A stretch of 64,000 bases of DNA from Planctomycetota bacterium. GTDB lineage: Bacteria > Planctomycetota > Phycisphaerae > UBA1845. This document shows positions 1 to 64,000 of this stretch, in pieces. A model generated the notes under the pieces. It did no database searches. It was not told where the DNA came from and worked only from the letters and a program-made list of their open reading frames with translations. How positions within the stretch are numbered: the stretch's first letter is position 1; each line of letters starts with the position of its first letter. The position numbers were made by a program, and so were the translations under genes. The stretch covers positions 20,332 to 84,331 of the forward strand of contig JACQFE010000012.1 in the NCBI GenBank assembly GCA_016200265.1, in the 5' to 3' direction.

Positions 1-2
1 TG

Positions 3-104
3 CGTCTCGCGATCAAGTACATGCTCTTCGATCTCGAGGCCACTCGCCGCGAAAACCAGCAGCTCCGCAAAATGCTCGAAGAGAACAACAACAATCAGCA
101 GTAG
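3..104 (+). CDS. 3' end of a CDS truncated by the window edge; product unknown
   Basis: Frame open from the window edge to TAG at 102-104 (...RLAIKYMLFDLEATRRENQQLRKMLEENNNNQQ*). Third codon positions are nearly all G/C, as in the confident genes here. No family recognised. Confidence 0.4.
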   Translation, partial: RLAIKYMLFDLEATRRENQQLRKMLEENNNNQQ

Positions 105-945
105 GGGAAACGTCGAAAAGTCGGAACATCGAAAAATCGAAACGGGGAGCGCAAAGATTCTCTTTGCGTAAAGCGTATAGGCAAGCCCGTCGAGACCAGT
201 AGGGTGGGCCGTGCCTCCTAAGAGGACTCGCGATCAATGACGCGTCTACCAAATCACAAGCTATCACGAGGATGAACCCAATGCCAGCGTCATATTTCGT
301 ACGATGGCCAAGGTGGCGCAGTTTTCTCAAACTGGGCGAATGTAGTGTTGACTACTAGTCCTAGCCATTCTACTCGCGCTCAGCATTTACCAAGAATTCG
401 CCGACCACTCCCGAAGATATTCCAATAGGAGCCGTGAACGAATGACCGCGCCGCCGCCACGCCCATCGTTAGTTAACCTCTCGCGGGCAATTTGCACGCT
501 TCAATCTTTCGACCGTTTCACGCCTTTCGCACTGTCTTCCGTGTTGCGCTTCGATCCTCTCCATTCGCGCTTCGACCTTGCGTTATTCACCATTTTGCAT
601 TTTTCAACTCTCGATCCACTCGCCCCATTCGAGCTCTTGTGTTGCTCTTCGCTCTTGTTTTTCAGCATTCAGCATTCAAAATTCCGCATTTTGGCAGTGC
701 CAATCCATGACACAAGCAAAAAAATACTTACCAAACGAACCCATCTCAAAGATTCACTTTACAAGAAGAGGAAGCGTCCAAGACGAATAGCTTTGGACGC
801 CAAACCGTTTCCGCCTGTGAATTGTTTGGAAATGGTGCAGGCGAAAGCCGGGTGGCATGCCGCAAGGCCTGTTGTTCCCGGCTAAGGAGGCTGTCTTGCG
901 CCTCTCGACTGTGGTTTTCAGGACTGGGAAGTCGATACTGAAGGC

Positions 946-1820
946 ATGGCGAATCAAAAAATGAAACCGGTACGGGTGAAAACGGCGGCGAAGGCCGGGG
1001 GGCGTCCGATGCGGAAGATCGCGATCATAAATCAGAAAGGCGGCGTGGGAAAAACCACCACGACGGCCAATCTCGGCGTAGCCCTCCGGTCTACGATATT
1101 CTGACTTCCGGCACGCCCGTCCGCGAGACGATCGTCAAAGCGCGGAAAAACATCGGCGTCATTCCGACCAATGTCGATCTTGCCGCCGCCGAGGCCGAAC
1201 TCATCAGCGTGACCGGCCGCGAAGTGATCCTTCGCGAGGCATTGGCCGCCGTCGAAGGCGAATACGATATCATGCTAGTTGATTGCCCGCCGTCGCTCGG
1301 CGTGTTGACGATCAACGCGCTCTCCGCGTGCGATGAAGTGCTGATCCCCTTGCAGCCGCATTTTCTGGCGCTTCAGGGATTGGGAAAGTTGTTGGAGACC
1401 ATCACGCTCGTGCGGCAGCGGATCAACTCCAAGCTTCGCGTCGAAGGCGTGGTGATCTGCATGAATGAGGCCGGCACGAAGCTGGCGACGGAAGTCACCG
1501 ACGATCTCGCCAAGTTTTTGGTGTCAGCGCGTGGCACCGATACGGTCTGGGCCGACGCGAAAATCCATCGCACCGCGATCCGTCGCAACATCAAGCTGGC
1601 CGAGGCGTGCAGCTTCGGTCAGACCATCTTCGAATACGCCCCCAAGAGCAATGGCGCGCTCGATTATTCCTCGCTCGCTCAGGAATTGCTCGGAATCGCG
1701 GCCATTCCATTCACAACCGAACAGGTTGCTGCTCCCGCGACACCTACTCCCATGCCCGCTGCAGCTACCCCTGTGCCACCAGCGGTCTTGGCTCCCGTGC
1801 CGCTTGCCGCGTCGGCGTAG
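946..1820 (+). pseudogene. ParA/Soj-type partition ATPase disrupted by an internal deletion plus frameshift
   Basis: The N-terminal piece (ATG 946 to TGA 1102-1104) carries the deviant Walker A KIAIINQKGGVGKTTTTANLGVAL. ParA homology resumes in another frame at about 1089 (VYDILTSG...LISVTGREVILREAL...DIMLVDCPPSLGVLTINAL...) and runs to 1820. By comparison with Soj, about 35 residues (the ...GKRVLLxDxDPQ... segment) are missing at the junction. Confidence 0.7.
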
Positions 1821-2019
1821 CGAGACAAGGTGTTGTGGCGTCACCACTTGTTGGTGGCGACACATGTTATAGCGATCGATTAGCGACGCTGCGTGGCTAT
1901 TTTCCTGCCCGGCGCAAATCACGTGGATTTTTTCTTGCAACGACACTGAATGTTAGGTAAATTATTCGTTATTGCTTCAAGCATGGTTCCGTTCTTGCGC
2001 CTTGGATGAAAAAGGACGA

Positions 2020-3819
2020 ATGCTTGTGATCGTTTCGATTCGTCGCCGGTTTTCCGCCGCAGCGATTCTATGCCTCTCCGCTTCCGCGTTCGCAGCTCAG
2101 CCTTACCTTGTTAAGGACATATTCCCCGGCGGCCCCAACGACAACTCAGGGATCGTATCCATGGTTGCGTTCCAGGGGCGGCTGTTCTTTGGCGCTAACG
2201 ATGGGGTACACGGCTGCGAGCTGTGGGTCAGCGACGGAACCAACGCAGGCACATACATGGTCAAGGACATTGCAGCCGGGCCATACCGCTCGCTTCCCAA
2301 CACTTTCGCGGTGCTCGGCAACAAGCTTTTGTTCCAGGCCGACGACCGGATCGGCTCGACCCTCGATGTATATGCAACCGACGGCACGACTGCGGGCACG
2401 GTCCGCGTCGCCGATCTCGCCCCCGGCGTGCTCGATCCGGAAACCTACTGCTCGTATTTCTTTTTCGACATGGTTGCAAGCGGCGGAAAAGTATTCTACG
2501 TTGGCGAAACGGGAAGTTCTCCCCCCCACCAAAGTTTGTACGTAACGGACGGCACCCCAGGCGGCACGCACGAAGTTGGACCAGACAATTCATGGCCTAG
2601 CCAGCTGACGGATGTTAATGGCACACTTTTCTTTGAAGCCGGTTCGCCGAGTGGCGACGCACTTTGGAAAAGCAATGGGACCAATCAGGGCACGGTGATG
2701 GTTTATGCGAACAATCCGCTTTGGCTCACGAATGTCAACGGACTCGTCTTTTACAATGGTAGCGACAACTCGCCCAACAACGACCGTGAACTCTGGGTTT
2801 CTGACGGAACAGGCGCTGGCACACACCTCGTTAAAGACATTCTGATCAACGGCCAATCATGGCCGGATTGTCTAGCGAATGTGAATGGGAGACTCTACTT
2901 CAGAGCGTTCGAATTCGATCACGGCGAGGAGCTGTGGACCAGCGACGGTACGGAGGAGGGCACCGTTCTTGTCGCGGATATCGATCCCGGGAATAACAGC
3001 AGCGATCCGTGCGGCTTCACGCCGTACAATGGCTTTTTCTTATTGGCCGCCACTACCGCGGACACTGGCCGCGAACTGTGGCGCTCGGACGGCACGCCGC
3101 AAGGCACGACATTAGTAAAGGACATTTGCCCCGGTTCGTGCGATTCTTCGCCGCGCTTTTTTACGGAAGCGAGCGGCCTAATGTACTTCGCTGCCGACGA
3201 TGGCGTCCACGGCGAGGAGTTTTGGGCTACGGATGGGACCGAGGCTGGAACGCGCATGATTGCGGATATATATCCTGGACCGATGAGCGGCACAGACGAG
3301 ATGATCAATGTCAACGGAATCGTGTTTATTCTTGCTGGAGACGATCAGACTGGCGCTGAGCTCTGGGCATACGACACGCGCCCTCCACCCATTCCTGTAA
3401 CTTCGGAGCTTTTATGCATGCTCCTAATCACGGCAATACTAGGGTGCGGCATTGCGGTTCTCTGGAGGAGGACGCGTGAATTGCATACGAATTATGTTCT
3501 TGCTTTTCGCGTGCGAAGAAGAATCAGAAACACCGGCACGCCGACGATGGCCGTCACGACGCCGATAGGCAATGTGGCGCTGCCGAGCTGTCGACCGGTG
3601 AGCCAACCGGCCAAACGCATCGAGAGCTGCGATGCCCAGTCGCAGATGATCAGCATCGCGCCTCCAAGCAGCCCTGAAACCGGAATGAGAATGCGGCAAT
3701 CCGAACCGAAGAGCAGAGTGACAATATGTGGCACCATCAAACCAACAAACCCGATGGGCCCGCAGTACGCGACCACGCCCGCCGTCGCCAACGTGCACAC
3801 CAGAATGCAAATCGCCTGA
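2020..3819 (+). CDS. Secreted ELWxxDGT-repeat (beta-propeller-like) protein with an IPTL-CTERM-like tail; the annotated 3' end is probably read-through
   Basis: Signal peptide MLVIVSIRRRFSAAAILCLSASAFAAQ. Eight to nine ELWxSDGTxxGT repeats (CELWVSDGTNAGT, RELWVSDGTGAGT, EELWTSDGTEEGT, RELWRSDGTPQGT, EEFWATDGTEAGT...). Tail IPVTSELLCMLLITAILGCGIAVLWRRTR ends near 3477, but the first in-frame stop is at 3817-3819, inside the antisense of the convergent permease gene. Confidence 0.8.
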   Translation: MLVIVSIRRRFSAAAILCLSASAFAAQPYLVKDIFPGGPNDNSGIVSMVAFQGRLFFGANDGVHGCELWVSDGTNAGTYMVKDIAAGPYRSLPNTFAVLGNKLLFQADDRIGSTLDVYATDGTTAGTVRVADLAPGVLDPETYCSYFFFDMVASGGKVFYVGETGSSPPHQSLYVTDGTPGGTHEVGPDNSWPSQLTDVNGTLFFEAGSPSGDALWKSNGTNQGTVMVYANNPLWLTNVNGLVFYNGSDNSPNNDRELWVSDGTGAGTHLVKDILINGQSWPDCLANVNGRLYFRAFEFDHGEELWTSDGTEEGTVLVADIDPGNNSSDPCGFTPYNGFFLLAATTADTGRELWRSDGTPQGTTLVKDICPGSCDSSPRFFTEASGLMYFAADDGVHGEEFWATDGTEAGTRMIADIYPGPMSGTDEMINVNGIVFILAGDDQTGAELWAYDTRPPPIPVTSELLCMLLITAILGCGIAVLWRRTRELHTNYVLAFRVRRRIRNTGTPTMAVTTPIGNVALPSCRPVSQPAKRIESCDAQSQMISIAPPSSPETGMRMRQSEPKSRVTICGTIKPTNPMGPQYATTPAVANVHTRMQIA

Positions 3820-4643
3820 AGCGCTTTGACATTCACTCCGCGAGAGGCCGCAAGCTCGTCGCCGAGACGATATTGATTGAGCGCCCGCGAGAGCAACGTG
3901 AGCACGATCCACGCCGGCGCCATCAGCGGCAATAGCATCGCGCCTTCGATTGCGCGGATCGGATCGAGCGAACCCATCATCCATCGCACCATAAAAAACG
4001 TCTCCCGCTCGCTCGACACCGCGGTGACAAACGTCATCATGGCGGAACAAAACAAGCCCATCGTCACACCGGCCAGCAGCAGCTCATTCGACGACAGCCG
4101 CCTCGCTCCGCCCGCGAACAACCACACTGCGGCCACCACCAGCATCGCCCCGGTGAATGCGCTGACGGCCACTGATGAGATTCCAAGAATCGCGATCATC
4201 CAACCCGCGCGAATCGCAATCAGTGCGCCAAGCGATCCGCCGCTGGCGATGCCGAGCGTGTATGGAGTGGCCAACGGATTGCGGAACATAATTTGGAAAG
4301 CGGCACCGCAGATGCCCAACGTGATTCCCACTTGCAGCGCCAACAGCGATCGCGCGAAGCGCTGTTGGAAGCCGATGATCTTCGCGAGGCGCGTGAAAGC
4401 GGCCAATTCGGCATCGGAGATGTTTCCGTCGCGGTCGAGATCGGCGAGTGGCCGCCCGGAAAGTTCCGCGCGGTCGATCGGCAAGCCAAATTCCGCCCGC
4501 CAAGCGTCGAACCATGAAAACGAAGCTGATTCCGTTCCAATGCCCGGACTCAGAATGAGCAGAATCGCGACGAATAGCGCGGCACCCACCAAGCTCGCGA
4601 TGAATCGGCGCGGCACTAACGATCCAATGCGAGTTGCGTTCAA
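3492..4643 (-). CDS. FecCD/BtuC-family ABC importer permease carrying an EF-hand-like loop insertion
   Basis: Multi-TM protein with FecCD-type motifs (FRNPLATPYTLGIASGGSLGA..., LLLAGVTMG..., GPIGFVGLMVPHIV). Probable TTG start at 4643 overlaps the ATPase stop (TTGA); the longest ORF reaches 4730. Last gene of the SBP-ATPase-permease operon. Confidence 0.85.
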   Translation of the reverse strand: MNATRIGSLVPRRFIASLVGAALFVAILLILSPGIGTESASFSWFDAWRAEFGLPIDRAELSGRPLADLDRDGNISDAELAAFTRLAKIIGFQQRFARSLLALQVGITLGICGAAFQIMFRNPLATPYTLGIASGGSLGALIAIRAGWMIAILGISSVAVSAFTGAMLVVAAVWLFAGGARRLSSNELLLAGVTMGLFCSAMMTFVTAVSSERETFFMVRWMMGSLDPIRAIEGAMLLPLMAPAWIVLTLLSRALNQYRLGDELAASRGVNVKALQAICILVCTLATAGVVAYCGPIGFVGLMVPHIVTLLFGSDCRILIPVSGLLGGAMLIICDWASQLSMRLAGWLTGRQLGSATLPIGVVTAIVGVPVFLILLRTRKART

Positions 4644-5440
4644 GATTGCAACTCCGATGGTCGGCCAAGAGGAACAATCCAGCGCAAGCCCGGAACGTCC
4701 GGCGTCGTCGCGAATGTCAGGGAAGCGCAATACACAGGATTCAAATGCGATGGCGTCAAAATTTCATCGGGAGTGCCGTTTGCGACCGCGCGGCCCTCGG
4801 ATAGCAGGAGGACATGCGAACAAAACATGGCGGCGAGGTTTACGTCATGAGTGACAACCACAATTGCGAGCCCATCGCGCTGCGAAGCGCTTCGAAGCAG
4901 CTCGAAGATGCGAAGTTGATGGGGGATATCCAGGGCCGCTGTCGGTTCGTCCAGCAGCATGATCGGGGCGGATTGCGCGAGTGCCGCGGCGAGGCACGCC
5001 CGCTGACGCTCCCCGCCGGAAAGAGTGTCGAGGCGACGATCCGCGAATTCCAACGTCTGCGTGATGCGCATGGCAATTTCCGCGCGAGAATGATCGTTGG
5101 CGGATTCAAACAATCCAAACGATCGATGTGGAAATCGACCCATGAGCACGAAATCCGCGACGCGGAGATCAAGTTCGGCAGAGAAGCCCTGCGGAACATA
5201 GGAGATTCTGCGAGCTCGCTCGCGCCCGCTCAAGTCGGCAAGATCGCAGCCAGCGCAATTGATTGTTCCCGCAGTTGGCGAAAGGAGGCCTGCGAGAAGT
5301 CGAATCAACGTGCTCTTGCCGGCGCCGTTGGGACCGACGATTGCCCAACATTGCCCCGCTTCAATGGAGAGCGAGATCGGCCCAAGGAACGTCGGACCAC
5401 CGGGGTAGCCGAATCGAACATCGTCAACAAGAAGTGTCAC
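4640..5440 (-). CDS. ABC transporter ATP-binding protein (FecE/BtuD/FepC type)
   Basis: Walker A GPNGAGKST, signature LSGGERQR, Walker B MLLDEPTAALD, H-loop VTHD. Confidence 0.9.
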   Translation of the reverse strand: MTLLVDDVRFGYPGGPTFLGPISLSIEAGQCWAIVGPNGAGKSTLIRLLAGLLSPTAGTINCAGCDLADLSGRERARRISYVPQGFSAELDLRVADFVLMGRFPHRSFGLFESANDHSRAEIAMRITQTLEFADRRLDTLSGGERQRACLAAALAQSAPIMLLDEPTAALDIPHQLRIFELLRSASQRDGLAIVVVTHDVNLAAMFCSHVLLLSEGRAVANGTPDEILTPSHLNPVYCASLTFATTPDVPGLRWIVPLGRPSELQS

Positions 5441-5444
5441 GCGG

Positions 5445-6347
5445 TTATCGTCGCAGCCTTGCCTCGGGGTGCAATAGGCGAGAAATTTTGTCGATGATGG
5501 CCGTATAGCGTGGCGAAGGGATCAGGCAATTTTCATCATTGAGAAAGTAAATGCGATCATTCACGACCGCCGGCAACGAGTCCATGTGGCTCCACTGCGT
5601 TTTCAGTTCTCGCTCGATGCTTGGTGAAAGCATGGTATCCGGCATTAGCTCGATGATTACTTCGGGTTGCGCGGCGATGATCGCTTCCGGGCTGACCTGC
5701 GGATAGAGCATGTCGAGGTGTCCGAACACGTTGATGCCGCCGGCGACTTCAATGGCTTCATCTAGAAATGTGCCGCGGCCGGTGGTCAGGAGATTGGCGA
5801 TTCGTCCGGGTTCGCGCGACACGGTCAACAGCACTCGTGTCCGCCCGAGATCCTTCACACGCTTGCGAATCTCATCCAACCTTTGACGAAAAGCCGAGTT
5901 GACTGTTGCTGCTTGCTTCGAGCAGCCAAGAAGATCGCCGACTTCATGCACGCATTTTTCGATGCCGGCAAGTGTATCGGTTTCATCGTGATACAGGGCA
6001 ATGTGTTGCTCATCTGCGAGCCGTTCGAGCGACTCAATTCGTCCGCGCAGCACGAGCAGATCCGGCTGAAGGGCGATGATTCGTTCGATGTCAGGGTCGG
6101 AAAATCCGCCGATGCGGGGGCGGGATCGAATTTCCGAAGGGTAGATGCAATAGCGACTGACTCCAATGATGCGATCGCAAGCTCCTAACTCGCAGACGAT
6201 TTCTGCCGTATTGGGTGCAAGGGTGATGATCCGCTTCGGCGTTGCGCGTGAATTTTCCGCAACGGACCCTGAGTGATTCGACGACGGATCAATCGCAAGA
6301 GCAGGGAAGCACACACCGATGCACACGAGGGCGCACCAACGGCTCAT
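5445..6347 (-). CDS. Periplasmic substrate-binding protein, BtuF/FhuD-like (cluster A, iron-siderophore/cobalamin type)
   Basis: Signal peptide MSRWCALVCIGVCFPALA. IITLAPNTAEIVCELGACDRIIGVSRY and PDLLVL motifs typical of BtuF-type binding proteins. First gene of the ABC operon. The start is uncertain (6347 or 6380). Confidence 0.75.
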   Translation of the reverse strand: MSRWCALVCIGVCFPALAIDPSSNHSGSVAENSRATPKRIITLAPNTAEIVCELGACDRIIGVSRYCIYPSEIRSRPRIGGFSDPDIERIIALQPDLLVLRGRIESLERLADEQHIALYHDETDTLAGIEKCVHEVGDLLGCSKQAATVNSAFRQRLDEIRKRVKDLGRTRVLLTVSREPGRIANLLTTGRGTFLDEAIEVAGGINVFGHLDMLYPQVSPEAIIAAQPEVIIELMPDTMLSPSIERELKTQWSHMDSLPAVVNDRIYFLNDENCLIPSPRYTAIIDKISRLLHPEARLRR

Positions 6348-6559
6348 GCGATCTATTTTCTTGCACCGAGGTCCGAACATATTTACGAATCGTAACCGTG
6401 CGATTCAATGAAGCAAAGAACATGCAAGTTTATGAGACCGTTGGATTTTGAAGAGCGCTGTTTGGTTGATTTAGCCATCGATAAGGCGAACAATCATGTG
6501 TTTGGCGAATGTAGCTACCCAATTGGTCATTAGAGGTGTGATACAAAGGGCAGTGGAAG

Positions 6560-6820
6560 ATGAATCATATCTCTAACGTCCTGTGGAATTCGATTCGGCG
6601 TTTGACTACGGAATGTGATGCGTCAGCAGCCTCGGAATACGCGATTCTGCTCGCTCTGTTGGTGTTGGGAGTTCTCGGTGCCGTGTCCATACTCGGCATC
6701 ACGTCAAACGGATTATTCCATTCCGCAGTGAATGAGGCGGCCAACAGTTCCGGTGGAAACATGTCGGGTCCCTCGAATAATGGGTTCGGCACGGTTGTGA
6801 AGACTCAGGTCGCTCGTTGA
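6560..6820 (+). CDS. Flp/Fap-family type IVb pilin-like protein
   Basis: 86 aa. Leader followed by SAASEYAILLALLVLGVLGAV, which resembles the Flp motif G-x-x-A-I-EY-x-LI-x-hydrophobic stretch. No tad genes in the window. Confidence 0.5.
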   Translation: MNHISNVLWNSIRRLTTECDASAASEYAILLALLVLGVLGAVSILGITSNGLFHSAVNEAANSSGGNMSGPSNNGFGTVVKTQVAR

Positions 6821-6946
6821 CGAATCAGCCACCTGCGAATCGAGCAGGAGTATTGATCCCGTTCCTTCCCCGGGTGTGAGCAAATCGCCATCCTTCTCTT
6901 CGCGGGGTGGGTATCCAACGGTTATTCGCGGTACAATTCTTTTCGC

Positions 6947-8329
6947 ATGGACCTCTTTGTCGAACAGCGTGAGCAGAATTTCAAGCGGGCCGAGCCGCTG
7001 GCGGCTCGGATGCGCCCCAAAACCATCGAAGAATTTCTCGGGCAATCGCATTTTCTTGGCGAGGGCAAGTTGTTGCGGCGGATGCTGGAGGCCGATCGCG
7101 TCACAAGCGCGGTCTTCTACGGACCGCCCGGCACCGGAAAGACCACTCTCGCTCACTTGATCGCCGTGCGGACGAACGCTCACTTTGTTTCGCTGAATGC
7201 GGCCGGATCGAGCGTGAAAGAAGTTCGTGATGAGCTTGCGGCCGCGCGGCAGCGACTCGGGGTCGAAGGGCGTCGCACGATTCTCTTCGTGGATGAACTT
7301 CATCGTTTCAATCGCGCGCAACAGGACGTGCTTCTCAACGACGTCGAAAACGGGACGGTGATTCTGATCGGGGCCACGACGGAGAATCCATTTTTCGCGG
7401 TGAATTCGCCGCTGATATCGCGAAGTCAAATTTTTCGATTCGAGCCGCTGACCGTGGACGAGATTACCGCACTTCTTTACCGGGCGGTGGCCGATCGCGA
7501 ACGAGGGTACGGCAATTTCAACGTGAAGCTCACGACCGAGGCAGCGCATCACTTGGCGGTCACTTCCGACGGCGATGGCCGACGAGCATTGACGGCGCTG
7601 GACGTGGCCGTTCGATCGCAGATGGCGGGTGCAGGAAACGCGGTGCCAGGGCAGCCATCAGACTCCCAAAAGAATGCAAAGGCCGCACCGTTAGAGATTG
7701 TTGTGGATCTCAAGGTCGCGGAAGATTCCATCCAACGAAAGGCGTTGGAGTATGATGCTACTGGGGATGCACATTACGATGCCATCAGTGCGATGATCAA
7801 GTCGATTCGCGGAAGCGATCCCGACGCGACGGTCTATTGGATCGCACGAATGCTTGAAGGCGGCGAAGATCCGCGTTTTGTCGCTCGGCGAATCGTGATC
7901 GCCGCTGCGGAGGATGTCGGCAACGCGGATCCAAGAGGGTTGATTGTAGCGCAGGCGGCGGCCGACGCGACGCACTTCATCGGCATGCCGGAGTGTCAAT
8001 TGATTCTGGCGCAGGCGGCGATCTATCTGGCGTGCGCCCCGAAATCGAACGCGTCGGCGATGGCAATCTGGTCGGCAACGGATGATGTGAAGAACAACCG
8101 AACGCTGCCGGTGCCGATGCATCTTCGCGCCTCTGGATATTCCGGTGCGAAGCAGTTGGGTTCCGGCAAAGGGTATCAATACCCGCATGACGCACCTGGT
8201 GGTATATTGGATCAGGATTATCTTGGCGTGGACAAGACGTACTACGAGCCGACGGATCGGGGCGATGAAGCGCGATTCAGGGAAATGCTTCAACGTATTC
8301 GAGAATTGAGATCGCGAGCGCACGATTGA
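6947..8329 (+). CDS. rarA: Replication-associated recombination protein A (AAA+ ATPase RarA/MgsA)
   Basis: [28 protein letters not shown]..., Walker [12 protein letters not shown], Walker [11 protein letters not shown], and the C-terminal MgsA-type domain ([36 protein letters not shown]). Confidence 0.92.
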
Positions 8330-8471
8330 GCATGTTTCTGCTTCGTAGTGTGCCTATGTTGTCATGTTAAGCGAAGCATCCAGCGTTGAGATTCTTTGCC
8401 TTGGTGAACCGACGCTGAGAATGACGATCTCGCCCGGCGGCGAATGTGGGACGATGTAAAGGTGAGACGGC

Positions 8472-9041
8472 TTGCACATTAAGAACGAACTTCGTCAGCG
8501 ACTGCGAAAGGCGATCGCGGAAATTCCGGAATCGGAAATCTCCGTGCGTTCTTCGCAGGCTGTGAAACTCTTGTGTGAGCAGCCGGAATTTCGCAAGGCC
8601 GAGGTGGTCATGGTGTTCTTGTCGCTTGCCCAAGAAGTTGACACGACGCCAATCGTGCTTCGGTGCTGGCAGGAGCGGAAACGCGTGCTGGCCCCGAAAG
8701 TCAGCTGGAATCAGCGTCGGATGCTCCCCGTTGAAATCCGGTCGCTCACGGACGACTTGATCACGTCCAGTCTGGGAATTCGTGAGCCCGTATCGGGCCT
8801 GCCGTTTCCCATTCCATTGATTGATCTTGTCATTGTGCCGGGGTTGGGGTTTGATGAATTCGGCGGTCGGTTGGGGCGAGGGCAGGGATTTTACGATCGC
8901 TTCCTCGCAAACCCTGAATTCCGCGGCATCTCATGCGGCCTGGTCTTTGAAGCGCAGATGACTTCCAACATTCCCATGGGCCCGCTCGATCAGCGTGTCC
9001 GCATGGTGGTCACTGACGACCGTGTCCGGCGGTTTTCGTGA
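8472..9041 (+). CDS. 5-formyltetrahydrofolate cyclo-ligase
   Basis: 189 aa. LRQRLR..., EVDTTPIV, GIREP, and IDLVIVPGLGFDEFGGRLGRGQGFYDRFL, the characteristic MTHFS C-terminal motif. Confidence 0.85.
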   Translation: MHIKNELRQRLRKAIAEIPESEISVRSSQAVKLLCEQPEFRKAEVVMVFLSLAQEVDTTPIVLRCWQERKRVLAPKVSWNQRRMLPVEIRSLTDDLITSSLGIREPVSGLPFPIPLIDLVIVPGLGFDEFGGRLGRGQGFYDRFLANPEFRGISCGLVFEAQMTSNIPMGPLDQRVRMVVTDDRVRRFS

Positions 9042-9156
9042 TCCAATTGCTTACTCTAATCACGAATCAGCGTGCAGAAATTGCCGAAGGCGTCTGCTTC
9101 GCGCACAAAAAATTCGGGTTACAGTTCGGAACCCAAGGAGGAGGGTCAATACGGAA

Positions 9157-11091
9157 ATGACAATGACTACGAATGTGTGCGAAATAAGGAAGAGAAGCAT
9201 TCGGCTCATTCCCTGGGCAGGAGTCGCATTGATTGCCGCATGCGCGCCGGCCACTCTAACACACGATTGGTCGGCGTATCGCGGGCCAGGCGCGGAGTAT
9301 TTTCAAAAGACGGAAGTCGAAGCACCAGTTTTTTCCGACCCCGTGGAAGGATGGAACCGCGGTATGACGGCCGCCAACAATGCCGTCACCAACAATGTGC
9401 TGGAACCATTGAGTCAGGGGTATCGGTATCTGGTTCCGGGTAAGGCGCGTGAGGCGATCGCTCGCTTTGGACAAAACCTGCTCTATCCGCGCCGCGCTTT
9501 GGCGAATCTGTTTCGCGCCCGTTTCCATGATGCATGGGTGGAAACGAAACGATTTGCGGTCAATACGACGGTCGGCATTCTCGGTTTTCGCGATCCGGCG
9601 ACGCAAAAGGGGCTGCCTTCAACCAATCAGGACTTCGGGCTGACATTCGCGGCCTGGGGATGGAAACCTTCGAATCATTTGGTCGTTCCTTTGCTTGGAC
9701 CAAGTACGGGGCGCGATGCGGTTGCAATCGTCCCAGAAATGCTGACCGATCCGGCGTACTATTTTTTTCCATTGGATCCGTACCTTTGGTTCAACGCACA
9801 TAGCGATCAGCTCTCCAATTACCGTCGATTCGTTCATGGCAGCTTCGATCCTTACGACGACTTTCGTTTGGTGTGGACTCTGGATCGCGACCTCCAAGTC
9901 ACGCCCGAAAAATTTGAGCGCAGCACGGATGACACCGGCGCGACGCAAACGCTCGACGAAATCAAGTTCACCTGCAAAGACCCGGAGTTTCCCAACTCGA
10001 TGCGAAAACGGTGGGCGCGGGTTTCCTCGACGGGTCGAAATCTTCCATACAACTGTCGGATGCAGCCCGGCAAAGCGCCGATCGTTTTTATATTGCCCGG
10101 ATTCGCCGCGCATCGTGAGAGCCGTCTGGTGATGGCACTTGCCGAGCTGGCATACCGAAATGGATATTCCGTCGTCGCTCTCAGCAGCGCATATCACGAA
10201 GAGTTCATGGAACGTGCCTCGAGTGTGGCGCTTCCGGGATACACTCCGGTCGACGCCCACGACGTGCATCTTGCACTGGATGCGATTGATCGGGAATTGA
10301 ATCAATCGTATCCCGATCGCATCGGCCAAAAGGCGCTGATGGGGTATTCGATGGGCGCGTTCCATTCGATTTTCATCGCGGCGGCCGAACGGGAGAACGA
10401 AGGCAAGCTGGTTACGTTTGACCGGTACGTCGCTTTAAATCCGCCTGTAACGTTGCTGCATGGCGTGGAGGCGCTGGATCGTTATTACAATGCGCCGCTG
10501 CAATTTCCCGAGGACCAGCGACGCGCCATGGTTGAGCGAATCATGCGAAAGGCCGTCGACTCATTTCGCGATGTGCAGGATGGCGGTGCGGAAACTCGCC
10601 TTTCGGATTTGGAGGCACGCTTCGTGATCGGGATGTATTACCGCTTGACGCTGCGTGACATCATCTATGCGAGCCAGCAACGTCAGGACTTGGGGATTCT
10701 CGAAACACGGCAAGATTGGTTCCATCGGAACGCGGCCTACAGGGAAATTCTTCAATATTCATTCATGGAATATTTTTATGGATTCGTCCTGCCCTACTAT
10801 GCGAAACGAGACGCAACGGAGGTGGCCGAGACGATTCTCTCCAGGAACGACCTTCGTTCGCTTGGCGACTCTTTGCCGGGCGGTCGCAAAATCCGCGTAT
10901 TGACCAGTGAAAACGATTTTCTGTTGACTCCGGATGATATCTCGTGGTTGGTGCAAACATTGGGCAAAGATAACGTCACGCTGTATTCGAGCGGCGGTCA
11001 TTTTGGGGTCATGACCAAGCCGGAAGTCCAGAAGGACGTGATTGAATCGCTTGCGGGGTTAGGAGCAAGCGCAACGTCGTCCGAGCGATGA
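9157..11091 (+). CDS. MlaA/VacJ-like lipoprotein domain fused to a C-terminal alpha/beta-hydrolase-like domain
   Basis: AAGGAGGAG SD 14 nt upstream of ATG 9157. Lipoprotein-like leader ending IAACAP. VacJ/MlaA motifs (NRGMTAANNAV..., RFAVNTTVGILGFRDPA, DFGLTFAAWGW, VVPLLGPSTGRD). C-terminal half has a nucleophile elbow GYSMGAF. Confidence 0.7.
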   Translation: MTMTTNVCEIRKRSIRLIPWAGVALIAACAPATLTHDWSAYRGPGAEYFQKTEVEAPVFSDPVEGWNRGMTAANNAVTNNVLEPLSQGYRYLVPGKAREAIARFGQNLLYPRRALANLFRARFHDAWVETKRFAVNTTVGILGFRDPATQKGLPSTNQDFGLTFAAWGWKPSNHLVVPLLGPSTGRDAVAIVPEMLTDPAYYFFPLDPYLWFNAHSDQLSNYRRFVHGSFDPYDDFRLVWTLDRDLQVTPEKFERSTDDTGATQTLDEIKFTCKDPEFPNSMRKRWARVSSTGRNLPYNCRMQPGKAPIVFILPGFAAHRESRLVMALAELAYRNGYSVVALSSAYHEEFMERASSVALPGYTPVDAHDVHLALDAIDRELNQSYPDRIGQKALMGYSMGAFHSIFIAAAERENEGKLVTFDRYVALNPPVTLLHGVEALDRYYNAPLQFPEDQRRAMVERIMRKAVDSFRDVQDGGAETRLSDLEARFVIGMYYRLTLRDIIYASQQRQDLGILETRQDWFHRNAAYREILQYSFMEYFYGFVLPYYAKRDATEVAETILSRNDLRSLGDSLPGGRKIRVLTSENDFLLTPDDISWLVQTLGKDNVTLYSSGGHFGVMTKPEVQKDVIESLAGLGASATSSER

Positions 11092-11323
11092 GCAGGATAT
11101 TTGTGAGTGAATGCTGAATGCGATCAGAAGAAGCGGGGGCATTTGGCAGGTACAATCTTGATCCCCAGCAACTTACCCAGCAATCAGAGTGCGTTTCACA
11201 GCCAAAGAGTGCGAAAGGGTGCGAAGAGGAGTCATCTCGCCAGCGCCAATCGCCTCATGCGCAAGTCTTTGCAGCTGCGGAAGTTAACGACGCATTGCGA
11301 TGCGATGCGGCTCACGACGAAAC

Positions 11324-11395
11324 AGCGGGCGACGCGACTCGAACGCGCAACGTTCAGCTTGGAAGGCTGATGCTCTACCATTGAGCTACGCCCGC
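11324..11395 (-). tRNA. tRNA-Gly (anticodon UCC)
   Basis: Minus strand reads GCGGGCG-TA-GCTC-AATGGTA-GAGC-A-TCAGC-CTTCCAA-GCTGA-ACGTT-GCGCG-TTCGAGT-CGCGT-CGCCCGC-T. This gives a complete cloverleaf, anticodon TCC and U73 discriminator. CCA is not encoded. Confidence 0.9.
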
Positions 11396-11404
11396 AAACG
11401 CGGT

Positions 11405-11443
11405 TTTGCTCTACTTAAGCAAAGAGATTTGCTCTACTTAAGC
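11405..11443 (+). repeat. Two direct copies of TTTGCTCTACTTAAGC (23-nt period) between the tRNA and the integrase gene
   Basis: Copies at 11405-11420 and 11428-11443. The core TGCTCTAC also occurs in the adjacent tRNA D-arm region (plus strand ...gatgctctaccattgagc). Confidence 0.8.
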
Positions 11444-11501
11444 CCGGACAACCGCTATAATGCCGGGAGAGACACCCCGGCATTGTACGCGGATTTTCGG
11501 C

Positions 11502-12734
11502 ATGGCCAAGGCCCGACAACGCATTCCAAAGCTCAGATTCACGTCGTGGCGAAAGCTCGGCTGGCATGTTGCTTTTCGAGATGCGACGACGGGTTCGCCC
11601 CGCAAACACGTATTCAAAATTCGCGGTCGCGAGCGTGAAGCGGAGGCCCGGGTTCTCTACCATGCGTGGGTGCTTGAACACATTGGCGGTAACGGCAATC
11701 CGGCCCATCCGACCCAGGCCAAAGCGATAGGGCGACGAAAACCCTCAAACAATCTACTTTCGGGGAGCCTCCTGGAAATCGCAAGCGGGCTCATCGCTGT
11801 CGAGCGCGGAAGAGCACGTAAAGACGGTGAATCGCGGAGACGTGGCACGATTGACCGGCGTGTGTTTTCGGATCGGAAGAAACAAATCCGGGACTTCCTC
11901 GGGTTTCTGAACGAGCGTCACGGTGCAGGAGCTGTCTCCAAGATGCAGTTGGCCGACCTGGCGATGGATGATGTCGAGGCGTACAACCAATTCATCGCTG
12001 GAAAGGGATACTCCGCCTCGCAGGTGGCGAAACGCATCGGAGTTATCAAAGCGATCATCGACCGTGCCGGCAGGCCCGAGCATGGCGGGCAGGTTCTTGG
12101 GTGGAATTGGGACTCTCGTGATGTTGCCCACGGAGTTCCGACCGAGGAACGGGCGCTACCCAGTGTAAAGCAACTTCGGCGGCTTCTGCGAGCAACGGAT
12201 AATCGCGGACGCACCATGATCTGGCTGGGGATTGGACTTGGTCTAGGTGCGCGCGATATTGCTGCTATTCGTGTCGGGCAGATCGCGAGAGAATCATACG
12301 ACTTGCGAAGGGGCAAGACAGGCGTGGAACGGTATGGCGGAACTCCGCAGTTGGTATGGCTTTACGTTTCGAGGCTTCAGGCGGAGCGCAGGCGTGCAGC
12401 CGGTGAGCTCTTGTTCGTCACTCGGAACGGCTTACCAGTTGTTCACGGTGCATCAAACGCAGTAACGCAATGGTGGGAGAAGCTTCGCGAGCGGGTTGCG
12501 AAAAAGAACGAAGCGATTTGCAGCTTTTACACATTGAGACATCTCGGCGCAACGGAATTCGGTTGCCGCCCGAATACATCGATCAGTGATGTGAAGCGTT
12601 GGCTCGGCCACTCCGCGAGTTCGCGCATGGCGGATGTGTACATGCGGCCGGTGCGGCCGGAGTATCGCGAACTTGTTGAGTGGGTACGTCGCAAGCTCAA
12701 CACGAAGTTTGGGGGCGGGGAGCGAGGCCATTAA
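11502..12734 (+). CDS. Tyrosine recombinase / phage-type integrase
   Basis: C-terminal catalytic region ...FYTLRHLGATEF...WLGHSASSRMADVYMRP (R..H-x-x-R..Y pattern). Lies next to a tRNA gene. The longest ORF starts at 11460. Confidence 0.85.
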   Translation: MAKARQRIPKLRFTSWRKLGWHVAFRDATTGSPRKHVFKIRGREREAEARVLYHAWVLEHIGGNGNPAHPTQAKAIGRRKPSNNLLSGSLLEIASGLIAVERGRARKDGESRRRGTIDRRVFSDRKKQIRDFLGFLNERHGAGAVSKMQLADLAMDDVEAYNQFIAGKGYSASQVAKRIGVIKAIIDRAGRPEHGGQVLGWNWDSRDVAHGVPTEERALPSVKQLRRLLRATDNRGRTMIWLGIGLGLGARDIAAIRVGQIARESYDLRRGKTGVERYGGTPQLVWLYVSRLQAERRRAAGELLFVTRNGLPVVHGASNAVTQWWEKLRERVAKKNEAICSFYTLRHLGATEFGCRPNTSISDVKRWLGHSASSRMADVYMRPVRPEYRELVEWVRRKLNTKFGGGERGH

Positions 12735-14740
12735 ATGTCCGTCGTCGGAGTCATCCGAGGAATAGCATCGAGCGGCGAGCCGGTTGGAGGAAAAGGAAGC
12801 TGCGCGGTCTGTGCAGTTGGTGCGGCCAAGCCTAGTCGGCGGTGATCTTCGTCGTCCCATGCACGAAGGTATTGGTGCTGTGTCTCGCCTGGAATGAAGT
12901 TTTCCCCCGTGCCCGGATTCCAGAGGTTTGTTTTGAACCGACATGCCGCCGTGTACACACCGATAGCGGGTGTAATGTAGTAACCGTGGAAAACGCCTAG
13001 AGCCTTGTCAGGAAGCGGAAGGCGCATGATTTCCGAGGAGAAAACGGTTTCTTCTTTCAGAATGTGTTCAGTTACCGTGGTAGTGCTGCTGCCCCCTTGG
13101 GGACCTGACGTGAAACCTTCGCTTCTTGTGAATCGGCGGATTTGGCCGTCACTGATGGTTTGTGAACCCCAGCGGGCGGTCGGTTCGCTGTCAACGCGAA
13201 GAATCGCCTTGTTTGCACACATCCCTACCAGTTCGTTGGCGCTGTGGTCTCCATATACATGCCGCAGCCCCTCAATGTCTTGAAAGCCGATTGCTACTCT
13301 GGCCCCTTTGGAACGACCTTTACTAAGGAGCCTGGGAAGGGTTTCGAGTTTCCCGGCTTCCTTGGCCTCGTCAAAAAAGATCCACGTTCGACGGGTAGCT
13401 GATTCGCTGTCGCTGAGAAGCAATTCCGTCAATCGCTCAATGAGCAGTCGGTTGATTGCGTCAAGCGGCGCACGGATGGTTTCGTCGCTTCCGAGGACAA
13501 GAATGGATTCCTGCCGACGCCACTGGGCGAGGCTAAACGTGTTCGCAGTGCGCGACCACAATGCGGCGATCGGTTCGAACACGGACATTCGGCTGGCAAG
13601 CGTGGACTTGACGCTGGCGAGTGTCCTCTCTTCCTTGAAGTGTTGGTCGAGAACATCGCGCGTCTCAGTAGTGGATTCGAGAAGGTTGCGGAGCCGGTCT
13701 TCACTTCGGATGACGAAGAGGATGTCTCGCAGAGTCCAAACGCGGGGACTGTGAATGATGAAGGCTTTGAGTACTCCGGTCAGAATGTCGCGAGCGGCGT
13801 CGGTGAAGTATCGGTTGTGGCTGTGCTCTTCGGGAATGAAGATCGAGGCAATCTGGAGCGCGGTCGCAGGGTCAGTTATATCGTCCGCCATGTTCCAGGC
13901 GGAAGACCTGACGTCGAAGGGATTGAGGATGACGACCTCGCATCCGAGCTTCATACCGCTGAGAAGTGAAAGCATGTCGCGCTTGGCATCATAGACGAGC
14001 GCTCGCCAGTCGCTGCCTGGGATTATTCGCGGGATCACGCTCTGCATGAGTAGGCGAAGCGTTACCGTCTTTCCGCTTCCCGTTGCACCGACGGCGCAGA
14101 AATGCCCTTCTGAATATCGCTCCGGAAGATGGATCGATCCCCAATAGATGGAGCCATTCGGATCAGGCGGGAGTGTCCGTGCGAAGCCGAGCGCGGTCTG
14201 GGAATCCAAGAGGGTCGTACCGCGAAGGACGTGGTCGACTCGAGAAACGGGCGTTGCGAAGAACCACAATGCGGCCGACTCGATGCCTATTGTTATGAAG
14301 CCTCCAGCCGCCCAACCGAGAACGATTTGATGGGTGTATCGCGGTGCGATCAGGCCACCCAACAAGAGGCCGGCGGGAAGGACGAGCATCCGCAGCACCA
14401 GCAAAAGGACCATGGAGCCAACTGGTGTTGTGTCCGTGATGTTGGCCCGCGGAAGAAGCCCCGTGTCGATGAGTTGGAAATATGGAAACTCACCAAGACG
14501 GCCCCAGACAAGTGTCCCGGCGTTTTGCGAGGCGGTGCGGCGAATGACAACGAAAAATACCACTGTGGCGCCGATGGCTGTGGCGCCGTTCACCCAGAAA
14601 GGATTCCATTGGAAATATCGCCTCGCACCAAAGTACATGACGATGACGGTAAGAGCGAGGTGCAGGAGGCCTGCGCCGGCTAGGAGAGTGAACCGAATGA
14701 TCGGTCTTAACTGCGGTCGAAGCCAGCGGGACGTCGGCAT
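12731..14740 (-). CDS. Type IV coupling protein (TraD/TraG/VirD4 family)
   Basis: N-terminal TM helices, Walker A GATGSGKT, Walker B region WIFFDEAKEAG, then RSKGARVAIGFQDIEGL. Lies directly downstream of the relaxase. Confidence 0.8.
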   Translation of the reverse strand: MPTSRWLRPQLRPIIRFTLLAGAGLLHLALTVIVMYFGARRYFQWNPFWVNGATAIGATVVFFVVIRRTASQNAGTLVWGRLGEFPYFQLIDTGLLPRANITDTTPVGSMVLLLVLRMLVLPAGLLLGGLIAPRYTHQIVLGWAAGGFITIGIESAALWFFATPVSRVDHVLRGTTLLDSQTALGFARTLPPDPNGSIYWGSIHLPERYSEGHFCAVGATGSGKTVTLRLLMQSVIPRIIPGSDWRALVYDAKRDMLSLLSGMKLGCEVVILNPFDVRSSAWNMADDITDPATALQIASIFIPEEHSHNRYFTDAARDILTGVLKAFIIHSPRVWTLRDILFVIRSEDRLRNLLESTTETRDVLDQHFKEERTLASVKSTLASRMSVFEPIAALWSRTANTFSLAQWRRQESILVLGSDETIRAPLDAINRLLIERLTELLLSDSESATRRTWIFFDEAKEAGKLETLPRLLSKGRSKGARVAIGFQDIEGLRHVYGDHSANELVGMCANKAILRVDSEPTARWGSQTISDGQIRRFTRSEGFTSGPQGGSSTTTVTEHILKEETVFSSEIMRLPLPDKALGVFHGYYITPAIGVYTAACRFKTNLWNPGTGENFIPGETQHQYLRAWDDEDHRRLGLAAPTAQTAQLPFPPTGSPLDAIPRMTPTTDI

Positions 14741-14742
14741 GC

Positions 14743-17355
14743 TCAGCGCTCCAGGGCGATCTCCGCCTCGTTCTTTTGCCTCGCGAGGTCGACCGCGAGT
14801 TCTTTTGCCCGCGACTCGCTCATTTGGCGAGCAAGATTTGCAAGGCCGGGACCGGCCTCATGTTCATCAGTATAGAAGCGGGTTTGGCCCCTCGCCCGGG
14901 AGGCCTGGGTGTAGGATAACTCGCGGTGTTGCATGAATCCACCAAGAAGCACAAAGGCGTCTTCAACGGTCGTCCCCTGCCCCTTGTGGGTCGTAACCGC
15001 GTAGCCGAGCTTGACGTGGGGATAACTGTTGAGGGGAATGACTACGTCGCGACCGTCGTCAAGGGCGACGGTAATCGTGTTTCTCAATCGGCCCTTGCTA
15101 ACGACGGTTCCCAGGTCGCCGTTGTGAACTCCTAGCGGCCGTGAGTTCTTGTCTAAAAGGACGCGGTCGCCCTCGAAAATGTATCCATCGCGCAGGCGGA
15201 CGCAGTGGGCGGGGCTGAGTCGACCGGCACGCAGCCGCGCGTCCTGACATTGAAGGTTGAGTGCCTCGGTTTCGACATTGGTCCCGCAGAAAATAAGAGC
15301 GCGCTCTGAGTGATGTCCGTGCGCGTCAGCCCAGTCAGTGACCAGTCGATCCATCGCTTCGCTGCGGTCTTTCGCCACGGTGAGCAACCCGCGCTCTGCC
15401 AGATCCTTCAGGGCACCCTTGGCGTTACCTTTCGCAAGTTCCTGCACCAGCTTACGGTCCTTTTCCTCGCGTTGGCGAATGATCTTGGTGAGCTTGGCGG
15501 GTTCATGCCGGTCGGCCAAAGCCGCAAAAGGCGCTCCAGCTTCAATGGCTTGGAGTTGTTGTCGGTCGCCGACAAGGACAAGCTTCCCACCTCCTCTCCT
15601 AGTCGCGTCAACGAACCGTGCCATCTGCCGTGTGCCGACCATGTTGGCCTCATCGATGATCAGCACCGTCTTCTTGTCAATCTTGAGTTGCTTGAAACGA
15701 TAGGTGGGTTTACCCACCCCGGCGCGGAGCAGTTGAAGTAGGTGGTGACGAAGTTTCCACGCGAACGTTGGCTTCATGAGTAGTTCGATCGTCCGAAGGG
15801 TGCCAGAGCGGATTCCTGAGCCCTTCTGAAGTTCTCGGGCGGCCTTCGCCGCCAAGGCGCCGCCGATCACATGATATCCCGCCTTCTCGAAGATTTCGCG
15901 ACAGGCGGTCAAGGCGGCTGTTTTTCCGGAACCGGCCACACCGGCGAGAATGGCTAGACTGCCTCGCCGGGTGATATGGCGGACGGTTTGGGCTTGTTCG
16001 GCGGAGAGAACGATGTTCGCGTCGCGGCCGATGCGTGTTCGGTCGACGGGGCTCGTTCGGAGTCCTCGGGCGGCGCGAACGAATTGTCGCCCGTGGTGCT
16101 TCAGCTCCTCCATGAGCGGCGAGCGCGAGGCTTCGTAGCGCTTTAGCACGCCTTCTATCGAACGTGCACTGATGGCATGACTGCGTTTGTGGGACAGCTT
16201 GTTGGCCGAATCCAACAGACTCTTTTCCAGAGTCAGCATCTCGTGCGTCGTGTAGCGGGCCTCGTCGTTCTTTTCGCCGACGTGAACAAAGCGCGGTGAG
16301 GCAAGTGCGTCCGAGACGGCAGTGCGCAGGTCGGAGACGGAGGCCCCGAGAGTTTGCGAGAGCTCGGCTGTGCGGCGCAGGAGTTCACCTCTGGAGAAAT
16401 GGCTTTCTTGTTCAGTGATTTCGTTTGCCGCGCGTTGCACAAGATCCTTCAAGCAGGATGGGGCGGCAGTGTTCGGAGGCGTTGGGGTTAGCTGCTGGGG
16501 AGAGTAGCCGTGGGCGATGCCGACCTCCCGCCACTTTGCAAACAGTTCACTACGCGGTGGAACCAGCGTCTTCGGTTCTCTCGTGGCAAGGGCGGCGAAG
16601 GCCGCGGCACTGGCGCTCTCCATGCCGTGACTTCCAAGCAGGGCTTCGATCGTTTTTCGGCGCTTGGAAAACTCGTCGATCAGCGATTGGGAAACGCCTT
16701 TGACTTCGAACCAAGTTCGCTTCGGTTCGCATTCCAATCCGAGCACGGTTAAGCGTGTGGCGAGTCCCACGCGATACAAAGCCCCCGCCACCATCTTGTG
16801 CTTGTAGATTGGTTTGCTCAGGATGGTTCCGGTGGTCCCGTCGGGGCGAACGGCCGCGTTCATGACCAAACAGTGAGTGTGCGGTTGCGGGTCGAGGGCG
16901 CGGCTCGTTGCGTGTTCAAATGTGGCCACGATGAGCTTTGCGTGTTCCCGCCTCACCCCATCTTTGCCACGTCGGGAAAAAGCCACCTCGTCTTCAAGAT
17001 AAGCGAGCGCTTCCTTTACCGCGGCGAAGTGCGCGACTTGTATCGCACGGCGGGTGTTCTCGTCGCTTTGACTCCAAACGGTGCTCACGGACTTGGGCGC
17101 GGAGAACGTGAGATCCCAACCGGGCTGATGCCTTAGGCTCCCGGCGTTCTGAATGAGCAGCGCTCCATCAGGGGAGAATCCCGAAAAGATCTGCTCCAGG
17201 GCTGACCGCTCAACCCTTCCGCTCAGGCCAAGAGCCTCAGCCCCCTTCCCCCACCACTGTCCGGGAGGCTCGCCGCCGTTGAGGTAATAGTCCGCTTGGG
17301 CGAGTTCCAGGTAGTAGCGAACCTGCCCATGCCCCATCGCAGCAATAGAGAGCAT
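14743..17355 (-). CDS. MobF-family relaxase (TrwC/TraI-like) with C-terminal RecD/TraA-like helicase
   Basis: N-terminus MLSIAAMGHGQVRYYLELAQADYYLNGGEPPGQWWGKGAEALGLSG is TrwC-like. Histidine triad region ATSRALDPQPHTHCLVMNA. Helicase Walker A GVAGSGKT and VLIIDEANMV. Confidence 0.88.
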   Translation of the reverse strand: MLSIAAMGHGQVRYYLELAQADYYLNGGEPPGQWWGKGAEALGLSGRVERSALEQIFSGFSPDGALLIQNAGSLRHQPGWDLTFSAPKSVSTVWSQSDENTRRAIQVAHFAAVKEALAYLEDEVAFSRRGKDGVRREHAKLIVATFEHATSRALDPQPHTHCLVMNAAVRPDGTTGTILSKPIYKHKMVAGALYRVGLATRLTVLGLECEPKRTWFEVKGVSQSLIDEFSKRRKTIEALLGSHGMESASAAAFAALATREPKTLVPPRSELFAKWREVGIAHGYSPQQLTPTPPNTAAPSCLKDLVQRAANEITEQESHFSRGELLRRTAELSQTLGASVSDLRTAVSDALASPRFVHVGEKNDEARYTTHEMLTLEKSLLDSANKLSHKRSHAISARSIEGVLKRYEASRSPLMEELKHHGRQFVRAARGLRTSPVDRTRIGRDANIVLSAEQAQTVRHITRRGSLAILAGVAGSGKTAALTACREIFEKAGYHVIGGALAAKAARELQKGSGIRSGTLRTIELLMKPTFAWKLRHHLLQLLRAGVGKPTYRFKQLKIDKKTVLIIDEANMVGTRQMARFVDATRRGGGKLVLVGDRQQLQAIEAGAPFAALADRHEPAKLTKIIRQREEKDRKLVQELAKGNAKGALKDLAERGLLTVAKDRSEAMDRLVTDWADAHGHHSERALIFCGTNVETEALNLQCQDARLRAGRLSPAHCVRLRDGYIFEGDRVLLDKNSRPLGVHNGDLGTVVSKGRLRNTITVALDDGRDVVIPLNSYPHVKLGYAVTTHKGQGTTVEDAFVLLGGFMQHRELSYTQASRARGQTRFYTDEHEAGPGLANLARQMSESRAKELAVDLARQKNEAEIALER

Positions 17356-17367
17356 CGCCGGGGCCTT

Positions 17368-17709
17368 TCACGCCAAGAGGTTCGCTTTAATCCACGATTT
17401 GATTTGCTCGGGACTGGACCGCTTTTCTTTGGGCACCGCCTCATTGATCACAGCCAGGATGCCGGCGGTCGCGGTGGCGAGGTCGGCGCGAATCTTGGTG
17501 ACCTCGGCTCGGAGCGTGACCACGTCGTCACGGAGTTGTTCGTGCTTCTCGGCTCCGCCCAGGGCGTCAATGAGCGCCTTCCGGGCGAAGTCGTTTCGGC
17601 TCAACTTGTCGCGCCCGTGGGCCGCGTTGTATTTCTCGGTTTGTTCGTCGAGCTGGGCAACGAAGCTCGCCGGAAGCCGGAAACTGATCGTCGGGCTGCG
17701 TTCGGGCAT
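17368..17709 (-). CDS. Ribbon-helix-helix relaxosome accessory protein (MobC-like position)
   Basis: 113 aa. N-terminal RHH-like strand TISFRLPASFVAQLDE... Lies immediately upstream of the relaxase. Confidence 0.55.
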   Translation of the reverse strand: MPERSPTISFRLPASFVAQLDEQTEKYNAAHGRDKLSRNDFARKALIDALGGAEKHEQLRDDVVTLRAEVTKIRADLATATAGILAVINEAVPKEKRSSPEQIKSWIKANLLA

Positions 17710-17977
17710 AATCTCAAACCATCCTCAGTACGCGGACAACATAAGTCGCTGTAAATCGTGCAGTTAGGGAGAGATCCACGGGCTTCTGTCTACACATTGC
17801 AGACATCTGAAACAAGCGAAAGCGTAGCGGTTTTCTGCCAAAATGCGAGCGCTTTGTTTGCATCGCTAGGTGCATCAGGTGTGCTCTCCCCGAAGCCATC
17901 CAAAAACATCCAGAAAAGCACAAGAATGGGCCAGGTGGGGCCCTAAGTCCGTGACCTGCGTTTACGCCGCTAGTATC
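17710..17977. other. Candidate oriT region
   Basis: Non-coding gap upstream of the RHH/relaxase operon. It contains TTCTGTCTACAC, which weakly resembles the R388 (MobF) nic region ...ATTGTCT/ATAG. Only short inverted repeats are visible. Confidence 0.3.
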
Positions 17978-18229
17978 TCAAACCTCATCTTGAGCCCGCT
18001 GGTGAATCCAGCAGGCGGCCTGCCTTGCGACTTCGGCGACGAGCAAAAGGTCATCTCTTCCAAAGGAATCCGAGACCTTCCAATCGCCGCCGTTTTTTTC
18101 GTCTTTATAGATTCGACGAATCTGCACGTTGTGTCGGGAGCTTCCGCCCTCCGTCTCGTTGTGCCAAATCGTCGCCTTGATTCGCCCCAGGCGAATCTCA
18201 TGGGCTGGCTTGTTTTTCTCGTTTGCCAT
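17978..18229 (-). CDS. Small conserved protein, paralog 1 of a 3-member family (unknown function; possibly PC4/YdbC-like ssDNA binder)
   Basis: 83 aa with GAAAGGAG SD. Aligns with the products of 19133..19405 and 37324..37578 (KP-x-h-x-IR-x-G-x-I-x-A/V-S/T-I/V-W ... R-x-Y-K/R ... W/Y-x-x-S-x-SF-R/G-x-x-D, then a helix). Confidence 0.7.
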   Translation of the reverse strand: MANEKNKPAHEIRLGRIKATIWHNETEGGSSRHNVQIRRIYKDEKNGGDWKVSDSFGRDDLLLVAEVARQAACWIHQRAQDEV

Positions 18230-18246
18230 TTGAGTGTTCTCCTTTC

Positions 18247-18296
18247 TGAACCTTTATACGGGGGCCACCTGGCTTACTTTGGTTATGGTTGGTTCA
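18247..18296 (-). promoter_or_regulatory. SD-proximal stem-loop upstream of 17978..18229
   Basis: TGAACC (18247-18252) pairs with GGTTCA (18291-18296). On the coding strand the 3' arm abuts the SD GAAAGGAG. Confidence 0.4.
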
Positions 18297-18360
18297 AGAG
18301 AGGATGTAGCATCAAAGTGAGCGGACCCCGCCGGGGAGCGAAGCCCCGACGGAACGTCCG

Positions 18361-19077
18361 TCATGCCGCCTGGCGGAGCATGATGTTTTTCTTGAAGATG
18401 AGGCAATACTCGTGCTGGATGGGAACGTCTTCCATTGAAGCGTAAGTGACGTGGTCAGACCGGCAGTTGTGCTGGGCCTTGATGATGACCGAGCGAAGTT
18501 CGCCCAGCGGTCCCGCCATGTTCATGACCTCACGGGCGATGGGATAGTAACACCGGTTTCGTCGAACGTCGCCCATGAGCACGGCCATCCGCCCGCCTGG
18601 AAACACTGCGTCGTAGCATTGGCGGAGTGCAAGAAAGAGCGTGCCAATAAACTCGTCGAAGGTTTCGCAAGTGCTCAAGTCTGCGGCATCGTCGCTGTAT
18701 CGAATGATGTTCCAGTACGGCGGATGAACCCAGACCAAGTCAAATGGGCCGGGAAGTGGTTCGGCAACAACGTCGAAGCCCATGCGTAGGTCGCTTCCCC
18801 AGTACTCGATGCATGAGTTCTCACACCGATTCAATTCCGCTATCACATCCTTTGTAGTGCCGGAACCCATCATCGGGTCGGCGACTCGCCGGGGTCGGTA
18901 ACGGCGGATGAGGTCGCGAAACAAGGTTCCGTCGCAGTTCCCGCGATAACTTGCGTCGCCCCACGGGCCGCGAACGGGATAAGAAACAAGCGAGGTCATC
19001 TCGCGGTCCGGCAGCGGCTGCTTCACCGCTGGGACATCGGCGGGCTTCAAGAATGTTTGCTTTTGAGTGAGTTGCAT
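18361..19077 (-). CDS. Orphan DNA methyltransferase (N6-adenine/N4-cytosine type)
   Basis: Motif I-like VADPMMGSGTT, followed by motif IV DLVWVHPPYW ((D/N/S)PPY/F-type). GGAGGAAAT SD before ATG 19077; the longest ORF reaches 19278. No adjacent restriction gene. Confidence 0.75.
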   Translation of the reverse strand: MQLTQKQTFLKPADVPAVKQPLPDREMTSLVSYPVRGPWGDASYRGNCDGTLFRDLIRRYRPRRVADPMMGSGTTKDVIAELNRCENSCIEYWGSDLRMGFDVVAEPLPGPFDLVWVHPPYWNIIRYSDDAADLSTCETFDEFIGTLFLALRQCYDAVFPGGRMAVLMGDVRRNRCYYPIAREVMNMAGPLGELRSVIIKAQHNCRSDHVTYASMEDVPIQHEYCLIFKKNIMLRQAA

Positions 19078-19090
19078 AATTTCCTCCATG

Positions 19091-19127
19091 ATAAAAGGAG
19101 CCGGCCGAGCGTTGACCCGACCGGCTC
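19091..19127 (-). terminator. Intrinsic-terminator-like hairpin after 19133..19405
   Basis: Minus strand reads GAGCCGG-(16 nt)-CCGGCTC followed by CTTTTAT. Confidence 0.5.
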
Positions 19128-19132
19128 GCGAG

Positions 19133-19405
19133 TTAAACGGTGGCCTCTTGGTCGGTTGGACCAGCGGCATTCGGCTTGCTGCTCGAAGTTTCGAGCAACC
19201 AAGCGTGGATTTGTTCGAGCACCTTACAGAGAGTGGGAACGTCATTTCGGCCGAAGGAAGCACTTCGTTTCCAAGCATCTCCCTTCCGGTAGAGCCTGGA
19301 CACCGCCACGGTGCGGAAGCTTCCCTTGCTTGTCGCGTTCTCGAAGACCGAAGCTACGATGAGCCCCTCTCTGATTTGGTGTATAGGTTTCTTGTTGTTT
19401 TCCAT
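19133..19405 (-). CDS. Small conserved protein, paralog 2 of the 3-member family
   Basis: 90 aa with TAGGAGGAT SD. MENNKKPIHQIREGLIVASVFEN...VSRLYRKGDAWKRSASFGRNDV... Confidence 0.7.
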   Translation of the reverse strand: MENNKKPIHQIREGLIVASVFENATSKGSFRTVAVSRLYRKGDAWKRSASFGRNDVPTLCKVLEQIHAWLLETSSSKPNAAGPTDQEATV

Positions 19406-19426
19406 CTATTTAATCCTCCTAATAAA

Positions 19427-19472
19427 GGTTTTTGTCTGTTCAATCACCAACGGATGTTGGACAGCAAAAACC
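19427..19472 (-). promoter_or_regulatory. SD-proximal stem-loop with GGTTTTTG/CAAAAACC arms
   Basis: Plus strand GGTTTTTGTCTGTT-(loop)-ACAGCAAAAACC. On the coding strand the 3' arm ends about 10 nt before the SD of 19133..19405. Confidence 0.5.
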
Positions 19473-20112
19473 GCTGGGAGGATGAAAAGCCCCGAAGCGG
19501 TCATCAGCGAAGCGCGGCGGAGCAAAGGGCGAGGGGCATGACGCGCCGCAGGCGTGGCGGGACACTTGCCGCGAAGCAAGCGAAGTCGACCGTGACGGGC
19601 GTGATGGAAAACAACAAACCGACCACCAATATCTAGGGCGAAAAGAAAATCACGAATGAGAACGCGGGATTCCTAGGGGAGCTGGTGTCCTATGAAAGGA
19701 GCAGCAGAAATCGCATTGATTCCGAAGGCCGTCGTTTTGCCGGCATAAAGGTGCTCGAACTGCTCGCTCCACGCGCTTCGTAGGGAAGTCGCTGGTCTTG
19801 TTCGAACAAGTGGTCGCCTTGTCCCTCGCGAGCCGGTCGGTCACTCCAAGCTCGGCCAAGAACGGGGGGAATTATGACCAAGGGTGCCCTAGGGGTGCCT
19901 CCTCGCTCAAAGGGCGAAAATAAGGGCTATTCCGACTTCTACGAGACCCTATGGATGTGATTGTTGCGTCAGGGATGAGAGGGCCGGGGATGAGTGCCAC
20001 TGCCTGTCATAGGTTTGAAAGACGGTGCCGTCTTTCACGAAGTTGAACACTAGGAATTGGAGAGGCGACATTTCGAGCAGCGACGCTGAAACGAAATTGG
20101 ATGGTAGACACG

Positions 20113-20601
20113 TCAATCGAGTCCATCGACACTGCCGGTGGAAGCACGAATCGCAGCGATGAGGGTGTCCGCAATACGGGCTTCAAGACGTTCGCGTTCG
20201 GGTTCTCGCCCACGGGCGTTGGAGGGGAGTTTGAGAGGCCCCAGCTTTTTCGCGTGTGTTTCGAGGTGGGACATATTGTGGGTTACGCTCTGGAGAACTG
20301 CACGGGCGACGTGACTGGTGGTGAGCTTCGCTCCGCTCGTCTCGCGGAAGAGTGCGACCAATCGAGAAAGAGCTGCGTCGGTGGAAGGTGTCAAAATGAG
20401 TTCGCGTTTGATTCGCGGCGTCTCCCCAGTACCGGTTCCTGGGCAGGCGGCATCCGCTTGACCGCCCTGCGAGGCGGAGTACGGCGGGTTCCTCGGTTCG
20501 ACGGGAAGCGGTCGCGGTGCCACGGCTCGGGCCGCCGCGTGAATGTCGAGCAGTCGGGCGATGGATGATGAAGGCTGTGGTTGACGAAGGGGCTTTGGCA
20601 T
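20113..20601 (-). CDS. Hypothetical protein downstream of ParA (possible centromere-binding partner)
   Basis: 162 aa. Starts 7 nt after the ParA stop. Call is by position only; no family recognised. Confidence 0.45.
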   Translation of the reverse strand: MPKPLRQPQPSSSIARLLDIHAAARAVAPRPLPVEPRNPPYSASQGGQADAACPGTGTGETPRIKRELILTPSTDAALSRLVALFRETSGAKLTTSHVARAVLQSVTHNMSHLETHAKKLGPLKLPSNARGREPERERLEARIADTLIAAIRASTGSVDGLD

Positions 20602-20607
20602 TTTGAT

Positions 20608-21507
20608 TCATCCGTTAGCAGTCATCGTAACCGGCTCGACGATGTGCGAGTCACCGACCTGTTCAAGTATGGCGTAGTTCGTCGGTTCCAGTACGCCAGC
20701 CAAGAATGCCCCTCGATTGCGAACTCGGTGTTCAAGTTCGAGCGAGAGCCGGAGATACTGTTGGGCGACCGGAATGGTCTGGAACCGAGGAAATTGGAAC
20801 AGGGTTCTCCCCTTCCCCGATGCCTCCGGAAGAACCACTGCCTGCGAGATTGTGTTTTCAAACCGCCGACCGGGCAATGCTTGGTTGACAACGGTCTCAA
20901 GTTGGCCCCGGAGCCGGGTTGCACGGCCGTCTACATTGGTGAACACCACGCCGAGGATTTCCAACGCTGGGTTGCGGTGTCTTCGAACGTCGGCAATGTC
21001 ATTGAAGGCTTCGGTCAAGCCACCCAGAGAAAGGGGATGCGGGAACGCGGAAAGAAGAAACCACTCGGCCGTCGAATAGGCGGCGACTGTGGTGATGAAA
21101 CCGGCAGACGGTCCGGTATCAAGAAACACGAAATCGTATCTTAATCGAGCTTCCGCAACCGGCCGCTCAAGGACACGCGTGCGGTCGAGGTACTTTGATA
21201 ACAGAACGTCGATTTCGCCGAGCTGCGGTCTTGACGGGATGAGGTGTACGCCGGGCGGCATGTCGTCGACGATGGTGAGGTTTTCGATTGCCTCATCGGT
21301 GGTAAGAAGCTCCAACGTGCCCGCGTAGCTCTTGGTCGGTACGCCGAGGTGTTTGGTAGCCCCGGCGGCGGGGTCAAGGTCCATGACGAGGCACCGACTT
21401 CCGCGTTGTCCAAGTGCGGCCGCGATATGAACGCAGTTGGTTGTCTTCCCCACGCCGCCCTTCTGATTACCAACCGCGATGACCGTACCAAGTTCGTTCT
21501 CTTCCAT
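20608..21507 (-). CDS. ParA-family partition ATPase of the element
   Basis: VIAVGNQKGGVGKTTNCVHIAAAL (deviant Walker A), LVMDLDPAAGAT, FVFLDTGPS. Start taken at MEENELG (21507); the longest ORF reaches 21588. Confidence 0.85.
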   Translation of the reverse strand: MEENELGTVIAVGNQKGGVGKTTNCVHIAAALGQRGSRCLVMDLDPAAGATKHLGVPTKSYAGTLELLTTDEAIENLTIVDDMPPGVHLIPSRPQLGEIDVLLSKYLDRTRVLERPVAEARLRYDFVFLDTGPSAGFITTVAAYSTAEWFLLSAFPHPLSLGGLTEAFNDIADVRRHRNPALEILGVVFTNVDGRATRLRGQLETVVNQALPGRRFENTISQAVVLPEASGKGRTLFQFPRFQTIPVAQQYLRLSLELEHRVRNRGAFLAGVLEPTNYAILEQVGDSHIVEPVTMTANG

Positions 21508-22091
21508 TCGCTCCGTTAAAAATCTAATGCATGCCCGCGTGCCCGTTGTCGGGGAGGCTCGCCGGCGTGGATGCCGGCGATGCCGCAACCCCTACGACTC
21601 TTGGATACGACACCCGACGAAAACTGGCAACAGGTTTCTTGCGGGCGGCATCGAACCGAACAAGCGTAGCGATGCGGTCGGAGGAGAACGACGGTGCCTG
21701 TGAGTGCCATGACTATGGCATTCCGGCATGCCCGCATGCCGCGTCGCCTGAAAAAACAGGACTTGTCCGACCGAAAGCCGCGTGCGATGACTAGAATCGA
21801 CGCGACGTCAGAATGGATTCGTTGCGGCTGCTGTCAAAAACTTGAGAAGGGTCATGTTGCCATGATTTAGAATTGTTGAGCTGGACATAGAGCGACGGTT
21901 CAGGTCGCTCCATGTCGTGAATGAGTAAGCCCTCTCGGATTCGCGATGAATGAATCCCGTAGTTTCCTTCTAGCGTAATTCCGAGCATGTCGTCAAGCTC
22001 GTTTTGAGCGGCGGGGGCTTTGTCATCTCAACACCACGTGGCGATTGGTCTTTCCGGAACGGGCCCGCGATGCCCGGAAAAGGAGAGAGGG

Positions 22092-23546
22092 GTGAGGGAG
22101 ATACGAAACAAGCCGGAAGGCGGGTATTGCATTGTTGCGGCGTTCGAGGTCGCGTGGATTTTATGTACGTACAAAGCGGGGTTCATTCGCTGGTACGATG
22201 TCCGGGTATGGTTTGCGTGCAAAGAGGCGGCGGCGAGACGTTGCGGGCTCCGCAACGGCCGCTCCGCAAAGTACCGCGTGGAGGAGATTTGCAGCTTGGT
22301 CGGCGGGGTGAACGGCGGATGTGTCCGCGCGGCCCTGCGACGCCTGGAAGCCACGGGGCTTTTTCGGTTTGGGGAGACTGCGATTCGTTTCGCAACTTCA
22401 CCCGATGAGCTTCGAATCGGAGACTTGTCCGGCTTCTGGTCAATGGTCCACGCCATTGGGCAGAAGAACCGAAAAGTTCCGATTCCTCGGCGAATCGTCC
22501 GGTACATCGCGGGCGGAATGCGAAAGACGCTCGCGGGCACCTTACTTGGGCACGTGCTTCGGTGCTGCTATTTGAACGGGGCGGAGTATTTGTCGGAAGG
22601 CTCGTGCTCGGCGTCCTGGGTCGCTCGTGTCTTTGACCTCGATGAGCGGCACGTCAAGCGAGCGAGAAAGCATCTTGCCGAAATCGGTTTACTCTCGGCG
22701 GTAGAGTCCGATTCGTGGCACCGCAAAAAATATGGGGCGAGGTTCGCGGTCTCTCCGACGTGGTCCGATTCGGTCGAGCAACCGCGAGAGCGAATCGTCA
22801 AACGGCCACCTCGAAGTGAGCTTTCCACAAACAAACGGCCACCCCTCTTGATTCTTAAAGAGAACTCCTTCGGAATTGGAAACCAGAAACCCGCATTGGC
22901 CGCGGACCGGCCAACTGGTGTTTGCACGCAAAGGGGTGCGAGCGCCGAATCGCCGACGATGCGGCATGTGACCACGGATGATATCCGGGACACGCGGCGG
23001 TTGGTCGGAGCGGGTGGGTTGTTTGATGACGCCGTGCGGCGAGGGCTCGTCAACCGTTGTGAGGCCGACCGGCTCAAGTTTGTGGCCGCGGCGGAACGGG
23101 CTGTCCGCGAAGCGACGCGAAACCCGGGCGGGTTCTTCGTGCGGTTGGTTCGTGCCAAACTGTGGCACTACATCACGCTGGAGCAGGAAGACGCGGCTCG
23201 GCGGCGGCTTCGGCGAGTTGCGGAAGAGGATGGCCGGACCGTGGAACGATGTCGAGGGTCGATTGGACCGCCGTGGAGCGACGAATTAGCGCACGCTTGC
23301 CGCGATGCTGGACATCCTGATGAGCAGCGACGAGTGGGTGGGGAGCTGGAGGTTGTTCGCGAGTTGATTGCACGGTCGTTGGCGTTGGCGGCAGAGGTTC
23401 AGTCGATTCAGAGCGTTGACCGAGAGACCGGACACGGAGTGGAACGGTCGGTGCAGGGCGTGGAATCGTGGGAGCTGGGCCTCAACCAGCGAGGTCGGCA
23501 AGGTCGGGGTCAACACTCCGCTTGCTGGGAGCGGAGGGTTGCGTGA
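22092..23546 (+). CDS. Hypothetical protein with two winged-helix-like segments (possible replication/maintenance initiator)
   Basis: GGAGAGAGG SD before GTG 22092. Segments ...CVRAALRRLEATGLFRF... and ...VKRARKHLAEIGLLSAVE... look like winged-helix recognition helices. Divergent from parA. No named family recognised. Confidence 0.4.
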   Translation: MREIRNKPEGGYCIVAAFEVAWILCTYKAGFIRWYDVRVWFACKEAAARRCGLRNGRSAKYRVEEICSLVGGVNGGCVRAALRRLEATGLFRFGETAIRFATSPDELRIGDLSGFWSMVHAIGQKNRKVPIPRRIVRYIAGGMRKTLAGTLLGHVLRCCYLNGAEYLSEGSCSASWVARVFDLDERHVKRARKHLAEIGLLSAVESDSWHRKKYGARFAVSPTWSDSVEQPRERIVKRPPRSELSTNKRPPLLILKENSFGIGNQKPALAADRPTGVCTQRGASAESPTMRHVTTDDIRDTRRLVGAGGLFDDAVRRGLVNRCEADRLKFVAAAERAVREATRNPGGFFVRLVRAKLWHYITLEQEDAARRRLRRVAEEDGRTVERCRGSIGPPWSDELAHACRDAGHPDEQRRVGGELEVVRELIARSLALAAEVQSIQSVDRETGHGVERSVQGVESWELGLNQRGRQGRGQHSACWERRVA

Positions 23547-23853
23547 GCCGCTTCTCTTCCCAAAGGAGCACGTCCGAAAGGCGAGCGTATCGAATTCGTC
23601 CTCGGCGTTCGTGGGGTAGCTCGCCGGATTCCATCGCCGCAATGACGGTTTCCTTCCGCATTCGTTGCATCTTTCGAATTTGGTCGACTGAAAGCCAGCG
23701 TGCGAAAGCCGGTTCCGGCGGAGCGTGGGGCCTGATGGGAAGGTGCTCGTGTCCGTCAAAGAAAACTATGTCCAGGGAGTTGTCCGTTCCGATGGGTTGG
23801 TCCGCAGCCAACGTCAGACTGTTGCGTGGCGTGATTCGTTCGAATGATGTCAT
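23482..23853 (-). CDS. Excisionase/MerR-type helix-turn-helix DNA-binding protein
   Basis: WLSVDQIRKMQRMRKETVIAAMESGELPHERRGRIRYARLSDVLLWEE fits the Xis/AlpA-like HTH_17 pattern. Confidence 0.55.
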   Translation of the reverse strand: MTSFERITPRNSLTLAADQPIGTDNSLDIVFFDGHEHLPIRPHAPPEPAFARWLSVDQIRKMQRMRKETVIAAMESGELPHERRGRIRYARLSDVLLWEEKRLTQPSAPSKRSVDPDLADLAG

Positions 23854-24136
23854 AGCGTCCTCCGTAAGTCGTAATAAACGCCGACCACAAGGTCACGCCG
23901 TGAGCGAGCGGTCAAGGAGGAACGCGAAGCGGCAAATCCTTGACGGCGGAAGCTCCGGCGTGATTCGATGGGTTGACGTATGCGACAGTCGGAGGACGCA
24001 ACGTTTCGGGTGTAGACCAACTCAGACACGGGCTCATTCTGATTGGAAATTGGCGGACGAAGACAGATTGCCGGTGTGCAAAGTAATTGCAGACTCAAAC
24101 TGCACCGACGGAATCGAAAACGAATGCAACGGGTAC

Positions 24137-24286
24137 ATGGACCTTGCGACCAAACCGGTCGCCTGTCCAACCGAACGGATTCCGGCCATGTCGGAATGGG
24201 GAATGGTCTTCGTGACACTGTTGACGCTTACCTCCAGTACGCTGCTGTGCCTGCGTCGCGGCAACGCCGCGGGAGGGGAAAGCTAG
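24137..24286 (+). CDS. Candidate mini-ORF that is little more than an IPTL-CTERM-like sorting signal
   Basis: MDLATKPVACPTERIPAMSEWGMVFVTLLTLTSSTLLCLRRGNAAGGES*. IPAMSEWG + TM + RR matches the IPTLSEWG-type signal also seen at 42829..43794. No clear SD, and the start could lie upstream (a Cys-rich stretch CKVIADSNCTDGIENEC is in frame). Confidence 0.35.
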   Translation: MDLATKPVACPTERIPAMSEWGMVFVTLLTLTSSTLLCLRRGNAAGGES

Positions 24287-24538
24287 GGGAGGGGAGGTTT
24301 GGAACCGGGCGTGCGGGGTTCCAAGCCATGCCCGGCCAGCCGCCCCAGGCGGGTGGCCGGTTCCCCCAAGAAATCCTTTCGAGCGAGCGTCGACGGGTCG
24401 GGGTCCCGACGACGAGAGCGAACCTTCCCTCACAGGTGACACGTCGCTTTCGCTCCTTGCGGCATGAACCGATGGGCCGCTCTATTCAGGAACGCTTCGC
24501 AAGTGTCAAACGCCGTTACGTTTTTATTCAAACAACAG

Positions 24539-24568
24539 TTGATTTTTGGGGTCGAGTTGCGCTATCCT
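24539..24568 (+). promoter_or_regulatory. Sigma70-like promoter candidate
   Basis: TTGATT (24539-24544), 18 nt spacer, TATCCT (24563-24568), in a locally AT-rich patch just upstream of the structured segment. Confidence 0.35.
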
Positions 24569-24574
24569 AGCCTC

Positions 24575-25710
24575 GTGAAACATTGTTTCACGGTCGTCAG
24601 ATTCGTAAACGCGAATCGTTTGACGTTCATCATCACGGGCTTCGGTGCTCGGTAAATCCAGGTTCACCACCTGGACTAAGAGGGCGGTCTTATCAGCTGC
24701 CATGCCGAAGGCCCGTAGCGCCGGATGCCGCGAGAGCGGCTCGTCCGGTGCGAGGGAGGCTCCAGAGAGTAATCCCGTATTCGGAGTAATCCTCTGGTTC
24801 TATCCCATGTGTTGTGCCACATCGTGACACCTTTCTTTGAGTCTGGGCGACCGGGAAAGACCCGCCCATGGGGCGGGCCGCGGTAGTCGAACGGGTGAAG
24901 TCCGACGTTGTCGGACGTAATCCCTCCGTGGGGTTCGGGGCAAAGCCTTCGGGCAATTCGGGTGTAAGTCTCGGAAGCCTCGTTCAACACCGGCCAGCGT
25001 GGGGAGTTCGTCCCTCGTGAGGGGAACGACCGCATGAAGACAACATGCGGCGATTTCCGTGAAACGCGGAAACGATGAAAAGCTCAACCATGAAAGGCCC
25101 GTCAAGGGCTTGCTGGTCAGTTCAATCGGAGACGGTGCCGAAACGCGTTAGAAAGACCTTCGCCGAGCGGTAAGCCGAGCTTCTGTTTTCGTAGGCAGAA
25201 ATCGTCCCGATGCGTCGGGATGGAGAGTGCGCTCCGCCGGAAGGCGGAGCGACACGGCGATGCGAGTCAAGGGACTCTTGGTCAAGCGACGTGACCGATT
25301 GGATGACGACTAACGATAACCGGGGAAAGACTGCGGCGGCCGGGGTGATAGCCGGTGCCTGAGTGTGTCACTCAGGTGCTTCAAATGCCGTAGTCCGGGA
25401 GCGGGGCCCAAGTAGGAGTTCGCGGGAGCGGAGCGGAACCGCTGCAAGGCAGTAGCGGTTCCGTGTGGTGCTGACGGGTGGTGCCGGGCACGAGAACACC
25501 GACGAAAGGGCTGACGGGCATTTTTCTTGACCCGTGATGATGACGTGCTGGCTGGGGAGGGATCCCGACTTTTCGGGATTCCCTCCCCTCGCTTGTTTCC
25601 TGGGAAGGAATTGATTCAGCGGGCGAAAGAGGTCTCGCCGGGAGGCGAGGCGTCTTTTGTCGGTGGAATGACGACGGACAGTCGAGGTGTACCTCGCGTC
25701 CGTCGGAGGT
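24575..25710 (+). ncRNA. Large hairpin-dense non-coding segment: candidate structured RNA / long leader (family not recognised)
   Basis: No protein-like ORF in any frame. More than 15 local stem-loops, including 24574-24592, 24900-24916, 25205-25220, 25230-25251 (GGAA loop), 25358-25376, 25434-25463, 25554-25588 and 25672-25705. GNRA and UUCG loops read correctly only on the + strand. Confidence 0.4.
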
Positions 25711-25854
25711 TTGGGGTTCGCAACGGCCATGAATTGGCGTGCGGCTATTCCAAGAGAAAGCAGCACGCGTGCGGCGTTGCGGACGAAGGTAATGGGTGAA
25801 GGGAATGGTTGGGTGATGCGGAGGTTCGTGCGTGCACGAAGGAGGTGATGGCGT

Positions 25855-26064
25855 GTGGTTTGGTGGAATGGTGTCGATGGCCGCATGATCTGCGAGGCCG
25901 CGGTGGAGTACATCGCGGATCTCGAACGCATGGGCCAGGTGTTCGTGACGCCAGCGGACTTTCCTTGGCATGTGCGGGAAAAGCTGGAGACGTACTACCT
26001 GGGCGGCATCGGCCGTAAGCCAACGGACGAGGAACTCTTGGAACTCCTCGCGTTCGACCGGTGA
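25855..26064 (+). CDS. Hypothetical small protein (69 aa)
   Basis: AGGAGG at 25840-25845, GTG at 25855, strong G/C third-position bias. ...AAVEYIADLERMGQVFVTPADFPWHVREKLETYYLGGIGRKPTDEELLELLAFDR. No family recognised. Confidence 0.55.
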   Translation: MVWWNGVDGRMICEAAVEYIADLERMGQVFVTPADFPWHVREKLETYYLGGIGRKPTDEELLELLAFDR

Positions 26065-26156
26065 GCGTATTGTTAGAGGTTGGTCGTGCACCAACAAGGT
26101 TTTGATGATGGCTTTGGGGATTGTGCCGAGAAACAATCCCATCATTTGGAGGGGAG

Positions 26157-26876
26157 ATGGTTCGATGTGAGGCGGTATCGGTCGAAGGCTTCGTGCAGCA
26201 ACTTGCGGTGGCGTATGTTCAGCACGGCCATTGGTTCTACGTAACCGGCGAAGTGCCTAAACGGAAGGACCCGCGTGCAGTCGATGCGAAACTCATCGAG
26301 CTGTACGGCCTAGGCCTTTCCAAGTGGGCGAGAGCACGGAGCAAGGGAGCGGGGTGGGCGAGCGTTCGGTACATTCGTCACGGCGTGTTCTTCGTGCTTA
26401 TCGCGACGAAGGGGCGGCATGTGTTTTACGAACGTGAGCCGGGCATCCGCGACATTCGCCGCCATCCGATTTACTACGCGGGATACAGCATCTCATATCG
26501 GCGAGGAGTGGACCGGAAGTGGCATGTTTCAGTTCGGATTGCGGCGAACGAATACCTTCGACTCAAAGCGTATATGGTGGGACTTGCTGCCCGTCGTTCG
26601 GTTGAGAAACTCGCGGTTGAATTCGGCGAGGTGCCATTCGAGCCGTACGCACCGGTCCGCCGGCAGCTTCTTAACATTCTTCGAGCGGTGAATCGGGTGC
26701 GGCACGCGGCGGGGTTTGAATTGGTGCCGGTGTCGGCGTTACGGTTTCGCCGGCGGGTGGTGAAGCCGTTTAGCTGCCCGGAAGGCGATGGAGGAGCTGT
26801 GGCCCTGCGTGTTGGCGGCGAGTACATTGGGGACATTGATGATGTTAACGAGACGATTCGAAGGGAATGTGCATGA
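26157..26876 (+). CDS. Hypothetical basic protein (239 aa)
   Basis: GGAGG 4 nt before ATG 26157. Coding-like composition (VEGFVQQLAVAYVQHGHWFYVTG...VRYIRHGVFFVLIATKG...PFEPYAPVRRQLLNILRAVNRVR). No family recognised. Its stop overlaps the next start (ATGA). Confidence 0.6.
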   Translation: MVRCEAVSVEGFVQQLAVAYVQHGHWFYVTGEVPKRKDPRAVDAKLIELYGLGLSKWARARSKGAGWASVRYIRHGVFFVLIATKGRHVFYEREPGIRDIRRHPIYYAGYSISYRRGVDRKWHVSVRIAANEYLRLKAYMVGLAARRSVEKLAVEFGEVPFEPYAPVRRQLLNILRAVNRVRHAAGFELVPVSALRFRRRVVKPFSCPEGDGGAVALRVGGEYIGDIDDVNETIRRECA

Positions 26877-27133
26877 GTCCACGTCGGGCCGGCGATAAGA
26901 AAACGCGATTCACATTGTGGCTGCGCGAAGACCAATTGGAGGAGGTCGAAGAATTGCAGCGTGAGCTTGGCAAGGAGTCGCTCGCGGAAGTGGTGCGAGA
27001 CGCGTTGGATGTATACCGCTCGCTCCTGAAAGCTCGCGAAAATGGGATACGGCTCTATTTCGAGGATAGCAAGGCCAAGGAAAAGGGCCGTATCTGGTTG
27101 CTCCCAGGGCCTCCGCCGGTCGGTCGGCGGTGA
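26873..27133 (+). CDS. Ribbon-helix-helix (CopG/Arc-like) protein
   Basis: KKTRFTLWLREDQLEEVEELQRELGKESLAEVVRDALDVY follows the beta-strand/helix/helix RHH pattern. Translationally coupled to the upstream ORF. Confidence 0.6.
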   Translation: MSPRRAGDKKTRFTLWLREDQLEEVEELQRELGKESLAEVVRDALDVYRSLLKARENGIRLYFEDSKAKEKGRIWLLPGPPPVGRR

Positions 27134-27254
27134 TTTTTTTCGGCTGTATATCTTGCTTTATGATAATAACATCTTACAATCGGACGGTCTTTGGAAGATA
27201 TAGGCGTTGGAGGGCGAAAGCTGATGCGGGCTCAGTTCAAGGGCTGTTCGAGGA

Positions 27255-27893
27255 GTGCGTTTGACGGAGGTGTCAAATGCGAACTTCGGGCTGTTCATCG
27301 CCTATGTGCTTCCTGGGTTCGTGTCGCTTCTGGCGGTCGGATATCTCGTGCCTGGGGTTTGGACGTGGCTTTTGGCTTCGCCGGGAGCCGGTGCCGGCGG
27401 GCCGACGGTGGCGAGCTTCTTGTATCTGTCCCTGTCATCAGTGGGGGCGGGGCTCACCGCGAGCACGGTTCGATGGGTCGTGATGGACTGGTTGCATCAT
27501 CACACGGGCGTTCCGCGGCCGAACTGGGACGACGCCAGGCTTCAGGAAAAACTCGGGGCCTTCGAGGCGTTGGTGGAGAACCACTATCGGTACTACCAGT
27601 TCTACGGCAATTCATGCGTGGCGTTGGCCTTTCTGTTCGCGGCCCGCCGCGTGGGCGGCGGAGTCGCGCTGATTGGGTTCGATGGATTCGACGGAGTGAT
27701 TGTTGGGATTTTCGTGATTTTTTGGGCTGGTTCGCGGGATACGCTTCGGCGTTACTACACGCGGGCCACGGTTTTGTTGGGTGATAGAAAGGAAGCGAAT
27801 CATGACAAACGGGCATGTGAAAGTGGATGTGGCGGAGGACGGCAAAAAGGTCGCCGGAAAAAAGGACGCGGGCGCGAGTACCAAGGCCGGTAA
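27255..27893 (+). CDS. Hypothetical integral membrane protein
   Basis: Four hydrophobic segments (FGLFIAYVLPGFVSLLAVGYLV, VASFLYLSLSSVGAGL, CVALAFLFAA, VIVGIFVIFWAG). The start is uncertain (GTG 27255 / TTG 27261). The 3' end has poor codon bias and overlaps 27802..27963. Confidence 0.5.
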   Translation: MRLTEVSNANFGLFIAYVLPGFVSLLAVGYLVPGVWTWLLASPGAGAGGPTVASFLYLSLSSVGAGLTASTVRWVVMDWLHHHTGVPRPNWDDARLQEKLGAFEALVENHYRYYQFYGNSCVALAFLFAARRVGGGVALIGFDGFDGVIVGIFVIFWAGSRDTLRRYYTRATVLLGDRKEANHDKRACESGCGGGRQKGRRKKGRGREYQGR

Positions 27894-27963
27894 GGGCGGC
27901 GAAAGACGTGAGCAGCCGCCGCAAGTTGCAACGGTTCGTGACGGTGGTGCGACCCGCAGATAA
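27802..27963 (+). CDS. Candidate small Lys/Gly-rich protein (53 aa)
   Basis: GAAAGGAAG upstream of ATG 27802. G/C third-position bias is better than in the overlapping frame. Confidence 0.3.
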   Translation: MTNGHVKVDVAEDGKKVAGKKDAGASTKAGKGGERREQPPQVATVRDGGATRR

Positions 27964-28304
27964 GGTGATCGGCCACCGATCGCGGAAAAAGTGCAAGTAG
28001 CTCGGGATTGCGGGTCGTCGGCGACGCTTCTTTACTAATCGTTTGTGCGAAAGCCTGCGTCCTAACCGGCGGCTCTCGGTCCCGGGCTACTTGCGTTCAA
28101 AATTGAAGGTAGCATGTTTCGCGAAGGCAAGTCAAACATCGTTTGGCTTGTTTTCGCTTGTGCGGAACACATGTGTGCGGAGGCGATTCTTAGGGTCTAG
28201 GTGGCGGTGGACCACGAGCGGATTTCCATTCAGCTTGCTTGCCATTCGGGAATAGGGGTCTGGAAAAGACCAACCGAAGGTGTGCTCCGGCTGATCATCT
28301 GGGG

Positions 28305-28730
28305 TCAGCCTTTAAGCGGAACTTTTTTCATCGTGATGACGGTGCTGTAACGATTGGTATCCGTGATAATGTGGAGCGAGTCGTCCTCCGTCACGCTGAC
28401 TTCTGAGACAATGGGACCACCATCATAATAACAATCCTCATTTAGAACTGACATCTCTGACTCGCAATCTCCCCAACGTCCAATCACATGATCAGTTAGG
28501 TAGCGGTCGATGACTTCAAGAGGGAGGAAGTCGAGGACCTGTCGGTTGATAAGCACATGGCCAGTGTCAATGAATACTCTGGGCACATCCTCAGTTCGTC
28601 GCTCCGCGACGGGAGTGTCGCCGGTTTCCAAGGTCTCAGTCCCAACACTGGCTGTACGCCGCTGTTCGCTTTCAATTGCCTGCTTGAGAATGGTCTTAAG
28701 CTTTGCAAGTTCCTCTTTTCGTTCATTCAT
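28305..28730 (-). CDS. Hypothetical protein, 'GxWGD ... IITD/E..R..T' family, paralog A
   Basis: GGAGGA SD before ATG 28730. The C-terminal half HVIGRWGDCESEMSVLNED...SLHIITDTNRYSTVITM parallels 32077..32385 (HARGDWGDCCTEDKAEND...KFWIITEADRAATTVLLPEDY). Confidence 0.6.
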   Translation of the reverse strand: MNERKEELAKLKTILKQAIESEQRRTASVGTETLETGDTPVAERRTEDVPRVFIDTGHVLINRQVLDFLPLEVIDRYLTDHVIGRWGDCESEMSVLNEDCYYDGGPIVSEVSVTEDDSLHIITDTNRYSTVITMKKVPLKG

Positions 28731-28752
28731 AAATAGTTCCTCCAAAATTAAA

Positions 28753-28868
28753 GGTTTTGTGGGACAGGAACCCGAGCCCAGCGAAGTGGGTCAAGGAGGA
28801 ACGCAGCCACGTTTGTGGCGAGTAGTCCTTGATGCACGAAGCGGCTTGGGTAGAGTCGGACACAAACC
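28753..28868 (-). promoter_or_regulatory. Structured 5' leader closed by GGTTTTGTG/CACAAACC arms
   Basis: A long-range stem (28753-28761 with 28860-28868) encloses inner hairpins (TCAAGGA...TCCTTGA, CCAC-GTTT-GTGG). It sits immediately 5' of the SD of 28305..28730. Confidence 0.4.
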
Positions 28869-29062
28869 TAATAGTAGGAGGAATGCAATATCGAAACGAA
28901 AAGGCGGACGAGTTTAGACAGTGACCGCGATGAGATGAGAATTGTGGAGCGAGGATTGCGGTATGGTGAATTATTTGCGGCGTGTTTTTGGCGATGCGGC
29001 CGGAGTTGGCTGCGGTGGTCCCGTTCTCGCTGGTGGCTGTCGTGGTGTGGGCGGCATGGGGG

Positions 29063-29536
29063 CTACAACGGTTTTGGTCGGAAGAGTTCGTGCAAGAATG
29101 CAACCGGGTCGAGTATCTTGAGTTTCGGGAATCGCTGGATGAATTCGCGTCCTTCGGGAGTTTCGGGTTTCATGAGGTCGAGAAGGTCGCGGTCCGTAGT
29201 GACCAAGTAAGGTGCTTCCGCTGCTAGAGCGAGGTTCACGTATTTGCTGTCCTTCGGGTCGCGTTGGAGCGTGTAGACCTCGGCGACATTCGGGAACCAT
29301 TTCACGGCGCGCAGATAGCGAGCGAGGAAGGCATCCACGGCCTTGGGCGTGAGGGCGGGGAACTTCGTGTGGTGCTCCGGGCGGTTGAGTACGTCGTGGA
29401 TCTCGGCGAGCACGTCGGGACTCATGCAGAGCGTGACGCGAGCTTCTTCAACCAGGCGAAACGTAGCGTACGTACGTTGCGGGCGAGCGGCTGCTCGAAA
29501 AAATAGCATGCAATCGAAGACGGCGAGCGTGCTCAC
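29063..29536 (-). CDS. PIN-domain toxin (TIGR00305-like)
   Basis: N-terminal LAVFDC... and C-terminal DPKDSKYVNLALAAEAPYLVTTDRDLLDL. GTG 29536 overlaps the antitoxin stop (GTGA). Confidence 0.75.
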   Translation of the reverse strand: MSTLAVFDCMLFFRAAARPQRTYATFRLVEEARVTLCMSPDVLAEIHDVLNRPEHHTKFPALTPKAVDAFLARYLRAVKWFPNVAEVYTLQRDPKDSKYVNLALAAEAPYLVTTDRDLLDLMKPETPEGREFIQRFPKLKILDPVAFLHELFRPKPL

Positions 29537-29796
29537 GCGGACTTGGCCCGCTTGGCCTGGTGTTCGTCCCAAACCTTATCGCGAAGGCCTTCGTAGAAGT
29601 CGTCGAGCTTGTCGTCCATCATGCCGCTGTCGTCTACCTGCTTACGGAAGGGGGCAAGTAGTTCGTCCACGCTGGGAGTTGTGAGTGCGTCGTCGAGAAC
29701 CCGTGCGGCGTAGGACGTGATGTCCTCACCGGCGGCTTGCGCTCGTTCGCGAAGTTTCGCTTCGGCATCGGGCGAGAGCGGTACGCTGATGCTCAT
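29533..29796 (-). CDS. RHH-type antitoxin
   Basis: 87 aa. MSISVPLSPDAEAKLRERAQAAGEDITSYAARVLDDAL. Directly upstream of and overlapping the PIN gene. Confidence 0.65.
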   Translation of the reverse strand: MSISVPLSPDAEAKLRERAQAAGEDITSYAARVLDDALTTPSVDELLAPFRKQVDDSGMMDDKLDDFYEGLRDKVWDEHQAKRAKSA

Positions 29797-30035
29797 GGTC
29801 GTTTTGTCTCCAAGCACGGGCCGATAACCCCAACGGGAATCGGCGACCTTTTCTCTAATCATACCACAACGGAAGCGAGAAAGCACGTGGTTTTGCGGTC
29901 TTAGGCGGGACGTGGGGTTCGGGTGCGGTATTGGAACCGAGAAGCCGCCGGTCGTAGGTTTCAAAAACCTTCGCAAAACCACGGCGGCGACGCGGGAGAA
30001 ACGGTTCCGCAGATTCGGCGCGGGACGCACTTTCC

Positions 30036-31763
30036 CTACCCTATCGAAGCAGCAGCGGTCGAAACCTCCTCCTCGTCCTCCACCAAAGGCGGTTCCATGT
30101 CGGCCGTTTCTGGATGGGGCCGGTCCGTGGTCGAAGCGTCATCGCGTAAAGATGCCCAAGACTTCGGTTCGGGAATCGCGTTCTTCGCATCGGCCTCGAT
30201 CGTGGCGTAATCAACGCCGAGGATTTCACACATACGCTTGGCGTCCGTGGCCTGAGCCGGTGCCTGTTCGTTGGTTATGGCGTTCAGCCGCTTGATCCAG
30301 ACTTGCGCGACTGCGAACAAGGCAGCGGCGGCCGGCTCTCCTGATGCCGAGTTACGCAGCGAATCGTACTGAGTCCACGCTTCACCGTTATCCAGAAAAT
30401 CAGCCCGGTGCATGGCGCCGAACGTGACAAGCAAGGCGACGAGGTCGAAAACCACAGTTCCCTCGGCCTTGTTATTGCGACGCTGAATCCACGGAGAGAC
30501 GATTTCCTGGGCCTTTTCAGGGGTAAGCTCACGCAAGTACGTCTGCACGTGCTTCACAACATAAGCGTCGCGCCGCTTCTGGAGGCGGGCGCGCCGTTCG
30601 ATCAGCGTCATCGGGACAACGTTGCCGCCCTCGTCGCGCGGCCTGCCTTTCCCACTCCCATTATGCGAAACGGTGGAATCTTCAGAGGCCACGTAAATGA
30701 GCTTCCCGGCCTTGGGCCCATCGACCTGCATGGCCGGTTCGCTTCCCGGTTTGTGCGGCTTCACGGGCTTGGCGCCGTAAAGACGGTCCAGGCGATTCCC
30801 GAATACTTCACTGACGGCGGAACTGAGGCTGCCGACTCCGAGATGAACGAGCCGAAGCGTTGGATGCTCTGCTCGAAGCGCGCACTCGCAACGCTGAACG
30901 AAAGCCACGTGCTTTCGGTCGAAGCACTGCGGGTCAAGGCAACGGTCGTTTTTTGAGAGCTTTCCGTTCCCCGCCGACTCCGCCTCTGCGAACAGCATCG
31001 GCTGTTTGGACGACCGCTTCTCGCAGTTGAGGCAAGCGCCAGCTTTTGGGACGATGGTTTCGTCTTTGGGATCCCAGGGCATGGCCCCGAGCGACCGAAG
31101 ACCATCGTCGATGATGCGGCGCAGTTCGTCGACCGTGGGAAACCCTCTGCCAAACACGGCCATGAAGTTGTCCTCGGATAGAGCGGTCTGGGTTGGTTCC
31201 GGCAACCGGGCGATGAGTTCAAGATGTGCCGCCGAAAAACGGCTGACCTCGGAATCGGGCTTACGGATTTCGCTCTTCCAAGCGGGAGTAAGACGAGTTA
31301 GCGACGCCCGCCTTGCAAGATAGGGTATGCTTTTCCCGAGCTTCGCCGCGATGGTGTTCAAGTCAAAGTCACGCTCGAAGGCAAGTTGAATCGTTTCCGC
31401 TTCCTCCAGCGGATGAAGGTTCCTTCGCTGTATGTTCTCGGCAATAGTCACACTCAGCGCTTCCTCGTCATCAAGGCGACGGACGATCGCGGGAATGGCG
31501 GTCAGTCCGGCAAGCTTCGCGGCGCGCCAGCGCCGCTCGCCTGCCCTGATTTCCCAGTGTCCAGGCTCGGTTGCATGGACGCGGACGACGATGGGCTGCA
31601 AAAGCCCGTCTTTCTTGATGGAATGGGAAAGGGATCGGAGCGACGTATCGCTGATACCCCTGCGGCGGTTGTCAGGCGTCGGTATGATTTTGTCGACTGG
31701 CAACATTTGAATACGGTCCTTGGTCGCCGCTTTTTCCTTCTTTCTTCTCTGTGTGCGTGGCAT
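30036..31763 (-). CDS. ParB/Srx-fold N-terminal domain protein with long C-terminal extension and a Cys4 cluster
   Basis: LPVDKIIPTPDNRRR..., LLQPIVVR, IRAGERRWRAAKLAGLTAIPAIVRRLDDEEALSVTIAENIQRRNLHPLEEA (ParB box motifs). Later CLNCEKR...CLDPQC. AGGAG SD 8 nt before ATG 31763. Confidence 0.75.
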   Translation of the reverse strand: MPRTQRRKKEKAATKDRIQMLPVDKIIPTPDNRRRGISDTSLRSLSHSIKKDGLLQPIVVRVHATEPGHWEIRAGERRWRAAKLAGLTAIPAIVRRLDDEEALSVTIAENIQRRNLHPLEEAETIQLAFERDFDLNTIAAKLGKSIPYLARRASLTRLTPAWKSEIRKPDSEVSRFSAAHLELIARLPEPTQTALSEDNFMAVFGRGFPTVDELRRIIDDGLRSLGAMPWDPKDETIVPKAGACLNCEKRSSKQPMLFAEAESAGNGKLSKNDRCLDPQCFDRKHVAFVQRCECALRAEHPTLRLVHLGVGSLSSAVSEVFGNRLDRLYGAKPVKPHKPGSEPAMQVDGPKAGKLIYVASEDSTVSHNGSGKGRPRDEGGNVVPMTLIERRARLQKRRDAYVVKHVQTYLRELTPEKAQEIVSPWIQRRNNKAEGTVVFDLVALLVTFGAMHRADFLDNGEAWTQYDSLRNSASGEPAAAALFAVAQVWIKRLNAITNEQAPAQATDAKRMCEILGVDYATIEADAKNAIPEPKSWASLRDDASTTDRPHPETADMEPPLVEDEEEVSTAAASIG

Positions 31764-32076
31764 TGGATTGACTCCTAACACGAGGGAACAGCGAAACCTC
31801 GCTCAGCCACACGGCCGAGATGGCGAAGTTCCGACTGACGAGGCTTGTATGGAATGGACTCCGTGTTCGCGGTTGGTGGCGTTTAAGCAAGAAAACCTTC
31901 ATCACCTACGACATGGCGGCATAGAGGACCCTGCGGGCCTTCACGCGGCCATACCGAATCGTCTGCTCAACGTGATGAGAAAAAGAACGAAGTGTGCCAT
32001 GATTATGGCACATATGGTGTTCTCAAATCAAGCCTGAGACGTGCGAGGTTGAAACGGGACCGCGGGCGGCGCCCAC

Positions 32077-32385
32077 TCAGTAGTCCTCGGGGAGGAGGAC
32101 GGTGGTGGCGGCGCGGTCGGCCTCGGTGATAATCCAGAACTTCGTTCCGGTGGAATCGTGGTACACCGAGAATAGCCGAAGGTATTTGTCCACCGAGAAG
32201 TCGTTTTCGGCCTTGTCCTCCGTGCAACAATCGCCCCAGTCGCCCCGCGCATGACGCCCCAGGGCGTGCCGAACGTCTTCGGGCACGAGGTGCTTCATGG
32301 CGTTCGGGGTGATGAGCGTTTGGCCGAGCGGGAACTTTGTCTGGGCCTTGCCTTCGGCTGGATTGTTGATGTTTTTCTCGTTCAT
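32077..32385 (-). CDS. Hypothetical protein, 'GDWGD ... WIITEADR..TT.LLP.EY' family, paralog B
   Basis: 102 aa with GGAGGA SD. This motif set recurs in small plasmid/ICE-borne proteins I have seen annotated only as hypothetical. Confidence 0.65.
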   Translation of the reverse strand: MNEKNINNPAEGKAQTKFPLGQTLITPNAMKHLVPEDVRHALGRHARGDWGDCCTEDKAENDFSVDKYLRLFSVYHDSTGTKFWIITEADRAATTVLLPEDY

Positions 32386-32404
32386 GTTCGTCCTCCATGA
32401 AAAA

Positions 32405-32448
32405 GGGTTTTTGCGTTTCTTCGCGAAAGCGTGGGGAACCAAAAACCC
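32405..32448 (-). promoter_or_regulatory. SD-proximal stem-loop with GGGTTTTTG/CAAAAACCC arms
   Basis: 9-bp arms at 32405-32413 and 32440-32448. On the coding strand the 3' arm ends about 8 nt before the SD of 32077..32385. Confidence 0.5.
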
Positions 32449-32658
32449 GCGGTGGAGGACGGCAAAACGATGGTGGAAACCAACCGAAGCCAAGGCAGCG
32501 GACGTGACAGGCCCGGCGTTAGCCGAGCCGAAAGGCGTGGCCTGGCCGCGGCCGATGCGGCTTCCGCAATATGTAGTTCCAAGGGATGACAAGTTGGACG
32601 AATGAATTCAATTCCGCCGGTGCGAGCACAGTCATCACCCAGCGCGCTCTCGCCTCGC

Positions 32659-35600
32659 CTAACGGGTGTACTCCGAGCTGCCGGGCGCTTCCGTCACCGT
32701 CAAATCTCGGACTGGCTTCCGGTGGGCCAATAGAAGCGGCAGCACGGCGGTCGCATCCTCCAGCACGACGAACCAACGTCGCTTGTGGCTAATGATCTCC
32801 TCGCAAATTCCGCAACCGCGAAGTTCTTCGCGATTGGCCGGAACGCCATTGAGAATGAGTTCCGCCACGTCGTCGCCCGCAATGCGTGCGGCTGTAAGTC
32901 GCCAGCCGTTGTCCAATTCGATCACCGCGCCGCCGCTCAAGAGGTCGAGGATCTCCGCTGGAGTCGCTTCGCCAAGCGGCGTACCTATGCCGAGGCGCTG
33001 CTTGACGTTCGGCACGTCGGACGGACTCAGATTCAAGCCGACCAGGGCCTGTCCGCCAGAGAGAACCGCCCGTGCGATTTTTACGGTTTGGATGCCGGAG
33101 GATCCCATGACTTTGTCGTAGATCGGAAAGATCGCTCCGCTGAGGATGTGAAAGCGACGCGGCTCGGTCGGGGGCGTGTTGGCGTACTCGGCTTCCCACC
33201 ACTTTCGGGCTTGCACGACATCGACGCGCTCGTACTTACCGTCCAGTTCGTGACGCTCCAGCGCTCTACGCGGGCCTTTGACTCCCGTCAAAAACACTTC
33301 GTTGCGATTTGCTTCCCAGTGATCCGAGACAGCGTAGATTCGTTCGCTGCGTTGATTGCGATGAAAGCCGTGGGTTGCGGATGCGGCCGCCGCGTCGAAA
33401 GTGTGTCTGACGACATCGACCTCGCCTTCCAGTTCATGGATCATGGTGCGCGCGCCGGAGGCCGAATCCACGAATAGCGTTTGCGGTTCGGTAATTCTTC
33501 GCAGATTGCGGGCGCGAATTTCCTCCACGCCGAAATCGAAGGCCCCGTTTTGCTTGGCCGCCTCGACGACCTCCAGATAAAGCTCATAGAAGATCTCGAA
33601 GACGCGATTCTGCTTCTCGACATGCAGCACCATGATGCGATTGAGGAACTGTTCGACGTTGCTGGCGTAGTTTTCTCGCACGGCGGTTTTTTCTTTGTTC
33701 AGCACCCCCATCCGGTCCAAGTCACGAAGGCCGATTCCTGCGTCCGCGCGTTGGCCCGCCTCGACCTGCCGGTAGAGCTTGGCTAGCGCTGCTTTTCCGT
33801 AATAGTCGGTCACGTCTTCCGGTCGAAAGAGGTCGCTGGAGAGCGAATGCCGCTCTCCTTTGGTCAGCGCGCCCAGTGCTGCGAGTCGTCTGGAGACGGC
33901 GTTCACGAGCCGCTTCTGGCCGGCCACGTCGAGCAGCACCAGCCGGATCACCGGGGCCGAAGTCTGATTGGAACGATGCACGCGGCCAAAGGCCTGCATC
34001 TGCTGGTCGGCCGACCAGGAAAGCTGAAAGGCGTAGAAGACGCGGCGCTGCTGATTCTGTGCGTCCACGTCAGCGTGAACGCTGATTCCCATGGAGCCCG
34101 CCCCGGAGATAATCGCCAGCCGTTTCCTACCCGCCTGAAACTGCCGCGTCTCGTACTCATTGAGTTGACGACGCGGCACGCCTCGAATCTTGCGACGAAC
34201 ATACTTGCCGTTCTCGAAACGGTGCGTGCGGCCGCTGATTTCGGCCACACTCCAAATACCGAAGCGGGCAATCAGCGCATCCATCGGGTTTTGCGGAAAG
34301 TCCAGGTCGGCGACTCTGCTGAGGAGTTTTTGCTGCCGACGTTGGTTCTCGCGATTGATTTCCGGGTTGCCGGCGGCGTCTTCGACGCGAACGGTGATGA
34401 CGTTCCCGGTCACCGGGTCGGTCTGTTCGCGATACTGATATAACGGAAATTGCGTCTCGATGAGTTGCACGATCATTTCTCGCGGCGTGGCGTCGAGTTC
34501 GGAGAGCTCGATGCCTTGTGCTCGTGCGTCGCGCACCTTGCGGTCGGCCTGGGCCTCGCCGGTGTTGAACAGGCTCAAGACCACTGACCGTCCCTGGGAA
34601 AGATCCCTTTGAATTTCAGGAATGACGTCCGGCAGTGTGTAGGCCATCATGAGTTGCAGAAAGAATCGCTGTTGGGCGGAGTAAAACTGGGCGTACCGAT
34701 GGGCGTTTCGCTTCTGCCCCGCGTCGTGCTCAGCCGATTCGAAGGCCACCAGAAGCTCCGACCAGAGGTCCGCGATTTCGTCATACTGTCGCCGCTCCGC
34801 ATCGGACACACGGTGTAGAAGCGGTTCATATTCGACGGCGCTCTCGGGCACGACGCTTCCATCCGGCAAGCGTGTCGGGCCGTAGCTGATGGTGCGGGAT
34901 AAATAAGTGCCCACGCTCTTCAGGTCGCGGCAGAGCATTTCCATGGCCGCGACCCCTCCGCGTTCCATGGCCATGAGGAACGCCGAAAAATCTGGAAACG
35001 GCGCTCCTGCGCCCCAAAGGCCTAACCGTTCGTAGGGCGCCATGTGCCGGGCTTCGGTAGCTCCGGTGGCGCTGAAGTAGCGGACGCGGGCCCGCGGGAA
35101 TAGGCGTTGAAGGGCGATGCCCATGTTTCCGCGAAGGGTTCCCTCGTCCACGGTGGCCTTTCCACCATGAGGTGCCGCGGCCGCGTTCTTCATCAAGTGC
35201 GCTTCGTCAAAGGCGATGACTCCGTCAAAGTCTGGGCCAAGCCAATCGGTTAGCTGCTTGAATCGTGCTCGCTCGCCATCGAAATCTTTGCTCATCATGG
35301 TGTACGTGGTGAAGAGAATCCCCGATTCCACGAATATGGCATCGGTGGGCTTGAATCGGGCTTGATGAACGATGGGAAGCGGCACGCCGACCGCGTCGCG
35401 GTCGCGCTCCGCATCGGCGTGGAGCTGGTGGGATGCGGACAGGTGCACGTGCTTCTGGCGACCCTGCTCAAGCTCATTGTAAATGAAGGCGTAGATCTCC
35501 CTGCCCTTGCCGATGCCGGTGCCGTCGCCATTCCAATGGCCCTTTCGCGAACCATCGGGCAGAAGCATGCTCGTCGCCTGGCCGGCGTAGATCACGTCTT

Positions 35601-37254
35601 CGAGTTGCAGATTTGATATGCGACCCTCCACTATGATTTCGGAACGAAGATAATGATGGTAGGTGACGTCCGGCGGCTCGACCGACGCCATTGCAGTGGA
35701 CTCGACGATGTTTGCCGGATGTGCGTGGGCTCCACGGACGACCGCCTTTTGCACCCGGTACGCAGCGAAGACCGTGCCCTCTTCGATGGTGAGGGCGTAC
35801 GGGGTGACGACGGATTCGACCTGACCTACAGCATCCCCAGCCGGTCGAGCGTCGCCAGCAGCAATTGGGCCGCCCACGTTCTCATGGCGTCCATTTCCGT
35901 GGGAAGTTCGATGCCCTCCGCTTCCAGTTCCCGTGTCACCGTGCGCACCAGCGCCGCCTGGTGCTCCAACGCCAGTCGATTCCAGATGAGCCACTGCTCC
36001 GTCGTCACCGGCGAGTCCGGCACCGAGATGATGCCCCCTGCCTCGTCTTCCAGAAGGAACGCAATCAATTCGAGCACCGCGTCCTTCCCGTGGGAAACTT
36101 CCTGTTGGTAGATCACCCGCATGGCTTGTGTGGCCCGCTCTCTGATGATGTTCGCGAATCCGCCCATATACGTCCTCCTGTGATAGATTTGAAAGTAGCT
36201 CGTAAGCGGGATGAACCGAAAGCCCAGTCCCGGTGATGATGTTCAGTTTACTGGATGTGGGCCCGTCGTTGTCGATGACGATGATCTGGTGGTCGAAGGT
36301 CGTGCCGAATTGGGAATACCCGCTTCCGTCCATCCCGATGTTCGCCCGAACGCGATAGCGTTGCTCGATCCCCGCCCACCAGGCACGAAACGCGGGCCGG
36401 TCGAGGGCCATGCCACGGCCCACAATGGCCACGAGCCTTCCACCAGGATTGAGCCGCAGGAGCGCCTGTTCCACATGCCTTGCGCCGAAGCGCGTGTCGT
36501 GCCCCTTCACTCGGCCGCCGGTCGCGGAGAACGGTGGGTTCATGACCACGGCGTCGTACAACTTTCCCGGCCAGAGAAGATTGTCCAGCCGCTCGGCGTC
36601 GAATGCCGTCGGGGCGAAGTCCTGCAGGAGGAGAAGCTTGATTCGTCGCGGGTTGATCTCGTTGGTGTCCACGTCGGCTCCGGCCAGGCGTGCGAGAACC
36701 GCGATGTTTCCTGTGCCGGCGCTGGGTTCGAGCACCGTCATTCCCGACCGAAGCGCGGCGGTGGTTACTACCAGCAGCGCCTCCACCGGTGGGGTGCTGA
36801 ATTGTTGGAAATCAATTTGATCCTGATCACGCCGCGTTTGCGTCGGTAGACGTGCCTGCTCGGCGAGAAGTTTTTTGAATGCGCTTCCTGGGTCGTGAAC
36901 ATCTAGACCCATTCGGCTCAGATAGATGTTGAACCCCGCTTCCGCGGCGTCATATACATCACGGCCGTGGCCGGCCGTGCGGTCAAAGAACTCCCGTGCT
37001 AATCTGAAGAGCTCGGGATTATCAAACGTTACTTGCGGGTCGGTTTCCAATAGGGCGGCAAGGCGCGTCGCCAGACGCGACTCCGGACGGTTATCATGTG
37101 GCGATAACGCAGAGCCAGTTGGCGCGACAAGCGTCTCGAATTCGAAATGCATCTGGGACCCGCTTCGCGTCCCGCACGGGGCCATCCCCGCCTCGTTCGC
37201 CTTGGTGTGAACGCCGGTTGATTGGCCAATTTTGTCATGCGCTGTCCTCCCCAT
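32659..37254 (-). CDS. Giant ORF: N6-adenine-type methyltransferase domain + strawberry-notch-like (SNF2-related) helicase; possibly not a single polypeptide
   Basis: MTase motif I VLEPSAGTGNIAVLA and motif IV VVMNPPF. Sbno-type motifs HPANIVESTAMASVEPP, GDGTGIGKGREI, AFDEAHLMKNA, AIISGAGSMGISVHAD. Residues ~365-475 are G/R/H-rich junk-like and coincide with an alternative-frame ORF (35826..36167). Confidence 0.75.
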   Translation of the reverse strand: MGRTAHDKIGQSTGVHTKANEAGMAPCGTRSGSQMHFEFETLVAPTGSALSPHDNRPESRLATRLAALLETDPQVTFDNPELFRLAREFFDRTAGHGRDVYDAAEAGFNIYLSRMGLDVHDPGSAFKKLLAEQARLPTQTRRDQDQIDFQQFSTPPVEALLVVTTAALRSGMTVLEPSAGTGNIAVLARLAGADVDTNEINPRRIKLLLLQDFAPTAFDAERLDNLLWPGKLYDAVVMNPPFSATGGRVKGHDTRFGARHVEQALLRLNPGGRLVAIVGRGMALDRPAFRAWWAGIEQRYRVRANIGMDGSGYSQFGTTFDHQIIVIDNDGPTSSKLNIITGTGLSVHPAYELLSNLSQEDVYGRIREHHQRAGHTSHAGDLPTGSFPREGRGARIDCVPSGRRGRGHHLGAGLAGDDGAVAHLESTGVGAPGGAGAHGDTGTGSGGHRTSHGNGRHENVGGPIAAGDARPAGDAVGQVESVVTPYALTIEEGTVFAAYRVQKAVVRGAHAHPANIVESTAMASVEPPDVTYHHYLRSEIIVEGRISNLQLEDVIYAGQATSMLLPDGSRKGHWNGDGTGIGKGREIYAFIYNELEQGRQKHVHLSASHQLHADAERDRDAVGVPLPIVHQARFKPTDAIFVESGILFTTYTMMSKDFDGERARFKQLTDWLGPDFDGVIAFDEAHLMKNAAAAPHGGKATVDEGTLRGNMGIALQRLFPRARVRYFSATGATEARHMAPYERLGLWGAGAPFPDFSAFLMAMERGGVAAMEMLCRDLKSVGTYLSRTISYGPTRLPDGSVVPESAVEYEPLLHRVSDAERRQYDEIADLWSELLVAFESAEHDAGQKRNAHRYAQFYSAQQRFFLQLMMAYTLPDVIPEIQRDLSQGRSVVLSLFNTGEAQADRKVRDARAQGIELSELDATPREMIVQLIETQFPLYQYREQTDPVTGNVITVRVEDAAGNPEINRENQRRQQKLLSRVADLDFPQNPMDALIARFGIWSVAEISGRTHRFENGKYVRRKIRGVPRRQLNEYETRQFQAGRKRLAIISGAGSMGISVHADVDAQNQQRRVFYAFQLSWSADQQMQAFGRVHRSNQTSAPVIRLVLLDVAGQKRLVNAVSRRLAALGALTKGERHSLSSDLFRPEDVTDYYGKAALAKLYRQVEAGQRADAGIGLRDLDRMGVLNKEKTAVRENYASNVEQFLNRIMVLHVEKQNRVFEIFYELYLEVVEAAKQNGAFDFGVEEIRARNLRRITEPQTLFVDSASGARTMIHELEGEVDVVRHTFDAAAASATHGFHRNQRSERIYAVSDHWEANRNEVFLTGVKGPRRALERHELDGKYERVDVVQARKWWEAEYANTPPTEPRRFHILSGAIFPIYDKVMGSSGIQTVKIARAVLSGGQALVGLNLSPSDVPNVKQRLGIGTPLGEATPAEILDLLSGGAVIELDNGWRLTAARIAGDDVAELILNGVPANREELRGCGICEEIISHKRRWFVVLEDATAVLPLLLAHRKPVRDLTVTEAPGSSEYTR
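35826..36167 (-). CDS. 113-aa ORF embedded in an alternative frame inside the giant MTase-helicase ORF
   Basis: AGGAGG (36174-36179) 6 nt upstream of ATG 36167. Protein-like sequence MGGFANIIRERATQAMRVIYQQEVSHGKDAVLELIAFLLEDE...LLLATLDRLGML*. Third-position G/C is much higher than in the overlapping long frame. Confidence 0.6.
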   Translation of the reverse strand: MGGFANIIRERATQAMRVIYQQEVSHGKDAVLELIAFLLEDEAGGIISVPDSPVTTEQWLIWNRLALEHQAALVRTVTRELEAEGIELPTEMDAMRTWAAQLLLATLDRLGML

Positions 37255-37323
37255 CCGTAGGTATCAGAAAAAACTACAAAGAAGTGATGTTCAGAAGAAC
37301 CGAGAAGCCCGAGTGGAAACGGC

Positions 37324-37578
37324 TTATGCGGCTTGCTCTTTTTCCTTCTCATTTTGCTCACGAATGAACGCCGCCGCTTGGCCAACAACGCTCACCAGAG
37401 CTTGCTCGTTGTCCTCGCGGAAGCTCTGTGCGTACCCGGCCTCCTCCTCACTCTTCTTGTAGGACCGGCTCAACGTATATTCGAAGAATTCGCCGTTCTT
37501 CCCGTTACGTTTCCACACCGACACGCCCACGGCTCCCTCGCGAAACGTTTGCACCGGCTTTTTCGTTTCATTTTCCAT
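37324..37578 (-). CDS. Small conserved protein, paralog 3 of the 3-member family
   Basis: 84 aa with GGAGG SD. MENETKKPVQTFREGAVGVSVWKRNGKNGEFFEYTLSRSYKKSEEEAGYAQSFREDN... Confidence 0.7.
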   Translation of the reverse strand: MENETKKPVQTFREGAVGVSVWKRNGKNGEFFEYTLSRSYKKSEEEAGYAQSFREDNEQALVSVVGQAAAFIREQNEKEKEQAA

Positions 37579-37951
37579 AAACACCTCCATGATTTGATTG
37601 TCTTCCCGATAGTGCCACATTCTTGGCACTTAAGCAAACACCGTTTGTTTCCTCGTTGCCTCTCCGTCGGAGGGGAAGAAGGGGGCGGGGGAGGTGCGGA
37701 ACCGGCGGAGTGCGGGGGTTCCGCGTCAAGCTCTTACTCCCCTGCTGAACGGATAGCAATCGTTAAGCTCAAGCGAGCACAGGTAGGCCGGGTCCCTGCC
37801 GGGGCGAGCGTTGTTGATGATCAACCGTGCAGGCATGTGTTCGATGGGGTTTCGATCGGGGTGGTTCGGACAGATTCCAGATTGATCGACAGCAGACGCC
37901 AAGAAAGAGAGGCCCGGTGGTGCCGAAAAACCTCTCTCTCGCAAGTGATGA

Positions 37952-39040
37952 TTACACGGCGAGCGTCAACAACCGCCCTGCTTTTTCATCGGCTTCGGCC
38001 CGCTCACCTGCGTGAGGCAGCTTCGCCGAAAGCCGCGTCAGGGCATCGACGACGGCGAAGATGGTGAAGCGCCCCTTCCGTCTCGCCAACTCGACCGCGT
38101 CTTTCGCTAGGGTGCGGGTGATTCCGCGTTCCTGCAAAACCTTCAACACGGACTCCGAATCGGGGCCGAGCGTAGTCTCCATCGCCTTCTTGATGACCGC
38201 GGAAAATCCATCGCGACGTTCATCACGCTGCTCGACCAGGCGCTCGATGATCGTGCGAATGGCGTACACCGATTCATGCACGTTGGCCGTGTGCTTGCGC
38301 GAAAACTCAACGACGTTCACCGCATCCCAGACGACATGATTTCCACAAACGGCCTGAAACCAAAAGGTCTGCACGCCGACGGAGCGCCGCCCGACCTCGC
38401 TGTTCCAGAGAAAAAACCCCGGTGCAAAGGCCTCGCCGTCGATCTCCGTCCAGCCGAGCGGGTCGATCATAAACACGAACATGTCTTGTTCGCCGGCATA
38501 AAGCCCCGTTCCGCGCGGGGGCTCGGGGTCGGGAACGAAGGGGATGTCTTCATCCGTCGCTTTGCCCTGTCCTCGGGCGAGTCCCGCTTGCTGCGGCGGC
38601 TGAAAGTCCGTCGCAAATTCGCGGAGCATGGTAAGTAGGTCCACGTTCCAGAGGCGCGTATAGGCGACGCCGTGGATGGACCGAACCGATTCGCCAGCCG
38701 TCAAGATTTGCACGGGCTTGTCAGCGATGGGAAGCGTTTCGTCGAACACGCGACACGCGGTCTGCGGCGTCAGTCGATTGATCGTGTCCTTGGAAACCCC
38801 TGCAAGGCGGCAAAGCTGGGCAAAGGACCAGTCGTTCATCTCGAACGGCTGGTCGCCGCCAAAGGCCAGCGCGAATCGTCCTTCGTGAACTTGGGGCCGC
38901 ACACTCTGCGGCGGATGCCAATGATCAACCGAAAGCTCCTTCCGTTTGTTGGTGTGCTCCCACAGCGCTTGAAGCGATGGGAAACACTGGTCGGGCCCTC
39001 GTCGAAACAACTCCTTGCTTGCTCGCGTTAGCGTTTGCAT
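37952..39040 (-). CDS. DUF932-like (phage/plasmid-associated) protein
   Basis: AGGAGG 8 nt before ATG 39040. FFLWNSEVGRRSVGVQTFWFQAVCGNHVVWDA resembles the conserved DUF932 core. A typical neighbour of ArdC-type genes in conjugative elements. Confidence 0.6.
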   Translation of the reverse strand: MQTLTRASKELFRRGPDQCFPSLQALWEHTNKRKELSVDHWHPPQSVRPQVHEGRFALAFGGDQPFEMNDWSFAQLCRLAGVSKDTINRLTPQTACRVFDETLPIADKPVQILTAGESVRSIHGVAYTRLWNVDLLTMLREFATDFQPPQQAGLARGQGKATDEDIPFVPDPEPPRGTGLYAGEQDMFVFMIDPLGWTEIDGEAFAPGFFLWNSEVGRRSVGVQTFWFQAVCGNHVVWDAVNVVEFSRKHTANVHESVYAIRTIIERLVEQRDERRDGFSAVIKKAMETTLGPDSESVLKVLQERGITRTLAKDAVELARRKGRFTIFAVVDALTRLSAKLPHAGERAEADEKAGRLLTLAV

Positions 39041-39296
39041 GGCGCGAACCTCCTTTCGTAAATGAAAACCTGAATGCACCACCGGCTTCTCCGTTCCGCG
39101 TCGCACCTATCGGCGCTGAACGGAGTCGGTGGAGTTCCTCTTCCCTGGTCAGTTGCAAATGAACGAGTCTGTCTATTGGTGTTATGGTGGGATCGATGGA
39201 AGTTGTGCTCTTTTCTTATTCGCGGCCTCCCCCTTTTTTTGGATTTGCACCCCCACGGACGGACGGTACGCGGTGGTTTTACCCAACTACTCGGCG

Positions 39297-40145
39297 TCAA
39301 ACCGCGGAGTGAGTTGCGTACTCAGTGATCTCGGTCGCCGGCTCCGGCTCCCCCAAGACGGCTTCGAGGATGGCTGCGGATGTACGTTGAATCCGTCCCA
39401 GCGACTCGGCCAGTGTTTCCTTGTCACCCTGATAGAGTTGGATGTAGTCGGCTGCGGCGCTGCCGGTCTCCAGCCCGATGGCTTGGCAGACAACGTAGGC
39501 AACGGCCTCAGCTTCGGTTTCGCGAAGTTTCTTGGACGATTGCGATCGATCCTCGCCCCAGTGAAGAATCTCATGGGCAAGCTCGTGGGTAAGAACGGAA
39601 AACTCCTCGGCGGGTGAGAGCGCCGAAAGAAGTTGGATGTGACCGCCGCGCGAGCAACCGTTGGCGCCGCCAAGGGACTCGGCGTATTCGAGCGTAATGC
39701 CGTGGGCGGCAACCAAGGCCTTCAACCGATCGGTGTGCCCATTGGGCGTGCCGCCAACTTGAGCGAACTCCGGAAGCGGGTCTCCGTCGGTTTGGTTGAC
39801 GTCAAAAACATACACGGCCTTGAAGCGGAGAATCGAGCGCTCGTCGCCGTTGGTTGGAGGTGGTTGGTCTTCCTTGGGCTTAATCATCATCGGGGCGATG
39901 ATGGCGATTCCCTTCTCGCCTTTCTTCACGAAGCGATTGAGTTTCTTCCACGCATTGAAGCCCGCCACTCGGGTGGCATCGGGTTTCTGCGAGACGATGA
40001 GGAGCACGTTGCCCCACGAGTAGTCATGGAATCGGCCCATCGCGGTCAAATACGTCTTCATCGACTCGCTTTGGCCGCACTCCAGGGCGGCGGCGAGGGT
40101 TTCAAGGCCTTGGTCTACAATTTTTTTCGCTTCTTCGGCTTTCAT
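39297..40145 (-). CDS. ArdC-like anti-restriction protein (N-terminal ssDNA-binding domain + HExxH metalloprotease)
   Basis: DYSWGNVLLI..., AGFNAWKKLNRFVKKGEKGIAIIAPM (ArdC-N/DUF1738-like), and VLTHELAHEILHW (zincin motif). AGGAGA SD 7 nt before ATG 40145. Confidence 0.7.
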   Translation of the reverse strand: MKAEEAKKIVDQGLETLAAALECGQSESMKTYLTAMGRFHDYSWGNVLLIVSQKPDATRVAGFNAWKKLNRFVKKGEKGIAIIAPMMIKPKEDQPPPTNGDERSILRFKAVYVFDVNQTDGDPLPEFAQVGGTPNGHTDRLKALVAAHGITLEYAESLGGANGCSRGGHIQLLSALSPAEEFSVLTHELAHEILHWGEDRSQSSKKLRETEAEAVAYVVCQAIGLETGSAAADYIQLYQGDKETLAESLGRIQRTSAAILEAVLGEPEPATEITEYATHSAV

Positions 40146-40166
40146 AATCATTTCTCCTATAAATAA

Positions 40167-40207
40167 GGGTTTGGGTTCCTTCGCCAAAGGCTGAGGGGCC
40201 CAAACCC
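40167..40207 (-). promoter_or_regulatory. SD-proximal stem-loop with GGGTTTGGG/CCCAAACCC arms
   Basis: 9-bp arms at 40167-40175 and 40199-40207, immediately 5' of the ArdC-like gene SD on the coding strand. Confidence 0.5.
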
Positions 40208-40600
40208 CCCGATGGGGAGAATCGAGTGCGCAGGACCGGACGGCCCAAGGGCGAAGCGCCTGCAAGGGGCGTGACGCACCCCGCCGAAGGCAGCGTAGCG
40301 ACGGGTGCGGCACGACCGTTGCCGCTTCGACCGATCGCCTTTCACCTCGATGGGGGTCGGGAGGGCCGAAGCACGGAACTATGAAAGCGCGGGATGCGAA
40401 ATCGGTCAGAGGCGTCGTTGAAAAAGCTTGGGGGCCGGTGAATGCGAAAGACAGAAGGAACCAGCTTGAAAAACGATCAGTGGTGAGCGCGGCGTGCTTG
40501 TACAGGTGCTCGGTTGGCCGGGCCGCGTACGGAATTCAACCGGCCAAGACAGGTCAATCGCCATGTTGGAACCCAACGCTCGCGGTGCAGGTCGAAGTCA

Positions 40601-41908
40601 TTATGGGAGAGCGACACGCACTTGGACCGCGTACAGTCCTTTCGTCAGAGATACGTCGGCGCTCCACGTTGAGAGCGAGTAGTCACCCGAAACATGAGAA
40701 GCGACGACGGAGAAACGCGCTCCGAACTCTGGTTCGATGTTGATATGAACCACAGCGAATGTTGGGTCTACGTTTGTCGTTTCGACAACGATGGATGTGG
40801 GGTCGGTGCTGTCAAAGACCACGTCGGCCTGTGCCGTGTCAAAGATTCCAACCGGGTCGTCCGGCGCGGTTACACCGGCGACGGAGACGACACGAGCCTG
40901 GGGTGCTGAACTCGGCGGCCAGATCAGCGGTGGGTTGGGAGGAGGAACGTTCACTGTGTTGGGAAAAATTGCAAGGTTGCCATCAACGGTAACGGCCTCA
41001 AGCCTGATCCGACCCAGTCCTCCCTCAAAGCCACTGCAATTGTTTCCAATGCTGCCAATGCCGCCAGCAGTCTCGATGACGCCGAATGTTGCTGTCGTGG
41101 CCCCGGCTAACCGGTTGGCGACTAAGCGGATGGCACCTCCGCTGCCGTTCCCGGCAGTACAATATGAGCGACCTCCATCGGCATGTATTTTTCCAGAAAC
41201 CATTATAGTATCACGGGCTGCGATTAGGATGGCACCACCCCCTCCGCCGCCAGCATAGAATCGAAGATCCTGGGTTTCATAGTATCTTCCGGCCCCTCCG
41301 GATCCACCGATGATCGGGAGGAGTTGGTCGTTTCCATACGTACTGCCAGCAGTTGAGCCGCCTGAACCAAGACTGCCATAGCTTCCAGCGCCTAGAGTTG
41401 AACCAGAACCAGGAATGCGTACAGAATTTCCGCCACCGGGTCCAAATCCATCCGCCGCTGGCGCAATTGACCCGAATGATCCAATGCCGCCGTAAAAGCC
41501 GCCTGGTCCGGGCCGAAGGGCACGCTGCTTAGTGAGAGCCCCTTCCTCGCCATCTAAGCTGATTGTTCCGTTTATGGTGACGTTCCCGTTAACAAGCCAG
41601 AGCACAGGCGCTCCCGATGGATGATTCAGGAAGGTCACGGTGACATTCGTAGGGATGCTTACGGAAGTGTACTTGAAGACTACCGCCCACTTATCCGGAT
41701 CGTAGATACCTTTGCCGGAAACCGGACTGGAAGCGTCCCAGACACCTGTAGCTGCTTGCGCCAAGTCAATAGCGATGTTGGCGATTGGTGAAAACGCACC
41801 ATCAGAGCCGTTGGCTCCCGGAATTGTCAGTTGACCGGCGGCCGGTTGTGAAGCAGCCGCGATCGCCGCATACAGAATTCCAAGCATCCGGTAATTCATT
41901 CGGGACAT
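40601..41908 (-). CDS. Secreted Gly-rich beta-helix-like protein, unknown function
   Basis: Signal peptide MSRMNYRMLGILYAAIAAASQPAAGQ. Gly-rich repeats (GGGGGAILIAARDTIMVSGKIHADGG, GNGSGGAIRLVANRLAG). Confidence 0.6.
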   Translation of the reverse strand: MSRMNYRMLGILYAAIAAASQPAAGQLTIPGANGSDGAFSPIANIAIDLAQAATGVWDASSPVSGKGIYDPDKWAVVFKYTSVSIPTNVTVTFLNHPSGAPVLWLVNGNVTINGTISLDGEEGALTKQRALRPGPGGFYGGIGSFGSIAPAADGFGPGGGNSVRIPGSGSTLGAGSYGSLGSGGSTAGSTYGNDQLLPIIGGSGGAGRYYETQDLRFYAGGGGGGAILIAARDTIMVSGKIHADGGRSYCTAGNGSGGAIRLVANRLAGATTATFGVIETAGGIGSIGNNCSGFEGGLGRIRLEAVTVDGNLAIFPNTVNVPPPNPPLIWPPSSAPQARVVSVAGVTAPDDPVGIFDTAQADVVFDSTDPTSIVVETTNVDPTFAVVHINIEPEFGARFSVVASHVSGDYSLSTWSADVSLTKGLYAVQVRVALP

Positions 41909-41962
41909 TGTTTGAACTCCTTTCGCAAGAAGATCGCCTATCTGGCGATGGTCTGATAGTGG

Positions 41963-42832
41963 TTATGGAGTTTGGTTCTCAACGCTGACTTCCCGCGATA
42001 TCGAATCCGAGATTTCGTTATCGAAGGCCGAATTGAACACACTGATTTCCCTGGCGACAGTGTCAGTGATCGCATTTTCAAACGTCCGATTGAAGACGCT
42101 CACCTCGCGGGAAATCAAGTCCGTTGGTGGGAGTGAACGTCCTTTCGCCAGCTTATAGATCGCAACATCAAGTGCGTTGACGCATCCATCTATGTTGAGA
42201 TCCGCATTCACGTTGAAGCCGGGCATTCCCGTGCATTTGCCAAGAGAGTTCAGAAGGACCGTACCGTCCGCGTCGTTTACAACTCCGTCGCGGTTGACGT
42301 CGCCTTGAAGAATGTTGATTCGAAAAACGGCACGCCCGCCGGGGCTACCGTTCCCGGAAGGCAGGGTCGGGTTGGCGGGGTCGTCAATCTCGCCATCCAG
42401 TGGGTTGCCTGCGGCATCGGTGATCGCGTCAGTAACGATCAGGGTCAATCTGTCGTCCCGCACAGGTGTAGCCGGCGTTATGATGAGCGTGTTCGTAGCG
42501 CTGTCATAGGACGTGCCGTATACCGTGACCCCGCCATGCCAAAGAGTCCAACTTAAGACCGCGCCGACAGGTGGGATGATCACCGTTTCGCTAAAGCCAA
42601 CACGGATTTCTCGGACACCGATATTGTCAACCACCCAGTTCGCAGGTGATGGTGTAATGCTAATAATTCGAGGCGGCGTGATGTCGGCATTGCGCTGCGT
42701 TTTGTTGGCGACGGTGAGTCGCGTCTCGGAAGTGTTCGGTGGCCGCTGGGCCCAAACTGTGGCCGAATGTCTAGCGCCGATGACGAGCGCTAGAGATGCT
42801 GTTGTAAGCCATATCAAACGTTGCCGGGTCAT
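41963..42832 (-). CDS. Secreted protein with Ig-like region, dockerin/EF-hand-like repeats and C-terminal 19-aa tandem repeats
   Basis: ATG 42832 overlaps the upstream stop (ATGA). Signal peptide MTRQRLIWLTTASLALVIGARHSATVWAQ. GDVNRDGVVNDAD and ADLNIDGCVNALDVA. C-terminus REVSVFNRTFENAITDTVA / REISVFNSAFDNEISDSIS / REVSVENQTP. Confidence 0.7.
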   Translation of the reverse strand: MTRQRLIWLTTASLALVIGARHSATVWAQRPPNTSETRLTVANKTQRNADITPPRIISITPSPANWVVDNIGVREIRVGFSETVIIPPVGAVLSWTLWHGGVTVYGTSYDSATNTLIITPATPVRDDRLTLIVTDAITDAAGNPLDGEIDDPANPTLPSGNGSPGGRAVFRINILQGDVNRDGVVNDADGTVLLNSLGKCTGMPGFNVNADLNIDGCVNALDVAIYKLAKGRSLPPTDLISREVSVFNRTFENAITDTVAREISVFNSAFDNEISDSISREVSVENQTP

Positions 42833-43794
42833 TGGCCGAATCCTTCGTCGAATTGACATGTTGCAGAAACGCCTTCCGCCGATGGGGACGTCCTTGAGCG
42901 TACGACAATGGTTCCGGCTGCAAGTAGCAAAAGGATTAGGATGGCCTCGCCCCATTCTGATACTGCGGGGATTGACGTTGGGGCGGTACAGGTAACTCCA
43001 TCGGTCACTATGACGAAGCCGGAGGCAAAGTTGTATGTCACTGGGGACCCATTCGCATCACTTAGGGCGGTGGCTTGTCCCAGTTTGATTTCCCAAATCC
43101 CGCATGCGTCCGCCGACGTATTCAACACGACTTGGGCAAGGGCATCGTTGACGCCGTCGACGGCTAAAACAGTGGAATCGTCGCTGGTAATCGTGTTCAC
43201 GAAGACGCCCCCATCGCTGCCGTCGAGAATGACGCTAAAAAGCGGATCTCGTGTTTTTCCTCCGGCGGTGAAGAGGTTACGCACGTCGTAGAAATTGGTG
43301 CTCGCAATGTTTGCAGTTACCGAACCCTGTACGCTGCCGAATGGCGCGAAATCCACATCGAGTGAGTAGCCAAGAAGGGGCGTTGAATTGTTTCGTATGA
43401 GGAAGAGGATCGATGGAGTTGTTCCAGGCGTTACCACGGTCGTTTGTAGTTGCACCACGATCTGCTCCGACCCTTGCGTGGCGGCAGTGTGCTCGACTGC
43501 GTTGGGGTGGGCAGGGTCGGACGTGTCCTCGCCATGTAGGTTATTTTTTTGGAAGATGGCGGCGTCGAGGACGTTTACCACTCCGTCGTTGTTGAGATCG
43601 GCCGCGGGGTTGAATCCCGGGTCGCCTGTCTTGCGGCCAAGGGAGTGACGCAGGCTCGGGGCGTCCATGAGGGCCGCCGCATCGTCTGGATTCGCGGAGA
43701 CGGTCACTTCGGCAAGTGTTGAAGCGGGAGTAGGAGGCAGGAGAGCAAGGACCAAGCATGATGCCATTAGACGGCCAAGCTTGAAATTCAACAT
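42829..43794 (-). CDS. Secreted protein with dockerin-like repeat and IPTL-CTERM sorting signal
   Basis: Signal peptide; ADLNNDGVVNVLDAAIF; C-terminal SIPAVSEWGEAILILLLLAAGTIVVRSR. Confidence 0.7.
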   Translation of the reverse strand: MLNFKLGRLMASCLVLALLPPTPASTLAEVTVSANPDDAAALMDAPSLRHSLGRKTGDPGFNPAADLNNDGVVNVLDAAIFQKNNLHGEDTSDPAHPNAVEHTAATQGSEQIVVQLQTTVVTPGTTPSILFLIRNNSTPLLGYSLDVDFAPFGSVQGSVTANIASTNFYDVRNLFTAGGKTRDPLFSVILDGSDGGVFVNTITSDDSTVLAVDGVNDALAQVVLNTSADACGIWEIKLGQATALSDANGSPVTYNFASGFVIVTDGVTCTAPTSIPAVSEWGEAILILLLLAAGTIVVRSRTSPSAEGVSATCQFDEGFGQ

Positions 43795-43892
43795 ACGCTC
43801 GCTCTCTATCGCGAATCAATTACTATGAGTGCGTCGCACGGAACACTGGAGCATATCGGAAGGCGATCCCTAAATGCCATACGGAAGATCGT

Positions 43893-44204
43893 CTACTTTT
43901 TGGTCGGCTTACGTTCGGTTCGCATCAGCTTTCGGTCCAGGAGAACCAACTGCACCACGACGCCAATTCGCACGTGGACGTTGAGCCGTCGGAACAGCCC
44001 GTGCGTGTGCATCCGCACGGTTGCGCCGGAAATCGACAGGGCTTTTCCGATGTCGTCCTTATTGCAACCGCGGCAAATCAAACGGGCGATTTGTTTGTGC
44101 CGGGGCGTTAGGCGAAGGGCTGCGGCCAATTCGCTCCAGCGCGAAGCGGTGAATAGCTCCGGGAGTAGCCTTTCCGGGCTTGAGCTCGCCTCATTTTCCG
44201 ACAA
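43893..44204 (-). CDS. LuxR/FixJ-type HTH transcriptional regulator (stand-alone)
   Basis: LTPRHKQIARLICRGCNKDDIGKALSISGATVRMHTHGLFRRLNV is a GerE/LuxR-type HTH. Confidence 0.7.
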   Translation of the reverse strand: MSENEASSSPERLLPELFTASRWSELAAALRLTPRHKQIARLICRGCNKDDIGKALSISGATVRMHTHGLFRRLNVHVRIGVVVQLVLLDRKLMRTERKPTKK

Positions 44205-44369
44205 TCGTGTTCTCCAAGTCCGGCGGCGGTTTGCAAAGCGCGCTCGGTCCTCGGAAGCGTTAGCGCCGCAGATGGATGGGCCCTAACGAAATGATTTCAG
44301 AAAATCCGCGCTTTCTTGGTACAATCGTTTGGCGGTATACGAGTCCAAGGGGTCGGGAACGAAAAACGG

Positions 44370-45002
44370 ATGTCAGTTGCGGAAGAATCGTTGACAACCG
44401 CCGCCCTTGCAGGCGACCGTGAGGCCTTGGGCGAACTCCTCGTCCGGTGCGACGGCAACCTCCGCAATCGAATCGCCGACGGCATTCCGCGTGCGTACCG
44501 CCCGGCGCTTGATGTCGCCGACGTGTTGCAAGTGACCTATCTCGAAGCGTTTCTTCGGATCGGCCAATTCCAGCCCAATGGGAATGGCTCATTCATCGCG
44601 TGGTTGACGACAAGCGCAGAGAACAACCTCCGCGACGCCCTTCGGGCGCTCGACCGTGACAAGCGTCCGCCCCGGCGAAAACAGGTCGCTTCTTCCTTGA
44701 GCGATGATTCATACGTGGTGCTCTTGGCAAGTCTGGCCGAGTCAGCTTCGACCCCCAGTCACTGCGTTTCATGTGACGAAGCCAAGCAAGCCCTTGAATC
44801 AGCGATTGGGAAGCTGCCTCCAGATTACGAAAGAGTAGTCCGGCTGAGCGACTTGCAAGGGCTCTCGGCGGCGGACGTTGCCCAACAAATGCAGCGGTCA
44901 GTTCCGGCGGTGTATATGCTCAAGGCCCGCGCTCACGAACACTTGGTGACCTTGTTGGGAAGAGGCTCGCAGTTCTTCAGCGGCGGGTTTCAAACCGGCT
45001 AG
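44370..45002 (+). CDS. ECF-type sigma-70 family RNA polymerase sigma factor
   Basis: Region 2 (ALGELLVRCDGNLRNRI...DVADVLQVTYLEAF) and region 4 HTH (LSAADVAQQMQRSVPAVYMLKARAHEHL). Confidence 0.8.
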   Translation: MSVAEESLTTAALAGDREALGELLVRCDGNLRNRIADGIPRAYRPALDVADVLQVTYLEAFLRIGQFQPNGNGSFIAWLTTSAENNLRDALRALDRDKRPPRRKQVASSLSDDSYVVLLASLAESASTPSHCVSCDEAKQALESAIGKLPPDYERVVRLSDLQGLSAADVAQQMQRSVPAVYMLKARAHEHLVTLLGRGSQFFSGGFQTG

Positions 45003-45024
45003 TGTTGGTGGTGTATCTGCACCG

Positions 45025-47619
45025 ATGGACGATTCGTCAAATTCCAACGAACGAGGATTGCCGACCGATGCGCAGGAGCTTGTCGACTACGCGCGGCGTC
45101 AGGCGGATTGTTCGGCACTGACATGCGAACAGGCGGCGGCGCCCGGTCCTCTACCCGATTCAATTCCCGGCTACGACTTGTTGAAAGAGATTCACCGGGG
45201 TGGGCAGGGGGTCGTTTACGAGGCGAAGCAACAATCGACCCGACGCAAGGTGGCGATCAAGGTTCTGCGCGAAGGCCCGTTCGCAGGACGCATCGAACAA
45301 GCACGTTTTGAGCGCGAGACGGAGATACTGGTCCGTCTCAAACATCCGAACATTGTTGCGGTCCTGGATGCCGGTGTGACCGCTGAGCACCGTTACCTAG
45401 TGATGGAGTTTGTAGAGGGTACGGCGCTCGATGAATACCTTGTCGGCGGCCTGAGTAACTCAGGGTCGAGAGACAGGACCGCACTTTTGCTTCGGTTGTT
45501 TCTGAAAATTTGTGAAGCGCTGAATGCGGCACATCTTCGCGGAGTGGTTCATCGCGATCTTAAACCGAGCAACATCCGAATTGACGCCCAAGGCGAACCG
45601 CATGTGCTCGACTTCGGCCTGGGGCGTCTGCTTGGCGATGAGGAATCGTCTTCATCGGATGGCCGGTCGCTCACGATCACGGGGCAATTCGTGGGGTCGC
45701 TCCCGTGGGCCAGCCCGGAACAAGCCGAAGGCGTTTCGGACAAGATCGACATTCGCACCGACGTGTATGGATTGGGTCTGATTCTGTTTTTCATGCTCAC
45801 CCGACGGTTCCCGTACGAAGTCGTGGGGCCGATGCAAACAATTCTGGAAACAATCCAGCGGGCGGTGGCCGTCAGGCCAAGCTCGTTTCACGAAGAGATC
45901 GACGACGACTTGGATACGATGGTCCTTCGATGTTTAAGCAAGGAGCGCGAGCGGCGTTACCAAAGCGCCGGCGAACTCGGTCGCGACGTTGAACGCTATC
46001 TTGACGGGGAGCCGATCGAAGCCAAGCGCGATAGTACATGGTACGTACTACGAAAGACCGTAAACCGTCATCGTGGCGTGTTCGTCGCGGGAATTGCCTT
46101 GGTGTTTCTCCTCGGCGTCGGTCTAGTGGTCACTTCGACGCTTTACATTCGATCGGTCTCGGCGGAGCGAAACGCTAAGCGCCGATTAGAACAGGCCCAA
46201 CAACTTGCCCATGCCTTTATCTTCGACTTGGATGAGAAGCTTCAAAAGGGGCCGATGTCGGCCCGTGAGTTCTACGTAAAAACGGCATTCGAGTACCTCA
46301 ATCATCTTGCTGGAGAGGGCTTAAGCGATCCGCGGCTTCTCGAAGACATCGTGGCGGCGTACATCAAAATTGGCGACGTTCAAGGCAATGCAACGTACGC
46401 GAATCGCGGAGACGCGAAAGCGGCAATGGCGACTTTCGAGACGGCGTTTTCGATTGCCAAGGAAGCCATGAACCGTCGCCCTGATGATCGGGGATTGGAA
46501 CGGCAACTTGCCACAGTTTACGAACGGATCGGGGATATGCAGACGTACATGAGCGGGTCCCACTCCGAAGCAGCATTGGAGACGTTCCGGCTGTGCCTTG
46601 AAATCCGAGAACGGATTGCGAGGAAATCACCGGACGAGTTGCTCTCGATTCGTGAACTCGCTTCGGTTCTAAATCGCATCGGCAACGCGGAGCTGGAAAT
46701 GGGACGCTTCGACGAAGCCTTGGCGACATACGAACGAAATCTCGCCATGCGAAAACTCTTGTCCGAGCGGGAACCCGAGAATCTGGAAGCGCGGCTCAGC
46801 TTGGCGTTGGGCTATCGCCGAATCGGTAATGCTTATGCAGCTTTGGAACGACAGCTTGATGCACTTTCGTATCTGGAGACCGCGATCAGCATCGTGGACG
46901 AGGCGGCGGCGGCCGGGTCGGAGACCAATGACCTGAAAGAGACTCGCCTGCTGTTGTCAAACAAGATCGCCGAAACGCAACTTGCGATAGGCAATCCCTC
47001 AGCGGCGCGGGGTCGCGCCCAGGTGAGCGTGCGCACGGCGGAGGAACTCTCGATCGCTGACCCCGACAACGTGCAGGCGGCGGTCAACCAATGGTATGCG
47101 AACCATTACCTGGGGATGGCCTACGAAGATCTTGGTCGGCTTTCGGAAGCGCTCGTACAGTTCCACAAGGGCGTCGAAGTGGCTTCTGAGCTTCTGGAGC
47201 GACGGCCGGGGCAAAAATCGGGCCGGCACATCCTAGCACACGCTTACGAGAGCCTTGGAAGAGTGAAGTGGGAGGCTGGTGATTTCGAGGAAGCACTCAT
47301 CAATTTCCGGCGGTGCGTGGAAATTCGGGACGCGCTCGTTGGGGAAGATCCAGCTTCCGCCCACGTCCAAGAGGCGCTCGCCGCGAGTTGTAAGAGCTTG
47401 GCGGACCTTCTGAAGACGATGGGCAACGAAGGCTGTGAAGCTGAAGGGGCTCACTCATCGCGTCGACGCGAAGCAAAGGCTTACTATGTGCGAAGCTTGG
47501 AGATTATCCAGGCCTTGGCAACGCAGGGGACTCTCAGTCCGAGGTTCGTGGCTTGGCCGGAGACGTTGACGGCTGAGGTTCGAGAGGCTGACCGGGCGAT
47601 GGCTTCGTCGGGGGAATAG
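45025..47619 (+). CDS. Ser/Thr protein kinase with TM segment and TPR-rich C-terminal domain
   Basis: GGQGVVYEA, VAIKVL, HRDLKPSNI, DFGLGR, SLPWASPEQ. One TM segment (VFVAGIALVFLLGVGLVV), then repeated TPR-like helices. Confidence 0.9.
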   Translation: MDDSSNSNERGLPTDAQELVDYARRQADCSALTCEQAAAPGPLPDSIPGYDLLKEIHRGGQGVVYEAKQQSTRRKVAIKVLREGPFAGRIEQARFERETEILVRLKHPNIVAVLDAGVTAEHRYLVMEFVEGTALDEYLVGGLSNSGSRDRTALLLRLFLKICEALNAAHLRGVVHRDLKPSNIRIDAQGEPHVLDFGLGRLLGDEESSSSDGRSLTITGQFVGSLPWASPEQAEGVSDKIDIRTDVYGLGLILFFMLTRRFPYEVVGPMQTILETIQRAVAVRPSSFHEEIDDDLDTMVLRCLSKERERRYQSAGELGRDVERYLDGEPIEAKRDSTWYVLRKTVNRHRGVFVAGIALVFLLGVGLVVTSTLYIRSVSAERNAKRRLEQAQQLAHAFIFDLDEKLQKGPMSAREFYVKTAFEYLNHLAGEGLSDPRLLEDIVAAYIKIGDVQGNATYANRGDAKAAMATFETAFSIAKEAMNRRPDDRGLERQLATVYERIGDMQTYMSGSHSEAALETFRLCLEIRERIARKSPDELLSIRELASVLNRIGNAELEMGRFDEALATYERNLAMRKLLSEREPENLEARLSLALGYRRIGNAYAALERQLDALSYLETAISIVDEAAAAGSETNDLKETRLLLSNKIAETQLAIGNPSAARGRAQVSVRTAEELSIADPDNVQAAVNQWYANHYLGMAYEDLGRLSEALVQFHKGVEVASELLERRPGQKSGRHILAHAYESLGRVKWEAGDFEEALINFRRCVEIRDALVGEDPASAHVQEALAASCKSLADLLKTMGNEGCEAEGAHSSRRREAKAYYVRSLEIIQALATQGTLSPRFVAWPETLTAEVREADRAMASSGE

Positions 47620-47687
47620 GGAGCCGTACTTGTAAAACTGGACTACGAGGGTCGGATTGTTGGCCGGTTCGCTCGAGTTCTGTTCGT

Positions 47688-49241
47688 CTACGGTGCGAGC
47701 ATCTTAAGCTCGACCAACACGTCGCCGAGGTCAATAAGGTACTGTTGGGCCTGTCGAAGCTCGCGGAGTTCGGCGGGGGAGAGCTTTTCGAACACGGGGC
47801 CATAACCCCAGCGCGGACGCATGGTGTCCTCGCTCACACGCATGGTCCCGAAGCGTGCCTTGGCATTTCCGCAATACCAGAGTTTCTTGAGGCCCGAGTC
47901 GTTGAGCTGGAGGGCTCCGAAAGCACGAAGTGCATTGAGGGAGACGGGCGTCTTCTCAAGATTCGGCGTGCGCTGGCCGGGCTGCCAAACGCCGGACGTG
48001 GTGAACGGAGCCAAAACCCTTCGGATTTCCGTGCTTTGAGCAAGGGCTATCCGTCGGGCCGCCTCGGCGTCGCCCACCGTCTTCGTGGCCTTGGCCTCGG
48101 CCTGTTTCTTTTGAGCTTCTTCATCGGCGCGGATTTGACCGACTTCGTTTTCACCTTGCTGGCGAATGGCTTCTCCCTTTTCGGCGGCGATGCGCGCAAT
48201 TTTTTCCTTGCGCGCCGCATCTTCGGCCTGCGCTATCTTTCCGGTCTGCTCCTCGGCTTCACGTTCCGCAAGTTGATCCAGCGCTTCCCTGAGCGTCATG
48301 TTGGCGGACCGTCCGACGGCCTGGGCTTGGCGAAGCGTCGTTTCTATTTGGAGTCTCGGCTCGCGATAAGCGGTGACCAAGGCCGCTGCGCTCGTCGCTT
48401 CCTCTCCGAGCTTTCGACGTACTCCCGGATTTGGCGAGAAGGGGGTTTGATCCTTCACCAGTGCGGTGTTGATGGGTTCGAGGAGCGATTCCACATTGCG
48501 GCGAATCGCTTCCGCATCTTGTTTGGACGGGCGGGGCTTCTCGTAGATGGCGCGAAACGATCGAAGGTATGTCTCATCGGCCGCGAGGAACTTTCCGCGA
48601 TCATCCGACAAAAGCGTCTCAACACCGTTCCAAGCGTTGAACTCATCTTGGAAGTCCGCAAGGAGTCGCAGGACCTTCGCGCCCTCATCGGCCACTGCTT
48701 GAAGGTCGGCACGGGCGAGTGTGGTTTGTTCTTTCAGTCGCCGTTCGCTTTCCGCAAGTTCGCGGCGTTTCTCTTCTTCTGCGGCGTGTCGAGCTTGCTC
48801 TTCCAACGCCGGGTCGGTCGGCGGCGACTGCTGTGGTACGGAAATCGCGAGTTCGGGCGGTACATCGCGGCTCCGCATGAGCAGCACGTATCCGACCAGA
48901 CCAAGAAATGCCAGGGCAGATATGCCGGCAAGCAACCAAATTAGTAACCCTGAACGCGACGATGAGTGGGGCGTGGTCGCGACTTGCGATTGCGCGGCGT
49001 GGTCCTTCATCAACCATTGGGCGTTTTCGTACTTGTAAGTGTAGGTGGCTTCAGTCGCTCGGAGCACGAGCGGCTGTCCTTCGCCCGCCAGTTTGTCGAC
49101 CACCATGTCGCGAAAAGACTTTCGCTCAAACTCTCTCGATTGGTCGAACGATTCCGAGCCGATGGAGTAGGATCCGTCGGCATGCAGTTTGATTCGGCCA
49201 CAGGGCTTCGCCGGTGCCCAGATTTCAACGTCTGGATTCAT
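47688..49241 (-). CDS. Membrane-anchored coiled-coil protein, unknown function
   Basis: One TM segment (LLIWLLAGISALAFLGLVGYVLLM), long E/A/K/R-rich helical regions, and a conserved-looking C-terminal domain. No family recognised. Confidence 0.55.
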   Translation of the reverse strand: MNPDVEIWAPAKPCGRIKLHADGSYSIGSESFDQSREFERKSFRDMVVDKLAGEGQPLVLRATEATYTYKYENAQWLMKDHAAQSQVATTPHSSSRSGLLIWLLAGISALAFLGLVGYVLLMRSRDVPPELAISVPQQSPPTDPALEEQARHAAEEEKRRELAESERRLKEQTTLARADLQAVADEGAKVLRLLADFQDEFNAWNGVETLLSDDRGKFLAADETYLRSFRAIYEKPRPSKQDAEAIRRNVESLLEPINTALVKDQTPFSPNPGVRRKLGEEATSAAALVTAYREPRLQIETTLRQAQAVGRSANMTLREALDQLAEREAEEQTGKIAQAEDAARKEKIARIAAEKGEAIRQQGENEVGQIRADEEAQKKQAEAKATKTVGDAEAARRIALAQSTEIRRVLAPFTTSGVWQPGQRTPNLEKTPVSLNALRAFGALQLNDSGLKKLWYCGNAKARFGTMRVSEDTMRPRWGYGPVFEKLSPAELRELRQAQQYLIDLGDVLVELKMLAP

Positions 49242-49734
49242 CCCGTGTCTCCGCGCACTTGGGAAAAACTGGTCGCAACTTCCGATTGAGGGTACTGCGG
49301 TACGCAAAGCAGGCCAAAAGTCAAGGAATGTGGATTTTGCGACGAGCGGCCTGAGTCAGAGCGTTGCACTCAAGCAACCAAGGGCAATGGATGGTTTAGG
49401 CGGGGGAAACCCAGTGAATCCTCGAATCGCGGTTTACAAAACCGAAAATCGCACGACGTAAACCAATGGCTATTCGAGTTTTATGAACAACCCTCCGAGT
49501 GTCTTAGGGCGGCGCTTGCGCATTCTCAGGAGCCTCTGGTACAACTCCTCAGGCTTGCAAAGACTTGGCCGCGAATATCGCGGCCTATCCGCGAGGCCTT
49601 GGTGGCGATATCATCACCTTTCTCTTAATCGAAAATTTTCCGATCACGCCTAACGGGCAAGGGCATTTGTCCCGGATTCAATTCCGCTTTCCACAATCCC
49701 GATTCTCCTATCCCTCCGCCAAATAGTTTGATGA

Positions 49735-49782
49735 CAAACAATTTGTTTGACATGTAAAACTTTCCGGTTAGAATTTGTTTGG
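49735..49782 (+). promoter_or_regulatory. Sigma70-like promoter with an overlapping palindrome/direct repeat (candidate metalloregulator operator)
   Basis: TTGACA 49747-49752, 16 nt spacer, TAGAAT 49769-49774. Palindrome CAAACAA-T-TTGTTTG at 49735-49749. ATTTGTTTG is repeated at 49741-49749 and 49773-49781. Confidence 0.45.
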
Positions 49783-49794
49783 TAGTCTCAAGGG

Positions 49795-50931
49795 ATGCCT
49801 CCAAGGATTGCGCAACCTTCGGCAGTCAGATTGTCAAGGACGTCGGCTTTGTCCGACGTTTTGCCGCCTAGACCGGAGTTTTTCATGCACGACGACGATT
49901 GCAGCCAACCCGCAGAGGAGAACGGCTGTCCCGGCGCGTGCGCGCCGGGCTTGTGCCAGCGCACTGGGATCGTCCGAACGCTTATCGTCTTGAGTATGGC
50001 GCTGGTTGTGTTGGGCGTACTGGTCTGGCACGGCGTCACCTCCGGCGGCAATCCGGACCCAAGTGCGGAGAACATCAGCCCTGCCGCCGCGGTAATGAAC
50101 ACGGGCATCCTTGTTTTCCGTGAGGGCTTGGAAGCCGTGCTAGTGCTGGCGGCGCTCACGGCCAGCCTTGTTCGCACCCGCGAGGGCCTGTGGAAACCCA
50201 TCGCTATCGGCGCCATGTTTTCGGTACTAGCCACGGTGATCACCTGGTTCATCGTCGTGGCGATCATCGACCGCATCAACGCTCCAGCCCTACACGTCCA
50301 GGCGGCGACTGGACTCTTAGCCATTGTGGTTTTGATGTTCATCATGAACTGGTTCTTCCATAAGCTCTACTGGGCGGGGTGGATCTGCCTGCACGAGCGA
50401 CGCAAGCGCGCGATCATAGATGCTCCGACCGCGAGCGGGCGGGCGGTGTTCTGGGGTTTGGTGCTGCTCGGCCTGACGGCGGTGTACCGTGAGGGGTTCG
50501 AGGTAGTGCTGTTCCTCCAGAGCCTTCGGCTGCGGGTCGGGGAGCACTTGGTGCTAGTGGGAACGGCTATCGGGCTAGGGCTGACAGCCACCGTTGGGGG
50601 TTTGGCTTTTATAGCGCAACAGAAACTCCCATACAGGAAGATGCTGGTGGCGACGGGCATCATGCTTGGAAGCGTGCTTCTGGTCATGGTGGGCGAAAGC
50701 GTGCAGGAACTCCAGCAGGCCGGGTGGATCACGACGACGCCCGTTGCGCTGCCGCTACCAGGTTGGCTTGGCATGTGGTTCGCCGTCTTCCCAAACGTCG
50801 AGGGTCTGGCATCGCAGGCGTTCGCTGCGGCGCTGGTGATTGGGTCGTACGTCCTCGCTGAGCGCTCACACCGATGGCGCAAGCATACCGTGTCTGTCGT
50901 CGTGCCCGCACGGACAGCGGGGAGCATGTGA
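49795..50931 (+). CDS. FTR1/EfeU-family high-affinity iron permease
   Basis: Two RExxE motifs (FREGLEAVLVLAAL and YREGFEVVLFLQSL) in a 7-TM-like protein. Cys-rich N-terminal extension (CSQPAEENGCPGACAPGLC). The start could be ATG 49885. Confidence 0.75.
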   Translation: MPPRIAQPSAVRLSRTSALSDVLPPRPEFFMHDDDCSQPAEENGCPGACAPGLCQRTGIVRTLIVLSMALVVLGVLVWHGVTSGGNPDPSAENISPAAAVMNTGILVFREGLEAVLVLAALTASLVRTREGLWKPIAIGAMFSVLATVITWFIVVAIIDRINAPALHVQAATGLLAIVVLMFIMNWFFHKLYWAGWICLHERRKRAIIDAPTASGRAVFWGLVLLGLTAVYREGFEVVLFLQSLRLRVGEHLVLVGTAIGLGLTATVGGLAFIAQQKLPYRKMLVATGIMLGSVLLVMVGESVQELQQAGWITTTPVALPLPGWLGMWFAVFPNVEGLASQAFAAALVIGSYVLAERSHRWRKHTVSVVVPARTAGSM

Positions 50932-51001
50932 GTCACGGGCCTGAGCAAGGCTCTCGCTGCGCCAGGCGAATGCAGTAGTTGTAATTGAGGAGTCGTCGAA
51001 A

Positions 51002-51523
51002 ATGCATGAACACGAGGGTTTATCGCCGACACATGAAATGTACCTGAAAGTGATCTACCGCCTTAGGCAGGAAAACGAAATCGCTCGCGTCCGCGACATG
51101 GCAAAGGGGCTCGGCGTCACGCCAGGAACAGTATCGGCGGTGCTCAAGAAGCTGGAACGCGCCGGCTTACTTCTGCACGACCGGTATGGGGCCATCAAGC
51201 TGACCCCCGCTGGCGAGCGGGTTGCGGAGTGCGTCATTCGGAAATTCGACACGATCAGGTTGCTGCTTACCGAAGTGCTAGGACTCGACCCCGAGACCGC
51301 TGAAGTTGACGCATGCACGATGGAACATGCCGTCAGCCCTGCCACGATCAACCGGATGGAATATCTCCTTCGGCTTGTTCATTCGGGCCGGATTGACGTT
51401 CGGGCAATGTCTCGCGCGAGTTCAGCCCGGAACAAAGCGACTTGCATCGACTGTGAATCGCTTGGCGCGTGCCAGGCTGTGGCTGCCCTCACGCTTGGAC
51501 GCGTTCCTCACGAGCGAAATTGA
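51002..51523 (+). CDS. DtxR/MntR-family metal-dependent transcriptional regulator
   Basis: LSPTHEMYLKVIYRL...ARVRDMAKGLGVTPGTVSAVLKKLERAGLL...KLTPAGERVA...TMEHAVSP. Confidence 0.8.
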   Translation: MHEHEGLSPTHEMYLKVIYRLRQENEIARVRDMAKGLGVTPGTVSAVLKKLERAGLLLHDRYGAIKLTPAGERVAECVIRKFDTIRLLLTEVLGLDPETAEVDACTMEHAVSPATINRMEYLLRLVHSGRIDVRAMSRASSARNKATCIDCESLGACQAVAALTLGRVPHERN

Positions 51524-51570
51524 TTCGTTTGCCGAACAACAGCTTGTATTCGTACTTGGAGGCTTCTTGA

Positions 51571-52575
51571 ATGCTTGATCATCTGCAGTTTGGTGTTTTT
51601 GCCCCGCACGCATGGACGCGTGCTGCATCGCTACTCTTGGTCCTGTTTGCGGGTTGCTTTGCGCCGAAACGCGGCATCTTAATCATGGCGCATGGCGGTG
51701 ATCCCAAATGGAACGCGGACGTTGAGGCCGTGGTGGAGCCCATACGTAGCAAGTTCCCCACTGAGATCGCGTTTGGGATGGCTCAAACTTCGTCCATACG
51801 TGAGGCCGTAAGCAAACTTGAAGAAAAAGGCGTCAAGGAGATTGCGGTGGTGCGGCTGTTTATTTCGGGAGACAGTTTTGTTCCCGCGACGGAATACATT
51901 CTTGGTCTCCGCGATACGCCGCCGCCCCATCCGCTTGCCTCGCGCGAAGCTGAGTCCGCTAGCCTCGCGGGCAAGCCACCCGTTGCAAAGGCTCACCCTG
52001 GGACCGCAGGTACTGACCACGCTATCGACGACGCGACGCACGATGAACAAAGCGGCGTGGATCACCATGCCGGTCACTGCATGGAGACTCCCGAGCCAAT
52101 TCGATCGAACTCCAGGTTTTTTCTGAGCGATGAAGGCGTCGGGGAGTCACCTTTGATTGACGAAATACTCCATGATCGCGTCAAGTCACTGAGCACCGAC
52201 CCGGCGCAAGAGTCAGTTTTGATTCTTGCACACGGACCCGGCGACGACGCCGAAAACGAACGCTGGCTCGCGAACATGAACCACCGCCTGCAACAGCTCG
52301 GCAAGATCGGTCCCTTTCGAGAAATTCGCTGCGAGACGCTCCGCGAAGATTGGCCACAGCGGCGCCAAGAAGCAGAGCGACGCATCCGCGACTTCGTCGA
52401 AAAAGCCGATCACAGCGGGGGTCGATGTCTGGTTGTACCCTTCCGCGTATCAGGTTTCGGACCCTACAAGGACGTTCTTGCCGGGTTGAACTATGTGGCC
52501 GACGAACGAGGCTTTTGTCCGCATCCGAACATGACCAAATGGATCGAGCAGGCGGCCAGAAAGTGCTGGCAATAA
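51571..52575 (+). CDS. Tandem CbiX/SirB-like (chelatase-fold) domain protein, probably periplasmic
   Basis: Signal/TM segment, then two halves each starting ILIMAHGG... / VLILAHGPGDD..., with VKEIAVVRLFIS resembling CbiX. Confidence 0.5.
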   Translation: MLDHLQFGVFAPHAWTRAASLLLVLFAGCFAPKRGILIMAHGGDPKWNADVEAVVEPIRSKFPTEIAFGMAQTSSIREAVSKLEEKGVKEIAVVRLFISGDSFVPATEYILGLRDTPPPHPLASREAESASLAGKPPVAKAHPGTAGTDHAIDDATHDEQSGVDHHAGHCMETPEPIRSNSRFFLSDEGVGESPLIDEILHDRVKSLSTDPAQESVLILAHGPGDDAENERWLANMNHRLQQLGKIGPFREIRCETLREDWPQRRQEAERRIRDFVEKADHSGGRCLVVPFRVSGFGPYKDVLAGLNYVADERGFCPHPNMTKWIEQAARKCWQ

Positions 52576-52583
52576 GATCTTGT

Positions 52584-54434
52584 TTACTCCAACCACGCGT
52601 TCCGAGAGCGTCGGCACAGAATCCACGTCGCTGAAACGATCACGATCACAGCGGTCGTCACGATTCCCTTGGATGACAGCGCGGGGATTGCCTGGGTTGC
52701 TTCGACAATCTGCACGATGATGCCGTTCGAGGGAATGTCGTCCACCATGGCGAAGACCATGTAATGTCCGAGCGGGAGGACATTGGGATCTGCCGGCAAA
52801 GTCGCCACTACTTGCGCGCCGGTCTGAGACATAGGCAGAACCAATCTTCTTGGCACTCCGCCATCAACCCAGTGGGTCGTAGTTTGTGTGCCCATCAAGG
52901 CGATGCTGGTGATTTGCGTCTCTGGAGTAATGTTCAAAGTCAACGAAGCGCCTCGCCCCAGTGTATTCGTCGAGACCGAAGTTATTTGTGGACGCACCCC
53001 GCGGAACAGATACGGCGGCGAGAATGCCTCGATGTCATTTGAAGTCGGACCAACTTGGAACTTGATGCGCGTGCCGCCGGTGGTGAGTACGCGTCCGTCA
53101 GGGATAAGAAGCGTGACCGCATGATATTCGCGGAACCAGTTCATGTCCGCGACGCGCCGCCAGAAATCGGTTCCCGGGTCGTAGAGATCGGTCCACTTCA
53201 CTATACCCAACGAAGTCGGAACCGGCGGCGGAATGGCCTGTGTTTCGCCCGCAGCGACCAGAATTCTCCCGTCAGGAAGCTGAACGACTTCGCTTTGAAA
53301 GCGCAGTAGGCCTGGATTCGACGTTAGAGTCCATGTTCCCGTGGAAGGGTCGTAAATCTCACCCATGTTCATGTTGCTAGGTGATTCCTGTCGGATTCCG
53401 ATGGCCAGCACGCGACCGTCTTCAAGAACGACGATGGAATGATCGCAGTGGTTGGGCCATCCGCGAGTCGGCTGATTGAAAGCCCCGGTCGCCCGCCACA
53501 GACCTGTGCCCGGATTGTATAGCTGCGGCCTGGACCATGTCGCCAGCACTTCGCCCGTGTAGAGCAGCGCCGATGGCGGAAATTCGACGGGATCGAGCAT
53601 CGACCCTGTAAAGCTCCATGTCTGAGTGTTGAGGTCAAAACGTTCGCAGGTGTTCGTTCTGACTGCTTGGCAACACGTGCCGCCGCCCATTACCAATAAT
53701 GAACCATCCGCGAGCCGCGCAAGACCGGGATACCAGCGACCGACGGACAGTTGCAAATCTGCGAGTCGTTGCCACGTGTCATTGGGCTGCGAATATGTCT
53801 TTACCCACGGAACCGCATCCACAAAATTACCAGGATCCTCGCCGTTCTGCCCGCCGACGAAGATCACTTTTCCGTCTTCCAACATACTTCCATTCATGCA
53901 GCCGGAAGGAAGTCCAGAACCTGACGGAAAAGTTTTCGATCCATTAACCGGGTTAAAGAGAATTGGATCGACAGTGTCGTGGCAATAGAAAATACTCCCA
54001 TTCGACAGCAGAACACCAATGTCCGTCCCATCGAGGACTTCGGGCTCCGTTGTGCCAATGATGTCCCAGCGTCCTTGTTGCGTCTCCAGTCCTAACGAGA
54101 AGTCACGTTGCAGCGCGCCCGAGCTGACACTTGCCGGTGATTCGAGGTATGCGAAGTGCAACGCTGCACAGCCGACCTGATAGTTTCCGCTCGGCACATT
54201 AGGGATTGAATATGCGCCCGCGAGATCAGTTCGTGCTTCCCGAAAAAACGCAAGCCCAGCGTCGAAGACGGTTACGCGCGCATTTGCAATCGGGTCGTTC
54301 GGAGGCGTCGACCGACGAACTTCTCCGGTTACGGTTGCAGCATCGGTAAACGATGGGCTTCCGAGAATTGCGGCCACGCACACCGCAGACAACTTGCAGT
54401 TAATGCTCCAATTCCTCATGGCGGTCTCAAGCAT
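52584..54434 (-). CDS. Galactose oxidase/glyoxal oxidase-like protein (Kelch propeller + DUF1929) with N-terminal carboxypeptidase-regulatory-like domain and IPTL-CTERM-like tail
   Basis: GRWYPGLARLADGSLLVMGG, REYHAVTLLIPDGRVLTTGG, IEAFSPPYLFRGVRPQI. Tail AIPALSSKGIVTTAVIVIVSATWILCRRSR. Confidence 0.75.
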   Translation of the reverse strand: MLETAMRNWSINCKLSAVCVAAILGSPSFTDAATVTGEVRRSTPPNDPIANARVTVFDAGLAFFREARTDLAGAYSIPNVPSGNYQVGCAALHFAYLESPASVSSGALQRDFSLGLETQQGRWDIIGTTEPEVLDGTDIGVLLSNGSIFYCHDTVDPILFNPVNGSKTFPSGSGLPSGCMNGSMLEDGKVIFVGGQNGEDPGNFVDAVPWVKTYSQPNDTWQRLADLQLSVGRWYPGLARLADGSLLVMGGGTCCQAVRTNTCERFDLNTQTWSFTGSMLDPVEFPPSALLYTGEVLATWSRPQLYNPGTGLWRATGAFNQPTRGWPNHCDHSIVVLEDGRVLAIGIRQESPSNMNMGEIYDPSTGTWTLTSNPGLLRFQSEVVQLPDGRILVAAGETQAIPPPVPTSLGIVKWTDLYDPGTDFWRRVADMNWFREYHAVTLLIPDGRVLTTGGTRIKFQVGPTSNDIEAFSPPYLFRGVRPQITSVSTNTLGRGASLTLNITPETQITSIALMGTQTTTHWVDGGVPRRLVLPMSQTGAQVVATLPADPNVLPLGHYMVFAMVDDIPSNGIIVQIVEATQAIPALSSKGIVTTAVIVIVSATWILCRRSRNAWLE

Positions 54435-54460
54435 TTACTTCCTTAGCTATTTAACTGCAA

Positions 54461-54778
54461 CTAATTCCGATCGGCTAGCACCCGCCTTTGAGCCGCAACG
54501 TTTTCAGCATACTTGGCTGGGTTTGCCTTGTATTTCGCGATGCAGTCCTTGCAGCAGAAATACACGCGCCCGTCGTCCGTCTTTATGTATACCTTCGTGT
54601 CGATCGGCTCGTTCTCCATGACCGGGCATTTGGCGAGTTTCTTGCTGTTCCCCGCCGCATTTGCGTTCTCCGATGCAGCCTGAGACCGATCGAATCCTCC
54701 GTCTCGCGAAGCGCAGCCGCCGGCCACAAGAACAAGCCCCCCAACCAACAACAAATTAGTGAATCGTGCGATTCTCAT
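54461..54778 (-). CDS. YHS/TRASH-domain lipoprotein
   Basis: Lipobox LVAGGC. KCPVMENEPIDTKVYIKTDDGRVYFCCKDCIAKYKANPAKY. Confidence 0.55.
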   Translation of the reverse strand: MRIARFTNLLLVGGLVLVAGGCASRDGGFDRSQAASENANAAGNSKKLAKCPVMENEPIDTKVYIKTDDGRVYFCCKDCIAKYKANPAKYAENVAAQRRVLADRN

Positions 54779-55101
54779 TTCGTTTCTCCAATTCCAGCAT
54801 AGACTGATCTGTCGTCGATTTGTTCAGATTCCGATGACGAGGCGCAAATTCTACCCTTTGGATTCCTTGGTTTCCACGGCTCACATTCCATTGTGAGCTT
54901 TCAGAACAGAAACGCGGCGACGGCCTGGCGGATGAAATCAACGATAAAACCCGAGACGTTGCCGGTTGTAATCGCGCCTTGCCCGGCGGCTGAGCAACCG
55001 GACGTAGTTGCAATGATTCCAAGACTCAACAGCAGGCTCAATGGACGTATTCGTCGAATTCGTTTTCTCACGGATGTTCTCCAAAGTGTTTCGTAGTTCC
55101 C

Positions 55102-56592
55102 TTATGGCGGTGGCAATAACTTCGGCACCGGGCCGGCAAGCTGGCGCTCGATATTCGCGGTGCTCACCTCAAGGTCCCGCACGGCCGCTGCGTGATCCAA
55201 CCTCGTCCGGATCAACGATTCTTGTGCCAGCAACACTGTCAGGATAGACTCCCTTCCCGATTGATACGCCGTCTGCGCCAATGAGAGATTCGCCTCCTGC
55301 AATGGCACCAGCGAGTCACGAAAAAGCTTGACTCGATCCTCCGCCAAGCGCCGCTGCACGAATGCGTTACGCACTCCCTCGGCGACGCGCTGTTCGATTT
55401 CTTCGTAGCGCTGTTGCAATTCTTTGGCGCGGAATTGCGCCTTGGCGATTTGCGCTTGATTCTGGTCGAAAATCGGCAGCGGCATTTCGATTGAGGGGCC
55501 GAGGACCATGTCGATTTCGCGACTGCGCTCCTGGCGTCGCTGGGCGCGGGATTGAATTCCAGGCGCTGTCAGTCTTCCGGAAGCGATCGAAGCCCGCGCC
55601 GTGTCCGCGGCCACGCTTCGCCCCGGCTCCGGGCGTCGTTCGAAGCGCTCGCCCGCAAGACCAAGGTTCAAACTGGGGATGACGCGGCGACGTTGTTGAT
55701 CATACTCGGCGATCGCCGCCTCCAGTTCCCAGTTGGCCGCCTGTACGTCGAGGCGTTGCAGGAGGGCGCCTTCGACCAACTCCGATTCGTCCATCGAAAG
55801 CCCTGTGTCGCGCTGATCCATGACCAGAGTTTCCGGATTCCATTCAGCGGAAGCCCTTGAGACCCCCATGAGCCTGAGCAAGGTTCGACGACTCATGCCG
55901 GCGTCAGTATGCAGTTGTAGAAGCTGGTTTTGCGCCTCCAAGTAGCGCGCCCGCACCAGGTTCACGTCGAGCTGCGTCGTATCGCCGGCACGCAATCGCG
56001 CCTGCGCAACCTCCATCGACTCCTGCAAGATTTTCAGGTTCTGGTCCTGCAACTCACTTGCCATCACTTGATATTGCAGCCCAAAATACGCAGTCCTCGT
56101 CTCATTCAAAAGGGCAATCGCGGTGTCCGCGAAAGAGAGCACCCGCTGTTGCACCATCGCCTGCGCGGCGCGCTTGCGTACGGGTCTCAGCCATAAATCG
56201 GCGATGTCCCTCGATAGGCCAAAGACGACGTCCGCCCGCCCTCCACCCTCAGGGAACTGAGACATCAGGGACAAAACCGGATTGGACAACAAGACCGCCT
56301 GCACCAGGTCCGCTTTGGCCTGCCCTAGCACTTCCAGATCGGCGCGTAGCGACCGGTTGTTCGATAGGGTAAGCTCAATGACAGACTCAAGCGGCACTCG
56401 GCCGTTATCATCCACGACCAGTTCGCGGGTGTCGGGTCGCGCCGCCCAGGTTGTCTTCATTCCGGACGCACGCGACATGGCATCATCCGCCGCCGTAAGC
56501 TCCGGCCGATGATCGACCGTCGCGCACGATGCAAGCGGCAGTAACAGCAGTCCGAATCCGCGTTTCAACCGATGAATTGATTCAAATCTCAT
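55102..56592 (-). CDS. TolC/CzcC-family outer membrane efflux protein
   Basis: Lipoprotein-like leader LLLPLASC. Two OEP-type helical repeats. Lies in the RND operon. Confidence 0.75.
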   Translation of the reverse strand: MRFESIHRLKRGFGLLLLPLASCATVDHRPELTAADDAMSRASGMKTTWAARPDTRELVVDDNGRVPLESVIELTLSNNRSLRADLEVLGQAKADLVQAVLLSNPVLSLMSQFPEGGGRADVVFGLSRDIADLWLRPVRKRAAQAMVQQRVLSFADTAIALLNETRTAYFGLQYQVMASELQDQNLKILQESMEVAQARLRAGDTTQLDVNLVRARYLEAQNQLLQLHTDAGMSRRTLLRLMGVSRASAEWNPETLVMDQRDTGLSMDESELVEGALLQRLDVQAANWELEAAIAEYDQQRRRVIPSLNLGLAGERFERRPEPGRSVAADTARASIASGRLTAPGIQSRAQRRQERSREIDMVLGPSIEMPLPIFDQNQAQIAKAQFRAKELQQRYEEIEQRVAEGVRNAFVQRRLAEDRVKLFRDSLVPLQEANLSLAQTAYQSGRESILTVLLAQESLIRTRLDHAAAVRDLEVSTANIERQLAGPVPKLLPPP

Positions 56593-56621
56593 TGCCGTTC
56601 ATCCTGTCGCATCAAATCGGC

Positions 56622-57545
56622 CTAATGATCATTTCCACTCGGCTCTTTGCTTGGTTCATGAAACTCGAAATTGAACGCCTGCGGCTTCTCTCCGTTCTTG
56701 AAATCGATCGTGGCCTTGATTCCAACCGGGAATTTGACCGACGCATCGATTTGCGCTGCAAGATACGCCTTACCGGGCTCGATTTTCATCGTGAATGGCT
56801 TGGCTTGGTCTGCGCCATCCATCCACAGAGTGCTCTTTTGAGTCCACGCATTCCCGTCAGTGATGAAACCCTCCGCGGATATCGGCTTGGTATACTCATC
56901 GTAGAAATACACTCGAAACTCGCCGCTCACCGAAAGTGTCCCTTCCAGATGATGGTTTTGATCCGAGGTCATGAAGAAAACACCGCCGTGCTTTGCATTG
57001 TGGTCGAGATGGGCCCTTACATCCTGGACTTCCATCCCGCACTTCGGACATTTTCCCGGCTTGTCGTAGGTCTTCTCCCCTTCGCACTTCATCGGACATT
57101 GGTAGACTATCGGAGCATACTTTGCCAACGAGTCCGCAAGCTTGACCATTTCGTCGTAAACTGTTTTGGTTTCGGCGGCGTTCCCGGAGTCGGCGGCCTT
57201 GTCCATCGGGTCGAACTTCGCGGCGAGTTCCTTCCCCGCAAGGTTGATCTCCTTCACCGCTTCCTTGGGAACGCCCGAACCTTCTTTCAGGGCGAGTTGT
57301 CCGATCACTTTGGCGACCTTCTGGATTACATCCGCCTCGGCATGCACCTTGGCGAGCTCCTTGGTTTGCATCAAATCAGTGATTTCGTGCAAACGGTTCT
57401 TGATCTCGCCCACGGCATCCGCGTACGTCGTGGGCATCTTGAACTCAACAGGTTTCCCATGCTCATGTTGATGTTGCACCCGCACCGGTGAACGGGCAGC
57501 AGTAAAGAAAATCAACACGGCAAACAACTGCAATGTCCGACTCAT
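56622..57545 (-). CDS. Periplasmic metal-binding protein: His-rich N-terminus + one helical module + CxxC...CxxC heavy-metal-binding domain + beta-rich C-terminal domain
   Basis: Signal peptide; QHQHEHGKP; YQCPMKCEGEKTYDKPGKCPKCGMEV. Paralogous to 57752..58627. Confidence 0.65.
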   Translation of the reverse strand: MSRTLQLFAVLIFFTAARSPVRVQHQHEHGKPVEFKMPTTYADAVGEIKNRLHEITDLMQTKELAKVHAEADVIQKVAKVIGQLALKEGSGVPKEAVKEINLAGKELAAKFDPMDKAADSGNAAETKTVYDEMVKLADSLAKYAPIVYQCPMKCEGEKTYDKPGKCPKCGMEVQDVRAHLDHNAKHGGVFFMTSDQNHHLEGTLSVSGEFRVYFYDEYTKPISAEGFITDGNAWTQKSTLWMDGADQAKPFTMKIEPGKAYLAAQIDASVKFPVGIKATIDFKNGEKPQAFNFEFHEPSKEPSGNDH

Positions 57546-57751
57546 GAATTTCTTTCCTTTCGCAGTTTCTTGCGTCCCTGGAACCCGTCGGTAACCCATG
57601 CGCTCCGCGGATAGAAAAATGCCAACGTGACGAACAACCGCCCGATGAAACGCAAAACCTGTGCATGACGTCCGTCGTCCTTGGAGAATCTCCCCGTGGA
57701 GAGCATGAAATTGTATTTGTGCCGGCACCTCCTGGCTCCCTCCGCCTACTC

Positions 57752-58627
57752 TTACTTACGTGCCTTTAGCTCCATGCCGCACTTGGGGCACTTGCCGGGC
57801 TTGTCGTAGGTTTTCTCGCCCTCGCACTTCATGGGACATTGATAGACGGTGGCAACAAACTTCTGGAGAGTCACCGTCACACGAACCAATTCCTCGTAGT
57901 TTTTTTTCGCCCCGGCCAGATCGCCCGATTCACCCGCCTTCTCGATCCCTTCAGATTTCTCGGCAAGAGCGTCCCCGGCGTTGGTCACATCCTTCACGGC
58001 CTCCTTCGGCACTCCCGAGCCGTCCTTGGATGCAAGCGGACCGACCATCTTCGCCGTCTTTTGCAGGTCGTCGGCATGTTCATGAACGTCTTGGAGTTTC
58101 TTGGCTTCGATGAGTTCTCCGATCTCTTGGAGGTGGTGATCGATCTCTTCAACGGCTTCGCCGTAGGTCACGGGTGCGGCATACTTCTGCAGCGTGGCCG
58201 CGATCTTGACCATGTCCTCGTAAATCTTCTTTGTTCCGGCCAGGTCGCCGGAATCGCCTGCCTTGTCGATCGCATCGAACTTCGCGGCCAGGTCCTTCCC
58301 GGCGATGTTCACATCCTTTGCGGCATCTTTCGGCACCCCGGAGCCTTCCTTCAGGGCGAGTTGGCCGACTTGTTTCGCCACCTTCTGAATCACGTCCGCC
58401 TCCACATGGACCTTGTCGAGCTTTTTGTCCTCGATCAGCTCGGAAATCTCATGAAGGCGGTGCCCGATCTCCCTAACGGCGAGCCTGTAAGTCGTGGGCA
58501 TGGCGAAAGCGACGGGTTTCCCATGCTCTTCCCCCTTCTTGTCATCATGTCCATGTTGCGCACGCGCAACTGATCCACCCAAGGAAATCAGCACCAATGT
58601 CAGAACGACTTGGAACTTCGTTGACAT
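57752..58627 (-). CDS. Periplasmic metal-binding protein: His-rich N-terminus + two tandem ~105-aa helical modules + CxxC...CxxC heavy-metal-binding domain
   Basis: AGGAGG SD 7 nt before ATG 58627. QHGHDDKKGEEHGKP. Internal duplication (...KVHVEADVIQKVAKQVGQLALKEGSGVPKDA... / ...DVHEHADDLQKTAKMVGPLASKDGSGVPKEA...). C-terminus YQCPMKCEGEKTYDKPGKCPKCGMEL. Confidence 0.65.
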   Translation of the reverse strand: MSTKFQVVLTLVLISLGGSVARAQHGHDDKKGEEHGKPVAFAMPTTYRLAVREIGHRLHEISELIEDKKLDKVHVEADVIQKVAKQVGQLALKEGSGVPKDAAKDVNIAGKDLAAKFDAIDKAGDSGDLAGTKKIYEDMVKIAATLQKYAAPVTYGEAVEEIDHHLQEIGELIEAKKLQDVHEHADDLQKTAKMVGPLASKDGSGVPKEAVKDVTNAGDALAEKSEGIEKAGESGDLAGAKKNYEELVRVTVTLQKFVATVYQCPMKCEGEKTYDKPGKCPKCGMELKARK

Positions 58628-58684
58628 CACGAATCCTCCTTTTATTAAGATCTTTTCGGGCAACGCGCCCGGTTTTACAATTCG

Positions 58685-61600
58685 CTAGCCCAGCGCACCT
58701 GCGCCCAACACAGGCGCTGCAATTGCTTCCATCTTGTCACGACTCGTGGCTGGCGGTAGGACGCGTCCGTCCGAACCACCAGGCGTCAGCATGTACCCTT
58801 GTGCAGCCCGAAACTCATCAACCACTCGCTGCGATGATTTCCGTCCAAAGTGCAGGAACACCGTGGGCGTAATGCAAAAGTCAAGAAACGTGCTGGTTAG
58901 CAGACCTCCAAGCACGACCAGAGCAACTGGATAGAGAATCTCCTTCCCCGGCTGACCGGCAGCGAGTACGAGGGGGATTAGCGCCAATCCAGCAGTGAGG
59001 GCCGTCATCAGCACCGGCGCGACCCGCTCCTGGCTGCCGCGAACAACCATCTCCCGTCCGAACTCCATTCCCTCGTGCGTCATTAAGTGAATGTAGTGCG
59101 TGATCATGAGGATTCCGTTTCGACTGGCGATGCCGGTCAGGCTGATGAATCCCACCAAGCTCGCGACGCTGAAGTTCTCACGCGCAAGCCACAAAGCCAT
59201 CGTGCTTCCGATGAAGGCGAAGGGAATGTTCAACATGACCTGCACGACCATCTGGACAGAGCGGAAGTGGGAATACAGCAAGGCGAACATCGCGACGAGC
59301 GACAGGGCCCCGAGCAGTAGGAGCAACCGCGTCGCGGAGCGCTGGGCCTCAAACTGTCCGCCGATCGACAGAAAATAGCCGGGCGGCATTTTCTCGGCCG
59401 GCAGGTCCATCGCCAGCGATTTCTGAATCTCCGCGACCGTACTTCCCAAGTCCCGGCCCTGAACATTCGCCGAAACAACCATGCGACGCTGAACATTCTC
59501 CCGGCTAATCTGATTCGGGCCGGGTGTTTCTGTGATGCCGGCAACGTCTGACAGGAGCACCACAGCGCCCGTTGGTGAGATGATTCGAACGTCGTTGAGC
59601 TTCCGGATATTGTTGCGGATCGATTCATCTAGCAGGAGGACAAGGTCATAAGACTTCAGACCATCCAGCACTTGCGATACGACCTTGCCCTTCAAAGCAG
59701 TTTCAAGGGTGCGCACGAGATCCGCCGGTTTGAAACCGACACGAGCGGCGGCTTCGCGCTTCACGCGAATTCGAACTTGGGGAATAAGGACTTGTTTCTC
59801 AACTTGGAGATCCACCACGCCCTTGATGCCGTTCATTGCGGCCCGGACCTGATCCGCGAGGCTTCGCAACGCATTCAGGTTTTGGCCGGTGATCTTAACT
59901 GCAATCTGCGCTCGCACGCCGGACAACAAGTGGTCGATGCGGTGGCTGATGGGCTGCCCGACGTCAATCGCCACGCCAGACAATGTCTCCAGTTTCTGGC
60001 GAATCTCGGCAAGCACAACTTGCTTGAGACGCACCGCAGATGGCGCCATTCGCCCGTCGACAGTGACATGCTTGTCCGATTCTCGGGCCTCTTGCTCCGT
60101 CCAAAAATCCACGTCAAGCTCGGAATAATGAACGCCCTCGGCGTGCTCGTCCTGCTCGGCGCGCCCCGTACGCCGACCGGTTGATTTGACTTCTGGAACG
60201 GAAAGGATGAGTTCTTCCGCTTTGGCCCCTAGGCGATCGGATTCAGCAAGTGAGATACCCGGGTCAGCGATGACGTTGATAGTTGCAGTGCCTTCGTTAA
60301 ACGCGGGCAGGAACTCGCTTCCCAGCCGCGTGACCAGAAAGACACCCAGGGCGACAAAACCCAGCGCGACGCCGATCACCGTCCACGGCCGAGGCATCGT
60401 CACGTCGTACATCCGGCGCGCAAAGTGCTTGCACGCCCGCAGAACGGGACCATCCTTCTCGTGTTCCATGCGCTTCATGTTGGGCAGCAGGTAGAACGCC
60501 AAGGCCGGCGTGATGGTCAACGAAACCACCAGCGACATGAGGATGCTGATGATGTAGGCGATGGCCAGGGGCTGAAATAGTCTGCCTTCGATTCCAGACA
60601 GAGCAAAAAGGGGCAGGAAAACCAGCAGAACGACGGCCGTTCCATAGACGATGGAGTTTCGAATCTCGCTCGATGCGTCGAAGACAACATCCATAGCCGG
60701 ACGGGGATTCGTCAAATGGCGGTTCTCGCGCAAACGGCGAAACACGTTTTCCACGTCCACGACAGCGTCATCGACGAGCTCGCCGATCGCTACTGCGATG
60801 CCGCCGAGGGTCATGGTGTTGATCGACTGACCGAGGAGCTTGAAGGTGAGGGCGGTCAAGAGCAGTGAAATGGGCAGCGCCGTCAAGGTGATCAGCGTGG
60901 TTCGCACGTTCATCAGAAACAGAATCAGTACGATAACCACAAGGATCGAACCGTCGCGAAGGGCTTCCTCGACATTGCCGATGGCGGCTTCGATGAAATG
61001 TGATTGCCGGAACAAGTCGGCGTTGATGACCAAGTCTTTCGGTAGCGTAGGGCGCATCTGTTCGATCGCCGCGTCGATCCGCCCCGTGAGGTCACGGGTA
61101 TCGGCGCCGGGCTGCTTTTGAATTGCCATGATGACCGCGGGTATGGCGTTCATTGATCCGTCACCACGTTTGATCGGCGCCCCACCCTCCCGCACAATGG
61201 CCACGTCGCGGACCAGGATCGGACGAGTGACCCCTTCATTGGTGCGCGTGGCAACCAACGACGTTTCAATGTCAGTAACGGATGCGACGCGGCCGAGATT
61301 GCGAACGACGAATTCCTGACTTCCGCCGATGATGAATCCGCCGCCCGAGTTCTCGTTCGCATTTTTCAGGGCCTCTTCCAGGTCGCTGAGTGTCAGTTCG
61401 AAGCGCCGAAGCTTCTCCGGATCGGCCAGGACCTGGAACTGACGAACCTGGCCTCCCATCACGGTGACTTGCGCGATTCCGGCAACGGACAAAAACGCCG
61501 GGCGAAGGGTCCAGTCGGCCAGCGAGCGAACGTCCATCGGTGAGAGCACTTCGCTGCGCAGACCGACGAGCATGATTTCGCCCATGATGGAGCTGACCGG

Positions 61601-61990
61601 CCCCATCAAGGGGATGACTCCGGGCGGCAACTTTTCAGCGACTTGATTGAGACGTTCCTGGACGACCTGGCGGTCGTAGCGAATGTCCGTGCCCCAAGCG
61701 AACTCCACATAGACGACAGACAGACCAAGGCCCGAAGTGCTACGAACGCGCTCGACTCCGACCGCCCCGTTGAGCGCCGTTTCCAGATGGAACGTGACTT
61801 GTGTTTCGACTTCTTCTGGGGCTAACCCTGGCGCTTCAGTCAGCACGCTGACCGTTGGGCGATTGAGATCGGGCAATACGTCCGTCGGCAGCCGCATGGC
61901 CGTGAAGAGACCATACGCGGCGAGGAGCACCGCCGCAGCGAGCACCAGCACGCGATTGTGTAGCGAGAATCGTATGATGGCGTTAAGCAC
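58685..61990 (-). CDS. Heavy-metal efflux RND pump (CusA/CzcA family)
   Basis: 1101 aa, 12-TM RND architecture. N-terminus MLNAIIRFSLHNRVLVLAAAVLLAAYG and HME-type conserved blocks. Confidence 0.9.
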   Translation of the reverse strand: MLNAIIRFSLHNRVLVLAAAVLLAAYGLFTAMRLPTDVLPDLNRPTVSVLTEAPGLAPEEVETQVTFHLETALNGAVGVERVRSTSGLGLSVVYVEFAWGTDIRYDRQVVQERLNQVAEKLPPGVIPLMGPVSSIMGEIMLVGLRSEVLSPMDVRSLADWTLRPAFLSVAGIAQVTVMGGQVRQFQVLADPEKLRRFELTLSDLEEALKNANENSGGGFIIGGSQEFVVRNLGRVASVTDIETSLVATRTNEGVTRPILVRDVAIVREGGAPIKRGDGSMNAIPAVIMAIQKQPGADTRDLTGRIDAAIEQMRPTLPKDLVINADLFRQSHFIEAAIGNVEEALRDGSILVVIVLILFLMNVRTTLITLTALPISLLLTALTFKLLGQSINTMTLGGIAVAIGELVDDAVVDVENVFRRLRENRHLTNPRPAMDVVFDASSEIRNSIVYGTAVVLLVFLPLFALSGIEGRLFQPLAIAYIISILMSLVVSLTITPALAFYLLPNMKRMEHEKDGPVLRACKHFARRMYDVTMPRPWTVIGVALGFVALGVFLVTRLGSEFLPAFNEGTATINVIADPGISLAESDRLGAKAEELILSVPEVKSTGRRTGRAEQDEHAEGVHYSELDVDFWTEQEARESDKHVTVDGRMAPSAVRLKQVVLAEIRQKLETLSGVAIDVGQPISHRIDHLLSGVRAQIAVKITGQNLNALRSLADQVRAAMNGIKGVVDLQVEKQVLIPQVRIRVKREAAARVGFKPADLVRTLETALKGKVVSQVLDGLKSYDLVLLLDESIRNNIRKLNDVRIISPTGAVVLLSDVAGITETPGPNQISRENVQRRMVVSANVQGRDLGSTVAEIQKSLAMDLPAEKMPPGYFLSIGGQFEAQRSATRLLLLLGALSLVAMFALLYSHFRSVQMVVQVMLNIPFAFIGSTMALWLARENFSVASLVGFISLTGIASRNGILMITHYIHLMTHEGMEFGREMVVRGSQERVAPVLMTALTAGLALIPLVLAAGQPGKEILYPVALVVLGGLLTSTFLDFCITPTVFLHFGRKSSQRVVDEFRAAQGYMLTPGGSDGRVLPPATSRDKMEAIAAPVLGAGALG

Positions 61991-62049
61991 TTGAAGCCGT
62001 TTCCTTGTAACGGGTTGTTGGATACATGTTTCGAATCAGGCGCTTGCCC

Positions 62050-62784
62050 CTACGACATCAAAAGCCCGAGCGCCGCCATCGCAGCCATTCCGACATCTTC
62101 CACGAGTGTGATTTTGGTCATTGGCAGATTCAGCACCGTGCCTAGACATGCACACCGGATAGCCCTTTTGCGAAGGAGTGCATGGAAGACTCCCACGGAA
62201 CCCACAAGCATGACGACCAACGTAATCATGTTCGTCACCACGAGATTCCAACTTGCCAGGTAGGCAACGCCCAACCCCAATTCGACGAATGGATACACGA
62301 AGCCCCAGGTAGGCACGGCACCGGCGACTACGTCGTATGAACGAAACGCATCCGCAAAGCCGAGCAGATCGAGAAGCTTGAAGAATGAGAACACGACGAA
62401 GAATCCGCCCATGAACCGCGTCATCAAAAATGCGTGCGAAAAGTCCCGATGCAACCAAGCGAATAGGAACACGATCCCGACCAGGTAGCCCAAGATCAGC
62501 ACGAGCGGGTAAAGGCTTTCTTTTGAAACGTCGCCCTTCGCTTGATCTCCTGTAGCCGTCATCGCCGTGCGTTCGTCTGCAGCGTGCAGTGTGTACTTCC
62601 CTGCGTTATGCACCGCGTTCTGCAACTCTGCGAACGGCACATGGTTCTCCACCACCACGCGCGCCTCGGGGGGATTCAAACTCACTCGCACCGACGTAAC
62701 ACCATTGACGTTTCGGAGCGCACACGCAATCTTTTCCACGCAACTTTCGCAGTGCATTCCTTTGATGGTGTAAACGTGCTCCAT
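62050..62784 (-). CDS. HMA (heavy-metal-associated) domain fused to a MauE/DoxX-like 4-TM membrane domain
   Basis: YTIKGMHCESCVEKIACALRNVNGVTSVRVSL (MxCxxC ferredoxin-like HMA), then four hydrophobic helices. Confidence 0.65.
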   Translation of the reverse strand: MEHVYTIKGMHCESCVEKIACALRNVNGVTSVRVSLNPPEARVVVENHVPFAELQNAVHNAGKYTLHAADERTAMTATGDQAKGDVSKESLYPLVLILGYLVGIVFLFAWLHRDFSHAFLMTRFMGGFFVVFSFFKLLDLLGFADAFRSYDVVAGAVPTWGFVYPFVELGLGVAYLASWNLVVTNMITLVVMLVGSVGVFHALLRKRAIRCACLGTVLNLPMTKITLVEDVGMAAMAALGLLMS

Positions 62785-62824
62785 GGCGCACCTAATAATT
62801 GCTTCGTGAACGAATATTGGCTTT

Positions 62825-64000
62825 CTATTTCGGCGACGCCGCTCCACCTGGGGCCGCCGCGGACGCAACGGAAGCTGCTTTGGGACGAAGCTGTGTCAGC
62901 GAATACGCACCCTGTGACACGACTACATCACCAGGGGCCAACCCGGCGAGCACCTCAACAAACTGATCGTTCGAAAGACCAGGCGTGATATCCTGCTTCT
63001 GATAAACGTCGCCATTCTTCGTAAAAACGAAATGCACCGGCCCGTCCTGAATTACGGCGGAGGCGGGAACGACCACGGCGGTCTTCGCCTCTCGCAGCAC
63101 GATCACCAAGTCGGCGTACATGCCCCCTCGCAATGTCCCGGCGGAATTCGGGGCCTCAATCAGAACATGAGCCGTCCGTTTGACCTCATCCAATACCGGG
63201 CTGATGAACTTCACGCGACCTTCGCCCAGGAACAACTCATCGGCTGCGATTCGAATGCGCACCTTGTCGGACGAACGGCTCACGACCCGGGCAATCAGCG
63301 ACTCTGGCAGCTCGCCCTCAACCTGCACAACCGAATAATCCGCAATCTCAAGCAGAGTTTCTCCCGGAGCGGCCCAGTGGCCCGATCGCGCCGACCGCGC
63401 GATGACCACCCCATCCGCAGGGGCCAACAGACGAACCAGGTTGATGGTTTGATCGTCGGCGGGACGCGAGACCGACCCTTTCTGCGCTGGTTCGACGTTG
63501 GCGATGGCCACCAGTGCGTCCCGCGAGAGACGCAGGGCAACGGCCTGATTCTTAAGTGCTTCAGCTTCCTTGTTCGCGATCTCTAAATCTACCGCCTTTA
63601 GCTTTGCCTCGCCGCGCGCCTTCAGGGCTGCCGCACGCCGCTCACCCAACACATTGAGAGGAACGGCGTTCGCCCCTGCGTCTTCGGAGCGTTGAAGTTC
63701 CGCCTCGGCGAGGCCTGCGGCCGCTTGCGAATTCTCGATCTCGACCTGTAGTTGTTTCACTCGACCCTCAGCGCGTGCGATGTCCACTAGCAATTTCTGG
63801 TAGTCGGCCTCCAGTTTGCGGACTTCGTAAATGTTTCGGGCGAGCTCAGGCGAGTCGATTTCGATCAGCAGGTCGCCTTCTTTGACCCGGTCGCCTACCT
63901 GTACGCGCACCGAGAGAACCTTGCCCGGCGTACGCGTGGCGACGGCCCAATGCCGATCCGGCGCCGCGCGAACGATACCTGACAGCGGCAAGACATCTTC
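62825..64000 (-). CDS. RND membrane fusion protein (CusB/CzcB family), 5' end beyond the window
   Basis: Lipoyl/barrel-sandwich motifs (GKVLSVRVQVGDRVKEGDLLIEIDSPEL), coiled-coil hairpin, beta-barrel domain. The frame remains open to the window end. Confidence 0.8.
   Translation of the reverse strand, partial: EDVLPLSGIVRAAPDRHWAVATRTPGKVLSVRVQVGDRVKEGDLLIEIDSPELARNIYEVRKLEADYQKLLVDIARAEGRVKQLQVEIENSQAAAGLAEAELQRSEDAGANAVPLNVLGERRAAALKARGEAKLKAVDLEIANKEAEALKNQAVALRLSRDALVAIANVEPAQKGSVSRPADDQTINLVRLLAPADGVVIARSARSGHWAAPGETLLEIADYSVVQVEGELPESLIARVVSRSSDKVRIRIAADELFLGEGRVKFISPVLDEVKRTAHVLIEAPNSAGTLRGGMYADLVIVLREAKTAVVVPASAVIQDGPVHFVFTKNGDVYQKQDITPGLSNDQFVEVLAGLAPGDVVVSQGAYSLTQLRPKAASVASAAAPGGAASPK

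Follow-up and report, generated by a model that had tools for sequence, protein, structure and literature searches.

Positions ~24575-25763 of the window (by which we denote the whole 64,000-nt stretch of DNA analysed) very probably specify a circularly permuted (CP) group II ribozyme, and the product of the gene at 26157-26876 is in all likelihood a distant homolog of AcpG. The pairing of CP group II RNAs ('T-large' RNA) with AcpG, a protein genetically associated with them, has already been named (Roth, Weinberg, Vanderschuren, Murdock & Breaker 2021; PMC8637638), and one member of the class (the Cte 1 CP group II ribozyme) has been studied by cryo-EM (bioRxiv 10.64898/2025.12.30.696962). 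With the structured segment assigned to the CP ribozymes and the 239-aa protein to the relatives of AcpG, the locus is therefore a new example of this rare RNA-protein pair, borne by a planctomycete conjugative element, and not the five-gene defence operon envisaged by a previous sequence-only reading. What that reading perceived correctly was an accessory module on a mobile element, in which a large structured RNA is paired with an uncharacterised basic protein; its ORFs were all recovered where it had placed them.

The proposal that the segment of ~1.1 kb is genuinely structured is strongly upheld by comparative analysis. Nucleotide conservation was detected (nhmmer) 5' of the protein gene in ~60 loci, each time on the same strand, and among 44 aligned homologs (mean column identity 42%, hence not recent duplicates) the consensus structure comprises 48 helices and 296 pairs, with 92.1% of cells paired as compared to 36-42% in slid controls. 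Compensatory changes occur in 244 of the 296 pairs, a level that none of 500 shuffles reached. The Rfam D5-D6 model (RF00029) matches at 24716-24808 (47.4 bits), at the 5' end of the segment, and was the only model reported; no D1-D4 family matched the segment even at E<=1. Furthermore, a covariance model made from the window RNA (R1) recovered the CP ribozyme locus of Thermus thermophilus pTT8 on the predicted strand (E 1.4e-5; at 22.4 bits a weak link at the sequence level), as well as sequences on a B. cereus plasmid (E 2e-16) and on plasmids of cyanobacteria and planctomycetes (E 1e-32 to 1e-37). The ORFs overlapping the RNA contain neither a reverse transcriptase (RT) nor any other Pfam domain. 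With a length of ~1.1-1.2 kb, the RNA displays all tested sequence and structure hallmarks of CP group II ribozymes, its elements being as follows:

24539-24568, plus strand: putative promoter-like element (-35 TTGATT at 24539-24544; TGCGC-TATCCT at 24558-24568)
24575-25763, plus strand: CP group II ribozyme RNA; its minimal extent is bounded by the first covarying hairpin and the tail pseudoknot
24640-24710, plus strand: three-way junction near the 5' end, bearing two P2-like hairpins (24657-24675 and 24684-24700); helices 4-8 covary
24711-24716, plus strand: D4 basal stem, 3' strand, pairing with 25514-25519 and marking the permutation point
24718-24751, plus strand: Domain 5, catalytic hairpin (helices 10-11; GAGA tetraloop; 2-nt UC bulge at 24741-24742)
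24754-24808, plus strand: Domain 6 (helices 12-14) with bulged branch-point A24802 and the 3' splice site after A24807-U24808
24809-24844, plus strand: linker (or 'exon'), predicted to become a 36-nt circular RNA; it contains a hairpin (24809-24830)
24845-24850, plus strand: 5' splice-site motif GGGCGA, start of D1, invariant in 44 of 44 sequences
24848-25325, plus strand: Domain 1 by position (helices 15-34), including an EBS1-like loop (25183-25190)
25328-25396, plus strand: Domain 2 by position (helices 35-37)
25404-25519, plus strand: Domain 3 by position (helices 38-44), then the D4 basal stem 5' strand at 25514-25519 (helix 9)
25554-25600, plus strand: structural hairpin of variable sequence, formerly the 'attenuator', a strong hairpin in 44 of 44 homologs
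25619-25664, plus strand: conserved 20-bp hairpin (helix 45; 19 of 20 pairs covary), terminator-like in the window, with the tail GUCUUUUGUC
25756-25763, plus strand: 3'-tail motif GAAAGCAG, an IBS1 mimic pairing with the D1 loop 25183-25190 (CUGUUUUC)

The domains follow one another in permuted order (D4 3' strand, D5, D6, linker, D1, D2, D3, D4 5' strand). Pairing between the two ends of the RNA gives the D4 basal stem (helix 9: 6 bp, 100% paired, 4 pairs covarying), whose strands are immediately next to D5 and to the end of D3, respectively. The D5 triad of the window is CGC with a compensated partner, as against AGC in 42 of the 44 homologs; non-AGC (CGC) triads are also found in group IIC introns. 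Base pairs of D6 covary as well (GGGA/UCCC, CGGA/UCCG, UGGA/UCCA). In agreement with the 'GGGCG and NU' motifs of PMC8637638, an invariant AU (24807-24808) and GGGCGA bracket the linker, which is of variable length in the homologs (15-60 nt), and GGGCGA recurs in the sequences that R1 matched in pTT8, B. cereus and cyanobacteria. Moreover, the 5' hairpins contact the body of the ribozyme through two loop-loop pairings: a P2-D2 kissing loop, in which UAUCA (24691-24695) pairs with the D2 loop UGAUA (25346-25350) and which covaries (observed 4.75, versus 4.01±0.10 for shuffled partners), and a complementarity between CACCAC (24665-24670) and the D3 loop GUGGUG (25478-25483), present in 40 of 44 sequences.

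Beyond D3, we observed a new feature, namely a pseudoknot that joins the EBS1-like loop of D1 to the 3' tail. It amounts to 8-13 bp in 44 of 44 sequences (33 distinct duplexes), with a mean of 9.61 versus 6.64±0.22 for shuffled partners and a covariation of 0.441 versus 0.133 (reached by 0 of 500 shuffles); the end of the window linker pairs poorly with the same loop (4 bp). Because this covarying pairing needs the tail, the RNA must run to at least 25763, through the hairpin at 25619-25664, which is consequently internal to the functional RNA. We thus consider it improbable that the segment acts in cis as an attenuator- or riboswitch-like leader controlling a downstream five-gene operon, as had been suggested. 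The RNA does resemble transcription attenuators and riboswitch leaders in that it precedes a gene read in the same direction (acpG shares the orientation of the RNA in 60 of 60 loci, and only 0.2-0.5 kb lie between the tail of the RNA and the gene that follows) and in that it possesses strong hairpins, one of which (25632-25651) a terminator scan picked as terminator-like. It differs from them, however, in its size of ~1.2 kb, its 48 covarying helices and a ribozyme core with the full catalytic architecture of group II, and its candidate terminator hairpins are internal structural elements: that at 25554-25600, taken for an attenuator by the sequence-only reading, is a covarying structural hairpin of 10-17 bp, GC-rich, with unrelated sequences and no U tract in 44 of 44 homologs, and that at 25619-25664 must be read through for the tail pseudoknot to form. 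In addition, Thermus and other taxa have the RNA and acpG in divergent or convergent arrangement (PMC8637638), the ORFs that lie downstream are not conserved as a set, and the RHH gene is followed by a terminator. The covarying structure, the R1 matches and the loop-loop pairing place the RNA instead in the CP group II ribozyme class.

The 239-aa protein is basic, as had been noted (pI 10.1), and by profile-profile comparison it is a distant AcpG homolog. With a diverse profile, hhalign aligned it to the Thermus TTHC007/AcpG family over ~160 columns (95.1% probability, E 3.2e-8), and with a narrower profile the probability was 56%; pairwise BLAST between the two proteins gave no match. In line with the homology, AF2 models of the 239-aa protein and of Thermus AcpG present helices and strands in the same order. 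Like AcpG (TTHC007 of T. thermophilus HB8 pTT8), the protein falls within ~200-260 aa, has no known domain and adjoins a CP group II RNA; unlike the Thermus protein, it lacks a Trp/Pro-rich C-terminal extension. The family found here is also much larger (>2866 clusters at 90% identity, 1651 at 50%), and none of its >2866 homologs is assigned to a Pfam family. RNA and acpG-like gene are co-linear in 60 loci; one full-length locus (L072) has the protein, and the RNA is not detectable there. The genes and remaining features of the block are listed below:

25855-26064, plus strand: gene for a 69-aa acidic protein, clade-specific, with an AAGGAGG Shine-Dalgarno upstream
26157-26876, plus strand: AcpG-like protein gene (239 aa; conserved core at residues 1-210)
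26873-27133, plus strand: small RHH-like protein, local cargo, translationally coupled to acpG
27113-27140, plus strand: intrinsic-terminator-like hairpin (27113-27130) followed by T7, from a terminator scan
27255-27893, plus strand: membrane protein of a planctomycete family (212 aa, 3-4 TM), a facultative neighbour
27802-27963, plus strand: 53-aa Lys/Gly-rich ORF (53/60 aa), overlapping the C-terminal end of the TM gene
27993-28094, no strand assigned: imperfect inverted repeat (arms 27993-28021 and 28066-28094)

An equally improbable alternative is that RHH regulator, basic protein and membrane protein work together as a defence, abortive-infection, anti-defence or addiction cassette. Its genomic setting is suggestive, since the block is located in the accessory part of a conjugative element, beside a PIN/VapBC-like pair and ArdC. 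Defence against invading nucleic acids is listed among the possible roles of CP ribozymes (PMC8637638), and the RNA-AcpG pair by itself may have such a role. The module proteins, however, had no match, to defence families or otherwise, in PADLOC, Pfam and NCBIfam searches, and their genes do not behave as a unit: the sequence-only reading had made itself dependent on co-conservation of the five ORFs, and we found that the RNA and the 239-aa protein alone travel together (60 loci). An RHH homolog is present in 1 of 82 related loci and the membrane protein in 12 (in 9 of them 3' of acpG on the same strand, at a distance of ~340 nt, which favours the cassette); the membrane protein family is ~8x smaller than the AcpG-like one, and a terminator separates the RHH and TM genes. 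Neither is the block self-contained, given this strong terminator-like site after the RHH stop and a plus-strand gene upstream (orf508, 22020-23546). The individual descriptions of these proteins fared better: the RHH start does overlap the acpG stop as ATGA, the RHH fold receives a weak Pfam match (RHH_1, E 0.002, below the curated cut-off), and hydropathy of the 212-aa protein (two broad hydrophobic regions and a weaker one) fits 3-4 TM segments, none of its 347 homologs being assigned to a Pfam family. The 69-aa frame is intact in 6 related loci and absent from the others, with substitutions biased to the third codon position (e.g. 18/12/42).

The notion that a common mobile group II intron left a degraded 3' remnant, seen as the D5-D6 match and placed fortuitously beside unrelated GC-rich sequence, could be invoked from Rfam reporting D5-D6 without D1-D4. 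It is extremely unlikely and contradicted by the covariation: 60 loci of several phyla, whose alignment is not one of recent duplicates, preserve the order D5-D6, GGGCGA and then ~700 nt of helices that covary, no RT ORF is present, a long-range helix links the D5 flank to the end of D3, and pseudoknots connect the 5' hairpins with D2 and D3. With canonical (RT/maturase-encoding) mobile introns the window RNA shares the D5 triad and bulge, the D6 branch A, a GNGNG-type 5' end, EBS/IBS-type pairing of a D1 loop and dependence on a dedicated partner protein (presumed for AcpG). In contrast to them it is permuted, with internal splice sites in reverse order, has no RT ORF and no evident route to retromobility, and would give a circle and a branched RNA in place of ligated exons and a lariat.

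With the CP group II ribozymes the window RNA has in common the placement of D5-D6 before D1-D3, a short hairpin-containing linker flanked by NU and GGGCG splice motifs, a UN bulge in D5 and a bulged A in D6, 5' P1/P2 hairpins with a P2-D2 kissing loop, the lack of an internal ORF, and residence on plasmids or conjugative elements with an AcpG gene nearby. It differs in being longer (~1.2 kb vs ~0.9 kb), in being matched, D5-D6 aside, by no Rfam model, in the D1 loop-3' tail pseudoknot, which is outside the three pseudoknots described in PMC8637638, and in its constant position 5' of acpG on the same strand, as opposed to the mixed orientations of that study. It differs also in its hosts: the window RNA comes from Planctomycetota and related copies from Verrucomicrobiota, Acidobacteriota, Polyangiales and Cyanobacteria, taxa not named in the text of PMC8637638 or in the supplement text consulted.

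For the window locus we infer the splicing chemistry, the ends of the RNA and its co-transcription with acpG. As in homologous ribozymes that have been assayed in vitro, the 2'-OH of A24802 would attack the 5' splice site (U24844/G24845), and the freed 3'-OH of U24844 would then attack the 3' splice site after U24808. The 36-nt linker would thereby be set free as a small circular RNA, leaving a branched RNA whose 5' piece (P1/P2-D5-D6) is joined 2'-5' to the D1-D3-tail piece. The EBS1-like loop (25183-25190) could pair weakly with the linker 3' end (the IBS1 position) and, as covariation suggests, strongly (8-13 bp) with the tail motif (25756-25763); being transcribed ~570 nt later, the tail would therefore displace the exon or circle from EBS1, or staple the fold, once made. 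On grounds of synteny, RNA and acpG are probably co-transcribed, and the ribozyme would thus continue at its 3' end into the acpG message. The very basic alpha/beta protein AcpG would by the same token most likely be a dedicated cofactor that binds the ribozyme, or act on its products, and the RHH, membrane and 69-aa proteins would represent local cargo.

As to the role of the pair, we tentatively suggest that it helps to maintain or establish conjugative plasmids and ICEs, a possibility we regard as less than even. The window carries ParA, ParB, TrwC, T4CP and ArdC, RepA lies upstream in 21 loci, and plasmid residence and T4CP neighbours are reported for the CP ribozyme class (PMC8637638). 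Deletion of the pTT8 ribozyme leaves replication unaffected (PMC8637638), which argues against a role in replication.

At the edges of the block, the candidate promoter upstream of the RNA was partly sustained: its TGnGnTAT..T columns are conserved in ~28-34 of 44 homologs (about two thirds), whereas a consensus scan detects no promoter. The 53-aa ORF, previously offered as a possible gene, is probably not one (it overlaps the TM gene end and has no homolog in the 82 related loci). The inverted repeat reported on the right exists and is longer than described, with 29-nt arms that are 76% complementary.

The structured segment and the 239-aa protein gene that follows it (acpG) make up a divergent and newly recognized example of an RNA-protein pair that is already known, though functionally unexplained; the cargo genes around them are unrelated to it. 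The Rfam model of the group II intron domains D5-D6 (RF00029) matches the plus strand at 24716-24808 (47.4 bits, gathering score 40). The match lies at the segment's start and not at an intron's end, a placement that is the hallmark of circularly permuted (CP) group II ribozymes: their D5-D6 come before D1-D4, and their splice sites are internal and reversed in order (Roth et al. 2021, PMC8637638). The permuted order is present in the window, where the RF00029 match stands 5' of three covarying multi-helix domains (D1, D2 and D3).

Parts of the RNA (window coordinates, strand, feature)
24575-24625, +, 5' hairpins of the consensus structure
24640-24710, +, three-way junction with two P2-like hairpins, of the consensus structure
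24711-16 / 25514-19, +, basal stem of D4, 100% paired, 4/6 pairs covarying
24718-24751, +, D5, with GAGA loop and 2-nt bulge U24741-C24742 (helices 10-11)
24754-24806, +, D6, with bulged A24802 as the branch A
24807-08, +, AU, the 3' splice dinucleotide, fitting the class motif NU
24809-24844, +, linker of 36 nt, containing a hairpin
24845-50, +, GGGCGA, the 5' splice motif, invariant in 44 homologs
24848-25325, +, D1, covarying multi-helix domain
25328-25396, +, D2, covarying multi-helix domain
25404-25513, +, D3, covarying multi-helix domain

The consensus structure, computed with RNAalifold on an alignment of 44 homologous RNA sequences, comprises 48 helices and 296 pairs. In this alignment 92.1% of the cells are paired (36-42% with the partners slid) and both-side changes occur at 244 pairs, the observed values being reached in none of 500 shuffles. 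The helix formed by 24711-16 and 25514-19 borders both D5 and the end of D3, one at each side, and it is thus the basal stem of D4, joining both ends of one RNA that is permuted inside this domain. D5 is characterized by the triad CGC with a compensating G partner (AGC in 42 of the 44 sequences), five base pairs up to the 2-nt UN bulge and a tetraloop (helices 10-14 for D5 and D6 together), and the UC form that the bulge takes in the window is typical of the CP class. The splice motifs of this class, 'GGGCG and NU' (PMC8637638), are exactly the invariant motifs of the window RNA family, in which the linker measures 15-60 nt. Furthermore, the commonest class-specific tertiary contact, the P2-D2 kissing loop (PMC8637638), is found as the pairing of UAUCA (24691-95) with UGAUA (25346-50), which covaries across homologs (CACCA/UGGUG, CAUCA/UGAUG, AACCA/UGGUU) and scores 4.75 against 4.01±0.10 for shuffled partners (0/300 reach it). 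A 5' hairpin loop (CACCAC, 24665-24670) is complementary to a near-invariant loop of D3 (GUGGUG, 25478-25483) in 40 of the 44 homologs and may form a second kissing contact, covariation being absent because both sides hardly vary. No Pfam family was found in mechanical ORFs overlapping the RNA region (24043-26145), no reverse-transcriptase family match among the scanned window proteins, and nothing in a consensus promoter scan.

The comparison drew on 77 genomic loci with relatives of the 239-aa protein, together with five plasmid records. In about 60 loci the RNA region is conserved at the nucleotide level directly 5' of the protein gene and on the same strand. A covariance model of the RNA core (R1, covering D5-D6, the linker, GGGCGA and the first D1 hairpin) retrieved a single copy from each of 60 loci, in every case on the strand that encodes the protein; in these and in the window the motif lies 1.05-1.45 kb upstream of acpG, and it is also present in four plasmid records. 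R1 further matches one planctomycete plasmid, two cyanobacterial plasmids and a B. cereus plasmid (58.3 bits, E 2e-16), and, at full length and weakly (22.4 bits, E 1.4e-5), T. thermophilus pTT8 (5931-5750, minus strand), in a match that again contains GGGCGAC. The CP ribozyme of pTT8 was located divergent from TTHC007 (PMC8637638), and the R1 match falls there. On plasmid5 of Calothrix sp. NIES-4101 we observed two D5-D6-GGGCGA copies (1614-1788 and 3765-3929, 2.1 kb apart) and only one AcpG-like gene. A synteny exception is provided by a Fimbriiglobus MAG, whose full-length AcpG-like gene (5001-5645) is preceded by 5 kb of sequence in which neither nhmmer nor the covariance model detected a ribozyme.

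The hairpin at 25554-25600 had been described, from the sequence alone, as attenuator-like. A strong hairpin does fold at this position in all 44 homologs (from sequences unrelated to one another), but the U tract is missing after its equivalents in nearly all of them, and thus the arrangement of a terminator-attenuator (a conserved hairpin and then a U tract before the regulated gene) is not what we find. Moreover, the RNA continues beyond it: a second hairpin (25619-64, 20 bp) covaries at 19 of its 20 pairs, and the sequence 3' of it is required for a pseudoknot, which was recovered by scanning for unpaired, covarying column runs. In this pseudoknot the terminal loop of the distal D1 hairpin (25183-90, CUGUUUUC) pairs with a motif far in the 3' tail (25756-63, GAAAGCAG), forming 8-13 bp in every one of the 44 sequences by means of 33 different duplexes (mean 9.61 bp against 6.64±0.22 with shuffled partners; covariation 0.441 against 0.133, with 0/500 shuffles reaching the observed). 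It follows that the functional RNA must reach at least 25763, past both hairpins, and the attenuator reading is abandoned; the case illustrates how RNAs of this class come to be mistaken for structured leaders. A fixed-column complementarity search for EBS1 against the linker end had given a weak result; the loop-specific analysis revealed a small but significant linker-end signal, and exposed the tail as the stronger partner of the loop (the pairing with the last six linker nucleotides, the IBS1 position, scores 4.82 against 4.39±0.11, 0/300). As loop 25183-90 pairs with both the linker end and the tail motif, its complementarity suggests that it behaves as EBS1 and that 25756-63 behaves as an IBS1 mimic. 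The EBS1-like loop/3'-tail pairing is new with respect to PMC8637638, whose three pseudoknots do not include it. Behind the last conserved hairpin and ahead of the tail motif stands a near-invariant TATGAATTGG-like motif (25727-25737), which may serve as the -10 element of acpG or, in the RNA, as a tertiary element. A conserved small ORF starting at the near-invariant ATGAATTGG was ruled out: the peptides span 2-100 aa and are not conserved, for which reason the ATG of this motif is judged non-coding.

The protein encoded downstream (26157-26876, +) is basic (pI 10.1), as noted previously, and a strong Shine-Dalgarno sequence stands ahead of its gene. At 90% clustering its relatives number more than 2866, every one unnamed and without a Pfam domain, and 1651 relatives are found among the 50%-identity representatives. 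AcpG (TTHC007), a protein of about 260 aa encoded near CP group II RNAs, is described as having no detectable homology to anything (PMC8637638). BLASTP of the window protein against the 259-aa pTT8 protein, and against the pTT8 proteins generally, was negative, and homology surfaced at the profile level only: hhalign of the window family against the Thermus family gave 95.1% probability (E 3.2e-8) over 159 co-linear columns, with a window profile that includes divergent plasmid members, while a less diverse profile returned the same alignment at 56% (E 1e-4). The AF2 models of the window protein and of Thermus AcpG (pLDDT 88.6 and 92.9) have helices and strands in identical order. On the strength of the profile match and of this shared order, we file the 239-aa protein as, in all probability, a distant AcpG homolog, and its gene adjoins a CP group II RNA as is characteristic of that family. 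To our knowledge, AcpG has no known function or fold. Foldseek returned no significant match for either model; the top PDB matches of the window model were retron and group II intron reverse transcriptases at insignificant scores (E 0.013-0.03, TM 0.2-0.3), and RdRPs headed its viral-library list with similarly insignificant scores. The Thermus model gave no reverse-transcriptase matches in Foldseek, and profile searches of PDB sequences and Pfam yielded nothing that would link the protein to reverse transcriptases or maturases. We consider it of low probability, on these model comparisons, that AcpG represents a reverse-transcriptase/maturase relic.

CP group II ribozymes are, as far as we know, among the few large bacterial ribozyme classes without a known biological role. 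The clade of the window locus is large (more than 2800 protein clusters at 90% identity, 60 RNA-protein loci fetched), spreads over Planctomycetota, Verrucomicrobiota, Cyanobacteria and other phyla, and is not named in the accessible part of the founding paper's text (PMC8637638). Its members keep RNA and acpG in strict co-linearity, commonly beside repA/parA on plasmid-like elements; we argue that such co-linearity speaks strongly for joint action, and the clade offers much deeper comparative data for RNA and AcpG alike. The in vitro tests of five CP ribozymes (PMC8637638) and the structures of Cte 1 (bioRxiv 10.64898/2025.12.30.696962) are the basis on which splicing is inferred here. By analogy with them, A24802 would attack the phosphate between U24844 and G24845 and U24844 would then attack after U24808, yielding a free 36-nt circle and a 2'-5' branched RNA. 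The tail, whose synthesis follows that of D1 by about 570 nt, offers the EBS1-like loop a longer duplex than the linker can; once transcribed, it would outpair the linker on this loop and displace the exon/circle or lock the fold. The pairing bears on the control or irreversibility of back-splicing. The tail motif lies about 90 nt from orf69 (a 69-aa gene) in the window and about 220 nt from acpG elsewhere; the constant co-orientation and short spacing suggest that acpG is probably co-transcribed with the RNA and that the ribozyme is probably AcpG's substrate or its partner.

One long-shot reading of the pair is a dedicated CP ribozyme-AcpG ribonucleoprotein, in which AcpG would be a strongly reduced polymerase-palm/maturase-like relic of the ancestral intron-encoded protein and the IBS1 mimic of the 3' tail a built-in switch: after its transcription it would seize the EBS1 loop, drive out the circle and fix the branched product. 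A 2'-5' branched ribozyme would then stand at the 5' end of the acpG message (here shared with orf69 and the RHH ORF), and the system would serve conjugative plasmids and ICEs, for instance by helping them to establish or by interfering with their competitors. A role in replication is disfavoured by analogy with pTT8, since deletion of its ribozyme has no significant effect on replication (PMC8637638). The circle as an antisense regulator was rejected, as the complementarity of the linker to nearby sequence never rose above the shuffled expectation in the 44 loci.

The sequence-only reading of this block was largely right as observation: the ORFs that it listed are present, the acpG stop overlaps the RHH start as ATGA (the proposed coupling), and the inverted repeat on the right is confirmed, with 29-nt arms that are 76% complementary. 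Its functional reading, a defence-like operon of five genes under an attenuator, is not right, as only the RNA and acpG travel together among related loci, instead of all five ORFs, and the PADLOC-DB 2.0 defence models match none of the orf69, AcpG-like, RHH and membrane proteins. Nor is the block a single self-contained unit, since a strong terminator-like site directly after the RHH stop (27113-27130 followed by T7, +) sets the membrane-protein gene apart. The frame of orf69 (25855..26064) is intact in six relatives, with substitutions mainly at third codon positions, and judging from this pattern it is a real gene, confined to one subclade (the six relatives). The RHH fold attributed to 26873..27133 is echoed by a sub-threshold RHH_1 match (E 0.002), the sole domain match in the Pfam, NCBIfam and PADLOC scans of the module proteins, and a homolog occurs in one other locus. 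In the 212-aa membrane protein (27255..27893), two broad hydrophobic regions and a weaker one were observed, which fits three to four transmembrane segments; it is present in 12 loci (in nine of them on the same strand, just after acpG), and its family comprises 347 unnamed proteins. The 53/60-aa ORF (27802..27963), which starts inside the final part of the membrane-protein gene, has no counterpart in 82 related loci and is probably not a gene. A 197-aa alternative-frame ORF (27191-27784, +) also overlaps the membrane-protein gene, and one gene caller picked the 197-aa and 53-aa ORFs on identical DNA from another sample; homologs support the membrane-protein frame over the 197-aa one.

The RNA-acpG pair of the window is inside a conjugative, plasmid-like element.

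Surrounding element (window coordinates, strand where assigned, feature)
12731-17355, 18361-21588 and 30036-40313, conjugative/plasmid-like gene set
12731-14740, T4 coupling protein (T4CP)
14743-17355, TrwC relaxase
20608-21588, ParA
22020-23546, +, orf508 (508 aa), no Pfam match, homologs in 7 loci
30036-31781, ParB

The element also carries a DNA methylase, HTH_17, DUF932, ArdC and a Sno-type helicase of 1531 aa with a PADLOC mad2-like match at its N-terminus. Among the related loci, 21 have a RepA (PF10134/Rep3) gene ahead of the RNA and in the same orientation, 14-22 have ParA, and at least 24 of the 50 loci of 8 kb or more have a plasmid or conjugation marker. The position that RepA has in those 21 loci is occupied here by orf508, possibly an initiator of replication from a different family. 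Window 11324-11443 holds a tRNA-Gly(TCC) on the minus strand and, after it, a perfect 16-nt direct repeat in two copies (11405-11420 and 11428-11443), which a 424-aa ORF without Pfam matches (11460-12734) adjoins; no convincing direct repeats (att) marking the element ends were found beside this tRNA gene. Between the module and parB, a PIN_3 domain protein (29063-29572, minus strand) and a small overlapping upstream ORF (ending at 29533, minus strand) look like a VapBC-type toxin-antitoxin pair.

Follow-up and report, generated by a model that had tools for sequence, protein, structure and literature searches.

The locus studied here raises the question of what a segment of about 1.1 kb, dense in hairpins and lacking recognizable genes, encodes within a mobile element of a Planctomycetota bacterium. 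A first-pass annotation of the 64,000-nucleotide stretch of DNA analysed (hereafter the window) had read the segment as a large structured RNA, perhaps a new one, as a very long regulatory leader, or as an element active as single-stranded DNA. Our analysis leaves little doubt, on the evidence of sequence and alignment, that a circularly permuted (CP) group II ribozyme is encoded at window positions 24575 to ~25710 (+). Ribozymes of this type are already known, though rare; they are self-splicing RNAs that excise a tiny RNA circle. The proposal of a new large non-coding RNA has to be replaced accordingly, as the segment is a new clade within the published CP class and not a new kind of RNA. 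The present analysis demonstrates the identity of the domains and their permuted order, the conserved structure, the invariant catalytic nucleotides, the covariation of EBS1 with IBS1, the synteny with a protein gene and the relation of this protein to AcpG.

The earlier description of the segment as free of ORFs is borne out. No credible ORF was found in window positions 24540–25710, and the ORFs of at least 40 aa in 24300–25850 are short, rich in R, P, S and G and lie in overlapping frames, seven of which gave no significant Pfam match (best E 0.045). Neither an RVT nor a maturase domain was detected in the RNA region or in the large window ORFs that were scanned.

The Rfam search that the first-pass annotation had recommended, with group II introns among the families it named, yielded a match to RF00029 (group II D5-D6) at 24716–24808 (+) with 47.4 bits (gathering score 40) and an E value of 2e-7. 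Further group II matches were absent within 23000–27000 even at E 10, and none of the group-II-D1D4 Rfam models matches. Because this D5-D6 is the sole group II match in that interval, D1 to D3 have no D5-D6 downstream of them; instead, D5-D6 lies at the 5′ side and D1–D3 (24845–25513, defined by covariation) at the 3′ side of one conserved unit. The order of the splice sites is also reversed, with AU after D6, then the linker and then GGGCG before D1; AU and GGGCG are invariant or nearly so among 42 sequences.

The CP class was described by Roth, Weinberg, Vanderschuren, Murdock and Breaker (iScience 2021, PMC8637638), and similarity to it at the sequence level is weak. A profile of the 42 sequences of this clade gave three colinear weak matches on the published sequence SRS063288 (E 7e-4, 0.03 and 0.03), which aligns in the J2/3-D3 region (AGACUGGGAGAGUG..GAGUAGGA), and the block UGGGCGACnnGGAAA and later blocks are common to published CP sequences. 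Plasmid pTT8 was weakly matched by the same profile at its known CP RNA locus, beside TTHC007 (E 0.011). An nhmmer profile built from four published sequences does not find the window, a covariance model of the D2 region of this clade does not match pTT8, and Rfam 15 contains no CP model. The permutation may have arisen independently of the published CP set, since the D5 in the window looks canonical, with a paired triad and the RF00029 match, whereas the D5 of the Thermus CP RNA is missed by Rfam.

Several other assignments were rejected. An ordinary intron starting at GTGCG 24310 would begin in a stretch that is not conserved as RNA, holds the promoter-like site and is without D1 features, and a 5′ splice site at GTGCG 25228, which would give a 419-nt circle, disagrees with the published consensus GGGCG and with the alignment, both of which place the site at 24845. 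A canonical mobile group II intron, which runs from D1 to D6 between an outer 5′ GUGYG and an outer 3′ AY and usually has an RT ORF in D4, is incompatible with the permuted order, the GGGCG 5′ end, the internal position of both splice sites and the lack of an RT ORF. A match of 25520–25657 to the BTnc231 sRNA, with 26 bits where the gathering score is 80, was taken to be a chance match. The resulting map is given in Table 1.

Table 1. Map of the CP group II ribozyme locus and the downstream gene; positions are those of the window
Feature	Position	Strand	Description
Promoter-like element (putative)	24539–24568	+	-35 TTGATT 24539–44, 18-nt spacer, -10 TATCCT 24563–68
P1 hairpin, 5′ end	24574–24592	+	CGUGAAAC-AUU-GUUUCACG; 5/5 counted pairs compensatory, 89% of cells paired
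5′ tail	24593–24716	+	Pairs with 3′ tail in three helices
Domain 5 (D5), catalytic hairpin	24718–24751	+	RF00029 match; helices 12–13 98–100% paired
Domain 6 (D6)	24754–24808	+	Bulged branch-point A 24802, 3′ splice-site AU 24807–08; RF00029 alignment
Linker (joined-exon equivalent)	24809–24844	+	36 nt; hairpin 24809–24830, IBS1 GAGUCU 24839–44
5′ splice-site block and domain 1 (D1)	24845–25323	+	GGGCGAC 24845–51; closing stem 24851–54 with 25320–23
Domain 2 (D2)	25328–25396	+	Outer stem and two hairpins; helices 35–37 93–99% paired with covariation
J2/3 and domain 3 (D3)	25397–25513	+	J2/3 GGGAGCG 25397–403; helices 38–44 89–98% paired
3′ tail	25514–25712	+	Pairing strands 25514–19, 25532–46, 25669–75; putative 3′ end
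Conserved hairpin, SD and AcpG-like gene	26117–26876	+	Hairpin 26117–24 with 26133–40; SD 26148–56; ATG 26157, stop 26876

The structure is well supported across the clade. In the whole alignment (42 sequences, 291 predicted pairs), 92.8% of the cells are paired, compared with 71.6% after shuffling and 35–40% when the partners are slid, and the covariation score is 0.589 as against 0.198 and about 0.09, respectively. Collecting homologues and examining their covariation, as had been advised, thus revealed compensatory changes in 237 of the 291 predicted pairs. The minimum free energy of 24711–25520 is -384 kcal/mol on the + strand (z = -5.5 relative to shuffles) and -321 kcal/mol on the opposite strand, and both strands beat their shuffles; we assign the RNA to the + strand, as the first reading did, because the conserved G-U pairs are valid on + strand RNA only. 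Folding, covariation and G-U pairs together uphold the view that a large structured + strand non-coding RNA is located inside the mobile element. Most of the hairpins picked out by eye are real and conserved, with compensatory changes among the 42 homologues: 24574–24592 is P1 (89% of cells paired) and 24659–24675 is P2 (96%), while 25008–25029 (97%), 25030–25050 (99%), 25205–25220 (93%) and 25230–25251 (90%) belong to D1, 25358–25376 (99%) to D2 and 25434–25463 (89–95%) to D3. Those at 24900–24916 and 25554–25588 are present in the window but sit at variable insertion sites. The block CCGCCC at about 24862 had been given two mutually exclusive partners, of which the downstream one stands (24861–24866 with 24872–24877, 99% paired), whereas the upstream GGGCG is the 5′ splice site.

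Transcription is likely to begin near 24575, both transcript ends being predicted. A strict sigma-70 consensus scan does not call the previously proposed TTGATT/TATCCT a promoter candidate, but many homologous loci keep the arrangement TGAYT...TATnnT, equally far from P1. RNAalifold pairs the two tails through 24593–99 with 25669–75, 24623–38 with 25532–46 and 24711–16 with 25514–19, and these helices together make up an 'opened D4' helix, by which the permuted molecule is closed at the position of D4 in an ordinary intron. Among the tail helices, all 14 pairs of helix 4 show compensatory changes and helix 11 is 100% paired with compensatory changes in 4/6 pairs; in the 5′ tail region, helices 2–3 are 85–88% and helices 6, 8 and 10 90–96% paired. 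A three-way branch of the 5′ tail includes the P2 hairpin (24657–24675, loop UUCACCA) and a hairpin at 24683–24701. At the other end, the 3′ tail contains a variable hairpin (25554–88) and a long conserved one (25622–61), with helices 47–48 90–96% paired and covarying in 17/17 pairs. The terminal hairpin 25672–25705, which overlaps the tail pairing of 25669–75, is followed by a G/U-rich run (consensus GGUUUUU in 31 tails), and the two probably act as a terminator.

D5 has a triad CGC in the window, followed after 5 bp by a UC bulge, and a GAGA tetraloop; the triad is AGC in 38 of the 42 homologues, and the exchange of A-U for C-G is itself a compensatory change. A24802, A24807 and U24808 of D6 are invariant in the 42 sequences, as are G24845, G24846, C24848, G24849 and A24850 of the 5′ splice-site block and GGGAG of J2/3 (25397–401). 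Helices 14–15 of D6 are 99–100% paired with covariation, and helices 17–34 of D1 are 83–100% paired, mostly with compensatory changes. An internal loop, AAGUAG, is found at the base of D3, whose loop GCAAGGCAGU near 25444–53 hardly varies. The linker varies between 14 and 101 nt across the 42 homologues, with both flanks invariant, and by homology that of the window is predicted to be released as a circular RNA of 36 nt. EBS1 (GUUUUC, 25185–90) lies in the loop of a hairpin at about 25174–25195, and its pairing with IBS1 amounts to 195 pairs in the clade compared with 164 ± 5.6 after shuffling, none of 5000 shuffles being as high; 4/6 pairs form in the window itself. The D2 loop GGUGAUA (25344–50) is complementary to the P2 loop, which makes a P2-D2 kissing interaction a candidate tertiary contact; the loop segments UCACC and GGUGA permit four or more Watson–Crick pairs in 34 of the 42 sequences, with no covariation beyond conservation. 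A different version of this pseudoknot, GCUGCC 24696–701 with GGCAGU 25449–54, was discarded, as the first strand varies freely and the second is nearly invariant.

Based on this arrangement, a single transcript from the promoter-like site at 24539–68 would carry D5 and D6 at its 5′ side and the D1–D3 scaffold at its 3′ side, and the paired tails would close the molecule where an ordinary intron has D4. In a first step, the 2′-OH of A24802 would attack the U24844–G24845 junction, the 5′ splice site, with the choice of this site guided by pairing of EBS1 with the end of the linker. In a second step, the freed 3′-OH of U24844 would attack the 3′ splice site after U24808. The expected products are a covalently closed RNA circle of 36 nt (24809–24844) and a T-shaped branched RNA, in which the D5-D6 piece would be joined 2′-5′ to the D1–D3 piece. 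We infer this back-splicing activity and its products by analogy, and consider them most likely, on the model of the published members that were tested biochemically, which include those of C. testosteroni, T. thermophilus and others (PMC8637638).

About 70 loci share the conserved 1.2 kb unit (nhmmer E 1e-189 to 1e-28), and in 65 of the 68 loci with enough flanking sequence the RNA lies upstream of an AcpG-like gene on the same strand. The hosts are mostly Planctomycetota, in addition to a plasmid of Calothrix (Cyanobacteriota), and the module was also found in single MAGs named as Ignavibacteriales, Verrucomicrobiota, Polyangiales, Hyphomicrobium and Thermoleophilia. When the RNA was compared by blastn with 72,556 plasmids, only the Calothrix plasmid matched, and it carries the same RNA–protein module. 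This plasmid also bears a second, partial copy of the RNA. An integrated mobilizable element with a relaxase, a coupling protein, ParB, a Sno-like helicase and ArdC carries the module as cargo in the window. Neighbouring genes vary between loci; only RNA and protein travel together, also outside such elements, and ribozyme and AcpG-like gene are a fixed two-part module.

The downstream gene starts about 450 nt after the predicted 3′ end of the RNA and encodes a protein of 239 aa, identical to the Planctomycetes MAG protein HY287_03525. Pairwise BLASTP between the window protein and AcpG was not significant, and no Pfam or NCBIfam family covers the protein. Comparison by hhalign of the downstream family with published AcpG (TTHC007-type) gave 93.2% and 95.5% (E 1.5e-8, about 168 columns), by which profile measure the protein is a distant homologue of AcpG. 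Its branch has 55–78% identity and 1640 cluster representatives at E ≤ 1e-3. The AlphaFold model (pLDDT 87, pTM 0.80) has retron, group II and G2L4 RTs as its top Foldseek matches in the PDB, all weak (E ≥ 5.5e-3, probability ≤ 0.69, TM ≤ 0.33), and a viral fold library returned weak RdRp matches. RTs thus rank first in two libraries, with every score below significance. With the LtrA family, hhalign gave 0.5%, the best local match being at the RT-7 'FLGY' hairpin, below significance, and no RT match was obtained in PDB sequences or Pfam. There is perhaps a slim chance that the protein is a reduced, catalytically dead descendant of a group II RT/maturase (palm and thumb) that would still be the folding or splicing partner of the ribozyme, the module being a domesticated group II RNP. 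If true, plasmids and integrative elements would carry a domesticated RNP for a purpose of their own, for example a small RNA, circular or branched, for control of the module's expression or for action against competing DNA.

Other explanations were weighed against the ribozyme. The segment might be a dead remnant, in which the 3′ end (D5-D6) of an ordinary intron came by chance to lie beside the D1–D3 part of another copy, functionless as a unit. Bacteria often contain pieces of group II introns, D5-D6 scores as canonical here and the partial copy on the Calothrix plasmid would fit, but some 70 loci of several phyla have a permuted unit that agrees in boundaries, promoter-like site and tails, its catalytic nucleotides are invariant, its tails covary (helices 4 and 11) and EBS1 covaries with the linker end, all of which makes such a remnant very improbable. 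We give only slightly more credit, and still little, to the reading that the segment is mainly a long leader regulating the AcpG-like gene in cis, in which folding or self-processing of the RNA would set termination at 25672–25705 and hence read-through. The fixed orientation upstream of the gene in 65/68 loci, the conserved hairpin just before the SD and the two alternative pairings of strand 25669–75, to the 5′ tail or inside the terminal hairpin, are what a leader would predict; however, a leader could do without splice sites, branch A and a complete group II active site, and in the published CP members acpG has no fixed orientation to the RNA or is missing (PMC8637638). The leader proposed earlier fails to explain the invariant group II catalytic core and survives as a possible secondary function, which could be an added role of the ribozyme and not an alternative identity.

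That the segment acts as folded DNA in a leading region, as a single-stranded DNA promoter or ssi primosome site, is hardly credible, even though the surrounding element is mobilizable (relaxase, coupling protein, ParB, Sno-like helicase, ArdC) and both strands fold better than shuffles. This suggestion of the first-pass annotation found no support, since the conserved G-U pairs are valid only on + strand RNA, Rfam reports a group II match and the neighbours are not conserved, RNA and protein occurring also outside such elements. Equally far-fetched is a decayed protein-coding gene, for which the long shadow ORFs of the - strand (25381–26145, 254 aa, and 25368–25931) could be cited: apart from the seven frames without a significant Pfam match, substitutions among homologues are compensatory in stems and not codon-like, and indels of any length fall in hairpin tips.

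As a CP group II ribozyme, the RNA belongs to a large clade that is centred on Planctomycetota, has a member on a cyanobacterial plasmid and was previously unlisted; no supplement of the 2021 paper contains the word stem 'planctomyc' (PMC8637638). The CP class is therefore much wider than the published set, and Rfam alone would give these loci nothing beyond a stray 'D5-D6' match. Modelling can draw on strong covariation from the many diverse sequences of the clade. Work is under way to turn CP group II ribozymes into tools for making circular RNA. Furthermore, RNA and protein are loosely linked in the published set, but in this clade ribozyme and AcpG relative come as a strictly ordered pair, so that their link can be tested directly.

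Published CP RNAs, among which C. testosteroni Cte 1 has been the subject of cryo-EM work (bioRxiv 10.64898/2025.12.30.696962), share with this clade the order P1-P2-D5-D6-linker-D1-D2-D3-tail, the splice sites NU and GGGCG (the published consensus being 3′ NU and 5′ GGGCG), a short variable linker with a hairpin (circles of 15–86 nt are published), an EBS1 in a D1 loop that pairs with the linker end, the purine-rich J2/3, the internal loop of D3 and the lack of an intron-encoded protein (PMC8637638). Both occur on chromosomes and plasmids with an AcpG-type gene nearby. The clade differs in its mostly planctomycetal hosts, its size of ~1.1 kb rather than ~0.9 kb, a D5 with a paired triad that RF00029 recognizes, unlike that of the pTT8 member, and P2/D2 loops of the type UCACCA/UGGUGA instead of UUGCCA/UGGCAA. 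Its long 5′-3′ tail helices are strongly supported, whereas in the published model D4 is a local hairpin and the P1 loop forms a pseudoknot with the 3′ end. Published members lie in any orientation relative to acpG or are without it (PMC8637638), whereas the gene in this clade is always downstream on the same strand (65/68 loci) and its product only distantly related to AcpG, although of similar length, adjoining the RNA and likewise without a Pfam or NCBIfam family.

With canonical bacterial group II introns, the RNA shares the sequence and structure of D5 and D6, a spacing of 7 nt between branch A and 3′ splice site, a D1 scaffold with EBS1, J2/3 and D3; it departs from them in the permuted order, in a 5′ end of GGGCG and not GUGYG and in lacking an RT/maturase ORF in D4. 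As the splice sites lie in reverse order inside the RNA, splicing can neither join flanking exons nor free a mobile lariat. The same logic underlies the engineered permuted group II introns of Jarrell (1993), which serve to make circular RNA and in which D5-D6 placed before D1–D3 led to back-splicing and circular 'exons' (PMC8637638). Those constructs were made in the laboratory with inserted exons, whereas the RNA of the window occurs naturally, with a tiny non-coding linker and a conserved protein partner.

In this study, we examined the hairpin-dense segment at 24575-25710, which a first-pass annotation had described as lacking any protein-like ORF and as a candidate large structured RNA, possibly of a new kind. 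The description itself was correct: the reading frames of 24300-25850 are short, overlapping and rich in R, P, S and G, the seven searched against Pfam gave no significant match, and the hairpins listed in that annotation are present in the sequence. On the + strand, the minimum free energy of 24711-25520 is -384 kcal/mol (z = -5.5 against dinucleotide shuffles), whereas the - strand reaches only -321 kcal/mol. The RNA is, however, not of a new kind. We conclude that the segment from 24575 to about 25710 is a circularly permuted (CP) group II ribozyme, a known class, paired with an AcpG-like gene and belonging to a clade that is absent from the published lists, since 'planctomyc' occurs in none of the supplements of PMC8637638.

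Two checks proposed in the first-pass annotation, an Rfam search and a covariation analysis of homologues, bear this out. Rfam 15 gave two matches over threshold in the whole window, a tRNA and the group II intron D5-D6 model RF00029, and a permissive scan of 23000-27000 added nothing except a chance sRNA match. Domains D5 and D6 normally form the end of an intron; in the window, they are preceded by no intron-like or RT-like sequence and followed by 900 nt of structured RNA, and no RT was found among the ORFs scanned. It has been reported that CP ribozymes have the domain order P1-P2-D5-D6-linker-D1-D2-D3-D4, P1 and P2 being 5' hairpins, with the splice sites NU and GGGCG in reversed order, and that their back-splicing yields an RNA circle of 15-86 nt and a branched RNA (PMC8637638). 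The block at the 5' splice site matches UGGGCGACnnGGAAA(C/G) of the published alignment. Among the positions invariant across our alignment of 42 sequences are A24802, AU at 24807-08, GG.CGA at 24845-50, GGGAG at 25397-401 and much of D5, in which the triad AGC is paired with U in 38 of the 42; in the window C is paired with G, a compensated change. By homology with tested members, the RNA is predicted to splice and to release a 36-nt circle, and its transcript ends are likewise placed by homology.

Features of the CP ribozyme and of the element that carries it (window positions)
Feature	Position	Strand	Remarks
tRNA	11324-11395	-	Rfam 15
TrwB/TraG coupling protein	12731-14740		
TrwC relaxase	14743-17355		
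DNA methylase	18361-19278		
ParA	20608-21588		
5'-3' tail helix	24593-99 with 25669-75	+	85-88% paired
5'-3' tail helix	24623-38 with 25532-46	+	14 pairs, all covarying
5'-3' tail helix	24711-16 with 25514-19	+	100% paired
RF00029 (D5-D6 model)	24716-24808	+	47.4 bits, gathering score 40
D5	24718-24751	+	9-bp lower helix with CGC triad, UC bulge, 5-bp upper helix, GAGA loop
D6	24754-24806	+	bulged A24802, 7 nt before 3' end
3' splice site	24807-08	+	AU
Linker	24809-24844	+	36 nt, contains hairpin
5' splice site	24845-49	+	GGGCG inside block GGGCGACCGGGAAAG
D1	24851-25323	+	closed by CCGG with CCGG
D2	25328-25396	+	helices from covariation
J2/3		+	GGGAGCG, defined by helices
D3	25404-25513	+	helices from covariation
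3'-terminal hairpin	25672-25705	+	then U-rich run in consensus
PIN protein	29063-29572		
ParB-N protein	30036-31781		
Strawberry-notch-like helicase	32659-37254		
ArdC-N protein	39297-40313		

Covariation was scored on an alignment of 42 non-redundant sequences (A3), using the RNAalifold consensus on window columns and counting 291 pairs, 237 of which carry compensatory changes. Standard pairs are formed in 92.8% of cells, as against 71.6% after shuffling and 35-40% with partners slid; the covariation score is 0.589, compared with 0.198 and about 0.09, respectively. Because many G-U pairs are conserved, the + strand is the functional one. The tail helices connect the point just before D5 to that just after D3, the place of D4 in an ordinary intron, as expected if the permutation opens D4. 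In the loop of a D1 hairpin, the six nucleotides after GCUUCU (25185-90) pair with the final six of the linker, which consist of GA and four variable positions; this is consistent with the published description of the exon- and intron-binding sites EBS1 and IBS1. Across the 42 sequences 195 such pairs were observed versus 164 +/- 5.6 with shuffled partners, none of 5000 shuffles scoring as high; the window itself forms four of the six. The P2 loop UUCACCA is complementary to the D2 loop GGUGAUA in most sequences, both being too conserved for a covariation signal.

As for the promoter candidate of the first-pass annotation, TGAYT ... TATnnT is conserved upstream of P1, but the site fails a strict consensus scan. 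At the other end, UGACGAC (25669-75) can pair either with the 5' tail at 24593-99 or inside the terminal hairpin, and these mutually exclusive pairings could couple ribozyme folding to termination or read-through. Ahead of the AcpG-like gene, just before its SD and start codon, lies a further hairpin, GGGAUUGU ... ACAAUCCC at 26117-26140; its sequence and structure are conserved across homologous loci (consensus UUGUGCC...AAACAA), and it could serve as a translational operator or protein-binding site.

The AcpG-like ORF (26157-26876) encodes 239 aa, and a hypothetical protein from a Planctomycetes MAG has the identical sequence. The protein collection contains 2193 relatives, all lacking a Pfam domain, and the family comprises 1640 cluster representatives at E <= 1e-3. 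When one genome per species was scanned, 80 loci were obtained, mostly from Planctomycetota but including single MAGs named Ignavibacteriales, Verrucomicrobiota, Polyangiales, Hyphomicrobium, Thermoleophilia and others. Using nhmmer, the entire 1.2 kb RNA unit was found in about 70 of the 80 (E 1e-189 to 1e-28). Of the 68 loci that have 1500 nt or more of flank, 65 carry it upstream of the gene and in the same orientation. Conservation across loci does not extend to other neighbours of the window gene; RNA and protein alone are conserved together and therefore form a two-part module. Between them, a 69-aa ORF with an SD (25855-26064) recurs in 11 of 80 loci (median identity 43%); most loci lack it, their spacer being about 200 nt shorter.

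In the window, this module is carried as cargo by an integrated mobilizable element (11324-40313), which begins with the tRNA gene. Genes for type IV secretion were not seen in the element, and the ORF at 11460-12734, which adjoins the tRNA where an integrase would be expected, has no Pfam match. Several genomes hold two or three copies (L004/L012, SBAX01000204.1; L006/L016; L017/L043; L074/L076/L080), and on one contig two copies with identical hit statistics lie about 17 kb from each other in opposite orientation; this suggests repeated or mobile DNA as the carrier of the module. The same module, its RNA unannotated, is present on plasmid5 of Calothrix sp. NIES-4101 (L082, AP018278.1; 1349-1705 and 3500-5290; RNA E 4e-62, protein hhalign 99.3%). 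This plasmid is mobilizable (MOBF) and has a truncated second RNA copy, from D5 to mid-D1, 2 kb upstream.

Searches of PDB sequences and Pfam with the AcpG-like protein found nothing. Its AlphaFold model (m055621099260) is confident (pLDDT 87, pTM 0.80) and had no significant Foldseek match; the top PDB matches are RTs (retron Eco8, a group II intron RT, G2L4 and other retrons; E >= 5.5e-3, TM <= 0.33), and the viral library gave weak RdRp matches. A comparison with the LtrA family by hhalign was negative (0.5%), its best local stretch falling on the RT-7 'FLGY' hairpin (residues 94-117 of the window protein). An RT-like origin may thus be considered a lead only.

The published CP class has a pseudoknot between the D3 loop and D1 (PMC8637638). 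In the window clade, the D3 terminal loop GCAAGGCAGU (25444-25453) is nearly invariant across the 42 sequences, and no conserved complementary partner was found for it. The A3 profile gave three weak, colinear local matches to the published SRS063288 (E 7e-4, 0.03 and 0.03), one running from the end of D6 across the linker to the 5' splice site, one on the EBS1 hairpin and one on J2/3 plus the base of D3. It also matched Thermus thermophilus plasmid pTT8 weakly (5840-5740, - strand; E 0.011), in a gap without genes next to TTHC007, to which a CP RNA has been assigned (PMC8637638). A small profile of published sequences did not match the window, nor did a D2 covariance model match pTT8; Rfam gave no group II match on pTT8 either, so its library holds no CP model. 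AcpG, a protein of unknown function, is often encoded near CP RNAs (PMC8637638). Pairwise BLASTP between it and the window protein was not significant; judged by family alignments, however, the protein provides a firmer link to the published family than the RNA profile scores, with hhalign values of 93.2% and 95.5% against published AcpG (Data S3; for the latter, E 1.5e-8 over 168 columns).
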